DNA of 64,000 bases from positions 149,494,755-149,558,754 of the forward strand of contig NC_068983.1 of the NCBI RefSeq assembly GCF_001194135.2. Direction: 5' to 3'. This DNA comes from Octopus bimaculoides. Taxonomy: Eukaryota. This document shows positions 1 through 64,000 of this stretch, one piece after another. Position 1 is the first letter of the stretch; each line of letters opens with the position of its first letter. Below the pieces are notes generated by a model that saw only the letters and a list, made by a program, of their open reading frames with translations, was not told the origin of the DNA and did not search any database. Made by a program: the position numbers and the translations under genes.

Positions 1-2625
1 GCTGCACCAGGCTCCAATCTGATCTGGCAGAGTTTCTACAGCTGGATGCCCTTCCTAACACCAACCACTCCGAGAGTGTGGTGGGTGCTTTTACGTGCCA
101 CCGGCATGACGGCCAGTCACACGGTACCGTTAACAACCTTGCACAAAAAGGTGTTTTTTACATGCCACCTGCACGGGAGCCAGTCCAGTGGCACTGGCAA
201 CGACCTCGCTCGAATGATTTTCTAACGTGCCACCAGCACAAGTGCTAGAAGGTGACACTGGTAACAATTATGCTCAAATGGTGCTATTTACGGGCCACTA
301 GCATGGAAGCCAGACAGCTGCTCTGGCAATGAACACACTCAGACAGTGCTGTTAGTACTCCACTGGCGCAGGTGCCAGTCATCGAATATGGTTCAAATGC
401 GATTTCGATTTCACTTGCTCCAACAGGTCTTCGCAAGTCAAGTTAAGTGTCCAATGAAGGAGAGGTTGGCATGGGTGCCAGTCATCAGATTCGGTTCGAT
501 TTTGATATCAGATTTCAAATTCACTTGCCTCAACAGGTCTTCGCAGGCAGGTAAAGATACGAATAAGTGAGCTGGCTACACTTCTGGCAGAGGTCACAGC
601 TTATGCTCTCATTTGGCTTGCCAGGTCTTCTCATGTACTGCATATTTCCAAAGGTCCCGGTCACTAGTCATGACCTCGGTGAGGCCTAAAGTTCGAAGGT
701 CGTGCTTCACCACCTCATCCCAGGTCTTCCTGGGCCTACCTCTTCCACAGGTTCCCTCAACTGCTAGGGTGTGGTACTTTTTCACATAGTTATCCTCATC
801 CATTCTTGCCACATGTCCATACCAGCGCAGTCATCTCTCTTGCACACCACAACTGATGCTTCCTAGGTCTAACTTTTCTCTCAAGGTACTTACACTCTGT
901 CGAGTATGCACACTGACATTACACATCCATCAGAGCATACTGGCTTCGTTTCTTGCGAGCTTACGCATGTCCTCAGCAGTTACTGCCCATGTTTCACTGC
1001 CATGTAGCATGGCTGTTCGTACACATGCGTCATACAGTCTGCCTTTTACCCTGAGTGAGAGGCTCTTTGTCACCAGCAGAGGTAAGAGCTCTCTAAACTT
1101 TGCCCAGGCTATTCTTATTCTAGCAGCTATACTTTCAGCGCACCCTTCTCCACTACACACTCGGTCATCTAAGTAGCGGAAGTTATCAACTACTTCTAGT
1201 TTTTTCTCCCTGGAGTGTGGCAAAGGTTGTTTTCTGCACATTTTCAGTGTTTATTGCTCCTGAGTATCTGCCACATACAAAAACTATCTTGCTAGTTAGC
1301 CTTCCTTTGATATTGCTGCACCTCTTATGTGTCCATATCTTACACTGGCTACATCTTATAGAGTTTCTACCTACGCCTTTTCTGCAGATCAGGCAGGACC
1401 ATCTACCTGAAGGGGTTTGTGTCTTGTCTACCTTCCTACCTATTAGGACTTTGGTTTTAGCCAAATTGACTACCAGATAAGGGATCGGGGGACCTTGTCA
1501 AAGGCCTTCTCCATGTCAATGAAAGCCAGGTACAGAGGTTTATCTTTGGCTAGGTATTTCTCCTGCAGCTGTCTTACCAGAAATATAGCATCAGTGGTGC
1601 TTTTCCCTGGCATGAATCCAAACTGCATCTCGTCTAAACTAACTCTCTCCCTAATTAGTTGAGCTATGACCCTCTCCGTGACCTTCATTACCTGATTCAA
1701 CAACTTGACACCTCTGTAATTATTTGTATCTAAAGCGTCAACTTTACCTTTGTAGCAGTTGACTATGGTACTGCTACACCAGTCATTCGGTATGACTCCT
1801 TCATGTATCACGTGGTTAACTATACGGGTGACTAGACTATAGCCGACACTGCCAGATATTTTGAGCCTCTCTGTGGTGATTCCTGATGGGCCGGGGGTTT
1901 TCCCTGTCTTCATACTCTTAATTGCTTTATCTACCAAGGTACTGTCAATTCGGATAGCTGGTCCCTCTGTTGGTTCGACATTCGGCAGACTCTCTTTCTC
2001 CCATTCATTCTCTTTGGCATCTCCAAACCTCTCTCTTTGCAGCCTCATCTAGTGTAAGTGAACCATCATCCATGCGGATACATTTCTCTCCTACGACATC
2101 ATGATTCTCTCTCACACACTGTCTTGTAACACGAAACACCTCAAGTTTTTGGTCCTCACGGCACATAACATTGACGAATTTTTTCTTATCTGCTTCCCCT
2201 CTGGCTAAATAAACCTGTCTCCTAGCTTCTGTTTTGGCAGTCTGATACAATTCCCTGCTACCACTGTTCTTCCAGTCCTTCCAAGCCTGTTTCTTTTCTC
2301 TGATAGCCCTGTCAACAACATTGTTCCACCACCACGTTGCCTTGGGTTGAGAGGGGACTCTGCATCATCCACAGATCTGGTCAGTGGCCTCTGGCAGGTT
2401 GTCCCATAGAAACCTCCAGTTGTCTTCCACATCATGTGATGCTATATCCCCTTCTATTTTGTCAAAGGCTTTGAGTAATACGTCTCTAAATCTCTGTCCA
2501 TTCGCAGGATGTTTGAGCTTCCAGACCCTTCTCCTCCATACTGGTCGTCTTCTGGACATCCATTTAGCCCTGATCCTGAAGTCACTAACTACCAGTCTAT
2601 GTTGTGGGGTACATAAATACAATAG
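1..2625 (-). mobile_element. 5'-truncated, inactivated RTE-clade LINE (endonuclease end, RT, Cys-rich finger, ORF2 C-terminus, long 3' UTR running off the window start)
   Basis: Minus-strand ORF pieces: TPQHRLVVSDF (APE end, 2365-2622); KTPGPSG..NYRGVKLL..QFGFMPGKST..FIDMEKAFDKVP (RT, 1470-2048); YLDD..AWAKFRELLP..YDACVRTAMLHGSETW (930-1241); GRGRPRKTWDEVV (609-812). Frameshifts are present and the QG/YADD segment is deleted near 1467. The 3' UTR (1-600) matches the copy at 60783-61574. Confidence 0.93.
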
Positions 2626-2629
2626 AACT

Positions 2630-2990
2630 TTTGGTATGTTTGTTTGTTAGATTATCCCTATTGCTTATAATTTCAAGTACCTTGAATGAGCATAGGTGCC
2701 ATCCATTTAGAGAAAACCAATTCTAGTGTCAGACCAAGATATTTCGTACAGGATTTCTCTCATTTTTATGTCCCATATCAGTTTAGCGATGGATGTAGAT
2801 TTGCTCTTGCCTGGGTCCTTGAATGAGTGGATATGATTATAAGATCCTTGTGTAAATTGAGACAATGTGGCCCCTATTTAGTGAAAGGTTTCAGTATTAG
2901 TGGTAGTTTTCAAAGTTCCAGTATGAGTGTAAATAGCCAGGAGTTCATGTAGAATACTGCATTTACAATACACTGGCTTTCTACCCTATC
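2630..2990 (-). mobile_element. possible older LINE RT remnant adjacent to the RTE
   Basis: Minus strand near 2700-2760 reads KSCTKYLGLTLE, resembling the KYLG motif at the end of non-LTR RT domains. This is the only motif seen. Confidence 0.3.
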
Positions 2991-3689
2991 AGGACCTACA
3001 ATGTGTGAGTGTGTGTGAGTCTTGACTTGTGTGCTGATTGCAAAGAAAATCACCAGTCATATTAACAGTGTCGTTTATTTGCAGTCTTTTGTGAAAGCAT
3101 GGTAGATGGAAGAAACTGTGTGGAAGCCTGTCATGTTTATGTATGGGAGTCAGAAAGAGAGAACAACTGTTGCTAGGTTGTTTACACTCTTCATACCTTT
3201 GTACTTTATCAAAAAGTGATGGATAGCATAGGTACCAAATTTTAAAATAAATACTGGGGTCAGTCTGTACAACTAAAACCTTTCGAGGCTGTGCCCTGGC
3301 ATGACCATAGTCCAATGACTGAAACAAGTTAAAGAATAAAAGAACACTCATACAACTAATCATGATTAATCACCTAACCCATGCCAGCATAAAAAGTAGA
3401 TGTGAAACAATTATGATGATAAAGTGGAGGAAGATGTATGTGTTGTATATGTATCTGTGTGCTTGTTTACATTTGCACTTCTCCAAAAATTACTGAGCAG
3501 TGACAACGTTGTCATTTCCCCTGTCAACAAGTCATCTGCTGGTTTGTGCCTCCAATGACACGTGGAATAAAAGATTTTTATTTGCAAAACAGGTAATATT
3601 TAGCAACAGGAAGGGCTTTCATCTATAAAAAAACCATGTTTATACTCAATAACACATGGCCTGACGTATTTTTCAGAAGAATGGAAATA

Positions 3690-3950
3690 AATGACACCAC
3701 TTGTATGACAGTGACATTTGTTTACAACTATCATGTGATGTCGAGTCAAAAACACACATACATACATGCATGCACACACACACACACAACTGGCTTCTTC
3801 AGTTTCTGTCTACCAAATCCACTCACAGGCTCTGGTCAGACCAAGGCTATAGTAGAAGGCACTTGCCCAAAGTATTACTGTGAAACTGAACCTGAAGTCA
3901 CATGGTTGAGAATTGAACTTCTTAAAAGCACAGCCATGTCTGTGCCCGCT
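3690..3950 (-). mobile_element. tRNA-derived SINE (abundant family, degenerate copy)
   Basis: Reverse complement of the family seen at 26331-26720 (..ggttcagt..cttgggcaagtg..ctactatagcc..gagtggatttggtag..). Confidence 0.7.
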
Positions 3951-4158
3951 TTGATGAACTCCCCAGTAATGTAACGATAGTAGTTTAGTAAAAGTCACAT
4001 ATCATTAAATTATGTCTATTTGAGGCATAGTTCTTGCAAGCAGATGTTCTTTATCTGACTTGTTTTTCAAGTAAAGAGTCTCTTATTCCACACAGCTTCA
4101 AATGCACAAAGTGATTGGACATTTTGTTGACAGCAGAAGCTGACAACACCACCACCTG

Positions 4159-4159
<1 letters not shown>

Positions 4160-4192
<33 letters not shown>
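4160..4192. repeat. (GT)n microsatellite
   Basis: Uninterrupted GT run. Confidence 0.95.
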
Positions 4193-4193
<1 letters not shown>

Positions 4194-6608
4194 TTTATAC
4201 ATATGCACTCGCAATTTGTGTTGTTGTTTTCTTTATAGTTTTTTTATAGTCTGTGTCTTATTTCATTTGATATTTATTGTATATTTGTGATAATTTAATA
4301 ATACTATATAACTTTTGTTATTGTTGTTGATTTCCTATGTGAATCACTTGTTTGTACCATTTAACACAAATTCACTTGTATTACTTAACGTAGTTGTAGT
4401 CTTTGTTTTCTGTCATTACAACACTGTTGGTCAACTTGTTTAAATAAATGCTTATTGCATATTTATTTGCATTCATATATTATATTCATATCTGAAACTT
4501 CCATTTAATTCTGCATTTACAAAAGGCTGCCTAATTCGACTTTTTTTTTTTTTTTTTCGACATTTCATATTTCCATCATATGTCAGTAGTTTTCATTTAC
4601 ATCTGCTGACATTGTTATAGAATATAGTGAATCAATTACTATATCTATTACAAAACTTCCTTCCTCTAAAGATATATTGATGTACTACAATCAGTTAAAA
4701 CAATACTCAAAATCCTTTTCATCAATTTACAGTAATTAACTTTGATTTGTTGATGCTGATACATCCTATTCAGTCTGTAAATGAATATTATTACTGGTAC
4801 CATAAAGTCAAGGTACATACCTAGCAAACTGACCCAGCTTCATATTCCAGTTGTATCTGTTTCGCTTCAGTTAGTTTTTGTAAAGATATTAGCAACAATT
4901 TATTCCAACTTTACCACACACATGTGCACACACCAACCTGAGGCCAATTGTCCATGTAAGAAGTCAATATTGCTCCATTCAATGACAATAAAAATCTTTA
5001 TGTAGCAATTATATTTTTCCTGTTCAATTTATCTTCATTTAGAAAATGTGTCCTATAAGTTGGATTATAAATTTTAGATGTTTATCTTTTCCAAAAATAT
5101 CAAAAGAAAATATTTCACCAAGTTGTAATTTTTCTGGTGATGATTTATGGCCAAAGATTTGGATGCTTACCTCAACCCCTAGTGCTATTTTGTTTCATTA
5201 TTAGAAGCACTTCACTCTCAAATAGCTCTACAAATAGACTACATAGCTCTAATATGTATGACTAACTACTACTCACCACTATTTATTTGTAATGCTCATC
5301 TCATATCCTTATCTAAGCACTTTTGAGGACTAAATTCCTAGCATTGATGGCAGAGCACTCCAAAAATTATGAACTTATATTCAATGAATAATATATTTGA
5401 GAAAACTATTATTCTCAATAATTTTCATTGTTAAACACATTTGCTGAAGCAGCTATGGATGTAATAATTCAGAACAATTTTAGAAACTTCAGTCTTACAT
5501 CATTATAGCTTTAGGATTGATGTTTTACTGAATAGAACCCTTAAAAATCAGGTTTTGTAATGCTTAATAAAAAGTTTTCTTCTGCTATGTTCATCAAAAA
5601 CATTTTTTAAGAGCATATTTTTGTCAGGTATTCTTCCTGATACTTAATGTATTAAGAAATATCTTCTCATGTTTACTCCTCAAGACAATTTTATCTGTGT
5701 GAAGATATAAAACCTACACTTCTTACTATACCCTATTATTGAAAGTCTGGTGTTTTATCCAAATACCTGATACTGCTTCACCTTTTAATTACCTGACATA
5801 AAGCAGTTAGTGCTAAGAGTATATGTGATATGAATCTCAAGAAGAGCATTTGTATTCTCCTGTATAAGAGGACATAAAATGGTTACAAGTAGTGCTCCTT
5901 CTCTTCCACCTCGGAAAAAAATATGTTTATTCACTAACAGACTCAGGCTTATTAAAATTGACAGAATTTTATGACTTATTTTCCTTGTATTAATGACATA
6001 AAAAAAATCATTAAGCATTTGATGAGTTAAATTTACCAATGTCATATTCAATTACTGCTAATTCTTTTCAGATAGTACTTTCTTATTAAGACATGATTTA
6101 TCTCCTTGTCCTTCGGGGCTTTTCTTAATATCCTTTTGTAAAGTTCTCCATATACCTTTCAAATGGTTACTAGTTTGTCAGGTTTCCTTTGTTTATTTCA
6201 CTAATTGCTATTGCAATACTATCACACTAATTATATCTCAATCATTACTATTAAATCCAGAGGTACATTTGTTTTCAGTAGTNNNNNNNNNNNNNNNNNN
6301 NNNNNNNNNNNNNNNNNNNNNNNNNNNNNNNNNNNNNNNNNNNNNNNNNNNNNNNNNNNNNNNNNNNNNNNNNNNNNNNNNNNNNNNNNNNNNNNNNNNN
6401 NNNNNNNNNNNNNNNNNNNNNNNNNNNNNNNNNNNNNNNNNNNNNNNNNNNNNNNNNNNNNNNNNNNNNNNNNNNNNNNNNNNNNNNNNNNNNNNNNNNN
6501 NNNNNNNNNNNNNNNNNNNNNNNNNNNNNNNNNNNNNNNNNNNNNNNNNNNNNNNNNNNNNNNNNNNNNNNNNNNNNNNNNNNNNNNNNNNNNNNNNNNN
6601 NNNNNNNN

Positions 6609-6735
6609 AACCGGATGGCAACACCAGGCTCCAATCTAATTTGGCAGAGTTTCTACAGCTGGATGCCCTTCCTAACGCCAACCACTCAGAGAGTGTAGTG
6701 GGTGCTTTTACGTGTCACCCGCACGAAAACGGCCA
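6609..6735 (-). mobile_element. RTE 3'-tail fragment, cut by an assembly gap
   Basis: aaccggatggcaacaccaggctccaatct..ggatgcccttcctaacgccaaccactcagagagtg, near-identical to the copies at 48338 and 54317. Confidence 0.85.
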
Positions 6736-7031
6736 CCAAAAAGATTTTATAACATTTTTCTAACATTTTTCTGACATAATTTAAATATATACTTTAACCA
6801 TGTAACACAAGCCTTCTGTAGTTTTTTCACTCTTATTATCTTTTATACATCCAACCACGTGCTTTCACATACCAACTTTCTCACCTATATATATATGTAT
6901 ATATACACATAATGAAAGTACAATTTTTGGTAGTATGTTGAAGGTATTTCACATAATGATGTGTTTATGTTTTGTCTGATTTTTACTCTTATGGTTTGTT
7001 ATATTTGCTATCCTAATCCGTTTTAATTCAG

Positions 7032-7055
7032 GGCGGGTGCTTCTTCAAGTGATTT
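7032..7055 (+). CDS. TPD52: candidate 24-nt cassette microexon of the TPD52-family gene
   Basis: Acceptor ttttaattcag, branch-like tcctaat, donor gtgagt, TGCATG about 25 nt downstream. Read in phase 2 (the phase required by exon 14067) it gives xAGASSSD(L) with no stop. Confidence 0.5.
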
Positions 7056-7563
7056 GTGAGTACTATGGAACAGTGTTGATCTTGCATGTTATGCTCTGTA
7101 GTGCATTTATTTTATAACTCATCAGCTAGTCAGTATAAACAATTTTTTAAAATACATTCAGTGCACATAAAATATTTCCTTTAAAAAATGTCTACAATGC
7201 AGCTATTTCTGCTAGCTTAATAAATAGCTTTCTAGTTACATATGAATTTATGTTTACTGAATTGTCTATAGATTTGGTAAAATTTGTGGATTTTGTATTG
7301 CTATTATTATAAGAGTATTATTATTATTGTTAATATGAAAACATTATGATTGTAATTATAAAAAATATTATTAATCAGTAATATGGCAGATTAATTCAGT
7401 AACTGTATCTTTCTCACTCAAAAATAGGCTTTGAGCCTTCTCAAATTATTATTGCTTTTCATCCTTTCGGAGTCAGATATAAATATCAGTCAAGTACTGG
7501 GGTCAATGTAATCGACTTCCCCCTCCCTTCAAAAACTGCTGGCCTTGTGCCAAAATTTGAAGC

Positions 7564-7564
<1 letters not shown>

Positions 7565-7612
<48 letters not shown>
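7565..7612. repeat. (ATT)n microsatellite, SINE tail
   Basis: About 16 ATT units directly after a SINE 3' end. Confidence 0.95.
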
Positions 7613-10600
7613 GTTTGATATGCAGTGGAGATTGCTGAGACAGTAGTGCACCAAATTAAATGCAATGTAGCATTTAGTTTCATTCTCCTCAATCCCAAAT
7701 TTCAAATCCCTCTGGTCTTGTCCTTTCCTTTAATCCTTCTGTGTGGTGTGGTAGAGGGACAACATAAGAACTACTGATATTTTAGGGTCGATTTGATTAA
7801 TCTATATCTTGCAACCCTATTTTAACATTATTATTAACATGAAAGAAACTATTACTTCAAGTCTGTGACTGGACAGAGTTGAAAATTTTGATCATTTTTC
7901 TAGTGTAGAGTTTGCTGCTTGTTCTGAATTGCATTGTTGAATCTGTTAAAACTCATGAGATGTCAAGGAATTCATTGTGATTATGAATATCCACTTCAGC
8001 CTCCACCTCATGTGGTCAAAATGGGAATGAGTGTTTGGTCAATTCTTACTGAGATCAATTTAGATCTGCAGACTAGACTGCAACTTTGTATAGCTTTATT
8101 TATCAGATTATCATAGTGAGCAGCATTATGTTCTCAGTTTAATATGACCGAAGGATTATGTTGAGCAGTTATTACTTGTGAGAGTGGTCAGACTGACAGA
8201 AAGATCCATGGTGAGAATTACTCCATTGTATTTAAAATTCTGATTGCTTAGAGATAGTAGAAATAGGAAGCTGACAATATGTATAATATTTTACTGTTTG
8301 GAGTTTAAATTCTGATCTACTTGACCTTTCATCTCTCTAAAATCAACAAAAATATTAATACTAGAATTAATTCACTTGATTTTGCCCCTTTACAAAAATC
8401 AGTCATTTATTTAATCTTACCAAATATTATTATATTCATTTCAATATATTATTCACATTTAGCACTTACCATATCCTCAAATGGAGATAGAGTGAAGCAA
8501 AACTAAACAAGGTTGTCAAAGAGACAGTAGAAAGAGACAAAATGAAAATAAAGCATATAACAAATTCATCATTATAATGATTAGAACAGTTGAGTGATAG
8601 ACTAGTAGAGAACTAGAAAAGTTGTTCTCCAATATTTTGAGATTCTTGAGTTCATCTTCCTTTCCATTCTTCTTGCATTGATAAAATAAATACCAGTCAT
8701 GTTGTAAAGCTGATCACATCAACTCAACTCTTCCTGCAAAATCTGTGGTCTTACACTAATGTTAGAAATTATCATTATTATTATTGCTTTCCTTTATTTT
8801 ATAATGTCACTAAAACACTGAAACATCCCAGTTAATAACATTACACAAATGTGCTTTCAATGTTTTGCAATTAAAACCAAATAACATTTTTCTTCTGATG
8901 TAAAGATGAACACTTTGAGCACTTTTACATTTATAAAACTCCATTTTTTTTTTTAAATGTATTGAATTATATATCATATACATATTATTTATTAGTGAGT
9001 TGGCAGAATTGTTAGAGTATCAGTAAAAGTGCTTTGCAATGTTTATTCTAGCTCTTAATGTTCCCAAATTCAAATCCTGTCCTTCATCCTTTTGAGGTCA
9101 ATAAAATAAAGTACCAGTTGAGCACTAAGGTTGATGTAATTCATTTAGTCCCTCTCCTCAAAAAATTACTGACCATATGCCAAAATCCAAATGATAATAA
9201 TTATTATTATTAATTACTATAATTGAATATTTTATATGTAGCCCAAATTAAAATTCTGATATTATTGTTGTTAAGATGAGTGTCAGGCTAACTAATGCTA
9301 GAGCATTAAACTAAGTGCTTTGCAATAATTTTATGGTTGTTCATTCTGAGCTCACTTTCAATCAAGTCACTTTTGCCTTTTCTTTCTCTTAGAACAAGAA
9401 AATGAGTACCAGTTGCTAACTGAGATTAGTTCAACCATCTATGCCTGTTTCCTACAAAAATTGACCTTGTGCTCATGTAAGACATCATTATCAGGCTTGG
9501 TCAATGAGAGACTATCTCTTTATGATGCTTCATCTGATATGAACTTTATACATATTATACTTTTCCCATCCCCCCCTCCTCTTACACATATCTGTTTGCA
9601 GATAGAAATCTTATGTTTTTTAAAGTATACTATTTATGAAAAGGCTGAAATTTCATAGCAGTAACATAGACCAATAACAATTTAAATACCAAACTACTAA
9701 TTTAAGCTCCTCTTCTGATACTTAAGTGGTTTCTCTTACTTTTTTAAATGCAAATTATTATTTTGAAATGTTAATTTTGTTGATCTTAATACTTGTATTT
9801 TCTTTTTTAATTTATTTTAAAATTTTGTTTATAATTGAAAATTACTTTTGTTCTACAGCTTGCATATATTACTCTCCTTCACAAAAAAATAAAGTATGTG
9901 ATGATGTTTCTATATATTAATGAGAATTTTACTCTTATCTTCAGTTCAAGGAGAAATTAAAGTAAAATATAGTAAATTTAATTATGCAAATAAACTTATA
10001 TTTTGTTGTTTTGTTTGTTTTCTTTCTTCCTTGTTCTATAGTTTTTATTGGAAGAATAGGAGTTCACAGAAGTGGTAGCATACCAGACTAAATATATTAG
10101 AATTTTATGACTTATTCCTTCACATTCTCTATTGAATTACATTCAGTGCTTACCTTGTCTTCTGTCCCTTCAAGGTCAATAGAATAAGCACCAAGTGAGG
10201 CATTCAATCAATCTTGATTCTCCTCTTCAACACATAGCTTTGTGCCAATGGGAAACATTTTTGTTACTCATTTTATTACTTGATGATGAAGAGTTTATTC
10301 ATGCCATCATAAAATTGTACCAATTTACAATTACCTTTTTGAGATAATTTTTTCTATGGCTGTAAAAAATTTTGATCTGAAAAAAAATTTTTTGATTTTT
10401 TTCTTTTCCTGATATTTTCTTATTATTCTTTAGGTTTAAACCATTTGCAACATGGGGGAAAATTTGAAATTATTTTTTAAAAAATCATGTGCATTATTTA
10501 TTTATTTAAATTATCAATTATTTGACTTAAATTCATTGAAAAACAATTTGCTTGTTAAGAAATTGATGAAAATTTTATTTTTCTTACATACCTAATAATA

Positions 10601-11378
10601 AAACTCCTTGTTTTCCACGGCATGGTAAGAGGAAGAACAACAGCATCCATGAATTTTTCACAGGAATGCCAAGATTAATAGTGAGGTCATAGTTTGCAGC
10701 AATAGGAAGTAATACCAAGTTTTTTAGTTACACTCTGCCTAAACATCTGATCCAAATGTCCACAAAAAATGTCCCTGCTAAAGGCACTCACAGGCCAGCT
10801 CATTATTTAATTGGGCAACAGGTTAAGTCTAGCTTCTGGAGCTTGTGTTCAAAATGTTACACAGAATCATAGGAAAAGACAATTCTAGTACTTACATGTA
10901 CCTTATATATATATTTTATTGTAAAATAATGTTGACTAGCAGTAATATTCTGGGTGAAAATTCTCCCTTTCAAATAGAAGAAAATAGTGAGTTCAGGGAA
11001 ATGTATTGTTATCAGCAGGCCTTACATATATTTATTGATATAAAGCCTGCTAAGGTAAACTTTGCCTTTCATCCTTCCAATTGATAAAATAGTACTAAAA
11101 ATACTGGGTACAATTAACTTTACTACTCTCCAAATTTTATGGTTTGCTTGCAATGTTAGAAATCACCAATATTGGATTGGCAGCATTTAGAGATAAATAA
11201 TTGAACAAAAGCTCAATAAAATAATCTCAATTACATATTGAGGTCAATTAAATTAGCTTCACTCCTTCTAAATTTGTGACCTTATGTTAATGATAAAAAG
11301 GTCAGTCAATTGGCAGAACTAGCAGCAAACAAAATGTCTTACAGTATTTAGTTATATCTCTTTACAGTCTGAGTTCAA

Positions 11379-11565
11379 CCCATTAGCATTTAGACTAGCT
11401 ATATCCAGCCCATATATTGTTCAAACCAACCAGATCTGGCCTCTCACCCCTTCCCTATAATGTCACATCATCAAAATCTCAAAGCTACAAGATAGTGCAT
11501 GATTAATTCAAAACAATGTGAAAAAATAAGTATTACAATTGACAGAGTAATCTAAATGCTAAAGG
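11379..11565. mobile_element. piggyBac-type MITE inserted into a SINE
   Basis: Termini cccattagcatt..aatgctaaagg flanked by tcaa/ttaa. It is the reverse-orientation relative of 16149-16397 and splits a SINE gagttcaa/atcctgcc. Confidence 0.7.
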
Positions 11566-12636
11566 TTAAATCCTGCCCATATCAACTTTGTCTTTCATCT
11601 TTCTAAGATTGTTAAAATGAATATATTCCAAGTGCTGGCAGGGTCAGTATACTTCACTATATTCCTCTCCCAAAATTTGTCTTATGTTAGAAATTATTAT
11701 TAGTCAACCTCCACTCTGGTTCAACTATCTAGGTCATGCTTTCAAATATGATACAATGCCATTCATATATAAACTAGGATAAATCCAATCAGCTGTAACT
11801 TGCTCCTATAAATTTGTTGCTTCATGCCCTTATAATAAAACAGCATGGAATGTTTCAGTTCCAAGTTTGAAACTCTTTATTATTCCCTTTATATGTCACT
11901 GGAAAAATGCAGACATTATTTCCCATGTCCCCTTTTCCACAAACATGGGGTGTTGCACTTCTGTTAAGAATAATAATTATTTTATTATTATTGTCATCGC
12001 CTTCTCTGACACACAGTCTGTGACCTGTAGAGTGTTTCTGTTATTCTTGTGACTATATTGCAGATATCAGAAAACCTGTAAACAACTGTCTGTTTATGTT
12101 ATTGCAGTGCTCTGGTGATCAATGTTTCTATGTACCTATCTAATAACACAGTACATTTAGGGAGACTAGATCACCTGACATTGGGCTCCTTATCATGTAA
12201 CTCTTCATTGGTATTATTATTGTTATCATTGTCATGGTGTTTACTGATCACTTAGATTACCTTTGATACAATAATTAAGCTACTACAATATGCTCCTATT
12301 CACTATTCCCTCTGTTTGTGTGTCATCATAAACTCATACAACCACACTCTCACACACACCCCTCAATGCAAATTATTGTTTGTGTGGTGTATGTGCATGC
12401 ATGTTTACATATATATAGGAGCAGGTTTGTGGTTAAGAATTTTGCTTTACAACCACATGATCTTTGTTTCGATCCCATAGTGTGGCACTTTGGGGTTGGA
12501 TGAGTTACAAAATGGCATCAAGAAGGGCACCCAGCTGTAGGAAACTGCTACAAGAATCTTATCCAACCCATGCCAGTGTGGTAAAAGCTGATGTACAAAT
12601 TGTGACTATATATACACATACACACATACACATATA

Positions 12637-12865
12637 TCAGGTCATCCCATAAGTTCTGTCCAAATTTTGAATAAAGAAAACAAGTGATCAAATGTTATAT
12701 TTAATTGAAATTTAATCGTCAATGTACTTTCCCTGGTTATCTAGGACTTCCTTCCATCTATTTACAAACTTTTTAATCCCATCAATGTAAAACTCTTTTG
12801 GTTTCAAAGCAAAGCACTCTGAAATGTCAGTTTTGACCTCCTCCTGGCTTGTGATATGTAATGAA
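12637..12865 (-). mobile_element. mariner transposon 3' remnant
   Basis: TA followed by terminus tcaggtcatcccataagttctgtcc. ORF 12712-13014 ends FALKPKEFYIDGIKKFVNRWKEVLDNQGKYIDD, a typical mariner C-terminus. Confidence 0.8.
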
Positions 12866-13457
12866 GTATCTATGTGAAATATACTGGATTGATTGAAATG
12901 GTTGACAGTGGATTGAGGAATATCAGAGTAGGAATACTTAAGTTTTTGGAAGTTGATGTTATGATAAATATAAGAAAGTGGCCAAAACTTATGCTGGGGT
13001 TTGTTCATCACCATTTGGTAGAGCTGGTGTACTTAATTGGTAAAAAAAAAAATAGCCAACTCGGGCTCAGAGGTGATCAAAAGTATTGTAGGTCCATTTT
13101 TTTTTTTTTTTACCCTAAGGGTTAATTAGTTCTGACTGTCAATGATAGATATAAATTTTTAGAGATTTCAATCAAAGGAAATATTTTGCATGTTTCAACA
13201 TATTATATATTAGGTTTCATTTATTGTGGCTGTAGTTTTTGTCTTTATTTTCATTAGAAAATGTTTCAGCTTAATAGATCTTCAGCTATCTTTTCTGTTA
13301 GAGGCAATCTTTCACTGTTCTTGATGTTGACCATAAATTGCTTCATTCTACAAACAGAATCTACAGAATTTCAGCGTCCCATTTGATTCATTTCTCTTTT
13401 AATCAATAAGTGTTGCTTTTTATTAACGTTTATTAGTTCCAGATTCCAACACTGCTC

Positions 13458-13657
13458 TGCATGACTATAGGGCTTTACTTAAAATAGCCACTTAGTCTGG
13501 TGTAACTCTAATATCCTTACTGTCAAATCCCATAATGTTCACTTCTACATTTCTTTGCAGATTTATGGCTCTGCATGAAATTTGTTTCTTTAACATTTTT
13601 GTTCTGCATGATAATTTCCTCCCAGTTTCAGCTGTTGCTGCTTATTCAGTTTGCATG
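13458..13657 (+). promoter_or_regulatory. cluster of four TGCATG (Rbfox-type) intronic splicing motifs
   Basis: TGCATG at 13458, 13572, 13605 and 13652, 400-600 nt upstream of exon 14067. Confidence 0.55.
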
Positions 13658-14066
13658 CACATTTATGGTATTTTACTTGTTCTGAGAGTAACAATAATGA
13701 GATATGCTAAGTTTTTGCAGAAATCCTACAATAACTGAACTACTTTTGTTACTCTGACAACTTCAACAATGTATATTTTCTTAATGCATCTTTGGCATTC
13801 AGGTTTGTATTCTCAGAAAACAAAGGAATTTATTTTGTGCTTGTGTCACTTAAATTTTCTTCTAAATAATACATCCAATTTCAGTAACTCTTTAATCGCA
13901 ATATACATAATGATTTCTCCTGAAATGATCATTAATATTTTTTTTTTTTTTTTTTTTCATTTCTTTAAAGCATGTTTTCATGTCTGTAGTTTGTTGCATC
14001 GAGTCATTTTATGAATTATTTTCCTCATTTTGGTATATATAAATATGTTGGGGTTTTTTTCTATAG

Positions 14067-14168
14067 ATACCAGAAGACATCTGCTGCCATGAAGACTGCT
14101 TCTGAGAAAACTACATCTGCCATTTCAGTGCTTGGTGCTTCAGTAAGCAAAAAATTTGATGAAATGAG
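14067..14168 (+). CDS. TPD52: TPD52-family exon (102 nt, phase 2-2)
   Basis: ttttttctatag|ATACCAGAAG...GAAATGAG|gtaaca; encodes YQKT..FDEM(R). Confidence 0.92.
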
Positions 14169-17100
14169 GTAACATTTGTTTCTACAATACATAACAATTA
14201 TTAAAAAGTATCTCCATATACAATGAATTGTATTGTACACCAGTTTCTAAATTGTTTTGCTAAGAATAGAAACAAGAAATAAATGTTCTGTTGTCTATGT
14301 TGGATAATCTAATAGAATAAATGCTTAACGGACATTAAATGATGATGATGTTGGATATGTTATATATGTTGGATATGTGTAACAGAAGATTATAAAAGAT
14401 ATTGTTTGTCTGTGATCTTTGCATATGATGTATGTTTCATGTTTTTTTTCTGATTTATGCCTGTGTGTGAAGGCATGTTAAATTAAAAGTGAAAGAAAAA
14501 AATTATATCATTTTCTTCAGATTAGAATGTTTTAAATTTCATTGTGACAAGGGCAGAGTTTAATCTTTTGTATTAATATTTAATGAGATATTAAGTCCTT
14601 TCACTTATCTAAGGACTAGTCCTTAACTCTGGTTTCTGTACTACTAAATAATAAGAGCCAAACCTACTCCAAGAAAGGACACCAATTCATATTAAATATT
14701 CCGTTTATAGCAAGGTGGGACACACATAAGAAAGAAGAAAGCAAAGGACCACTGATGAGGTCACAGAAGTGTGATGAAAGAACTCTGGCCGAAATAGGAT
14801 TAATGTAATGTAATGTAATATAATGCTGAAGCAAATTAACACCAAATATACAGTGCGTGTGTTTTTATTGGTTAAACTGGCAATATGACCGTCCCCAAGT
14901 ACAACAACATCATATTAAATAAATTTCTCACAAATGCTGGTCCTTTTTTTAAAAAAAGGTAGGCAAATTGAAGCTCATGCTCAAAATAATCTGTTGAGAG
15001 TCATTGAAAATATATGCAATGGATTTGAAATTTTGTCTCTACTAGAATATATGAACCTTAATAACACCAAACATTGATAGAAGTTGTTAATGGTATTTCA
15101 GCTTATTGTTTTATCACTCTAAGCTAGTAACTTGGATTAATGCTTATTAACTTCCCAGCTAAAGAATTAATTTGAATCTTGTCATCAATGTTACTCTTTA
15201 ATGAACTTGCTCTAAGTAAGTATAGCTTGTTACTGAAAGGACTTGTTTCCTTGTGTTGTAGTGCTTATTCAAATCTAGCACCATCCCATAAGTTCCATCA
15301 TGTCGTTTGACACACTATATGACTACAAACACCATCTTATGTAACTGAAAATTTTAAAAATATTCTCTTGCAAAAATTGGTTGAGCACCATTGCACACGC
15401 TGTAAAGTGGTTGGCATTAGGAAGGACATCCAGTCAAAGAAACCATGCTAAATCAGATTGGAGTTTAGTGCAGCACCCTGGCTTGCCAGCTCTAGTCAAA
15501 TCATCCAACCCATGCCAGCATGGACAACAGACGTTAAATAATGATGATCAGTTGATTTTGTTTTTGTCTGATTGATCTGCTGTATTTCCTGTTGAATTTT
15601 ATTATTTCAGAAATTCTCAGACATTCAAGACAGTGGAAGAACGAGTGGAGAATGCTTACACTAATGTAAAGGTGAGTCCTACTTGCTAGTTAGCGCTTTC
15701 TGAATTTTTTTTTCTTTTTTTGTCTGAATTAGGTTAAACTTTATTTAAAACAAAGGAAATAAAGAAAATATCATATTAAACAGAAATACCAAAAATATAC
15801 AGATGAATTTTTATTACTTACATTAAAACATTCACAGATCTACAGCTAGAGGCAGGCAGCACCTACATTTTCTACATATTACTGTTTTATCTGTAATGAT
15901 GATTACATACATATAAATGATAACTCTTTCCCTTTTTTTCTAATCTCACACTCCTTTTCATGTGGTTTTTATACATAGGGTTAAAGAATTTTATTAGAGA
16001 AAGAAAGATTAGAACTCAGCCTTTTTCAGTTTGGTTTAACCTCACATCTTTTTCAACACTCAAGCAGAGGACATAATTAGACTGAAGTGATTTGGTTGTT
16101 TATGAACATTTGGGTGCTGCCTGCTATTCTTGACTTGGTCAACTTTAACCCTTTAGCGTTCAGATTACTCTTTCAAATGTAATACTTATTTATTCACATT
16201 ATTTTGAAATAAACAGTCACGTCATCGAAGTCTCAAAGTCATGAGAGAATTCTCATGACTTTGAGACTTTGATGATGTGACTGTTTCTTTTTGAAATGAC
16301 ATTATCGGATAGGTGTGAGAGGCTTGATCTGGCCAGTTTGTACATAAAACAGGTAAAATATTTGGGCCTGATGTGACCAGTTTAAATGCTAAAAGGGTTT
16401 TTTTTTTGTTTTGTTTTTCTCCTATTTTCCTTGCTTGAGCTGCTTATCAAAATTAGAATTAAGCCTATTATTGGTGTATTTGTAAGTTTGTTTACTCTGT
16501 CCTGAAATTTTACTAACCATGCATATTCTGTTTAGACTTCAAAGTCAATTGAGAATTTAAAAGATAAATTGGTGAGTTCCAGCTGTTTGTAAAGTTGTTG
16601 TTGTGCTGTAGTAGTAACTATTGAGTTGTCACCAAAGAGTATGTTTTGTCACTTCGTACTGTTTTAGTTATTATATAATGCATGTTATTTTGCTTTGATT
16701 GTTGTCAATTTGAATCCTATGAATTCTATATTATTTCATCCGTGTTGGAGAGATGAAAGGTTAAGTAGACATATACAGAAGTTGAAATATAGAGTAATGA
16801 GCTCAAGATTAGATTTTTTTTTCCACTATTTTTTTTTTTCCACGATTCTGATTCTGATAATGAGGTGATTTGTGAGTTACTAATGAGATACATAATCTGA
16901 ATGCGTAATGATTTGATCATGTTTTGTGATTTCTTATGTGGATATAAGGCTTCAGGTTATTAAGCAAAGAGGGTGGAGTTTTGTGCTGTTGATGTCCTTC
17001 ATTAAGAATGTATGTGTAACGAAAACCAATTAAAACTGAGTAGACTTGGTTTTTACTAGGTATTGAGATATACATTTCTTGGGGTTAAAAAAAAACTAAA

Positions 17101-20100
17101 AAGACAGTGATATTATAATAAGATTTAAGAAATTTAGTTGTTAAAACAGTTTTCATTCAATATAATTTAATGATCTGTAAATAAAGTGTTCAGACTTGTC
17201 AATAAGGAGTTTAAATTACTGACTGGACAATCTGTTGGTTTCTTCACTGTAAACTTATGAGTCTGTGCCCTTTTCAATTGTACTATGTTGTACCTGTTCA
17301 GTAGTTGAACAGTTAAAAAACAGGGCGATAATAACTCGGTAGGTATTAGAGTGCTAAACTAAACAAAAAATGATGAGATGTTTGCTGATACTCACTCCTA
17401 GAATCAAACTCTTTCACACATTAACAAAATAATCAACATTGACTTCCTTATGAAGGAATATTAAAATAAAAGCCAACATGACCTTTTCCAACTGAAAAAT
17501 AGTTTTAATCATGGTACAAATAATTGTTTCTGCACAGTCACCTAACTACTTAACTGTCTTAAACTCATTCTTTACTCTTTACTCTTGCCTATACTATGTT
17601 TAACTTTTCTTCTCATCCATTGCAGTATCTTGCACTTCTTACTGCTCATGTTCATTCTAGTTATTTCTCTTATTTCTTTACACATTCTTTACTTCCCCAC
17701 TGTAATATCTACACTTTCGTGTTTTATTGCTTTCTCAGTTTTAGTGTCCTACTTTCTTCACTCTTAGTTACACTTATTTTCTTTCTTTCGTGGCTGTGTA
17801 GTGTGAAGTTTTCTTCCTAACCACATAGTTTCAGGTTCAGTCCCACTGTGTGGCACCTTTGGCAAGTCTTCTATAGCCTTGGGTCTACCAAAGCCTTGTG
17901 AGTGGATTTGGTAGATGGAAACTGAAAGAAGCCCTTTGTGTGTGTGTTTGTTCCTTACCAGTGCTGGTGTGTTTGTGCCCCCATAACTTAGCAGTTTGGC
18001 AAAGGAAGTTAATAGAATAAATACCAGGATTAAAAAGATAAAAATAAGTACTGGGGTCAATTCATTCTACTAAATATTATTCAAAGCAATGCCCCAGCAT
18101 GGCTACAGTTTAATGACTAAACCAATTAAAAAAAAAAAAAAAGATGAAAGAAATAACTTCTTAAACTTTGCTAAAGGCAACCTCTCAAGTAAAGCAGGTT
18201 ATCCAAACTATAATCAGTACAGTGCAGTGTGCAAAGAAGTCGGGAAGATAATCTATCTGATGCTAGCAACATAGAAATATTTATCCTGTTCCATCACAAA
18301 TACTGGTTCTAGGTACTAAATATAAGAACACTGCCAAACAGTATAATTCCTACAGAGAACCATTTATTGCATTTTATTTTGATAGGGTATGCATGATGTT
18401 TAAAGAGTTTTGTCAAACAGTCATAAATTGTGATTTGTGAAGTCAGCATGATGTGTAATTTGTCCTGGTTGAACTGAGACATACAACTTTGTGCCCTACT
18501 TGGTAACACAAAAAAAAAAAACTGCAGATGATATCAATTTATTATTTATTATTTGGTTACATAATACTACTCACTTTCTTTACCTCAACATCTATTCACT
18601 TATTTGTTTTTACCTCAGTAAATAAATATATAAGCTAATAGCATATTCTGCTATTGTAGAGTGCTAAATAAAATAGCCTTTAGTATTTACAAGGCATTGC
18701 CATATTATCTCAAATAAAAATATATAAACAAGCAAACGGTTAAGGATCTTTGCTTATTACCTCTGTGCCATTTACTCAAATCCTTAGAATCTTCCTTTTG
18801 TGATACACGCCACATCACATGACTCAGCCACATGTGGTTAGAGTAATTATATTCCTATTAATTTTTATTATCCATGCTGTCACAAAAAGTATTTTTGATT
18901 TTGAGAAAGAGAAAACTTGGCCTTACATGTTAAATATATTGTTGAATACCAGATACAAGTTAGTTTTAAACCAAATTGTAAATTTTATAAATTAGAATTT
19001 TGCAATTACTTGAGTAATAAGTGAAATTTTACAGTTTCTGTTTTATGTAGCTCAAAAAATTTATAATGGTCCTTTACTCTTGAAGCAAAACTATATTATT
19101 TATCTCAAGCGCTAGTGTAGTCAGTTACTTGACCTTTCATAATCAGAGCTATTTATTAACAGGTATTAGTCTTCTCTTAACTGGGAATGAAAAAATATCA
19201 GACTTAGATTTAAAAGTTTATTTGGGGGCAAGACATTTGAAAAATTTACTTTGAGATACTTTTTTAACTTATGTGGTCCTTTGTGTTGATAAATATTTGG
19301 TTGAAATAAAGTTAAATTGTTTAATGTAAAGAGTTATGATATTGAAATATAATGCATAGACTGAGCAAAGAATATATAAAACAAAAGTAGTGTAAATAAA
19401 GAGTAGTACTAAAAAATAACAGACCAGAAAAACCTAAAGTATCATAACTTAAAGGAGGCACATAGCTTAGTGATCAGGGTGTTGGACTCCTGATTGTAAG
19501 ACTGTGGTTTCAATTCTTAGACTGGGCAATGCATTATGTTCTTGTACAAAACACTTTATTTCACATTGCTCCAGTCCACTCAGCTGGCAAAAATGAGTAA
19601 TCCTGCAATGGACTGGTGTCCCATCCAGGAAGGAGCATACATGCCAGAGAAACCAAGAAACTGGCCTTATGCTCCTTACAGAGTAATATGGACTAACCAT
19701 AACCATTATAACTTAGATGGTGTTAATTTATATTGAATATATTTTGTCAATCATGAATTTTATACCTGTGAGGTGTAGGTAAAAATCTTATTGGCAGCTT
19801 GAGATACTTTCAGTTTTATAATGTAATTCTAGGTTTATGAGCTGGAGGATTGTGATAAAAATAAATTTAATATAAAGGAATCAAGAAGTTAGGGAAGAAT
19901 CAATAGTAACATTTTTAGAACAGTTCAACATACCTGAACATATGAGTTACACAAAGCTTATTGCAGTCTTACTCTAGTTAATCAATATACCTCAGGTAGA
20001 AGTGTTGAAGGTGATACTTAGCAGTTTTGTCTTTTATGAGTTGTGCATTTTATGTCATTGAGTATGTCTAACATTGGTGTTACTAAGAGAAGGAATGGTG

Positions 20101-23100
20101 TGTTTGACAGATATTATATTTTATGTAGGTGGTTAATAAAAGAGTTTTAGTTGTGTACGTGAATGGAAATGGTGTTAACTCTGATGTCATTTGCATATGA
20201 AAGGTTATGTGGGATGGGGCGGGGCATGTAAGAAGGTGGTGTAGGTATGAGTAGAAGTGAGACTGGATATTTGCATTCCATTTATTACTGATTGTACATG
20301 TGTTGTAATTTACATAGGCTTGTTAACCTGAGAAATACTTCAACAGTCAGTGTTTTGTGTTATTCTTTAAGCGGGTGTTAGTATTTTACATATGACTAGA
20401 TTGCTTGCCCCACAAAAATTTGGAGCTTAATTTGTCTAAACAAGCCACTCCCTACTGTCACAAAATGTAAAATCTAATGTTTTTTTTATAGCCGTAGTCA
20501 CTCAGTAAGAAGGCCAAAATTGCATATAGTGAGATACTTTAACAATCTTTCTAATATACCATCTTTTAATACAAATCAGGAAAAAAAATAGGTTTCATAA
20601 GGAATTTATAGAACCAATTACTAAGTTAACTGGTATTTTTTGTTATTTTGTCTTTATTCACTCAATCTATCTGTTCATTCTGCAAGATTGTTGTAACTAA
20701 TCTTTTGCCTGTTATTTCTAATAACAAGACACAAAATTCACTATTAAAATGCTTTTCTGTTGTATCAGTTTTTTTGTTTTGTTTTGTTTTGTTTTTTGTG
20801 TGTGTGTGTGTTTAGTGTTTGTTTGCTTACATATTCATGCATGAAATTATGTTGTTTAATATAATTCTTTTTTACAACACTGCCATCTCTGTTCTTGTTC
20901 TACAATACTGTCATCACTACTCTTTTGATTTAAGATGCCTTGGTAGCAAAAGGGTCAGCAGTTTACATCCATCATGCTACGCCAATATCAAAAACATTTA
21001 ACTTTTTGTAGCCCTGTCCACAGTCAGTTTCTTTCTTTATTTAATTAATTTGAGTAGAGGAACAATGCATTTGACTATGGCAATGCTCAAACTGCAAATA
21101 GCTACAATGACTATTATATTAGCTTGAATGTTGGACTCAGATCTTTATTCCCTTTGCTAGACCCTTGTTAAAAGCTAGTGTTAACACACAGCTGCCTTGT
21201 TCTGTGAAAGCTGAAATAAATCCAGCATATTTTATCTACCATACGGAGACTGTCATTATACACAAATGTCTGTGTAAAAGATCCTGTATAAACTGAGTTC
21301 AAGCAACAGGATCCTCTTGCAACACTGTAATTCTTTATTGGTCCATACTTATCTGTAGTCTCTCAGTAGTTCATTCCCCACCCTGTCTATATTTCAATGA
21401 ATTTTGATGTTGTAGAAGAAAATGAAACAGTTTTACTCCATGGCCCTTCTTATCTCTAACAATCACCACTTCCATATTGGTGTACATGCCTGTTTGCCTA
21501 TCTATCTCTACCTCTACATATTAAATTGAAATTTTAACTATCATATGCTTTGCAACAGGTGTTTTCTACCCTTTTCCTTGTTTAAAGACTTATAATACAC
21601 ACATACACACACTCTTATGATTCTAAACTTTCTACACTGATAAAATATGCATTTCTGCACTCATTTAATTACTGCAGCTAGGTTGATGATGGAGGGGCAG
21701 TGCTAGAGAGCTGATGGATGATGGAAAAGACTTGAGGAGGAAATTAGGTGAAGGCTTCAGTTTCACTGAGATGTACACATCTTAAGTATTGCATATCACC
21801 AGTCATCCTGGTCCTTAATCATCTGTTCCATGAGGTTCAAGGTCCTGAGATCAGCCTTCACTGCTTTATCTCATGTCTTCATGGACCTCCCTCTTCCACA
21901 AGCTTCATCAAAGCTGTGGCATCCAGCCTTAGCTACTCCTAATTTTCCAATTTCATTGTGAAACATGGAAACGGGAAACTTTTAAAATCTCATATAGAAT
22001 TGTTTTAAATTATGTGATTCCATCTTCAGGGTACCACTGAGGTGAAGCCATCAGAAGAGTTTTCAGCAAGTGTGAGTGAAATATTTTTTTAAAAAATGAA
22101 AAATCCCAAACCTAACCACACTTGTTTTCTGTTAGCTGTGTTACTACACCTTTTTCTGCTTCTCCTTTCTCAGCTGGTTCTGTTCAATAAAATAAGTATC
22201 AGTCAGTATATTATTAAGTCAATATAATTGACAGTTTCCTCCTGCACGAGTTCCTAACCTTGTGCCTACATACCCACACATCCTCATTTTATATATTAAT
22301 CAATATGCTTGATAATGAGATTTTAGTACATTACAACTTACCTTTTTATTTAATATGTAGACAAACTTTAATCTGTCAATTCTGTCTTCTTATACTATTT
22401 TACATCCATATTTCTAACTTAGCACGACTAAAATAGCTTTTGTAATCTTGCTTACTATTAGGGCTTTTTTTTTTTTTAGTCTTCCTACCTCTCTTCCTTA
22501 GACATTAAAATAGGTATAAAGCCAGTTTATCAGCCAGCCAGACTGATTCAAACAGGGGTTTGAGCCATTGCCAAGGGATACTATATAACTGTTATAGTAG
22601 TAGAAAGAATCAAACTTCAAATGACATGGTCTGCAACTTTAACCTCACTGCTACTATCCTTTTTAATCCACGTATAACTTCTTTATAGAATACCTCATTT
22701 AATATTTTTCATTAAAAAAAAAAAATGCTTACTTTACTTATGTACAAGAAAGTTCAAACAGTACTATTTTTATATATTGCTTTTTCTATTCAAGATGTCA
22801 GAAAATTATTACTGTTGTCATATTTGCACTCACTTTGTGCTAGTCTTTTTTATATATCTCTTTACATTTGTTAATTAAACAGTATTTTTTTCTTCTTCTT
22901 CGGAAGTGTGTGTTTATGCTCATATTCATGAAGGTGATTGTGCTTATATTCATTGTGTAAATGTGTTTGAAAATATTGAAAACTGAAATAGCTTCTTTCT
23001 GTTTTTAATAGTTAATCAGCAGATATCATGATTATACCTCATGATTATGATGAAAATAAACAAGCTTATTGTGTGATGTAATTATTGCTCACATTCTATT

Positions 23101-26100
23101 GTTCTGTTTTCTAACGGAATTAGATGCACAGTCGATGACCTGGTGGTAATGGAATTATCTGAATGGCATGAATTTCTTGTCATTACAATGACCATCTAAT
23201 CTCTGATAAATAACAACATTATTTGTACTACAAAAAACCTCCAAACAACATAGGTTAGCTGAGAGGATGTAAGACCTGTTCAGAGTGACATATATCAAAA
23301 AATACCTCGGACCTACTACATATGCGTATGCACACTTACTAGTGATGGCCCCTCCATGTGGTTGCTTGGCTTGCTAAAATTAACAGCCAAATTTCCCTCA
23401 AGTCAACTTCATCAATGTAAAAAAAAAAGGACACATTGGATAATGTAGGCATATATACACTATGCCTGAGAAAAAAATAGGTTTATATTGGCTGGAACAT
23501 TCTTGAAGATCTGTCACCCCAGTCAGGACTGAACTAGAGCTAAGCAATACACAAACACACACATTAGCATTCACATGTACAGTAATACTCTATACATTTC
23601 TTTCACTAGTACTCACATACTTATCATCATCATCATCATCATTATTTAATGTCCACTGTTCCATGCTTGTGTAAGTTGGATGGAATTTTTTAGGCAGATT
23701 TTCTACAACCAGATGCTCTTCCTGTCACCAACCTTTACCTGTTTGCAAGTAAGGTAATATTCTCCCAGACCAGACATGTTTACACAGAAGATTGGAAACA
23801 AAGACACTGATTGCATGACTTTCATTTACAACTATCACGTAAAGTCAAGACAAGGAGACAATAATGTGCATGCACGCACACACACACACTATGGTTTTTT
23901 TTTTTTTTTTCATTTTCTCTCTACTAAATCCACTTACAAGGCTTTCCCAGCCTCAAACTATAGTAGAAGACACTTGCCCAAGGTGCCACACAATGGGACT
24001 GAACTTGAGACCATGTGGTTGGGAAGTAAGCTTCTCACCACATAGCTATGCCTGTGTGTTATAGTTTATATAAAAGCAATAGGTTGTGTTAATATATTGT
24101 TAGATTACTAGTTAATAAGACTCAAGTTCAAATTTATGATAAGTGTTTTGTTACGTGTTAGGACAGCATAGTTAATTCTATAGAACTAAGTTCACATAAC
24201 CAGGGAATTGGCACTTATTTCTTCACTGTCACCAAAACAGATTTATCTCTCATCTGTGTTATGCTAAACATCCACTGCCGTTCAATGAGCATGGGTTGTG
24301 GAGCACAGCTTGGCAACAAGGCCACACTTCAGTCTTTGGCAGACCACTATGAGTGTATACTCTCTGATTCCAAGCAGATGTGTGCAGTTTTTCAATGGCA
24401 CTTTGCCAGATTGTTCACAAGAAGTGATAAAATGGAAATGATGGGCTTCAATCTTACCTCAGTGACCTGCTGTTGCTATTGGCTAAACATGCAGATTAGT
24501 ATGTAAAAAAAAAAAAAAATCAGCTGTTGAAGTAGCAGACATGTTGAACAACTAACTGTATGATAGATAAATTGCCAAGACTGGACAGTCTGTTGTATGG
24601 ACTTATTATTACATGTCTGACTTCTTTGTTGTCTTGGCAGCTGTCTATTGCAATTGGTAGTAGATTGGAAGCATTCCAAATTTTGTGAACTGGTGATGCT
24701 GTTGAGGAAGAATCTGAACAAGAGAGAATAGTGGAGACCTTCAAACCCATAACTCTGCTCATCATAAAGTAAAAGATTTTAGTTTAAGATGCTTGTCAGT
24801 AACAGTTTAAGCCAGAGATGCAGACTTGTGCAACCCCCAGTTGATCAATCCACAATAATTTGTACTTCATGAAATAAAATATAATGTTAGCCGCAGTAGA
24901 TCTGGCTTTGGTAAGTTTCTAATCAATTTAGATTAGTGTGAAGCAGATGATAGGATCAACCCTCCTACCTGGCAGTTTTCCTAAGCAGAGATGGTTTTGA
25001 TCTCATTTACAGAGGCTGAATCACTACAATGTGCAGTGTCATCTGTGCTGTTGTCAAATTTAAATAGTCACCTACCAGAAGTGTTTCGTATCACATGCAC
25101 ACTTTGCCAAGGCTGCCTTCTCTCATCCCTTCAGTATATTTTACCTCCAGTGCCAAAGTATGTTGAAGATGTTGAGGGCAACCTGCTTGAACTGGGATAT
25201 GAAAGACCTATTTTTGGATGTGCAGACAACATGAGATGGGAATTGAGGTGGTCAATAGCTGTAGACATCATGGTGCTGACACACTGGGTTTAGTCATGGT
25301 CAGTACCATTGTGGAGGAGCAGTCGGAGGCATTGGGAGCATGCATTACCCAGGGCAAGGAAAAAACTTCTGTTACTGGTTGAAGACCTTAACTTGCCAGT
25401 GCATTTACTTGTTGAAAATAAATTCTACAAGCATAGCCATCTTGAAACCACCAGCAACTGTGCTTGTCTGAGATACATACAGAGTGGAAAGATTATCTGG
25501 CACACATTCGCTCAGTGTTTATGCATTGCTGATTTGTGGGTTATGTTGAACAGCTGTTATCAACTGAGTCTACCATGAAAATCAGCCCCTCATCTTCCTT
25601 TGGCGGGAGGGGTAGTATTCCTTGGCCGCATTTCCATGGCAAAGGGAGTTGTGTAATGGGATATGGTTGGAAGTGTTTTTCTTCTCATACGAAACCCTAA
25701 TCAACTACAAGTAGCACTTTAAGGAAAAGGTAAGAGCAGAAAGGGAGGTTGTATGAAAGGTCCAAGAGAGTGACAAAATTAGCATAACTAAATGGACCCA
25801 CATGAACTCTGCCACCTTGTATGTAGTTTCATAAGAACTGAAAGAAAGCACTTGTTTTAATGTGTCAAGCTAATCCCAAATTGCATGTGAGGTGCCTCAA
25901 ATTACCCTAAGAGTGTAAAAGCGCTCATTACATTCTTGGAGTGGTTGCCATTAGGAAGGGCATCCAGCTGTAGAAGACCATACCAAATTAGACTGGAGTC
26001 TGGTGCAGCCTTCCAATATGCCAGTATGGACAATGGACGTTAAATGATGATGGTTCTCTCCTCACTCATATTTTAAGAATCTTTCTTGTTCCTATTATGT

Positions 26101-27431
26101 TAATCTGTACTGTTATTACTATTCCTTATTATTTGATTATTAATGTACTTTTTTGAATGAAGTAAATACTCTACTGCTTCTTTTCTCTTATGTTACTTTG
26201 TATTTTGCCTTTATATTATCCCTTTCTTGGGCTCTTGTGAACAATAAAAAAATTGTTGTTGGACTACAGTTTGGTATTAAAATAATTGTAACTTAGCTTC
26301 AAGTTTTATTGATGTTATTTCATTCATAATAGGCGCAGGCATGGCTCTGTGGTAAGAAGCTTGCTTCCCAACCACATAGTTCTGGGTTCAGTCCCCCTGC
26401 GTGGCACCTTGGGCAAGTGTCTTCTACTATAGCCTCAGGCCGACCAAAGCCTTGTGAGTGGATTTGGTAGATGGAAGTTGAAAGCAGCCTGTCATATATA
26501 TGTATATGTATGTATATTTTATGTGAGTATGTGTTTGTCCTCCACCATCACCTGACAACCAATGTTGGTGTGTTTACCTTCCTGTAACCTAGCAGTTCAG
26601 CAAAAGAGATTGATAAAATAAGTACTAGGCTTACAAAGAATACGTCTTGGGGTCGACTGCTTCGACTAAAAACCCTTTAAGGTGGTGCTCCAGCATGACC
26701 ACAGTCAGGATGACTTAAACATGTAAAAGAATAATAATTTAATAGATTGTGGGACATAAAAATACAGTACTAGTGTAAAAGTGGTGAAAAAATAATGGAA
26801 CACACACAAAAGCAACAGAACCAGTTTATAAGTGATGCTGTTGCACAAGTATAGATGTGTGTGTGTGTGTGAATATTTATACACTGCAGACATGGCTGTG
26901 TGGTATAAAGTTTGCTTCCAACCACATGCTTCTAGGTTTAGTCCTAATGCATAACACCGTGCAAGTGGATTTGGTAGGTGCAAACTGAAAGAAACCCATT
27001 GCATATATGCATATGTATGTGTGTGTTACAGTTTCTTTGCTTTGACATTGCATGCTAGTAGTAAACTAGTGTCACCATAATGCAAGTGGTGTCCTTAATT
27101 TCCAATATTCTGTTTATGCTGGTCATGGGTAAATATTACCTTACTTGGAGACAGGTGAGGGTTGGTGATAGGAAGAGCATTGAGCCATAGAAAATCCACC
27201 TCAATAAACTCTGTCCAACTGATTCAAGCATGGAAAAGTAGATGTTGAAATGTTGATGAGGATGATGTATATATGTATATAATACAATCTTTCATTTTCC
27301 ATTTTCAGTCTCGAGTGAAAGGTAGCAAATCCAACCAGAGCCTCAATGAAAGTTTCCAGGCATCCAGTGAACCAAGTACTCCCCGATCAGAGGACAATCC
27401 TCCTCTGCCCGAAGAAAAGGTGCCCCTGTAG
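14067..27431 (+). CDS. TPD52: TPD52/D54-family (tumor protein D52-like) gene, 3' portion: join(14067-14168,15611-15671,[16536-16571],[22030-22071],27309-27431)
   Basis: Splice-consistent translation YQKTSAAMKTASEKTTSAISVLGASVSKKFDEMR/NSQTFKTVEERVENAYTNVK/.../SRVKGSKSNQSLNESFQ..PLPEEKVPL*, which matches the TPD52-family motifs YKKT..KK..D..NSPTFKSFEEKVE. All introns are GT-AG and phases agree (2,2,0,0). The N-terminal coiled-coil exons were not found in the window. Confidence 0.9.
14600..14930 (+). mobile_element. young dispersed repeat with a hammerhead-like motif (Penelope-type terminal repeat or retrozyme-like element)
   Basis: 14770-14915 is nearly identical to the reverse complement of 63855-64000 (2 mismatches in one 86-nt stretch) and contains CTGATGA..GAAA..TC. 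The left boundary is approximate. Confidence 0.65.
14746..14791 (+). ncRNA. minimal type-I hammerhead ribozyme motif
   Basis: Stem I GG(A)CCA/TGGCC; core CTGATGA plus one extra G; stem II GTCAC/GTGAT; GAAA; 2-bp stem III closed by an AA loop; CUC triplet with predicted cut after 14785. Confidence 0.55.
15611..15671 (+). CDS. TPD52: TPD52-family exon (61 nt, phase 2-0)
   Basis: ttatttcag|AAATTCTCAG...AATGTAAAG|gtgagt; encodes NSQTFKTVEERVENAYTNVK. Confidence 0.93.
16149..16397. mobile_element. piggyBac-type MITE containing an internal 36-bp inverted duplication
   Basis: TTAA then ccctttagc..gctaaaaggg. Same family as 11379 and 32416. Confidence 0.8.
16536..16571 (+). CDS. TPD52: TPD52-family 36-nt cassette microexon (TSKSIENLKDKL)
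   Basis: Perfect branch point TACTAAC at 16511-16517, acceptor ctgtttag, donor gtgagt, phase 0-0, no stop. Confidence 0.75.
17790..18110 (+). mobile_element. tRNA-derived SINE
   Basis: ggctgtgtagtgtgaag..ggttcagtcccactgtgtggcacc..gagtggatttggtag..gtactggggtcaa..ggctacag; same family as 26331. Confidence 0.75.
21775..21945 (-). mobile_element. old RTE ORF2 C-terminal remnant
   Basis: Minus strand resembles CGRGR..KT.D.AVKADLRTLNLME, homologous to 609-812. Confidence 0.6.
22030..22071 (+). CDS. TPD52: TPD52-family 42-nt cassette exon (GTTEVKPSEEFSAS)
   Basis: gattccatcttcag|GGTACC...GCAAGT|gtgagt, phase 0-0, open frame, located in unique (non-repeat) sequence. Confidence 0.7.
24950..25750 (-). 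mobile_element. highly degenerate non-LTR retrotransposon remnant (possibly L1/Tx1 ORF1)
   Basis: GC-richer coding-like block; the minus strand near 25100 resembles a decayed zinc knuckle (..G..GKVC). No intact motif. Confidence 0.3.
26331..26720 (+). mobile_element. near full-length tRNA-derived SINE
   Basis: aggcgcaggcatggctctgtggtaag (A-box-like) ... ctgggttcagtccc (B-box-like), central (TA/TG) tract, tail ..ccagcatgaccacag. Confidence 0.85.
27309..27431 (+). CDS. TPD52: TPD52-family terminal coding exon
   Basis: ctttcattttccattttcag|TCTCGAGTG...CCCCTGTAG; 40 codons plus stop, followed by an AT-rich 3' UTR. Confidence 0.9.
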   Translation, partial: SRVKGSKSNQSLNESFQASSEPSTPRSEDNPPLPEEKVPL

Positions 27432-28689
27432 ACATTGAACTTCAATAGCAGAGCTTTTTATTTCCATGAACATTTTACTTTTTCTTCCTCCTCTGTATTC
27501 CTATTACAGTCTGGTTTTATTCCAGTCTATTTCTCAAAACTTTTTTTTTTTTTCTTTTTTGGAGACAATTGCTTCCAGTTCACTAACCAAGATGAAAGCT
27601 TTGGTTGTATCATGCAATATGACTGAAGATATTTTTAACAAAAAATATTTTAAATAGTTTTAACTCCATCCCTAAAGAAAGTCAAATTTAAAAAAGAACA
27701 TGACATATTTCCCAATATTTCATTTAGCTAGTTTTAGTGATCATTAAAAAAAAAAGCATATAGATACATATAATAATACTACTACTAATAATAATAATTA
27801 TAATTTTTTTTTTATCATTCTTCCATATAATCTCTTTAGCCTTTTCTTGTGACGGATTAACTTTTTGGCATATTTATGCTGATGAACATATCTTTCTTGG
27901 CAGTTTTGCAACACTGACCCTCTTTTCCTAGACTTAATGTCTTGGTATGATTGTAAATTGTCTGTTTATGTAGGGATGTGTATAGCAAAAGGCATAAATG
28001 GTTGCCACTGGAGTTTATCTTTGGCTCCAAAACACTTTACTAACCATTGCTCTGTGCTAACACATTAAGTCAGCTTATTGATGAAGGATGAAGGATGAAG
28101 GATGAAACTTCAATTTAGATACTGTTGATGATGGTGATAATTTTCATAACAATGGTAATGAGAATAATGATAATGATGGGTGTTGATGAAAATGATGAAG
28201 GTGATGATAATAAATGGTAGAAAATGATTTCACTTGTTTGTTTAATATGTTTCTTTTTATTTACTGTCTTGAATATTTTCAAACAATTTTATGTGTGTGT
28301 GTGTGTACTTGTACACATATATTTAATGTTTCTGACATAATGACAGCATTTATAGATTGTGTACAGTTAATATTAGTCAAAGATTTAATAGAAAAAGGTA
28401 CTGAATGTTTTATAAATGAATAGAATAATCATTAAAAAAAAGCATTCATTAATTACTAAGTTCAACATTTTTTAATGGAACATGCTCTGTTTGTGTTATA
28501 TCCTTATGGATAAATGAATACACTGCAACAGTGTAATAACAATATAAACAAAACAAACAGCAATAACCACACTGAACATAACAATCTTTTAAGAACCAAC
28601 AATCAACATGCTAACTCAAACTGTAAGCTTTGAACTCCAACCCGTCTGCTTTCTTTTTCTCATGCTGGTTCTACAGGGCTCTTATTACT

Positions 28690-28940
28690 TTTGGTATTGG
28701 TACATCGAATATTTCACAGAATACTTCCATAGGAATGTCTTCCTGATCTTCCTTAGTTGGTTTATATGTCTCTTATGTTCACCGTGTGACCCTTTAATGA
28801 GATGCATCATCTTCCCAGCTTTCTTTACTGTTTCTATAGGTTTTGAAATGCACTTTATCACCTATTTCGACATATTTCGTTGGCTTTTTCATATTTCCTT
28901 TACGTCTTTTTTCTCTGGTAATAGCTTATCAAAGGTGGGT
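28690..28940 (-). mobile_element. Gypsy-like LTR retrotransposon integrase C-terminal remnant
   Basis: Minus strand reads ..EIGDKVHFKTYRNSKESWEDD.. and ..EDIPMEVFCEIFDVPIP, resembling the post-integrase region of Gypsy pol. Confidence 0.5.
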
Positions 28941-28944
28941 TTAA

Positions 28945-29165
28945 CCCTTTTGTTACCATATTTCTTTTGAGATGCTCTGTGTTTCTTTCAATTAATTTTT
29001 AATATAACCAAGAATTTAGTAAAATAACTTAGTTATCATTAAGCTAGTGTTAGGAACATAAATTGTGACTAAGGTTTGATGGAAGATTTTAATTCAAAAC
29101 TTATGGAAACAAGACATTTGTACTCGGAGCTAGGGCCGGTTTCAGCCGGGTCGGTAACGAAAGGG
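28945..29165. mobile_element. piggyBac-type MITE, second family
   Basis: TTAA on both sides (28941-44 and 29166-69); 13-bp TIR cccttt(t/c)gttacc, 12/13 match. Confidence 0.88.
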
Positions 29166-29169
29166 TTAA

Positions 29170-29640
29170 TTATCTTTGCTCTAACTCTGCAACCCTCGTG
29201 TTCAGCCTCGAGATGATGGCTGAGCACCATTCTCACAGTCAACACTCAAGAAGCAGAGCCAGATCTCATTGCCACCTCTAATAGATTTACTAAGTCCCTC
29301 TCTACACTATTTCTATTCTTAGCTAACTCCCTACTAAATCTAACCAACTCTTTTTTTTTATGGCTCTTTTGAGGGCATACCAACTTTTGTTATTAATAAT
29401 GGTCCCTGTCAATGCCCTCATCACTAACTGTCTAATCTGACTCCTGTAGGCTTCATAGGTCAGTAGTGACTTATTTAGCTTCCAGTAGCCAGATCCCTGT
29501 CTAGTCATGCTATCTACGTACAGCTTACAGGTCACCAGTTTGTGATCACTGTAGCTGACAACGGTATCACTTACTCAGAATGCTACTATTTATATGTAGT
29601 GGTCCAATCTGTTCTCGCCAGGGGGCATCGTACTCTCACA
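29170..29640 (-). mobile_element. L1/Tx1-clade LINE fragment (endonuclease C-terminus)
   Basis: ..SYSDHKLVTCKL..GSGYWKLNKSLL.. (ORF 29323-29535 plus upstream codons): the SDH and WKLN motifs of L1/Tx1 ORF2. Confidence 0.8.
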
Positions 29641-32415
29641 CAACAGTTTACTTCCTCTGAAAACTATTCTATAACTCGATGGACTAAACTATTGAGAGTA
29701 GATAAGTTTTTCTGTGAGTGACAGCATAGTGGCTGACGTGGGGCTAAACAATAACATGTATATAATAACCAGTTAGCAACATTGCATTTTATATCTCTAA
29801 GATTGACTTTTAAGTCTCAAGGATCCATTATATATTTAGCTGTAAATTGATTCAATGGGATGAAGTACAGCAGTTCACTGCTGCAAGTAGTGGAAACATT
29901 GAGAAATTAACAAGTATTGATTGAATTTAGTTACTTCCATGACAAAAGCATGCATCAGACTGGTATCTTATTCAATAAGAGACAATGCAGTGCCAGTGAT
30001 AGTTTTATGTATTTTTCAGGCTACACCTTAACAACTTAGCCATTTCTAACTCACAACCATTTTGTGGTATGTGGAACCCAATTGTTCTTAGTTCAGTGTT
30101 TTGGAAAAGACTTAATCTCTCATTAGTCTGGTGGTCATAAAATAAAAACCATTCAGAGCCTCAGCTCATTACTTTTAGCCATGGGTGGTCCTTTGTAATT
30201 AATAATTGGTTTCCTCAGGCTCAGATCCATTCATGGATTACGGAAAGATGGCTGATGGCACCAAAATTATTGTTATTTCTATTAAGGTAACAAACTGGTA
30301 GAATTATTAGAGCATTGGAAAAAATTATTTGTGGTATTTCTTCTAGTTCTTTACATTTTGAGTTCAAATTCTGCTGAGATCAACTTTGCATTTCATTCTT
30401 TTGGTGTTGATAAAATTCCAATTAAGTACTAGGTTCAGTATAATTAACTTAGCTTCTTCTCTCAAAATTGCATGCCTTGTGCCTACATGGAAAGAATTAT
30501 TACAATTATCTAAAACTTTGCAAAATCCAACCAATCTTAGGAATTATTAGAATCAATAACTTAAACAACATTCTTTGTATCCAACAAGTGATGAAATTTA
30601 AAACCAATACAGCTTCTTTAAAATTGCTTGCCAACAAAAGAACAAAAACATAATCATTCACTCACACACATCACACATGTATATATATCGCATGTTTCTG
30701 AATCACAAGGTAAACCAGCGTGTTATCCCTGCCTTTCAAAGTATTCAACAAGTAAAATGTAAATCTCACTTCAGATAAAATGATGGTCTGACACAAATTA
30801 CTTTTTCTATTGTGAAGTTAAACTTGATGCTGCTAAACAATGAGTGATTTATCAATTTCACAATACAATCACTACTTACAACAATGACTTTCACTACTAC
30901 ATGATACCAAAGATTTAACCATCTCAGCTCTGGACAAAATGTAATATCAGTTGAAGGACAACAAACTATATTGACCTCTGGACTGATTGTCTATTACTCA
31001 ATTAACTCATTCATTTACACTGCGTGTGTGTGTGAATGCTGTTACCATATCTTCATTAATATCTAAGCATAACAGTATGACATTGTTTATGTTCTGTTAA
31101 TAAAAGTCTTACAGTTCTATCAGTTTTGATGTTTGGGTTCATAGAATGAAGAATGCCTTACTTGAAAAAGATGAATATTTGTAACAGAAAAAGCATCTGG
31201 TTACAGAAAATTTATTCTCAATAAGTCTCATCTGATCCATGCCAGATTGATAAAATGGACATAAGATGAAATAACATACTCTAAAGGTGAAATTAACAGT
31301 CTGCAAAATTTCATTAAAATAAATAAAGATGCACAAATCTGATAGTTTAAAGCTAGATATAAATGGCATGCACTAACACACATACAAAAAAAAAAGAGAA
31401 AGTGTATTAAACATTCTGATGTTTTAATAAAATAAAAAATCATGTTTATAGAACAATTTATTGTTTCTTGAAACATGAAAAAAAATCAGAATTTAGAACA
31501 AATGATTAACTGTTTTTTATCGATCAAACCATGAGGCAAAAAGTTAATATGGTTTTAATACTTGTGCACAAATGTTTGGTTGAGGAAGTTCCATTTTTAA
31601 TGAGTATTCTATAGGATTAAGAACAGAAGAATACACAGGCAGATGTTTCAAAGAATGATTATGGACATATTTTGAATGAAAACTTCGGTCCCAAGCCATT
31701 ACAAAAACATTTTAGAAAGTAAGCACTTTCAATTTTCTTCAACTGAAATATGCTTACTTTGAAGCATTATGTGTTTCATTTATAAATGAAGGAGTCTATT
31801 AAATTCAGTTGTTATGAGCTATGAAGAATGTATCATTCCAGGCTCTTTGTCTGAGAATAAGTGGTATTGCCTTTTTTAGCTGCAAGGCTAATGAGGTAGG
31901 AATGGAAATGAAAGAATGATATCAGGAAAGGGGGACAATGAAAAAAAAGTACAAATTTGAGGTACAAGGTGGAAAAGCAGCAGGAGTAAGTCAGAACTAG
32001 AGATGGAAAATAGAAAGACAAGATAGTATTGAAGATGNNNNNNNNNNGGGGGGAGAGTAAAGAAAGTGGAAGACGATGCACACACCTAGAAGATTATTTA
32101 ATAAAAATTTAACTGAAAATTATTAATAGAGTGTTAAAGAACTAAAAGTCTTTAATATTTAGGGGATTAAAATTTATGATTTCCTATTCAAAAACAAGAG
32201 TCCATTGAGAAAGATTTGGCAGCTATATTGAACTGGTCAATCAGAAACTCCTTCTATAACTTGAACACACAGGTAGTAAATTGGCAAGGCTGCTGAAATG
32301 TAGAACAAAATACTTAGTGGTATTTGTTCTGATGTCAATTTTGCCCTTCTGTCTTTTGAGTTGATAAAATAAAAGTACCTGTCCAAAATAGTTGATTGTG
32401 GTATTTGCACTGGCT

Positions 32416-33896
32416 CCCTTTTTAGCATTCAGATTATTCTGTCTAATCTAATGCTTATTTATTCACATTGTTTTGAATTAATTATGCATTACTTGTAGCT
32501 TTGAAATTTTGATGATGTGATTGTACATTATTAGAATGACATTTGTAGGGTAGGTGTTAGAAGTGAGATCTGGCCAGTTTGAACTTACAGGGTATGCCAT
32601 AAAGAATCCTCGATTGATTTTTAGTCATACTTTTTAGTAAAAGGCATAAAAGCACGAGTTCTTTAGGATTTAATTAAATATGGTCATGTAACATATTAAG
32701 ATATGTTTCATTCAATATGTTCACCTTTAACCTTCACAATCACCCAAAAACGGTCAAGAACAGAGTCACACAAATGCCAGACAACCTCTTCACTTAAACG
32801 ATCCCATGACATGACTAAGGCTTTCTTCAGAGTGGTGATATTTTTGTAGGAAACTCTTGAAATATCCCTTTCTAGAATGGACCAAATAGCAAAGTCCATA
32901 GGGTTGACATCTGGACTGGAATGGGGCCACACATTCTTGTCCCAGAACCTGCTGAAATGGTTCCTGCACTTCTGCTGTGTCACATCAGACATATGAGGAG
33001 CACCATCTTGCATGAACATATAATTATCTCCAAATGTTTTGGTCACTCATCGCAAAACATTATCCTCCAACATTTTCATGCAAATTACCGAATTGACCTT
33101 CAATCCCTCTTTAATGAACACCAGAGATTTTCCACCATCAGATGCTGCCCAAACCATCACACTGGCAGGTTTCATTCATTGAAACACCTTCAGGAGCAGG
33201 CAGCATTTGACCTTGTGGCCAAAACCCTGTCATTCTGGGTGTTTGCTATACCTTCCATAGTCAATATTTTTTGTCCAACCAGAGGAAGACATTGTCACTT
33301 GTGCTTTGAATCTCCTCTGCCATTTTCTTGCACCTGTCCAATTGCTTTGCTTTAGAAGCAGCCAAAATTAGGTGTCAATATTGGAATTTTAATGACTTAC
33401 AATTTAAGTCTTCATGCATGACCCATCATATGGTTGTCTGGGAGATATTGAGACTTTTAGCCATTTGCCTCATACTCTGCTGTGGATTTCATGACACGCT
33501 CTTTCAGATGACATTCACAAATTGTTTCATCCTTACGGATCATTTTCAGCTAGGAATGGTCTTGCTGTTGATTGAACCTGTCTTACTGAGCATTTCATGA
33601 CATTATAGACTTATTTTGGGATCAACACCAACCTTTGAAGTCACATCTTTGGTGCTATGTCCTACCTTTTTCAGAGCTACAATCTCACTTCACTCGTTAG
33701 CTGCCATGTTGAAATGTTTTACTCACTGAATGTACATGAACAACTGAATGTCGAGGAGCACATTTTAATTATTTTTGTGCAATTTCAACTAAATTTAATA
33801 AAAGTCTTATTTAAATGGTTGAGAATTATGTATGGCATATCTTGTAATACAGGTTGAATATTTCAACCAGATATGGCTGGTTTAAATGCTAAAAGG
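32416..33896. mobile_element. piggyBac-type MITE interrupted by a maT transposon
   Basis: 32416-32585 and 33847-33896 join into the 16149-type consensus; the right end is aatgctaaaagg+TTAA. Confidence 0.8.
32588..33844 (-). mobile_element. Tc1/mariner-superfamily element, maT (DD37D) type, about 1.26 kb, decayed
   Basis: TA target duplication at 32586-87 and 33845-46; TIR CAGGGTATGCCATA vs CAAGATATGCCATA. Transposase QDGAPH..WPHSSPDVNPMD has 36 residues between the last two D, i.e. 37 if the missing Ala of GAPAH is restored. Confidence 0.88.
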
Positions 33897-33918
33897 TTAA
33901 GCACTTATTTAGTATCAG

Positions 33919-34015
33919 TTTTCACCATATCAATTGCAACCTGGTCACTGACAAGGTTCCACTGAATCCTTGTAGAACCTTGTCAGTGAACAGGTCACAG
34001 TTGGTGTGGTGAAAA
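33919..34015. repeat. 97-nt inverted repeat (hairpin), copy 1
   Basis: Arms TTTTCACCATATCAATTGCAACCTGGTCACTGACAAGGTTCCA and TAGAACCTTGTCAGTGAACAGGTCACAGTTGGTGTGGTGAAAA. Confidence 0.9.
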
Positions 34016-35462
34016 TTTTGACACCAAATAAGAAGTGTTGAAGTGAAGTTAACAATTTTTGTGTATTTTGAAAGGTTGATGTGTTGTCTTCTAAGTTGTG
34101 TTTGTTTATATTTGTAGAATTTAGTTGAAATCATTCCACAGGTAAAATGTACAGTAGTCTTGTCAAAGATCTTGTGCACCCACAGGCGAAACTCAGAGTA
34201 GCAAGAGACTGACTCAACCAAAATAAAGGATATTATTAATCTCTACTATGGTATTGAGTACTTTATTTTCCAACAATTAACACTAAACAGATATGTATGT
34301 ATGTATGTCATTATCATCATCTTTCAATATCTATCCTTCATACCAGCATATGTTGGATGATTTGATAGGATCCAACAAACCAGAGGACTGCATTGAGCTC
34401 CAGTGTCTGCTTGGTATGATTTCTTTGGTTGGAATCTCTTCTTAATGCCAACCACTTTACAGTGTCTTCGGTGCTTTTTTTTTTTTATGACACCAGCATA
34501 AGTGAAAGTTATGAAGTAACTTACAAGAAAAAGAAGAAACCTTGAGAGGATGTGGTATTGAGAAGCTAAAGCATGGTAAAGGAAGAGATGCCTTGCCATA
34601 AAGGAGATAAACGGTTACTTCACATTATATAGGAGTTGGTGGCAGTAACTGAAAGAAGTTACAGAAGTTGGTGATGAGATTTTGGAACATACTGTCAAGG
34701 TACAAGAAGGTAAGTATAAGACAGAATACAGATTGAGGATGGAAAGTTGTGGGTGGATAAATTCATAGGAGTGTGAATGACAGATGGTTAAGGATTGGGG
34801 TAGAGTTTAATATAATGAATGATGTATAAAGGTGGAAATGTGGCTGATTGACGATAAATATCAGTGTGTAGAATAAAGTAAAAACAAAAATCTCAGGAAA
34901 GAGATAAGTGGCAATACAGGAAGGGTGAAGGGCAGCTGTATAATAATCCTGTATACAGACCAGAAAATAAGAAGGGAAAGAGAGATGTACAGGGACAGCA
35001 ATGGAGGTCAGAGATACATAGTGGTGACTGGAGTGAGTGAGGAATAAAGGTGGGAGCAATGACAACAGATATGAGGGTGGGTAAGAAGTAGCTCAGAGGA
35101 GAGGGAGAGATACCTGAAAGTGCAGAAAGGGAGGTGTAGTGGAAAACTGAATGTGGGATAGATGTTAAAGAAAGTGGTTACAGGGAGAGGGAGAGGTAAC
35201 TAGTAGCACCAAGAATTATGAGTAGATTCTGCTGTCATATGATTACAGCAGCTAAATAATGCACTTGTTAGAGACATTCAAAGGATGATTACACACACAC
35301 ACACACAAAATAGTAATAATGGTCGTAGCCATAATGTTTTTGATCATAGGTTGATTCTGTAAATTTGTCTGGCATTAATCAACGGCCCTTTCTTGTCTTA
35401 TATTTCATTCTTGTCTTATATATTTCATTCATGGCTGGTTTAAATGCTAAAGGATTAAGCAC

Positions 35463-35559
35463 TTTTCACCATACCAATTGCAACCTGGTCACTGACAAGG
35501 TTCCACTGAATCCCTGTGGAACTTTGTCAGTGACCAGGTTGCAGTTGGTGTGGTGAAAA
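35463..35559. repeat. 97-nt inverted repeat (hairpin), copy 2
   Basis: 44-bp stem with a 9-nt loop; the three non-Watson-Crick positions are G-U on the + strand. 90/97 identical to copy 1. Confidence 0.92.
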
Positions 35560-36357
35560 TTTTGACACCAAATAATTATATTTCATTCAAAATGAATAAT
35601 CAATATAAAGAAAAGTCACATGAGAAAACAAATTAAAATTTTCAGTGATACGACCATTAATGTGTTTCTGCAGATAATCGATCTTATGGTTACAACTTTT
35701 CTTAAATAAGCAAAACTTTGCATTGTGAATTTATTTTACAAACATAAGCTATAACAATACCAGATTAAATTTATTTATTTTTTGGCATGGGTGTAATTTA
35801 AACACTGAATGATGTGATAACTTCAAAGGACAAAGTAAGTATTCATTACCACTTTTTGGTTCCCCTACATTAATAACTTTTCCATTTGGTTTTTGCCTAG
35901 AATGAATCTCTGGATATTTTTCTAGTCTTTTAAGTTATTCACAAAAAAATCTATATACTGCTCAAATCATTTTGTTTAGCAGCATTAAAGATAGAAATTA
36001 CGCATCGCTGAGAAGGTCGAATAAGATAGAAACATGTCCAGCGTTGTTCCCGTACAGCAAAGTACAGTCCACTCCCTCTCCTAAATACTCACTACATTTT
36101 TACATTTTTTTCGAGCGGAGCACCTCTTCTGTCTTTCCTGATCAGGATTGATCATTAATCTAATTATTAACGCATTTTATAACACAGATTGCGACGGAGT
36201 TTTGGAGTAGTTGTACTTGGAAGTATCACATCTTTTTTGGCAATCTTTCGTTATGACTTGCAGAACTGTCATTTGAATCAGTTGGTTGGATCAACGGGTT
36301 GTTTGTTAAGTTCCGTAAATTTTTTTTTATGGAAATTGATTCTGAAAAAAAAAGAAA

Positions 36358-36836
36358 GGATCTTTTTTAAAACGGGGGCCACATTTTTCAATAATGTTTT
36401 ACGTAGTGCTTTTGGTACCGAAAGACTTTCAAACTTCGTATANNNNNNNNNNNNNNNNNNNNNNNNNNNNNNNNNNNNNNNNNNNNNNNNNNNNNNNNNN
36501 NNNNAATTGTCTTCGTTTTATTTGCTTTTTTCATTTTAAATTTGCTTTAACCCTAACCCTAACCCTAACTCTAACCCTAGGGTTAGGGTTAGGGTTAATT
36601 GTTTCAGAATCGTTTGTTTATGTAGTCGGCACTTAATGTATATCGCCTGAATGGACGTCAGTGATTGGTTGAAATTACAGAAATACGACAACTTTAACAT
36701 GGAATAATTTATGGATTTCTTTTTTTTTTAAGAAGACTAAGAGAAAAAGATGTTTTATATGACACATTCTACCAGTGATCCAAGTTTCAAAGTGTTTCGT
36801 TAATGAAAAATGTGGCCCCCGTATTAAAAAAGATCC
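36358..36836. mobile_element. MITE with 39-bp TIRs and a central telomere-repeat palindrome
   Basis: GGATCTTTTTTAAAACGGGGGCCACATTTTTCAATAATG matches the reverse complement of 36798-36836 at 36/39. Flanks are A-rich. The element contains an N gap and (CCCTAA)n(TTAGGG)n at 36548-36598. Confidence 0.85.
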
Positions 36837-36979
36837 AAAAAAAAAAAACTTCAGTCGTTAACACTTTTCTCTTCCACTTTTTTCTTTCCCTTGTGTTTTG
36901 ATTCTTCTAGGTATGGATATTTCAAACTTCTGCTCTAACGGGATTATTCACGATTCTTGTAAAATCGTAAATATTTCTT

Positions 36980-37320
36980 GTTTTTGTTGGCACTCCGTCG
37001 CTTACGACGTTGAGCGTTCCAGTTGATCAGATCAACGGAACAGCCTGCTCGTGAAATTAACGTGCAAGGCGGCTGAGCACTCCACAGACACGTGTACCTT
37101 TAACGTAGTTCTCGGGGATATTCAGCGTGACAAAGCTGACCCTTTGAATTACAGGCACAATAGAAACAGGAAGTAAGAGTGAGAGAAAGTTGTGGTGGAA
37201 GAGTACCGTGAAACTTTAGGTGTTTTTCGCTCAATAAACACTCACAACGCCCGGTCTGGGAATCGAAACCGCGATCCTATGACCGCGAGTCCGCTGCCCT
37301 AACCACTGGGCCATTGCGCC
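36980..37320 (-). mobile_element. tRNA-derived SINE (third family), CpG-intact, just upstream of PSMF1
   Basis: Reverse complement begins GGCGCAATGGCCCAGTGG (A box) ... GGTTTCGATTCC (B box); homologous to 51521-51900. Confidence 0.9.
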
Positions 37321-37592
37321 TTCTCTATAGAAATGGATCATTCTTTAATCTCCTTCAGTCGCTTGAATATACAAATACAATATACTTTCAATTCTGTAAG
37401 AAATCTAATGAAGATACTTTTGCATAATTGATAATCAGCGAAATGTCACCGGTTTCTTCGAGAAAGAAATAAACAAACAATAAAGCTAGATAAAATATTC
37501 ATAACATTTTTGATTTACTAGTATTTAAATTTAATATATTAATTTCATTTGTTGCTTTTATCAATAAAATTAAGTTTCTTTACGACATTGGT

Positions 37593-37604
37593 GATGACGT
37601 CATC
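37593..37604. promoter_or_regulatory. palindromic CRE/ATF-type site in the PSMF1 proximal promoter
   Basis: GATGACGTCATC (core TGACGTCA at 37595-37602), about 80 nt upstream of the ATG, in a CpG-retaining region. Confidence 0.5.
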
Positions 37605-37678
37605 TGTTTATGTTTACTGAACAGAAATGAAAACGTCACTAGAATTTTCTCTTTCGTCGTCCGTTGGTCTCTAATATA

Positions 37679-37810
37679 ATGGCAGACCATCCAGGTTTGG
37701 AGTTGTTATTTCGTAGCGTTGAGCTCAGTTCGACTCAAGATGCAGCCATTTGCTTGTTACACTGGGAATTCATCAAAAATGGGTTTAAATGCATTAGTAC
37801 TAGTGACCAG
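37679..37810 (+). CDS. PSMF1: PSMF1 exon 1
   Basis: MADHPGLELLF...CISTSDQ|gtttgt; 44 codons. Confidence 0.95.
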
Positions 37811-40800
37811 GTTTGTTTTTGTTTACATTTATAGTGTTGATATGTCGTTCATACAGAATGTTGCTAATGCTTTTGAGAAATGCATGAACGTCACGCAATC
37901 CCTTTCAGGAATATGTTAAATAAACTATATAACTGACTGGCGGGTTGCTCCAAGGTAGCCATGGATCAGGAGGTGGAAGACCTGTAAGGAGTAGCGCTAA
38001 CTAAACACAACCTGGGGCTTGATTCAATCTTGGATGATGTTTGTTGAAATAACTGAAACACCTATTGGTTTCAAGAAACATCACTAATAATGTGCCCAGG
38101 TGCACCAAAATATGATGTTTAGAAAAGCAAACACACACACACGCACTAATACATATTCACATACACTATGCATTGTATAGGTATGTGTTATACTGTACAA
38201 CAGAATATATCGATTTTTATCCTACACTATGTATACGTAGGTGGTGTAAAGACCATATGTTTTTCATACAATATCATCGTGGCCAGAAAAAGAGGAATAA
38301 TCTGGACTAGTCTCAGTCCAGCGTTGGGATTTCATCTGTGACTTTTTAAATGTCCAAGCAAATACTGCCTACAAACCCATTATTATCAAAAGCTCGAGTA
38401 AATTGCCTATACTAATGCGCAAATTTTATGCTGGTTCGATAAATAAATTATTTAAACTATTCGAGCAATATCTCTGTAGACAGTCGGTGATGAATTCCAA
38501 TACAAGACTGAAACTTAACCAGCTGCTACTTCGTTTTTCTGTCCATGAAGAAAGTTTTTATCTGTGTAGATAGTGTTGACTAAAAAAATTCTATAGAACT
38601 GTTACCTAGTTCACTATAGCATTGAAACAAAACGCCGTTAACGCACCAGTAACATATATATTAACTCGATAAGTCGGCCCCAGAAGTTCCTGTGCGTGAG
38701 TGGATGCAGTGTTGCACAGTACTGAACCCACTTTTCAGCGCAATCAGCTATAATACTAGTGCCACAACAGATGTTGAGACGACTAAAAACCAACTGCACC
38801 TCAAGGTCCTTCTTATAAGAGTATAAAGAAGGAAATCCTAATAAGAACTTGGGTGGTTGGGCTGGTAATAACTTTAAAATGACATCCACTAATGGGATCC
38901 TAGTTGTGTGTTCCCCCGTTTCGAGGAGTGTGGAACCCCCTCTTAGCTATTATTGTTCCCATGTCTACTCTGATCCATAATAGTATTTGATATGGTCCCA
39001 TTTATGAATTAATTATCATATGTCTGTGTGTGAGTGTGTGTATATATAGTATATTTATGTATGATCGAGGAAGTAATGTTTGATTATAAATAGCACCCAG
39101 GAAGATTTACTGTTCTATTTTCAGTTCTATTCCGTGTAATGGGACATCTTTTTATTTCCAAGACGTGTTAGTTTCGGATTATAAATCTTGTCAATATGAG
39201 ATACGGTTTATGTATCTTCTGTCGGCATTCTTTGCCCTTCTTGTCGTTAATTTGGGTATTATAATATAAAAACTAGCAGTCTTTGAAGAAAACTGCGTAG
39301 TTAAAAATGAAACCAGCAATAACGAGAAATGTAAAAAGTATCGTGGCTTTGCTTGAATCACTGAATGGAAATAAGTAACCTCTTCAAATTAGGCGGTGCA
39401 TATGCCTCCCTATGACATTTTTTGTTTTTATCTGAAACGATCTAACTCTAAATTAAAAAAAAAAAATTTCCCTCCCGCCTGATATAGCGCGAAATTTCTC
39501 TTCACTGTCGTGATAGATCCTTACATCTTGTAATAATTAATTTGCCTGTTTTGGTCCTTATTACTTGTTTAAGTCACTGGACTGCTGTCATTCTAGGGCA
39601 CCACCTTCAGTTTCAGTCAATCAAGTCTCCAGGACTTATTTTTAAAGTCTGGTACTCATTTGATGCCACACTGCCAAGTTACAGGAACGCAAACAAACCA
39701 ACACCAGTTGTGAAACAATGAGACGCACGCACTCGTGTGTAATCATATTTTACTCTTGCTTTCAAAAAAACTTATCATTACAGAAATTGTTATAAGGGCA
39801 AATTTGAGAAGGCAGAACTTGATTGTTATAAGAGGTATGATAAAATACTCAGAAGTTGCTTAAGAATGGCTAAAAAACGGTACTACACAAATTTATTACA
39901 GTAAAACTCTAAAAACATTAAAAAAAACTGTTGGAAAACTTTAAACAATATAATAAATAAAACTGAAGAAACTGGTACATTTTTCCTTGACAGAAAAGAG
40001 CATATAATTAAAGACAACTTTTACATACGCCTTCAACACCAATTAACTTATTTCCTTCAACAATTCAAGATAACCAAGCTATGTTTTTACATTCTTCATT
40101 ATTGTTAGTTTCATTTTTAACTATATAACTTTCTTTAACATCTACCATGTTTGAGTTATAACACCTTTGAGAGAATATGTATCCAACAATCAAAGAACTA
40201 AGTTGTAATCTGGTTATTTCTCATTCAGTTCATTTACAATTTTCTTTGGATGTTAATGATTCCATATGAATGACATATTAACAATTTTCTTTGTAACACT
40301 ATTTGCCAAACCTACACCAAACAGATGGTTCATTCTTGATACTTGTAGAATCTTTGTTGGTCAATGTTGACCATGCATCTGCACATGTATGAGCAGACCA
40401 GATTAAGATTTTTTAAGGAAATTCTGGCAGTTGCCCATACACATGCCTGCAATTTTCATCTGTCCATGCCATTGATGTTTAAACTAGATATTGCCATCTT
40501 GAAGAATAATGCAATCTTAGATACACTCTCTTAGAAAAGGTGAGAGTCTTTCATCAACAAGCTGCTTGAGCAAAACTTTGGAAACACACACCACAAAGTA
40601 AATTGCAAGCTATCCATCTGTGTAAATATATGATTACCAGCTCACATCCACTGCAGGTATTTTATTCATGATCATCATCATTTAATGTCCGCTTTCCATG
40701 CTGGCATGGGTTGGACAGTTTGATTGAAAACTGGTAAACTGGGGGCTGCGCCAGGTTCCAATCTTGATTTGGCAAGATTTCAATGACTGGATGCCCTTCC

Positions 40801-43800
40801 TAACACCAACCACTCAGAGAGTGTAGTGGGTGCCTTTTACATGCCACCGGCATGGGTAAAACATAAATGTAAACTAGGACAACTTACTCATAATCAGAAT
40901 GAGAATGCAGTGTAGAAAGTGTGTGGATGCAGAAGAATCAGAGAGGAATGGGCAGGCAAGGTTGTATGGGTGTGGGAAGAGGTAAGGTGGACACAGACAT
41001 GGGGCTAAAGCAGTTTTACATTTATCAGTTCATCTAGGAATCATTGCTAGGACCACATCTAGAAACTCTACCTCTGATAGTCTATCTATTTAATGTTGTA
41101 AGCTAAACACTGATTCTTCTGAAACATTTACATCTATTACAGAGAATCAAGTCTCCTACATTTCTGATATTTATTTGTAAAGAATAGAAAAATGAAAAAA
41201 ATTGATTCTTATAAGATTCAAACTTAGAACCAATTCTTGTTATTTAGGACAACATGAAAGCAATGGAGTGGCAAAAATAGTATAGTCTTGAACTCAGTTA
41301 CATTCAGTATTTACTTTCTTTCTTCAAGGTACTGTATTTGAATTACACCAGAGTCAACTTCTCCGTCCATCCCTTCCAGATCAATAAAATATGTTTACAG
41401 TAGATTCAGTTCAAATGAATTTATAAATATGAGGAGTCATTATGGTTGGTAACTTGGGAGACTAGATGAGTTGATTCAAAATAGAGTGGGAGATTGGTTG
41501 TGTTATAATATCTAGTAGGGTGCTTTACTGCCCCTGCATTCAAGGGTTTGCTTTGTTTCATCATTTTGTAGCTAGCCTTTCATTTATTTCATTATATTAA
41601 TTATTATTTTTTTTTTTTTTTTTTGCTGTTTTACTAAATATTTTTCATACAAACATAGGTGTATGAAAAATTTGTTACTTAATATAGTCATGTCTTTTTA
41701 TTTGCTATTTTCATTGTTATATATCTTAAATGAATTTCCATAGACATCCCNNNNNNNNNNNNNNNNNNNNNNNNNNNNNNNNNNNNNNNNNNNNNNNNNN
41801 NNNNNNNNNNNNNNNNNNNNNNNNNNNNNNNNTAGTTAACTATAGCAGAATTTATTTTTTATTTCAGAAAATTGGTTCTGAACTTTTGCCTCCAGACTGG
41901 AATAATTCACAAGATGTATATATTCTTAATTACAGCAGAAAATCAGAAAGTGGGAAAGCAGAACGTTTTTTGATGAAAGCTATTCTAATTGAAAATTGTC
42001 TGTCATTAAATCTAATGGTAAAGTTCACGTTCTATCTACTTTCTTTTTATACATTTATTGTAATGTATATAGATGCTTCTATTTTCTTAAGAAGTTTACA
42101 AGCATCAAGCAAATTATAGATAAATGTTACCCCTAAATATTAACATTCTCAGATGATCCCAGTGCTTGTTCTTGAAAGAAATGCTCCAATGAATTGATCA
42201 CTGCAGTGTATATTTATTGATAAATCACCATTTTTAAAATGGATTTGACATGCATCTCTGAAACACCAAACCATGTTCTGGGCTTGAAATTCACAACCCC
42301 CTCACACACTCTCTCTCTCTCTCTCACTCATGCACACACACACACACACACACGTATGTGTGCATATGGATGAATTTGTAGGGCTGAATGGTCATGGCAC
42401 TCTTTAGTCTATATGACTCTCAATATTATATGTAACTTACAATATAACATCATGCACAAAAACAATTCTGCTCTAAAATCATGCACCTGTAACAATATAC
42501 AACACCTTCCATGTGTGTGAATATATATGTGCAGTTCTCTACTGGCTGATTATAAAGTTAATTGATAATTTGGTTGTTCCAGACAAAGATTATAGAAACC
42601 CATTGCTCTATATATATGGTTCTGGGGCTTAGCTGTTTTACTGGTAATGATTGAGATTATTTCAACTATTTGACATTTTATTTAAGCACAATTTCATGCA
42701 AAGTTGCAGTGTTTATGAAAAGCAACAAACAACTTAAAACAGGTGAAAGGCTGAAACCAAAATATATTATAACATTAAGTGGGTATGATTTATTTACACT
42801 GTAACTTATATTTATGATAAGTTAATATATATTTTTGCTTGTTTTTATCTTTTTACCTACAGCTTAGAGTTTAAAGTTTAAAAAAAAAATAAAACCTCAA
42901 ACTATTTAATAGCGACTTATGTCAAGGCATACTTGCTGGCAATAACCATCAAATAGGAGTGGTACAATCTTTTGTAGAAACTACCTGTAACTCTCGTTTC
43001 ATGCTCGGTTAATCACACAATCTCCAACAATTTAGGTTGGCTGACTATGTTAAAGTATGGCTTTCAGCTTGTACATATTAGGAGTGAAATATATGAGACA
43101 AAACTCAGGATATTCAAATATAAGTTGTGTCTGGGGAGAGTCATTTTCTTTTTGTGCCTTATAATTTAACACACTCACCGGTAAAATTTCCACTTATTTT
43201 TTATTTTCCTAAAATTTTCGTTGCATCAAGACTATTGAAAAGGTTGCAAGATGCAACAAAAATTTTAGGAAAATAAAAATAAGAAATAAGTGGAAATTTT
43301 ACTGGCGAGTGTGTTAAATTATAAGGCACAAAAAGAAAAGGACTCTCCCAGACACAACAGAATATGCTTCAACACATGAACTCACATAAAGAATCTTGCA
43401 AACCAAATCCAAAACCGAAATACAAATATAAGTTGTTTCCCTTGAATGCTAAGTTAATTGAAAATTATATAAACTATAAAGAAACAACTGTGTCGACACT
43501 TTTGACTCCCTTTGTTCAACCTCTATGATAAATCTTATGGAATGTATTTAACTAACAATTCTACGGTTCAATAAAAGAATCTGCACCAGGCAATATGCAG
43601 ACGATGAAACGGAGGAAAATTTTCACTATTTAGATCGAAACTTAGGCATATTTTAGATCAGACTACTAGGAAACAGTGAGATAGGAGTCCAACAACTTGA
43701 GACGGAGATTGTGAATGGCCTATGAAAATTAAAACAATGTGCTATGAATAGGGAAATAGTATGCCTTCCTACAGAAAAGTCCAGCATGTCAGAAAACTGC

Positions 43801-46800
43801 ATGCCAGAATATGTCCAAATGGTGCAACTACATATCAATGCCATGAGAGAAGTTAAATCATTGGAACCTGACAAACTAGAAAAAAAACTTCTTAATGCAC
43901 ACATGGGAATGTGGTTTAATGTACTCCAACCAAGAAAGTGGACTACATATAATTTCCAAGTCACCATAATGATATTCTAACTTTAAGGCTATCCCATATC
44001 CAGTTGCTGGACCCTAACCTGGCCAGTTTGTGTGGCTAATATCTTCAGCAATTATAAGCTATCCTACTTCCTCTTAATGGTTATGAGGACGTTCATTAAA
44101 ATGTCTTGAGATGTGTCCGTGAGAGCACAAAAGAATCAATGACTGTAACCACTCCAGCAACCTTACAGGTTGTATAATGAGCAGCAAGGATGTGATATCC
44201 TTATATCCATCTATCAACATTGATTTTGCTGCAGAGAACTGCTTGGAAGTTGTCTGCAAGAGTGAAGTCAAGTCATGCCAGTATGAATGAACTAGGTCTT
44301 CTCTTCAGACTAGTGTATAACAACAACTATCTTAACCAATATGACAAGAAGATTCTGCACCACCAGATCTGAATTAGGTAGAAACAGGAAACATTAGAGT
44401 GGATAGACTAGACTTGCCTAAAGTTCAGAGAAAAATACTCAGTTACGAAAGATGATCACACATGCCATTGCTGCCAGCATAAAAACTGCATTGAAAGGCC
44501 ACGTGTTCAAACTGTATACACAAGAAAAAACTGCATTAAAAGGCCATGTGTTCAAACTGTATATGCAAGAAAAAGGGGCAGTTAACCATGTTAGTATCGT
44601 TGGAGATGTGACTAGTCTCTTCATGAGCTGGCAGGACAGAAACCTTGTAGAATAAAAATTCATAATGGTTTATGTAGATGACATAAAATTTATAGTTAAG
44701 GTAACAAACATAAAGTTATGCTAACAAACATGAAAGCATCCACCATATAGCTAACTCTACCCACCAAAGTATCAATGTGATGATAAGACTACCCAATTAT
44801 GCACCCAAATAATAGATTATTTACCATTGATATTGAACTCTAGCCAGAAATGAGAGATTACAAGGTACAGCTCCTTCATTCATATTATGTAAAACCCTGG
44901 CCTCTAAGTATTTAGTCCATAGGAATTCTGCCATCTTATAATGTTAAGATAAATATGTTTATTACAAATTTGGTTAGAATAATGAATGATATATCAGCCT
45001 TGTGCACACTCTGTGAAATAAAGAAGCATACTCATGACTTGTACTACATGCAGTTCTCTAATTACAACCAAAAAACGGAATCAAGGTATACAAGGGGGCA
45101 AAGGAAAAGTTAGAAAATATAATAAGAAATGATACTAATGGAATTTGCCTGAAATATTGTAGCAAACTATGGAATAGACTACATAGGATTAGTAAGAAGA
45201 TAGATAAAGCAAACAAATAGTACAATAGTGACAGGTTCTAATGTTAATTGATGCTACACCTAAAGGAGAATTAGCCTGTAAGCTTAAGAAAGCTCTGAGT
45301 GGTGCTAAACTTAGAATTAAAATAGTAGAGAAACCAAGGAAATTCATTAAACCACAAAGAAGTAGGAAAGGACTACATGCACCAACAGGAATTGTGTTGT
45401 TTGCAGTACAAACCTTGAAGAAGCACTGAAAAGAATATAGTCATTAGAAACCTATGTTGGTATTCTTTCAGCATGCTAAGAATAAACATGAAAGCATGCT
45501 AAATAACATGGAGATAAAAAAAATCATATTGACACACCCACATAATGCAACTTTATGAAAGAATTGTGGATATTCGATATCATGACATGTTATTGGCTTG
45601 TGAGTCATCACTAAATGTAAACAACACTAAATTTAACACAATCGTTAATGTTAATACAATGGCCTAAAGTCAAGGTACAAAGTGGAAGACTTCACACATG
45701 TACAACATATGTCCACATACAACATCCGTTGCAGCAGCATTGGAGAGAGGTTCACACCCCCGTTCTCTTTATAGTTAATGCAGAACCTCAAGATATTAGT
45801 CAATTGTTTTGAAACTTGGTATGCAACCTCTTAAGGAAACTATATTTACTGTTTTGCATTATGCTATGTGGAAGTATGTGTTTGTGCAGGTGGTACGTAA
45901 AACACACCATTTTGAGCGTGGCCGTTGCCAGTACCGCCTGACTGGCTTTCGTGCCGGTGGCATGTAAAAGCACCCACTACACTCTCGGAGTGGTTGGCGT
46001 TAGGAAGGGCATCTAGCTGTAGAAACTCTGCCAAATCAGATTGGAGCCTGGTGTAGCCATCTGGTTCACCAGTCCTCAGTCAAATCGTCCAAACTATGCT
46101 AGCATGGAAAGCAGATGTTAAACGATGATGATGATGATGAAGTCCAAAGTGTGACCAAAAATAGTGATTTAAAAAATTTTCAGTTGTGTTGTTGAGCTTG
46201 AAAAAATATTTAACTGTGAAGTTCTTTATACGCCTTTCTTTTAACCCTAATTCGCAACAAAATATCGATTCTTGGTTACCAATTTCGAAAGTTGCACTTT
46301 TCATTCCACCCTGCTGTGTATTGCATATGTATCTTGACACTAAATTGGTTGTTAAACATGATGTAAATCAGTTACTATAGCAAACATGTTGGACTGCCCC
46401 TATCCCCCCACCAGAAGAAAAGAAAAAAATATAGACCTATGGCTTAGTAAATATATATATTGGTGTGTTATACATACATTTGTTTTGTGTGTGTGTGTGT
46501 TTATATGCTTGCATATGCGTGTGTGAAGCATAATACATTGGTAGGTGAATTACTTATTTCTTTGGGTTACTCAAATGAAAGTTGAAGAGTCATAAAATTG
46601 TACTATGGTCCCCCAGCATTCCCAAAATAAAATAGTCCTACTGTTCATTCTGTCGAGTAGGTGTTTACTTTCATAGATTCAGGTTGACCACTACTTTGTG
46701 GATGAAATTTGGTATACAGAAAGTAAGTGGAAAACCATTGGATTGAATGGAAACTAGTACATCCGGATAATGTTATATTTATGTCTAGCTGAGTTATCTC

Positions 46801-49800
46801 CCCTTGTGCTAATGTTCATGCCAGCCTCAATGCAGTCAAAACAATGGGATTGATATAATTGACTGACAGTCCTTGAAATCAGTGTGTCCCAACATGGTCT
46901 CAATTCAGTGGCTGAAACTAGTGACAGAATATATATATTTGAAAGATATATAAGTTCAAATATTGGAATATATTTACATTTTTATTTATTGTTTTCAATA
47001 AGTAAATATAATTAATCTTAAAATAAAGTCTTTATGCATTAACTTCCTTTTCTCTCTCTTTCAATTTGTCTAGAATCTTGATAATGAAGCACTTTCAGCT
47101 GTTTCAATAGAAATTGAAGACTTTGTCAATCCTGATTACAAATTCTTCCCTAAGTAAGTAGTTTTCATTTGCTACCATTACTATTTTCTTGTCAGATTTC
47201 ATATTCAAATCTCATCAAGATCGATTTTGCCCTTCCATTTCTCAAGGGTCATGATTAGTAATTATCAGTCATGTTTTGTAAATTCAATCAATCAGCTGTT
47301 GTATGCCCCAGTATTGGAATTTCGAACCTAATACTTTATTTGATCCACAGGGATATACTATTCAAACTCCATTCTCTGCAGTGTCGTTACATTTTTTGCC
47401 TGAGATTGAACTTAGAATCTCTAGGTAACTGCAGTGCATTAACCAGCGTCTTTACTACGTCAGTTAATACAATACAGTCATCTAAAGGTTCTCAGTTCAA
47501 TCCCAAGAAAGGCACTAAGGTAATTCACAAAAAAAAAAAAAAAATCAACTGATGCAAAAAATGTCACGAAACGCAGAGAGCAGAGTGAGAACAGTGCACC
47601 CTCCTGGATCAAATGAAGGGTTAAGTTTGAAATTCCGATACAGCAACCGAGTTCAACAAAAGATACCTGAAGAAGGCTAGAACATACAATGACCAAAACA
47701 TAGTGAAATGAACAATCAAGATGAGGACATCAGTCCAGCTAATATAAAAAGTATGCATAATCAATGTTAGCATTATGACCATTCATATCCATCTGAGGAA
47801 AATAGGAAAAGCTTCAAATTGAAGAAACTGGGTTTCTCATGCTTTTTCAGTGGCAAATCATCACCCAATGCCTGACTGTTGTGAATCACTCCGTACCTGT
47901 AAATTCCAGGCACCATTTTTAAACTGGATTGTGACTGTAAATGAAATATGGATTTTTTTATAGCAATTTTGAGTGTTACAGACTGGTTAAGCCCAAATCA
48001 AAAACTTGTGTTGCAATCACAAAGAAGACTTCACCCAAAGAAAATTTTGTTGATTGTTTATTTAGATATAAAAGGACTTACTCATTATGAACTTTGGGGA
48101 CTGAATCAATCTATCACTTCTGTTTACTTTTAGTAACTTTACTATTTGAAGGCTACTTTAGAGGGAAAATGTCCTGACTTAATAAGCTGCAGGAAGGAAG
48201 TTCTCTTTTATCAAGATAATGTTGGAATCATTCACCTGACTTTGCTCCAACAGATTTCCATTTATTTAAACCTTTGCAAAACCAATTTATATGGGAAAAG
48301 TATGGCCTGGACGGAAGACTTAGAAATATCATTCTAGATCATCATCATCATCATCATCATCATCATTTAACGTCTGCTTTCCATGCTAGCATGGGTTGGA
48401 CGACTTGACTGAGGACTGGTGAAACCGGATGGCAACACCAGGCTCCAATCTAAATTTGGCAGAGTTTCTACAGCTGGATGCCCTTCCTAACACCAACCAC
48501 TCAGAGAGTGTAGTAGGTGCTTTTACGTGTCACCTGCACGAAGGCCAGTCAGGCGGTACTGGCAACGACCACGCTCAAAATGGTGCATCTTATGTGCCAC
48601 CCGCACAAGAGCCAGTCCAGGGGTACTGGCAACGATCTTATTTGGCTTGCCAGGTCTTCTCACGCACAGCACATTTCCAAAGGTCTCGGTCAGTAGTCAT
48701 CGCCTTGGTGAGGCCCAATGTACGAAAGTCTTTTACGTGTATTTTAATTCAGATCAGGCATTCAAAAGCTTACAAATAAATGGAGAGAAATTATAGAAAA
48801 ATGAAGGAAATTATGGGTTATAATTATTGTATTAAATATGCTTGTACTTTTGAATAAATACTAATAATTGGACAGAACTTTCTGTGTAATCCGGTGTGTG
48901 TGTATAAATGAATGAATGCTAAGTATTTTCTGTGTCAAAAATTTGTTTTTTCTCTGTGTTTAGACAACAGTTATTCTAATATTTATTGCACTGTCAGTAT
49001 CTCAGACAATTCATTATTAGAAGGGTGGGAGATGGTAGAATTTATAAAGTTATAAATGAGATGCCTCCTTGTATTTAGCTCTATCCCTCTATGATCTGCT
49101 GTGGTCTTTTTTTTTTACCCTTTAACCCTTCTGTGGATGATAAAATAAATACCAGTCAAGTACCCAGGTTTATTTGCTTGGTCGTTGTCCCACCAACTCC
49201 ATTTTCATGCTCATATTGGAAATCATTATTAAATAAGGACAATGAGAAATGCTAGAACATCAGAGTACACTCCTTATATTAGCCCTTTGCATTGAGTTCA
49301 GTTCCTTGTAGGTCAGTTTTGTTTTTTATTAGGCTCAGTAAAAAGTAAGCAACGTTTTGAAACATGAAATTCATCACAAAATATTTCAGCAATGCACAAA
49401 TTTTATTCATCGAAGTAAGTACCATTACAATCAACACATTTTTTGCCAACGAGTTACAAGTTTGTGTATTCCAGTAACATAAAAATCTGGAGTTTAGGAG
49501 CTATTGAACTCTTTGAACGCACTTTTAGCATCCATTTGATTTTTTAACTCCTTCTCTTGCAGGAAACCATCAAGGTACTTGAAAAAGTGGTAGTTGGTAG
49601 GAGAAAGGTCTGGGGAATAAGCTGGGTGGGGAAGAACTTCGTAGCCAAGTTCGCTCAACTTCTGGAGTGTCATTAGTGAAACATCTAAGATGGAGGAGTT
49701 GCAGTTTTTCATTCATTTTGTTAATTTCATGGCAGTATGTTTCTGCAAGAAATGGGTTTTCTGGGTTTTAAGAAGTTATAGTAGATGAGTCCAGCAGTAC

Positions 49801-52800
49801 ACCACCAAACAGTCACTATAACCTTCATTTTGAAAAGCTCGGATTTAGGGAATGTTTTTGTTGCTTCATTTTGGTCCAACCACTGCGAAGAACGTTTTTT
49901 GTTATTATACAGAATCTACTTTTCATTGCAAGTTACAATACAGTTGAAAAATTGATTAGCCTGGTTATGGAGAAAAAGCGACAATTTTCTGATTTTTATT
50001 CAAATCATGTGGTACCCATTTGTCGAGCTTTTTTGATTTTCCAATCGCACGCAAATGGTTTCTGACAGTTTTCTGGCTAACTTGAAATTCTTTTGCTAGT
50101 TCTTGAGTGGATTCTTCTCAATGATGATCTTTAATTGACTGTCATCAATGACAGATGGGCCTCCACTACACTCACGATCTTCAAGGCTCAGGTCTCCACT
50201 GTGAAATCATTTAAACCATTTTCGAACTGACTACTCACTAGTCATTTCCTCACCAAACGTTTTGTTGATATCGCAAGTAGTTTCCTCTATTTATGTCCTT
50301 TTTTGAAACTGAAAAGCAAAATTGCTCGAATATCACATTTTGACAGTTCCATTTCAGATGATTGTAACAATGGTAAAAAAAATATCAATGTTGATTTATT
50401 GATGCATTTTGACAAGTGTGTGTCTATATTATCAGACAATTGTAAAAAAATGTTTAAAAAAATTCAAAACTCAGCAAAAATCCAATACAAATTCTTCATG
50501 GTTCAAAACACTGCTTACTTTTTACTCAACCTGATATTTTACAGTCACCATGAAATAAATATCAATCATGCACTGGGGCTGATTCAAATGATTATACCCA
50601 ACTCCTGGAATTTATGGCCAAAAGAAATCATTATTAATTTTAATTAATGTGTCTGTGAGGAATGAACTATTAGAGTCAACAGTATCACACTCCTGGTCAA
50701 AAACTCTATCAATTCCTTGCAAAGCCTTCACTTAACGGCAGTTAAACCACATAGAATAAAAATGGGGATGGGGGAGGTATGCCAAAATGCAAGTAACGTG
50801 ACAAATGAGAAATTTTAATTGTTTCAACTAATCATATTGATTGAATCATAATAATTTTTAATGAACAAATGAATAAAGCTGCAATGGGTCTTACAGATTG
50901 AGTATCATGAAATTCAATGTTTCTTGAACTAAAACTTATGTGTTCTCATGTTTCCAGTGCTTACAAGAATATTAAAGAATTCAAAACATTGATTGAGGAT
51001 GAACTTCTTGGTGCAATATGCTCAGATCTCCAAAAAAACACTCAACCAAAAGCAGCACCTCAGAATGCCAGAAGAGCTTCTCCAGATTCCTTTCATCAGC
51101 CTTCATCATCATATAATCCAAATGGTTCAAGCCAACGTTTCCTTTTCAGGTTTGTCATACTTAAAACTTTTACAAAGTTGTTTATATTTACCTGTAATTT
51201 ATCTTTAAAATAACGGGGTGGGGGTGTATGTGTGTTTTTTTCTTTTTTCTTTTTCTTTGCAAGTATTGGTTTCTTTTGTCTAATAAAAAAATGTCATAAT
51301 ACAGGCAAGACAGAAACAAGAAATTGTAATATCCATGCTTTCCTTAGTGGTGCAGATGAAGTTTATATAAAATTGAAATATTCACAGACTCATATCGCAT
51401 ATTTTCTGAAGGTGAATATCTTATTCTATGGCACTTATCACTTTTCTTTTTTAATGCTAACAAATACATTTTTAGCAACAGTAACACTTCTCTTCTAAGC
51501 CTTGTGATGTATAATATGTGGAGGCGCAATGGCCTAGTGGTTAAGGCAGCGGACTCGCAGTCATAGGATCGCGGTTTCGATTCCCAGACCAGGTGTTGTG
51601 AGTGTTTATTGAGTGAAAACACCTAAAAGCTCTATGAGGCTCCGGCAGGGGATGGTGGCGAACCCTACTGTACTCTTCCACCACAACTTTCTCTCACTCT
51701 TACTTCCTGTTTCTGTTGTGCCTGTAATTCAAAGGGTCAGCCTTGTCACACTGTGTCATGCTGAATATCTCCAAGAACTACATTAAGGGTACACGTGTCT
51801 GTGGAGTGCTCAGCCACTTGCATGTTAATTTCACAAGCAGGCTGTTCCGTTGATTGGATCAACTGGAACCCTCAACGTCGTAAGCGATGGAGTGCCAACA
51901 ACGATGTATAATATAGACCATTATATCTATCTTGGAGAAGACCAAGAATGAGATGGTTGGATAATAGCCATTGTCTCACTGGTTTCTTCTGATAGGACCC
52001 TATGGAAAAGTTGACTACACCCATGGCACTTCCTAGAATAGTGGGCAGAAATGGATGGATGGATTGTAAGTCACTTAGTCTCAAGAGACTTAGAGTAGTT
52101 AGGATTTTAAATAGTTGATTAAATTTCACATCCTAAAACTCTAATAATTCCTGGAAATTTTAGGTACAATGACTATAACTGCTGACCACATATTTGGTCA
52201 TAAGTTCAAAGTTTTCTGCTACACTTTTGATGGCACCTGTACCAGTGGAGCGCTAAGAGCTCCGTCCAAGCGTGATCGTTGCCAGAGCAGCTGTCTGGCT
52301 TCCGTGCCAGTGGCACGTAAATAGCACCATTTGAGTGTGATCATTACCAGCGTTGCCTTCCTGGCACTTGTGCCGGTGGCACGTGAAAAGACATTCGAGC
52401 GAGGTCATTGCCGGTGCTTCCGGACTGGCTCCTGTGCAGGTGGCACATAAAATACACCATTTTGAGCGTGGCTGTTGCCAGTACCGCCTGACTGGCCTTC
52501 ATGCCGGTAGCACGTAAAAGTACCCACTACACTCTTGGAGTGGTTGGCATTAGGAAGGGCATCCAGCTATAGAAACTCTGCCAAATCAGATTGGAGCCAT
52601 CTGGTTCGCCAGTCCTCAGTCAAATCGTCCAACCTATGTTAGCATGGAAAGCGGATGTTAAACGATGATGATGACTTAGATTTGTTGTATGATGCACATG
52701 TCACTACTTGCTTCAGTGTACCCAACCGATGGCATGTTCTGCTGCTCTTCACGACTAAGTTGTTCAGGTAGGAAGAACAACCAGCTATGAATGTAGTTGC

Positions 52801-55800
52801 CCAAGAAAATCTGTTTTATTCTTGCTAAATGGAAAAATGGATGTAAAACAACAACAAAAAGAAAAGAAATAAAAAAACATTTGCAATCTTCAAAACAAAG
52901 AAAAGCAAGAAAAGCGTTGAACAACTCCTTAAAAAATTGTTTTAAAACTATACCAATAATTTATTATTAGTAGACACAGACAAGCTGCATGGTTCAGAAG
53001 TTCACTTCACAGCTATGTGAATTAGGTTTGATCCTACTATATAACAACTTCAGCTATGCTCAGTTCTCATCCACTCCCTGTTTATTACAATTTGTGTTTT
53101 TAATTATAAAAGAGGTATCTAAGATTAGTTGCTGATAAGAATCCTTGTATGATTATAACCTAATTTTCATGGCTGAAGTTCAAAACTTAGAAGTGAGAGG
53201 CCCTATTAAACCTAGCAAAGACTAAAGTTCTAATTAGTAGTTTTAAAAAAAAGGTATAACTTTATTGCCATTAGGCAAATGACCATGTTTAATATGAAGA
53301 AATAATAGGTAATAAATTCTATACGACATACTCAGTGTTAACTGTGGTGCCCATGAGGTGCAGTGAGATCATAAGGCAGGTTGATAGAGAAGACATCCTA
53401 GAATAGTAAGCTTCAAGACGATCCATGAAATAAAGTCTTTCAAAAGCCTTAATATCTTCATTACCTAGGTGGCTTAATTAGCAATGGAGGAGAGTGTCTT
53501 AAAATTATAATTACCAGTGTAAGAACAGGGTTGAAAAAGTTGAGGAAGTTACCACTTCTGCTGGCAGCAAAAAGATTTTTTCTCCAATTGAATGGGAGAC
53601 TCTATGATGTTTGTGTATGAAGTACAGTGTTGCTTGGTTGTGAATGTGAACATTGAATGCAGATAAGATGTGAAAGCTGGAAATAAGTGAGGCAGAGATA
53701 CTCTGCTCAATATGTAATGTTAGTGTTCATGAACAATAGGACACATGAGTTGCAAAGTAAAATTGGGTATGAGAGGAATCAAATATAGAGAGCAAAAAAG
53801 AAGACTGAGCTGGTAAGGACATGTGATGCATATGTAGGATGATAGGCAAGGAAGTGTTGAGCAATCTATGTAGAAGGTGCCTGCAGAAAAGGAAGACTGA
53901 AGAATAAATAGTGAAAGCTGATCTCAGAAAGTTACATGTGTTAGATGACAAAAGACAAGTGACTAATTCTGTGCTGAAAACCTGTCCATCCCATGTAAGC
54001 ATGGGAAAACATGAAATAATGATGATGATGATCATGTGGATAATTGTTTCTCATTAATACTATCATGACTTATTTGTTTCATCCTGCTTTTCTTTTGTTG
54101 CTAGGAATCAAGTTGATCCATTTAACTATGGTACTGGGGATCTTGATCCACTAGCACCTGGTGGTGGAATGTCATTTGATCCAAGGTTCAGTGAAAGGGG
54201 CGGCTTTGGACAGTTTCCCAGACCAAGGTTTGTTTACTTCTCTCTTTATTTAATTCCAGAACTTTTTTTTATCTTTTCTTATTAAATTATTTATGAATTC
54301 TATTTATTTAATACATATCATCATCATCATCGTTTAACGTCCGCTTTCCATGCTAGCATGGGTTGGACGACTTGACTGAGGACTGGTGAAACCGGATGGC
54401 AACACCAGGCTCCAATCTAAATTTGGCAGAGTTTCTACAGCTGGATGCCTTTCCTAACGCCAACCACTCAGAGAGTGTAGTAGGTGCTTTTACGTGTCAC
54501 CTGCACGAAGGCCAGTCAGGCGATACTGGCAGCAGCCACGCTTGAAATGGTGTCTTTTATGTGCCACCCGCACAAGCCAGTCCAGGGGCACTGGCAACGA
54601 TCTCGCTTGAAAACCCTACGAAGGCTAGTCAGGCGGTACTGGCAACGGCAGGAGGCCAGTCAGGCGGTACTGGCACAATGTGGAAAATGTAAAACAGAAT
54701 ATACAAAAAAAGAAATACATTTATAAAAATAAAATTGAAAAATATATTTTGAGTTATTTTTATGTTTTCATTATATTGTAAACTTAAAGTCCTGGAGGAC
54801 ATAACAGCTGCCACTGTTCTTGTTATTTCCTATGATATCACTTTTATCTTTTTGCCTAGTCAGTTTGTAACATTTCTTTATCATTTAGATTTGTTTCTTA
54901 TAGGAAGATAAAACTTTTAGTTTTAAGATTGTGAGTTTAACAGATTACCTTTTAATTTCAATGTTTTTGTTTTATAAACATCAAATATACAGAATCCAAA
55001 TAATTTTTTTTCTTTGTGTAGCTATGTTCAGTGTTTACTATCAATGGGAAATTAATTATGTTATGTTCAAGACTTCCTCAAGGCATTAGTTGTGTAAGAG
55101 ACTTGCAATAACTACAACAAAATATAATACCTGGGTAATGAACTTGGCATACAAGTAGCTTCCCTCCACCATATTATTTAACTTCTAATAGGTGTGAAAA
55201 TAGAAATGGTTGTACATTAGACTATATGCCTTATCTAATTTTGTCCATCAACCCTGTTTGTTGCCTTGATCTTTCACTTCCTCTGGGGTTGGTAATATAA
55301 GTACCAATCATGTACTGGAGTCATTTCAATGAGCTATACCTTTTTCCTATATATTTGCAGTCCTGTGTCAGTGATAATAGTTTCTTATTTTTCCTAGACA
55401 AGTGTGAAATAGTGAAGAAAGTTGAAAGTCAGAGTAAATTCATTTCAGGATTTAGTGACCCACTCAATATCATCATTTAATGTCCAATTTCCATGGTGGC
55501 ATGGGTTAGATGGTTTGACAGGATCTGCAAGCCATAGAGCTGTGTTAGGCCCCAGTGACAGCTAGGCATAGTTTCTATGGTCGGATGCCCTTTCTAACAC
55601 CAGCCACTTTATAGTGTGTACTGGGTGCATGATAGGGGAACAAGCACAGGTATTTTGCTATGGAAGAGATACATGGCTACCTTGCATTATATGTGTAGGT
55701 GGATAAGGGTAGCTGGAAGGGAGATAAAGATAGCAGTGATGGAATGCCAGATTGTACTCTCAAGGTACAAGAAGTAGTATAAGGGAGAACATAGACAGTG

Positions 55801-58218
55801 AATCAATGGGGGAAGGAAAGAGTGGTAATTTCATAAGAGTGTGGGAGATGAGTGACAGATGGCTTGAGATTGGGTTAAAAGTGGATGGAAGTGTGGTTAA
55901 TGATAAATATCAGTGTGGAGAGGGGAAGTGAGAGAGATAGAAGTGGCTCCAGAAGGAGTTGGTGATAAGCAGCATTATTAATTTTATCTCTGTCTAGATT
56001 GATTTATGCCTTTCACCTTTCTAGAGTCAAGTTAATGAAAATGTTCTGGCTGCATAATTAAATACTATTTCAATTTGGCTGAAACAGTAAAAGCTTTTTA
56101 TATTTTCTTTTGTTTAATTTTCATGCTTGCATTGGTTAAATATAGAATACTTTCATTTGTCTCAGTCTTGTGTTTTATTGTCCATGAAGTATGATGTTCT
56201 AAGATATGGTCTTACTCTTTCATTCCATGTCTTTTTTTTTTTTTTTTTTGTATACTTCATCTTACATTGAAATAAGTATTTTAATGGTCTATTCGTTTTC
56301 ATTTTTTTATTTTTCAGATTTGATTTAATTGGACCTCCAGGAGTTTTGTAAGTTACTGACACACTGATTATGATTTTAGGAGTTCATGTATTAATGTGTG
56401 ATTGAGGCATTTCTGAAGAATTAGTCTTCATGTAGTGTAACAGAAAGTAACTTGACAACAATTCCTCATTAGTTTGTTATAATTTGGAAATTTAAATACA
56501 TCATTCCAAACTATCACATCACTTGTGGATGAACCAGTAATGAAGCTTTCTAGAATCTCCTTCAACTCATACCCTATCATCTTACAAAAGAAGAATACAT
56601 TGATGAATGTAGTTTTGGTTGTACTGTGTCTTGTGATAAGATGAGATGATCATGGCTGGCATACATTTGATCATAAGTCTGCTCAGTCAAGTTTCACCTT
56701 AGCTAAACTACAAAGCACTTGTCAGTCATATAGTACTTCTTTACAGCAATGATCTGTACTCCCACTCTACCTAACATTATTTACATTTGCAGAAATTTGA
56801 TCAATAAAATGTTAAGTACTTTCTCCTAGAAAGATATTGCAGTGCTGGTGGTGGAGCTTGAATCAGTGACTCTTCAATAAATACATCAGCAGAAAGACTC
56901 TTCACTGACTGTAATTAAATATATGATAAGGCTCAAAGAAAAATTTGTTTTTTGAAACAACCATTGAAAGCTTCATTTAATTTTATGTATTTTAGTTAAG
57001 TCAACCTAGCAGAGCTTCTCTCTAAACTGAGCCACTGAATAAATTCTCAAATATACAGGGGGCTGGGTACAGTATTTGAATTGTAGACAAATAAATTGTT
57101 GTTTAGTTATAGCTTCAGACAAGTTTCTCTCTTGTCTCACTGGTGATTAAACACTGCAATCATTTCCATGGCAGCAGAAAATCATTTTCTTTAAATCTTA
57201 ATATTTTGATATTTTTGTTTCTTAATAATCATATTTATAATACTATGATTCAAAATCTATTTGTTTGTGTGTTCTCAAATTTTAAAGAAATAGTATATTC
57301 ATCATCATCATCATCATCGTTTAACGTCCGCTTTCCATGCTAGCATGGGTTGGACGATTTGACTGAGGACTGGTGAACCATATGGCTCCACCAGGCTCCA
57401 ATCTGATTTGGCAGAGTTTCTACAGCTGGATGCACTTCCTAACACCAACCACTCCGAGAGTGTAGTGGGTGTTTTACCTGCCACCAGCACGAGGGCCAGT
57501 CAGGCGGAACTGGCAACAGCCACGCTCGAAATGGTGTGTTTTACGTGCCACCTGCACAGGAGCCAGTTCATCGGCACTGGCAACGATCTCGCTCGAATGT
57601 CTTTTCACGTGCCAGGGAGGCGACGTTGGTAACGATCAACAGCCACGCTCGAAATGGTGTTGTGGTGATAAAATGTTTCAGCAAATGTACCCTTATGTAT
57701 AAGCTCTTTTGCTTAAAATAAGTTCCTGCACATTTCTGAAACATTGAAAACAGGACAATTTTTTCTTTTTATTATATCAACACAGAAAAGAAAATACTCT
57801 CCATTGATGGACAACTGACAATAGGAAATAACACATGTGCATGCATGCACACACACATAGAATGAAAAACGATATATCAAACACATATAGCATTCTCAGT
57901 AGTGTTAGTGATTAGAGTATTTGGTTCACAATTGTAAGATTGTGAATTTGATTCTTGGTTTTGTATTGTGCCCTTGAGCAAGACACGTTATTTCATATTG
58001 CTCCCATCCACAGCTGGCAAAATTGAGCAGCACCTGTGTTTCAAAGAGTCACCCTTATTACGTACTGTGTCATGCTGAAACTCCTTGAAATGCATTGAGG
58101 GTACATGTGTCTGTGGAGGGCTCAGCCACTTGCATATTAATTTCACAAGCAGGTTATTCCATTGATCGGATCAACTGGAACCCTCACCATTGTAACGAAT
58201 GGAGTGCCAGTTACCATC

Positions 58219-58287
<69 letters not shown>

Positions 58288-58808
58288 AGGGGGTGCTGAA
58301 AAGTTCCTGGCTTTGGATAAAAGAAAATACAGGAGGATCAGTTAATTATGATTTTATTCAATGTATTCCCCACTCAGATTCAAACTTATTGCAGCAGTCC
58401 TTCGTCTTTTTCCAAGCCCTGTAAAAGAACTTGGAAGGTTGGGCCTCCAACAAGGCCTTTCGTGTTACCCTCAAAGCCAGGAACTTTTCAGCACCCCCTT
58501 GTGTACACACACACACACGTGTGTGTGTGTGTGTGTCATTTCTTTTTGTGCTATATTTATTGAAATGCATGTAAGATTTAAAGCAGTACAATAAAAAAGA
58601 AACTATCTCTGATGCTATTATTATATAAACAGTGTGGTTTGAAATAAAATATATATGCAGAATTGTAATGATTCTCATGCAACAATTGATTCACTGAGAC
58701 TGTTATTTCCTTTGCAATGTCAGTTATCTTTCAAGTTAATATTTTTTTCTCTATTCCAGACCTGATCCTGATCATCTGCGGCAGCCAAACTTCAGGGATT
58801 TTATTTAG
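37679..58808 (+). CDS. PSMF1: proteasome inhibitor PI31, 251 aa: join(37679-37810,41868-42017,47074-47153,50958-51149,54105-54227,56318-56347,58760-58808)
   Basis: Spliced frame is continuous (756 nt including stop) with GT-AG introns. Motifs GLELLF..QDAAICLLHW, SELLPPDWN..DVYILNY, AYKN, G.GDLDP..PGGGM.FDP, RFDLIGP and PDPDHL align with human PI31 (AGLEVLF..QDALVCFLHW, SELLPAGWN..DLYVLRY, TYKN, GGEDLDP, ARFDPFGP, PNPDHL). Confidence 0.96.
40667..40856 (-). mobile_element. RTE 3'-tail copy in PSMF1 intron 1
   Basis: (cat)n tttaatgtccgctttccatgctggcatggg..ggatgcccttcctaacaccaaccactcagagagtg. Confidence 0.85.
41868..42017 (+). CDS. PSMF1: PSMF1 exon 2
   Basis: ttttatttcag|AAAATTGGT...AATCTAATG|gtaaag; 50 codons. 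Confidence 0.95.
43124..43358. mobile_element. foldback MITE with about 105-bp inverted arms
   Basis: 43124-43227 pairs with 43250-43358 (gttgtgtctggggagagtc..ttgcatc / gatgcaac..gactctcccagacacaac), with one small indel. Confidence 0.9.
43590..45650 (+). mobile_element. degenerate Penelope-like retroelement
   Basis: SKDVISLYPSIN (44180-44218, PLE RT motif), YYVKPWPLSI/VHRNSA (about 44885-44935, frameshifted FY.KP..S motif), TPKGELACKL..IKIVEK (45241-45340) and a hammerhead-like relic at the 5' end. Confidence 0.65.
44482..44571 (+). repeat. 45-bp tandem duplication (2 units)
   Basis: aaaactgcatt(g/a)aaaggcca(c/t)gtgttcaaactgtata(ca/tg)caagaa twice; reads KTALKGHVFKLY(T/M)QE twice. Confidence 0.9.
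45883..46140 (+). mobile_element. RTE 3'-tail copy in PSMF1 intron 2
   Basis: ..gcacccactacactctcggagtggttggcgttaggaagggcatc..gcatggaaagcagatgttaaac(gat)n. Confidence 0.9.
47074..47153 (+). CDS. PSMF1: PSMF1 exon 3
   Basis: Long pyrimidine tract, tag|AATCTTGAT...TTCCCTAA|gtaagt; 80 nt. Confidence 0.92.
47960..48337 (+). mobile_element. mariner transposase remnant
   Basis: HPKKILLIVYLDIKGLTHYELWGLNQSITSVY and VLFYQDN resemble the mariner KK.ML.VWWD.KG.IHYELL and HDN motifs. Confidence 0.75.
48338..48726 (-). mobile_element. internally deleted RTE 3' fragment in PSMF1 intron 3
   Basis: The distal 3' UTR with its (cat)n tail is joined at about 48637 directly to the ORF2 end (atttggcttgccaggtcttctc..). 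Confidence 0.88.
49329..50534 (-). mobile_element. mariner element, about 1.2 kb, decayed
   Basis: TA on both sides; about 40-bp TIRs (ttaggctcagtaaaaagtaagcaacgttttgaaacatg vs tcaggttgagtaaaaagtaagcagtgttttgaaccatg); LGYEVLPHPAYSPDLSPTNYHFF. Confidence 0.9.
50958..51149 (+). CDS. PSMF1: PSMF1 exon 4
   Basis: catgtttccag|TGCTTACAAG...CTTTTCAG|gtttgt; 192 nt, phase 2-2. Confidence 0.92.
51521..51900 (+). mobile_element. tRNA-derived SINE (third family), CpG-decayed intronic copy
   Basis: gaggcgcaatggcctagtgg..ggtttcgattccc..ggagtgccaacaac. Confidence 0.9.
52229..52674 (+). mobile_element. RTE 3'-UTR copy in PSMF1 intron 4
   Basis: Internal gtggcacgt(a/g)aaa..cacc subrepeats, then the common tail ending aaac(gat)n. 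Confidence 0.9.
54105..54227 (+). CDS. PSMF1: PSMF1 exon 5
   Basis: cttttgttgctag|GAATCAAGTT...AGACCAAG|gtttgt; 123 nt; NQVDPFNYGTGDLDPLAPGGGMSFDP... Confidence 0.93.
54317..54675 (-). mobile_element. RTE 3'-UTR copy 90 nt downstream of PSMF1 exon 5
   Basis: (cat)n cgtttaacgtccgctttccatgctagcatggg..; nearly identical to 48338-48600. Confidence 0.9.
56318..56347 (+). CDS. PSMF1: PSMF1 exon 6 (30-nt microexon, FDLIGPPGV)
   Basis: ttttttatttttcag|ATTTGATTTAATTGGACCTCCAGGAGTTTT|gtaagt; supplies the conserved RFD..GP motif. Confidence 0.9.
57299..57662 (-). mobile_element. RTE 3'-UTR copy in PSMF1 intron 6
   Basis: Same tail and subrepeats as 54317. Confidence 0.88.
58286..58501. mobile_element. 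mariner-derived MITE in a (TA)/(CA) microsatellite
   Basis: Perfect 29-bp TIR CAAGGGGGTGCTGAAAAGTTCCTGGCTTT at 58286-58314 and 58473-58501. Confidence 0.92.
58760..58808 (+). CDS. PSMF1: PSMF1 exon 7 (terminal coding exon)
   Basis: tttttctctattccag|ACCTGATCCTGATCATCTG...TTTATTTAG; (L)PDPDHLRQPNFRDFI*. Confidence 0.92.
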
Positions 58809-58880
58809 TAGTTTGCTGAGCAGATATGAAATCTTTGTAAATTGTCATTTTTACTATTTTACTTATTTTACCAGAAATTC

Positions 58881-58886
58881 AATAAA
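58881..58886 (+). terminator. probable PSMF1 polyadenylation signal
   Basis: AATAAA about 70 nt after the stop codon, followed by a T-rich downstream tract. Confidence 0.5.
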
Positions 58887-59300
58887 CATACATTTATATC
58901 AACATTTGTCTTTTATTATTTCAAAATGATTTTTTTCTTTTATCTTTTTTTTTTTCAGTGTCTAGTGTGGAAATTTGCTTTTTGAAAATATATTCACTAT
59001 CTTCCACACATTATATGGTTTCTTATTTTTCAGGCTTGGCTTTTCAGATGCTGGTATCACATAAAAAGCACCTGTGCTGGTGCTGTGTAAATGAACCTGT
59101 GTTGGTGGCACAAAAATAGCACCCAGCATACTCTGTTAAGTGGTTGGCATTAGGAAGGACATCCAGCCATAGAAACCATGCCACAACAGACAATCTTGAT
59201 AGCTCCCAGCTGGCCAGCTCCATGTCAAACCATCCAACCCATGCCAGCATGGAAAGCAGACGTTAAACAATGATGATGATGATATTGGCATCATCAACGT

Positions 59301-59374
59301 TTTGCTTTGGTCCAGTGGTAAAATGCCTGTCATGCTTACAGGAGATGTGGGTTCAAGTCCTACTTGCAGCTTTT
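59301..59374 (+). pseudogene. tRNA-like Pol III unit (degenerate; TGC at the anticodon position)
   Basis: A box TGGTCCAGTGG, B box GGTTCAAGTCC, anticodon stem CCTGT/ACAGG with a 7-nt loop, T stem GTGGG/CCTAC, TTTT directly after. The D and acceptor stems are mismatched. Confidence 0.55.
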
Positions 59375-60221
59375 GACTTTTTCTATCTATTGGGTTTTAA
59401 CCTAATATTTGCATGCTATTATTTATAGCTTCATGTATATTTGTATTGCTTCCCACCATATTGTCTTGGGTTTAGTCCTACTGTGCAGCACCTTGTGCAA
59501 GTGTTTTTTACTATAGCTGCAGGTGAGTCAATTTGGTAGACTAGAACTGAAAGAAACCCATTGGATATCATCATCATCTTTGTTTAATGTCCATTTCCCA
59601 TGGTGGCATGGGTTGGACGGTTTGACTGGGGACTGGCAAGCCAAGAGGCCTCACTAGGCAGGGGCATATACTCTGGGTGAGCTAGGTGTGTGCGGTACAC
59701 CCATCGAAAATGGCAAATTCATTATAAATATTAACCTTACTCATTAATTCAATCACAAATCAATGGAAAACTTTTGTTATACCCTTGCTTGAAATTTGGT
59801 GGCAGGTGTCCTGAAATAACACTGCACACCTTACAGCACATTATATCATAATATGGTCCCAGGCATATCATAGGATAATGGGAGAATGGCAAAAAATTCA
59901 TGGAGAAGGGTGTGCAACAGCTTCAACAGCACAGTCACATGCTCATTTTCATGGTGAGAAGTACATTTAAATTAGTTTAAAATTCCTAAACTAAAACTAA
60001 TTTTTTTTACAATGATTTTTTTTCTTACAATATCATTCATCTTAATTTGTTTTCAAAACCAATAATAAAGTGGTTCATTGTACAATGAGATTATCGAACA
60101 TCTTACATCTGAAAGAAGAATAGAACTTACATATAAGTAATTTAAGTAAGTAAAATTATATGGTTTCTTGCTTTTCAGTGTGTGTGCATAAGAAAATTAT
60201 GGCTTATTTTAGAATGCTTAT

Positions 60222-60275
60222 AATTTATAAGGTACTATTAATTTATAAGGTACTATTAATTTATAAGGTACTATT
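60222..60275. repeat. 18-bp tandem repeat, 3 perfect units
   Basis: AATTTATAAGGTACTATT three times. Confidence 0.95.
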
Positions 60276-60454
60276 AACTCAGTTTACTTTAGTGTCATAT
60301 ATCCGTATCCCAATTGATTTAAGTTGACATTATTTACATTTTGGATCCCATATTTTGAGTAAAGATACACAGCTTGTATGCCTAATTTGAGTAATATTAA
60401 TATTAGTCATAGTATGGTCAGTGTGGCAGTACACCCAATGACAACAGCCACCAT

Positions 60455-60497
<43 letters not shown>

Positions 60498-60782
60498 TGA
60501 CAAAGGAATAAATGATTATCTTATGAACAGCTGTTTCTGCTACAAGATACAATGAACTCATAGATGAGTGCCTGAATAGCACCTTATAGCTTCATCAGAT
60601 CCTTGAATATGAAGTGCTCTATACTCAACTAATGCTTTGTTCTGAAGTATACATATACTGAATTCTACACCATGTTATTAGTCCTTGAATGCCTAGGATA
60701 GCTGTGGGAAAAAGTGCCACAGCCTNNNNNNNNNNTAGTCCTTGAATGCCTAGGATAGCTGTGGGAAAAAGTGCCACAGCCT

Positions 60783-61574
60783 AGCGGTTGAGGGTACCTG
60801 TAGAAGAGGTAGACCCAGGAAGACCTGGGATGAGGTGGTGGAGCGCGACCTTCGAACATTAGGCCTCACCGAGGCAATGACTAGTGACTAAGACCTTTGG
60901 AAATATGCTGTGCTTGAGAAGACCCGGCAAGACAAGTGAGACCATAGCCAGCCCACTTATGCACACCTTTCCTTCTTTGGATACAAACCCTGCTTGCGAA
61001 AACCTGTTGAGGCAAGTGAAATTAAAATTGAAATTGAACCAAATTCGATGACTGGCACCCATGTCAACCTTCCTTCATTGGACACTAAACTCAGCTTGCG
61101 AAGACCTGTTGGGGCAAGTGAGATCGAAACTGAACCAAATTTGATGACTGGCACCTGTGCTAGTGGAGCGCTAACTGCACCATTCAAGCGGGATCACTGC
61201 CAGAGCAGCAGTCTCGCTCCCATGCTGGTGGCACGTAAAAAGCACTATTTGAGCGCAATCGTTTCCAGTTTTGCCTTACTGGCACTTGTACCGGTGGCAT
61301 GTGAACAAAACATTGGACTGACTTCTGTGCAGGTGGCACATAAAAAACACCATTTGAGTGTGGCTGTTGCCAGTACCGCCAGACTGGGCCTCGTGCCGGT
61401 GGCACGTAAAAAGCACCCACTACACTCTCGGAGTGGTTGGCATTAGGAAGGGCATCCAGCTGTAGAAACTCTGCCAGATCAGATTGGAGTCTGGTGTAGC
61501 CATCTGGTTTGCCAGTCCCCAGTCAAATCATCCAACCCATGCTAGCATGGAAAGCGGACGTTAAATGATGATGA
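60783..61574 (+). mobile_element. RTE 3' end: ORF2 terminus plus complete about 630-nt 3' UTR and (GAT)n tail
   Basis: VEGTCRRGRPRKTWDEVVERDLRTLGLTEAM.., followed by the same UTR as positions 1-600 (opposite strand). Confidence 0.92.
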
Positions 61575-62554
61575 TATATATATTCTTTTCTACTCTAGGC
61601 ACAAAGCCCGAAATTTTGGGGGAGGGGGCCAGTCGATTAGATCAACCCCAGTATGCAACTGGTACTTAATTCGTCGACCCCGAAAGGATGAAAGGCAAAG
61701 TCAACCTTGCAGAAATATATATATATGTGTATCTATATTGAAAGAAATAAGGACTTAAATACATCCAGGCGAATCCTTGGTAAGCATTCCATGTGATAAA
61801 TCTGGCTAACTGAAAGTTCGATAAAAACTATAACAATCTGTATAGGTTGTTTATATCATGTGACAGATGCATATTGTAAGTCTGAAATTCCTCACCAATT
61901 AATACTTTGGTATATTAATCACGGAATTAAAGCAGTAATAAAAAAAAATGAAGAATTATATATTTTATTTGCTTACATATGTTTCATACGATTCAATGAG
62001 CTGTATCCACACACCATGGCTCGCATGCTTAATCAATCAATTTATGGAGCAGTCATCTCGTAAACTGTTTTCACCAGAGCTTTCATGTATTTTGGAAATT
62101 TTTGGAAGACAAACACTGAAAGAATTAGTGGAAGTGAGAAGCTGATAGTAGACATATTAGATTTCCTTCCATTATTTATTGTTGCCCTATTTTAAATTCG
62201 TATTCTTGGGAGGTATTTGTGTTATCTGATGTTAGTGAAGTTAAATCTATGAGAAAAACTATCAGAAATAAGGTTACTTAATTAGTGAATAGGATAAACA
62301 TCAAATATTGTAAGAAGCCTTCAAAAGGTGATAGAAACATGCAATTTGGTACACTTCTAATTTAAAACTTGCTCTTTAAGATAGGCATGATTGCCAAAGT
62401 GAAAATCGAAAATGATGGCCAAAATCCAACATTAAAAATTAATAATTGCAATGAACAGGAAATAAGTTTTATTATAATAAACGTTATTTATTATGCAATA
62501 CTTTACACAAATAGCCATATATTTACTTTTCGAAGGATTTTTCTACTATCTTCT

Positions 62555-62811
62555 TCACTAATTCAGATTATACATATCAGGTGGGACACATATGGGGCCA
62601 GACTCTCCAGATGAAGCCATCACCTATTACCTGGGGGTGGAAAAATAATGACGATGGCACATTCGCTATTCATTGGACTGAACTAAGAGCCATAGCAGAA
62701 CAATGCCAAGCACTTAAAAGGTATCAATGCAAAACTGAATGTGCAGGATGTTGCACATGCAAGAAGTCAGCTCTTCCTTGTACTTCCCTTTGTGCCTGTT
62801 CATGCATTTGA
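62555..62811 (+). mobile_element. Academ-type DNA transposon protein, C-terminal Cys-rich finger remnant
   Basis: YQVGHIWGQ..PSPITWGW..HW..C..L...CK..C.GCC.CKK..LPCT.LCAC, the pattern of the terminal Cys8 finger of Academ transposases. Assignment is from memory of the family, not from a search. Confidence 0.6.
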
Positions 62812-62849
62812 CTGATGATGAAACCTGCATAACCTGATAGAGCGGGTGT

Positions 62850-63395
62850 CCTCCACCATTAGAAAAGGACAAGGAGAGACAAAGAAAAAGTGGTTGATGC
62901 TACACTGCCTGTGGAGGATGAAGTAAGTGATGTGGAACCACAGAAGAAGACAGGCACCAGCGTCAAGGAGGAGGAAGAAGCAAATACCAACTGGGAAATG
63001 GTGGAGAATAGCAGGAAGAGGAGGAAGACAACACATGTGAAGGATGACCCCCAACCCACACCCACTTTACCCTAACCACCCCCTACAGACACCAGCCCTC
63101 TCCATACCCCACCTGACATGAAGACAAAAACAAGCACAGAAGAGCCCCAAATTTCTCCACCCTCACCCTTGGAAAAACATATATTGTACAATGGAGAAAA
63201 CGAAGAACTGTATGACAAAATAGACAATGCTATAAAAGTGGATGCATCAGGAGTGAAGGGGATGCCTGAGTACATTCGTTGTGTATAGTGGAAGACACCG
63301 AATATATGTTGGAATTGAATGACTATGAAGTAAATCAAGACTATAAGTGGTGGGTCAAGAAATTGGATACCAGCTCAATGCCGAAACAAGTAAGT
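62850..63395 (+). mobile_element. decayed coding remnant, probably the end of a LINE ORF1
   Basis: Acidic/Pro-rich frame with WEMVENSRKRRK, in-frame stops and frameshifts; no splice structure. Confidence 0.35.
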
Positions 63396-63778
63396 TTTCA
63401 GGATATTTAAAAAACATATAATGTAGACATTCTTTGGAAAGATGGTAATTAGCTGTCGCTAAAAAGAAAAAAAAAAGCATTATAAACTAGTTTAGGTTCA
63501 ACGAAGTTGCTTGGAGGTGGGGCCTAATGGCATCATTTCATCTTTCATTATATAAATTTATTCCTTTCATTCATTTTGTTTTTTTTCACCACCTTGTGCT
63601 GTCCCCTCTATGTAAGGCCTTCATGGCTTATTTCATAATATAAAGAAGCTTGTTTCCCAACGTCTTGGTTCTAGGTTCAGTCTCACAGCATGACACCTTG
63701 GGCAAGCATCTTCTGCTATAGCCTCAAGTCAACCAAAGCCTTGTGAGTGGATTTGGTAGGCAGAAACTGAAAGAAGCC

Positions 63779-63825
<47 letters not shown>

Positions 63826-63839
63826 TTGCAAGATTTTTG

Positions 63840-64000
63840 ATGTGAAATCATGTGTTGAAACAGATGTTGTTGTACTTGGGGATGGTCATATTGCCAGTTT
63901 AGCCAATAAAAACACACGCACTGTATATTTGGTGTTAATTTGCTTCAGCTTTATATTACATTAAGCTTAATCTTATTTCGGCCAGAGTTCTTTCGTCACA
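63840..64000 (-). mobile_element. second copy of the hammerhead-bearing repeat, truncated by the window end
   Basis: Reverse complement reads TGTGACGAAAGAACTCTGGCCGAAATAAG..CTGAAGCAAATTAACACC.., matching 14770-14915. Confidence 0.8.

What the first reader, a model, noticed from the sequence alone, without database searches (positions are those of the whole stretch)
33873..35575. Twin 97-nt near-perfect hairpins 1.5 kb apart with asymmetric arm conservation: candidate new miRNA/hpRNA pair
Seen: 33919-34015 and 35463-35559 each fold into a stem of about 44 bp with a 9-nt loop. Copy 2 is fully paired on the + strand (3 G-U); copy 1 has 3 G-U and 4 mismatches, and one position is G-C in one copy and G-U in the other. 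The copies differ at 7 of 97 positions: 1 in the left arm, 5 in the right arm, 1 in the loop, so 31 nt of the left arm (CAATTGCAACCTGGTCACTGACAAGGTTCCA) are identical. The duplicated unit also includes about 30 nt of a MITE terminus upstream and ttttgacaccaaataa downstream, so the duplication postdates the MITE. I recognise no known miRNA in it. Established: coleoid cephalopods have many lineage-specific miRNAs and very high ADAR activity; on the - strand the G-U pairs become A-C mismatches, which ADAR favours. Caveat: the arm asymmetry and G-U bias are only suggestive at these numbers.
Basis: partly seen in the sequence, partly recalled or inferred. Interest (0 to 1): 0.7.

Follow-up and report, generated by a model that had tools for sequence, protein, structure and literature searches.

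The report
Repeat-derived RNA hairpins, one ADAR-edited
The two near-perfect hairpins are real, but they are fold-backs built from interspersed repeats; the first lies in the far-downstream tail of a highly expressed gene's transcript and shows ADAR-type A-to-G changes, an ordinary situation in octopus-like genomes, and nothing here shows a new microRNA gene.

Summary
The hairpins at 33919-34015 and 35463-35559 have the stated pairing and differences, with fold z-scores of -11 and -16. The miRNA/hpRNA reading is not supported.

- **Repeat origin.** The right arm and tail belong to an interspersed repeat (R) with about 300 copies. The 34 nt upstream are the 3' end of a repeat with more than 10,000 copies (S). 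Only the fold-back itself is low-copy: two here plus at least one diverged locus.
- **Copy 2 is secondary.** It is a 145-146-nt partial copy flanked by a 12-13-bp target-site duplication.
- **Copy 1 is longer than reported.** It spans 33905-34031.
- **Transcription.** Copy 1 lies in a + strand RNA block running about 6 kb past the main poly(A) site of a highly expressed gene. The block ends about 200 nt after the hairpin.
- **Editing.** In four RNA libraries, 12 adenosines in and near hairpin 1 read as G. These include all five A:C mismatches of the stem. DNA runs show A at these sites. The inverted ends of a nearby mariner-like element are edited too.
- **No miRNA evidence.** RNA contigs span the intact hairpin. 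Rfam gives only generic sub-threshold hits on both strands. The arm asymmetry is not significant (p = 0.22).
- **Untested.** No small-RNA data could be examined.

The parts
33905..34031 (+). Hairpin 1, full palindrome. It comprises the left extension 33905-18, left arm 33919-62, loop 33963-71, right arm 33972-34015 and tail 34016-31.
   Evidence: MFE of 33901-34036 is -69.9 kcal/mol. It becomes -97.8 when the 7 edited A are modelled as G.
35463..35559 (+). Hairpin 2, with a 44-bp fully paired stem (3 G-U) and a 9-nt loop.
33873..34031 (+). Duplicated unit, copy 1, the probable source. It holds the last 28 nt of repeat S, then AGCAC, then the full palindrome.
   Evidence: Repeat R continues past 34031 only here.
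35431..35576 (+). Duplicated unit, copy 2. It is a 145-146-nt partial copy that lacks the 14-nt left extension and stops at the end of the palindrome.
35419..35430 (.). Upstream target-site duplication of copy 2, TATATTTCATTC.
   Evidence: In organism C a 2-nt deletion at 35417 makes it a perfect 13-mer, TTATATTTCATTC.
35577..35588 (.). Downstream target-site duplication of copy 2, TATATTTCATTC.
33972..34075 (+). Copy of interspersed repeat R. It supplies the right arm, the tail and about 45 nt beyond. There are about 300 genomic copies at 80% identity or more.
   Evidence: depth up to about 4100 against about 13 for single copy in X1. Pieces align from 33972-84 to 34059-69.
35516..35576 (+). 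Repeat R portion of copy 2, truncated at 35576. There are 60-130 genomic copies at 90% identity or more.
   Evidence: The loose-end consensus after 35576 is AAATGTTTAAGTGAAGTT..., which matches what follows copy 1.
33848..33900 (+). 3' end of abundant repeat S, at about 11,000-34,000 times single-copy depth.
   Evidence: loose ends behind 33900 are random AT-rich sequence.
35431..35458 (+). The last 28 nt of repeat S, carried along in copy 2.
32585..33847 (-). Decayed Tc1/mariner-like element that splits the S copy (S 5' part about 32290-32584). It has 27-nt terminal inverted repeats, TA flanks and a transposase remnant ORF at 32708-33046.
   Evidence: joints 32584 to 33870; Sleeping Beauty SB100X, E = 0.008.
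33911..33999 (+). A-to-G RNA-DNA differences inside hairpin 1: 33911, 33914, 33938, 33954, 33974, 33997, 33999. Five of them are the A of an A:C mismatch.
   Evidence: X13, X14, X16, X18; partners. DNA runs show A.
33824..33828 (+). A-to-G differences in the right mariner inverted repeat (33824, 33825, 33828). Matching ones lie in the left repeat (32587, 32602, 32603).
27309..28547 (+). Last exon of the host gene. The stop codon is at 27429-31 and AATAAA at 28209-14. A poly(A) tail is seen after 28227, and high depth continues to 28547.
28548..34260 (+). Continuous low-level + strand RNA downstream of the gene. It is either an extended 3' UTR or read-through. It contains hairpin 1 and ends near AATAAA 34222-27.
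   Evidence: In X13 the depth is 65-127, falling to 4-10 after about 34207-34260.

Best explanation
The two hairpins are fold-backs made of transposable-element sequence. They are not dedicated small-RNA genes.

**Origin (inferred).** An R-family repeat lay next to the 3' end of an abundant S-family repeat. Its first ~60 nt became duplicated in inverted orientation, giving palindrome 1 (33905-34031). A 145-nt piece of that locus was later copied 1.4 kb downstream. The piece held 28 nt of S, the junction and the palindrome up to AAATAA. Its 12-13-bp target-site duplication and A-rich end fit reverse-transcriptase-mediated insertion of a 5'-truncated fragment of the local transcript best. Both copies predate the split from two related species. 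Since then they have drifted at about the neutral rate, mostly by C-to-T and G-to-A changes.

**What happens now (shown).** Hairpin 1 is transcribed on the + strand as part of a long RNA that continues about 6 kb beyond the main poly(A) site of a highly expressed gene. It forms a ~58-bp duplex. Its adenosines read as G in RNA at high levels, above all at every A:C mismatch. This pattern is the signature of ADAR deamination to inosine, which would restore pairing at those mismatches. The inverted ends of the neighbouring mariner-like element behave the same way. Editing here therefore looks like a generic consequence of double-stranded RNA in an expressed transcript.

**Hairpin 2.** It lies beyond the point where RNA depth drops about ten-fold. 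I have no evidence that it is processed or edited.
For: **Repeat origin**
- Depth over the right arm and tail is up to about 300 times single copy at 80% identity or more. At 90% or more it is 60-130 times.
- Other genomic copies continue past the unit with the sequence that follows copy 1 (loose ends after 35576).
- Left-arm depth is only 5-20 times single copy. Part of that is R copies lying in reverse (loose end before 35472).
- The S terminus is at 11,000-34,000 times single-copy depth.

**Copy 2 is an insertion**
- TATATTTCATTC flanks it on both sides. In organism C the repeat is a perfect 13-mer.
- Copy 2 lacks the left extension and the R sequence beyond AAATAA.

**Age**
- Contigs from organisms B and C cover both copies. 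Flank divergence is 2.6-3.5%.
- The hairpin 2 differences that could be seen are 1 in B and 3 in C.

**Transcription**
- Runs X13, X14, X16 and X18 show a spliced exon at 27309, a poly(A) tail at 28227, and exon depth of 2700-8200 against about 50 in the intron.
- Contigs are continuous from 28518 to 33896. Contigs at 34053-34207 have depth 62-67, then depth falls to 4-10.

**Editing**
- 16 of 20 differences across 31500-37400 are A>G. In 33780-34260, 13 of 15 are A>G.
- At 33911, 33914, 33938, 33954 and 33974, G makes up 67-100% of contig depth in three runs. At 33974, X18 also reads G.
- DNA runs X1 and X2 show no such G at those five sites, and X21 lists none. At 33997 many R-family copies carry G in DNA, so the editing call there is less secure.
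- Every A opposite C is among the edited sites.
- The mariner inverted repeats carry A>G on both arms.

**Context**
- Octopus has more than a million hyper-editing sites, mostly in double-stranded RNA formed by repeats (PMC5625713).
Against: - RNA and DNA come from different individuals. The G states are also the ancestral states of the palindrome, so polymorphism is not strictly excluded.
- Contig depths are averages over a whole contig. The position of the RNA 3' end (34207-34260) and the editing levels are therefore approximate.
- Three 2026 RNA-seq runs show essentially no reads on either left arm. Transcription thus depends on tissue or library type.
- A retrocopy landing 1.4 kb from its source is an unusual coincidence. 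The unit also has no real poly(A) tail, so the copying mechanism is uncertain.
- The TSD motif resembles an adjacent 18-nt tandem duplication (35392-35429).
- No small-RNA data were available, so Dicer or Drosha products are untested.
Confidence: 0.8

Rival explanations
1. One or both hairpins are precursors of a lineage-specific miRNA, or a miRNA-like small RNA derived from a transposable element. Such an RNA would be cut by Drosha and Dicer from the long + strand transcript.
For: - The stem and loop dimensions are compatible with a precursor.
- The fold-back has a low copy number.
- Both copies are present in two related species.
- The + strand is transcribed over hairpin 1.
- From my own knowledge, palindromic repeats can become miRNAs, for example Made1 giving mir-548.
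Against: - No small-RNA evidence could be obtained.
- A 44-58-bp near-perfect stem is longer and more perfect than typical animal pri-miRNA stems.
- Contigs span the whole hairpin at a depth like the flanks.
- Heavy editing of the stem is seen.
- Divergence across species is about neutral, and the arm asymmetry gives p = 0.22.
- There is no Rfam family at gathering score, and 37 families give generic hits on both strands.
- The 90 novel octopus miRNA families are reported never to share a scaffold with one another (PMC9699675). That paper's supplements hold no sequences that could be compared.
Confidence: 0.07
2. The A>G differences are genomic polymorphisms, with an ancestral G haplotype in the animals used for RNA. 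They would then not be RNA editing.
For: - At the five A:C mismatches, G is the inferred ancestral state.
- Organism B has G at 33974 in its DNA.
- RNA and DNA runs are from different animals.
- Run X17, of uncertain type, has an unedited contig over 33871-34210.
Against: - Three DNA data sets of organism A show A, while four RNA libraries from two studies show G.
- The differences are almost only A>G along 6 kb (16 of 20). They cluster on both arms of two independent inverted repeats, the hairpin and the mariner ends.
- Partial levels at several sites (67-92%) and multiple contig isoforms fit editing better than a haplotype.
Confidence: 0.05
3. Hairpin 1 is a selected cis-acting element of the long 3' UTR isoform. 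It could act as a binding platform for double-stranded-RNA-binding proteins, a nuclear-retention or stability signal, or an aid to 3'-end formation about 200 nt downstream. Editing would tune the duplex.
For: - It sits about 190-230 nt upstream of the drop in RNA depth and of AATAAA 34222-27.
- It is retained in related species.
- Editing would convert all A:C mismatches to I:C pairs.
Against: - Conservation is no better than in the flanks.
- Copy 1 has accumulated 6 mismatches.
- The neighbouring mariner ends are edited in the same way, so editing needs no special function.
- No functional data exist.
Confidence: 0.1

Closest known systems
Hyper-edited inverted-repeat or palindromic transposable elements in transcripts, such as inverted Alu pairs in human 3' UTRs and palindromic Harbinger repeats in frog (PMC5625713)
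   Same: - A long, nearly perfect intramolecular duplex made of repeat sequence inside a Pol II transcript.
- Clustered, strand-consistent A-to-G RNA-DNA differences.
- A preference for A opposite C.
- Octopus is reported to have an exceptionally high load of such sites.
   Different: - The duplex is a very short fold-back (about 58 bp, 9-nt loop) of part of one repeat. It is not two full neighbouring repeat copies.
- ADAR dependence was not tested.
miRNAs derived from palindromic MITEs, such as human mir-548 from Made1 (recalled from my own knowledge)
   Same: A near-perfect short palindrome of transposable-element origin that would fold into a miRNA-like hairpin if transcribed.
   Different: - The palindrome here is not itself a mobile, high-copy MITE with terminal inverted repeats and a TA duplication. 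It has 2-4 copies.
- No small RNAs have been shown.
Drosophila hpRNA endo-siRNA loci
   Same: A transcribed inverted repeat forming long double-stranded RNA.
   Different: - hpRNAs need a Dicer-2/AGO2-type siRNA pathway, and a survey of 32 molluscs, including an octopus, found no evidence for one (PMC12479628).
- hpRNA stems are usually hundreds of bp long.
LINE-mediated retrocopies and 5'-truncated retroposed transcript fragments
   Same: Copy 2 has a 12-13-bp target-site duplication, an arbitrary 5' start inside another repeat, an A-rich 3' end, and a transcribed source.
   Different: - It has no poly(A) tail.
- It is inserted only 1.4 kb from its source.
- The enzyme responsible is unknown.

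Membership tests
Animal miRNA gene (MirGeneDB-type criteria) | Discrete 20-26-nt reads from both arms with 2-nt 3' overhangs and homogeneous 5' ends | not testable with these tools
   No miRNA-Seq run is served. Logan contigs use 31-letter words and cannot hold small RNAs.
Animal miRNA gene (MirGeneDB-type criteria) | Imperfect hairpin of about 35 bp with a loop of at least 8 nt | tested here: inconclusive
   The loop is 9 nt. The stem is 44 bp and fully paired in copy 2, and about 58 bp in copy 1. That is longer and more perfect than usual.
Animal miRNA gene (MirGeneDB-type criteria) | Match to a described family | tested here: not met
   No Rfam family reaches its gathering score in the window. 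37 miRNA models score 16-56 bits on both strands, which is a generic palindrome effect. MirGeneDB itself could not be searched.
Animal miRNA gene (MirGeneDB-type criteria) | Present in a second octopus species (the criterion of PMC9699675) | tested here: met
   This is shown at the DNA level only. Contigs of organisms B and C cover both copies.
hpRNA / endo-siRNA locus | A dedicated siRNA pathway in the host, and 21-nt siRNAs from the stem | not testable with these tools
   The literature reports no siDicer or siAgo and no endo-siRNA signal in molluscs (PMC12479628). Small RNAs were not examined here.
ADAR-edited double-stranded RNA (hyper-edited repeat) | The duplex is part of an expressed RNA | tested here: met
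   Contigs of X13, X14, X16 and X18 cover hairpin 1. The same runs show splicing and poly(A) of the upstream gene.
ADAR-edited double-stranded RNA (hyper-edited repeat) | Clustered A-to-G RNA-DNA differences of one strand, absent from DNA | tested here: met
   12 A>G sites lie in 33824-34052, and 13 of 15 differences are A>G. DNA runs show A at the diagnostic sites. The animals differ between the RNA and DNA runs.
ADAR-edited double-stranded RNA (hyper-edited repeat) | Edited A lies in the duplex, with a preference for A:C mismatches | tested here: met
   All five A:C mismatches and two A-U pairs are edited.
ADAR-edited double-stranded RNA (hyper-edited repeat) | Dependence on ADAR, with inosine chemically shown | not testable with these tools
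   This needs a knock-down or an inosine-specific assay.
Palindromic MITE | The palindrome itself is a high-copy mobile unit with terminal inverted repeats and a short fixed TSD | tested here: not met
   Left-arm depth is only 5-20 times single copy and is partly reverse R copies. The mobilised unit includes 28 nt of S and has a 12-13-bp TSD.
Retroposed fragment (target-primed reverse transcription) | Variable-length TSD, A-rich 3' end, 5' truncation, transcribed source | tested here: inconclusive
   The TSD, the arbitrary 5' start and the transcribed source are met. The 3' end is only AAATAA, with no poly(A) tail, and no empty site was available.

The most novel reading that the evidence does not exclude
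The edited fold-back could be more than a passive ADAR substrate. One reading is that hairpin 1, or the perfect hairpin 2, yields a young, lineage-specific miRNA-like small RNA born from a repeat. Another is that editing-restored pairing makes hairpin 1 a regulated element of the long 3' UTR isoform of a very highly expressed gene.
Probability: 0.08. Interest if true: 0.5.

Novelty: new member of a known kind. Interest (0 to 1): 0.22.

Why it matters
The value is mostly as a clean, fully dissected example. It shows how a partial inverted duplication of a repeat creates a ~58-bp RNA duplex in a transcribed region. It shows that G-to-A decay of the stem is masked at the RNA level, because the A of every A:C mismatch reads as G. 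It also shows that such a unit can be copied locally. For genome scans the lesson is practical: a low-copy, near-perfect hairpin with an apparently conserved arm is not evidence for a miRNA until each arm's repeat membership and the small-RNA data have been checked. If small RNAs were found after all, this would be a snapshot of miRNA birth from a repeat in a cephalopod.

Tried and rejected
**Searches that gave nothing usable**
- The supplements of the octopus miRNA paper (PMC9699675) were searched for the arm sequences. They hold only names and 8-mer target sites, no precursor sequences, so the negative result says nothing.
- A full-text search for 12-mers of the arms returned only unrelated primers.
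- A search for miRNA-Seq runs listed none.

**Protein searches**
- Pfam found nothing for the transposase remnant, even at E = 10. A PDB sequence search gave Sleeping Beauty SB100X at E = 0.008.
- A search with the host gene's 52 C-terminal residues found only one unnamed 52-aa protein. The gene stays unidentified.

**Ideas considered and rejected**
- *Fossilised editing.* The idea is that copy 2 is a retrocopy of edited RNA and carries G where copy 1 has edited A. Copy 2 has G at two such sites (33974 and 33997 equivalents). But organism B has G at 33974 in copy 1, and half of the R copies have G at 33997. So G is ancestral there. At 33938, 33954 and 33999, copy 2 has A.
- *Tandem duplication of a 1.55-kb unit.* Only 145-159 nt are shared.
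- *RNA reads on the copy 2 right arm in the 2026 runs.* They carry C>T and T>C letters not seen in the DNA of this locus. They come from other R copies.

**Caveat on contigs**
- Logan contigs around the hairpins are partly chimeric. One 144-nt contig in X2 is intermediate between the two copies, so I did not use such contigs to assign alleles.
Full report
**1. The observation**

Both hairpins exist as described. The inverted-repeat search gives 44-nt arms separated by 9 nt at 33919-33962/33972-34015 and at 35463-35506/35516-35559. The direct-repeat search gives the duplicated unit as 33873-33906 plus 33916-34031, against 35431-35464 plus 35460-35575.

As RNA, the + strands fold at -60 and -81 kcal/mol. 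The z-scores are -11.4 and -15.7, and none of 200 shuffles folds as well. The - strands fold somewhat less well, at -56.7 and -68.3.

A script confirmed the counts. Copy 1 has 37 Watson-Crick pairs, 3 G-U and 4 mismatches. Copy 2 has 41 Watson-Crick pairs and 3 G-U. The copies differ at 7 positions: 1 in the left arm, 1 in the loop, 5 in the right arm. A BLAST of the unit against the 64-kb window finds only these two copies.

**2. Hairpin 1 is longer than reported**

Copy 1 has 14 nt that copy 2 lacks (33905-33918, TTATTTAGTATCAG). These are a diverged reverse complement of the tail TTTTGACACCAAATAA, whose reverse complement is TTATTTGGTGTCAAAA. Folding 33901-34036 pairs 33904-33910 with 34026-34032. 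The palindrome therefore runs 33905-34031, about 58 bp. This also explains why the duplicated unit ends at AAATAA: that is the end of the palindrome.

**3. What the pieces are**

I laid DNA contigs of four runs on the locus, covering the window's species (organism A) and related organisms B and C.

- *Repeat S.* The 53 nt before 33900 reach 11,000-34,000 times single-copy depth. In most genomic copies that repeat ends at 33900/33901 and is followed by unrelated AT-rich sequence.
- *Repeat R.* The right arm, the tail and about 45 further nt (33972 to about 34075) reach about 300 times single-copy depth at 80% identity or more. At 90% or more, 35516-35576 reaches 60-130 times. Other R copies continue past the end of copy 2 with AAATGTTTAAGTGAAGTT..., which is what follows copy 1. 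Upstream of the arm they continue with a different sequence (...GATGCAGTAGAATCA).
- *The left arm.* It reaches only 5-20 times single-copy depth. Part of that is R copies lying in reverse: the loose end before 35472 is the reverse complement of the R tail.

So the fold-back itself is rare. There are the two copies here and at least one diverged third locus, seen as contigs covering 33938-34024 with 12 differences and 5 gaps. It is nevertheless built from a repeat.

**4. The neighbourhood**

The S copy next to hairpin 1 is split by a decayed Tc1/mariner-like element at 32585-33847.
- It has 27-nt terminal inverted repeats at 32585-32611 and 33821-33847, with TA on each side.
- Contigs from other S copies jump from 32584 to about 33870.
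- Its ORF remnant at 32708-33046 on the - strand resembles the Sleeping Beauty transposase catalytic domain (E = 0.008). Pfam was silent.

**5. Copy 2 is a secondary insertion**

Copy 2 is flanked by TATATTTCATTC at 35419-35430 and 35577-35588. In organism C a 2-nt deletion at 35417 makes the repeat a perfect 13-mer, TTATATTTCATTC.

Copy 2 starts at an arbitrary point 28 nt before the end of S. It lacks the left extension and stops at AAATAA(T), whereas R runs on at copy 1. Copy 1, or a locus like it, is therefore the source.

A 12-13-bp duplication, an arbitrary 5' start, an A-rich end and a transcribed source fit reverse-transcriptase-mediated insertion best. However, there is no poly(A) tail, the insertion is only 1.4 kb from its source, and the duplicated motif resembles an adjacent 18-nt tandem repeat. 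I hold this step as inference.

**6. Conservation**

Contigs of organisms B and C cover both copies at the orthologous place. Flank divergence is about 2.6-3.5%.
- In hairpin 2, organism B shows one visible difference, 35523 T>C.
- Organism C shows three: 35516 G>C, 35523 T>C and 35541 G>C. Its contig has two further differences that I could not locate.
- These counts are about what the flank divergence predicts.
- C at 35523 is ancestral, so the G-U pair there is a recent C-to-T change in organism A.

The 1:5 arm asymmetry gives a two-sided binomial p of 0.22. The two adjacent right-arm differences (CA in copy 1, TG in copy 2) look like alternative decays of one CpG.

Counting all non-Watson-Crick positions in both copies gives 6 G-U against 5 A:C on the + strand. 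There is thus no sign that + strand pairing is preferentially kept. C-to-T and G-to-A mutation in a genome of 35% G+C explains the pattern.

**7. Transcription**

Runs X13, X14 and X16 (one study) and X18 (another) are listed as of unknown kind, but they behave as RNA.
- All four hold a contig that joins 16542-16570 to 27308/9, which is a splice.
- X18 has a contig ending in a poly(A) run after 28227.
- Depth is 2700-8200 on 27308-28547, against about 50 in the upstream intron.

The exon encodes ...SRVKGSKSNQSLNESFQASSEPSTPRSEDNPPLPEEKVPL followed by a stop at 27429-31, and AATAAA lies at 28209-14. A protein search found only one unnamed relative, so the gene is not identified.

Downstream of that exon the same runs give continuous contigs at depth 65-127 in X13, up to 33896. 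They continue across the hairpin and on to 34207, at 62-67 in X13 and X14. After that, depth is 4-10. The drop coincides with AATAAA at 34222-27.

Hairpin 1 thus lies about 200 nt before the end of either a long 3' UTR isoform or a read-through RNA. Which of the two it is cannot be told from contigs. Hairpin 2 lies in the low-depth part. Three 2026 RNA-seq runs, about 6% of each read, show essentially no reads on either left arm. Expression therefore depends on tissue or library type.

**8. Editing**

Across 31500-37400, 16 of 20 differences between these RNA contigs and the window are A>G. In 33780-34260, 13 of 15 are A>G.

In and around hairpin 1 the sites are 33824, 33825, 33828, 33911, 33914, 33938, 33954, 33974, 33997, 33999, 34051 and 34052. 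At 33911, 33914, 33938, 33954 and 33974, G makes up 67-100% of contig depth in three runs. At 33974, X18 also reads G.

DNA runs of the same species show A at those five sites. X1 has a 159-nt contig identical to the window over 33873-34031. X2 shows no G at 10% or more there, and the raw reads of X21 list none. At 33997 about half of the DNA depth already reads G because of other R copies, so that site is less secure.

Placed on the structure:
- 33911, 33914, 33938, 33974 and 33997 are the A of the five A:C mismatches of the extended stem.
- 33954 and 33999 are A-U pairs.
- With G as a stand-in for inosine, the stem becomes continuous except for one G:A mismatch. The computed energy goes from -69.9 to -97.8 kcal/mol. 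This is an overestimate, since I:C is weaker than G:C.

The three sites at 33824-28 lie in the right mariner inverted repeat. A>G at 32587, 32602 and 32603 (X16) lie in the left one. Editing thus marks every inverted repeat of this transcript, not the hairpin in particular. Because A>G is on the + strand, the RNA is the + strand, the same strand as the gene.

The main caveat is that the RNA and DNA come from different animals, and G is the ancestral state at the mismatch sites. The near-exclusive A>G spectrum over 6 kb, the partial levels at several sites and the agreement of two studies make polymorphism unlikely.

**9. Is it a miRNA or hpRNA?**

Nothing positive was found.
- At gathering scores, Rfam finds nothing in the whole window.
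- At relaxed thresholds, 37 different miRNA models (mir-580, MIR4387, MIR845 and others) match hairpin 2 on both strands at 16-56 bits, all below their thresholds. This is how hairpin models respond to any long palindrome.
- Contigs run through the whole hairpin, for example X16 over 33871-34207 with 7 A>G. Their depth is comparable with the flanks. That is not what efficient Drosha cleavage would leave.
- The octopus miRNA study required presence in two species. It reports that none of its 90 novel families shares a scaffold with another (PMC9699675). Its held supplements contain no sequences, so I could not compare directly.
- For hpRNAs, a survey of 32 molluscs, including an octopus, found no siRNA-type Dicer or Argonaute and no endo-siRNA signal (PMC12479628).
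- Small-RNA reads could not be examined with the tools available. The idea is therefore unsupported rather than disproved.

**10. Comparison and verdict**

The closest known thing is the hyper-edited repeat duplex. Porath et al. report more than a million hyper-editing sites in octopus nervous tissue, mostly in long, nearly perfect double-stranded RNA formed by inverted or palindromic repeats (PMC5625713). This locus meets the features I could test: it is expressed, it forms a duplex, and it carries clustered one-strand A>G differences that DNA runs lack and that favour A:C mismatches. ADAR dependence could not be tested.

It is a new instance of a known kind. The miRNA/hpRNA reading and the argument from arm conservation do not hold.

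Noticed in passing
window 27309-28547 (+), with upstream exon 16536-16571: Terminal exons of a very highly expressed + strand gene. RNA contig depth is 2700-8200. The intron 16572-27308 is 10.7 kb. The C-terminus is ...KDKLSRVKGSKSNQSLNESFQASSEPSTPRSEDNPPLPEEKVPL*. AATAAA lies at 28209-14, and a poly(A) tail is seen after 28227. The only relative found is one unnamed 52-aa protein, so the gene is unidentified.
   Followed up: partly
window 32585-33847 (-): Decayed Tc1/mariner-like element, about 1.26 kb, with 27-nt terminal inverted repeats and TA flanks. It is inserted into a copy of repeat S. Its two ends carry A>G RNA differences, so they appear to pair in the transcript over 1.2 kb.
   Followed up: yes
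window about 16200-16398 (+) and 32290-32584 + 33848-33900: Copies of the very abundant repeat S (more than 10,000 per genome). The copy at 16200-16398 contains its own ~33-bp internal palindrome (about 16216-16290, CAGTCACGTCATCGAAGTCTCAAAGTCATGAGA ... TCTCATGACTTTGAGACTTTGATGATGTGACTG). It also holds two similar sub-terminal motifs (GATCTGGCCAGTTTG / GATGTGACCAGTTTAAATG). I did not classify the repeat family.
   Followed up: partly
window 36548-36579: Interstitial telomere-like repeat, (TAACCC) x 5.3.
   Followed up: no
window 36228-37400: Repeats with extreme depth in RNA contigs, up to about 436,000 in X13 at 37016-37212. No tRNA gene or Rfam family was found there. This is probably a very abundant expressed SINE-like element.
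   Followed up: partly
window 33903/34031 and 35461/35577 (joints in DNA contigs): One contig each in X1, X2 and X20 joins the end of S (…AGCA) directly to the reverse complement of the R tail (TTATTTGGTGTCAAAATTTTCACC…) and does not continue into a second arm. This is another locus with the same S-inverted-R junction, in both organism A and organism B. It hints that the S plus inverted-R arrangement predates the fold-back.
   Followed up: partly
window 1470-2048 (-): Reverse-transcriptase fragment (Pfam RVT_1, E = 2.5e-11) of a retroelement. Adjacent ORFs at 930-1464 on the same strand may belong to it.
   Followed up: no
window 34170-34520 and 35290-35310: Further interspersed repeats between the two hairpins, at hundreds of copies, plus a (CA)n/(TA)n microsatellite at about 35290-35307. 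They account for many spurious joints in the read layouts.
   Followed up: no
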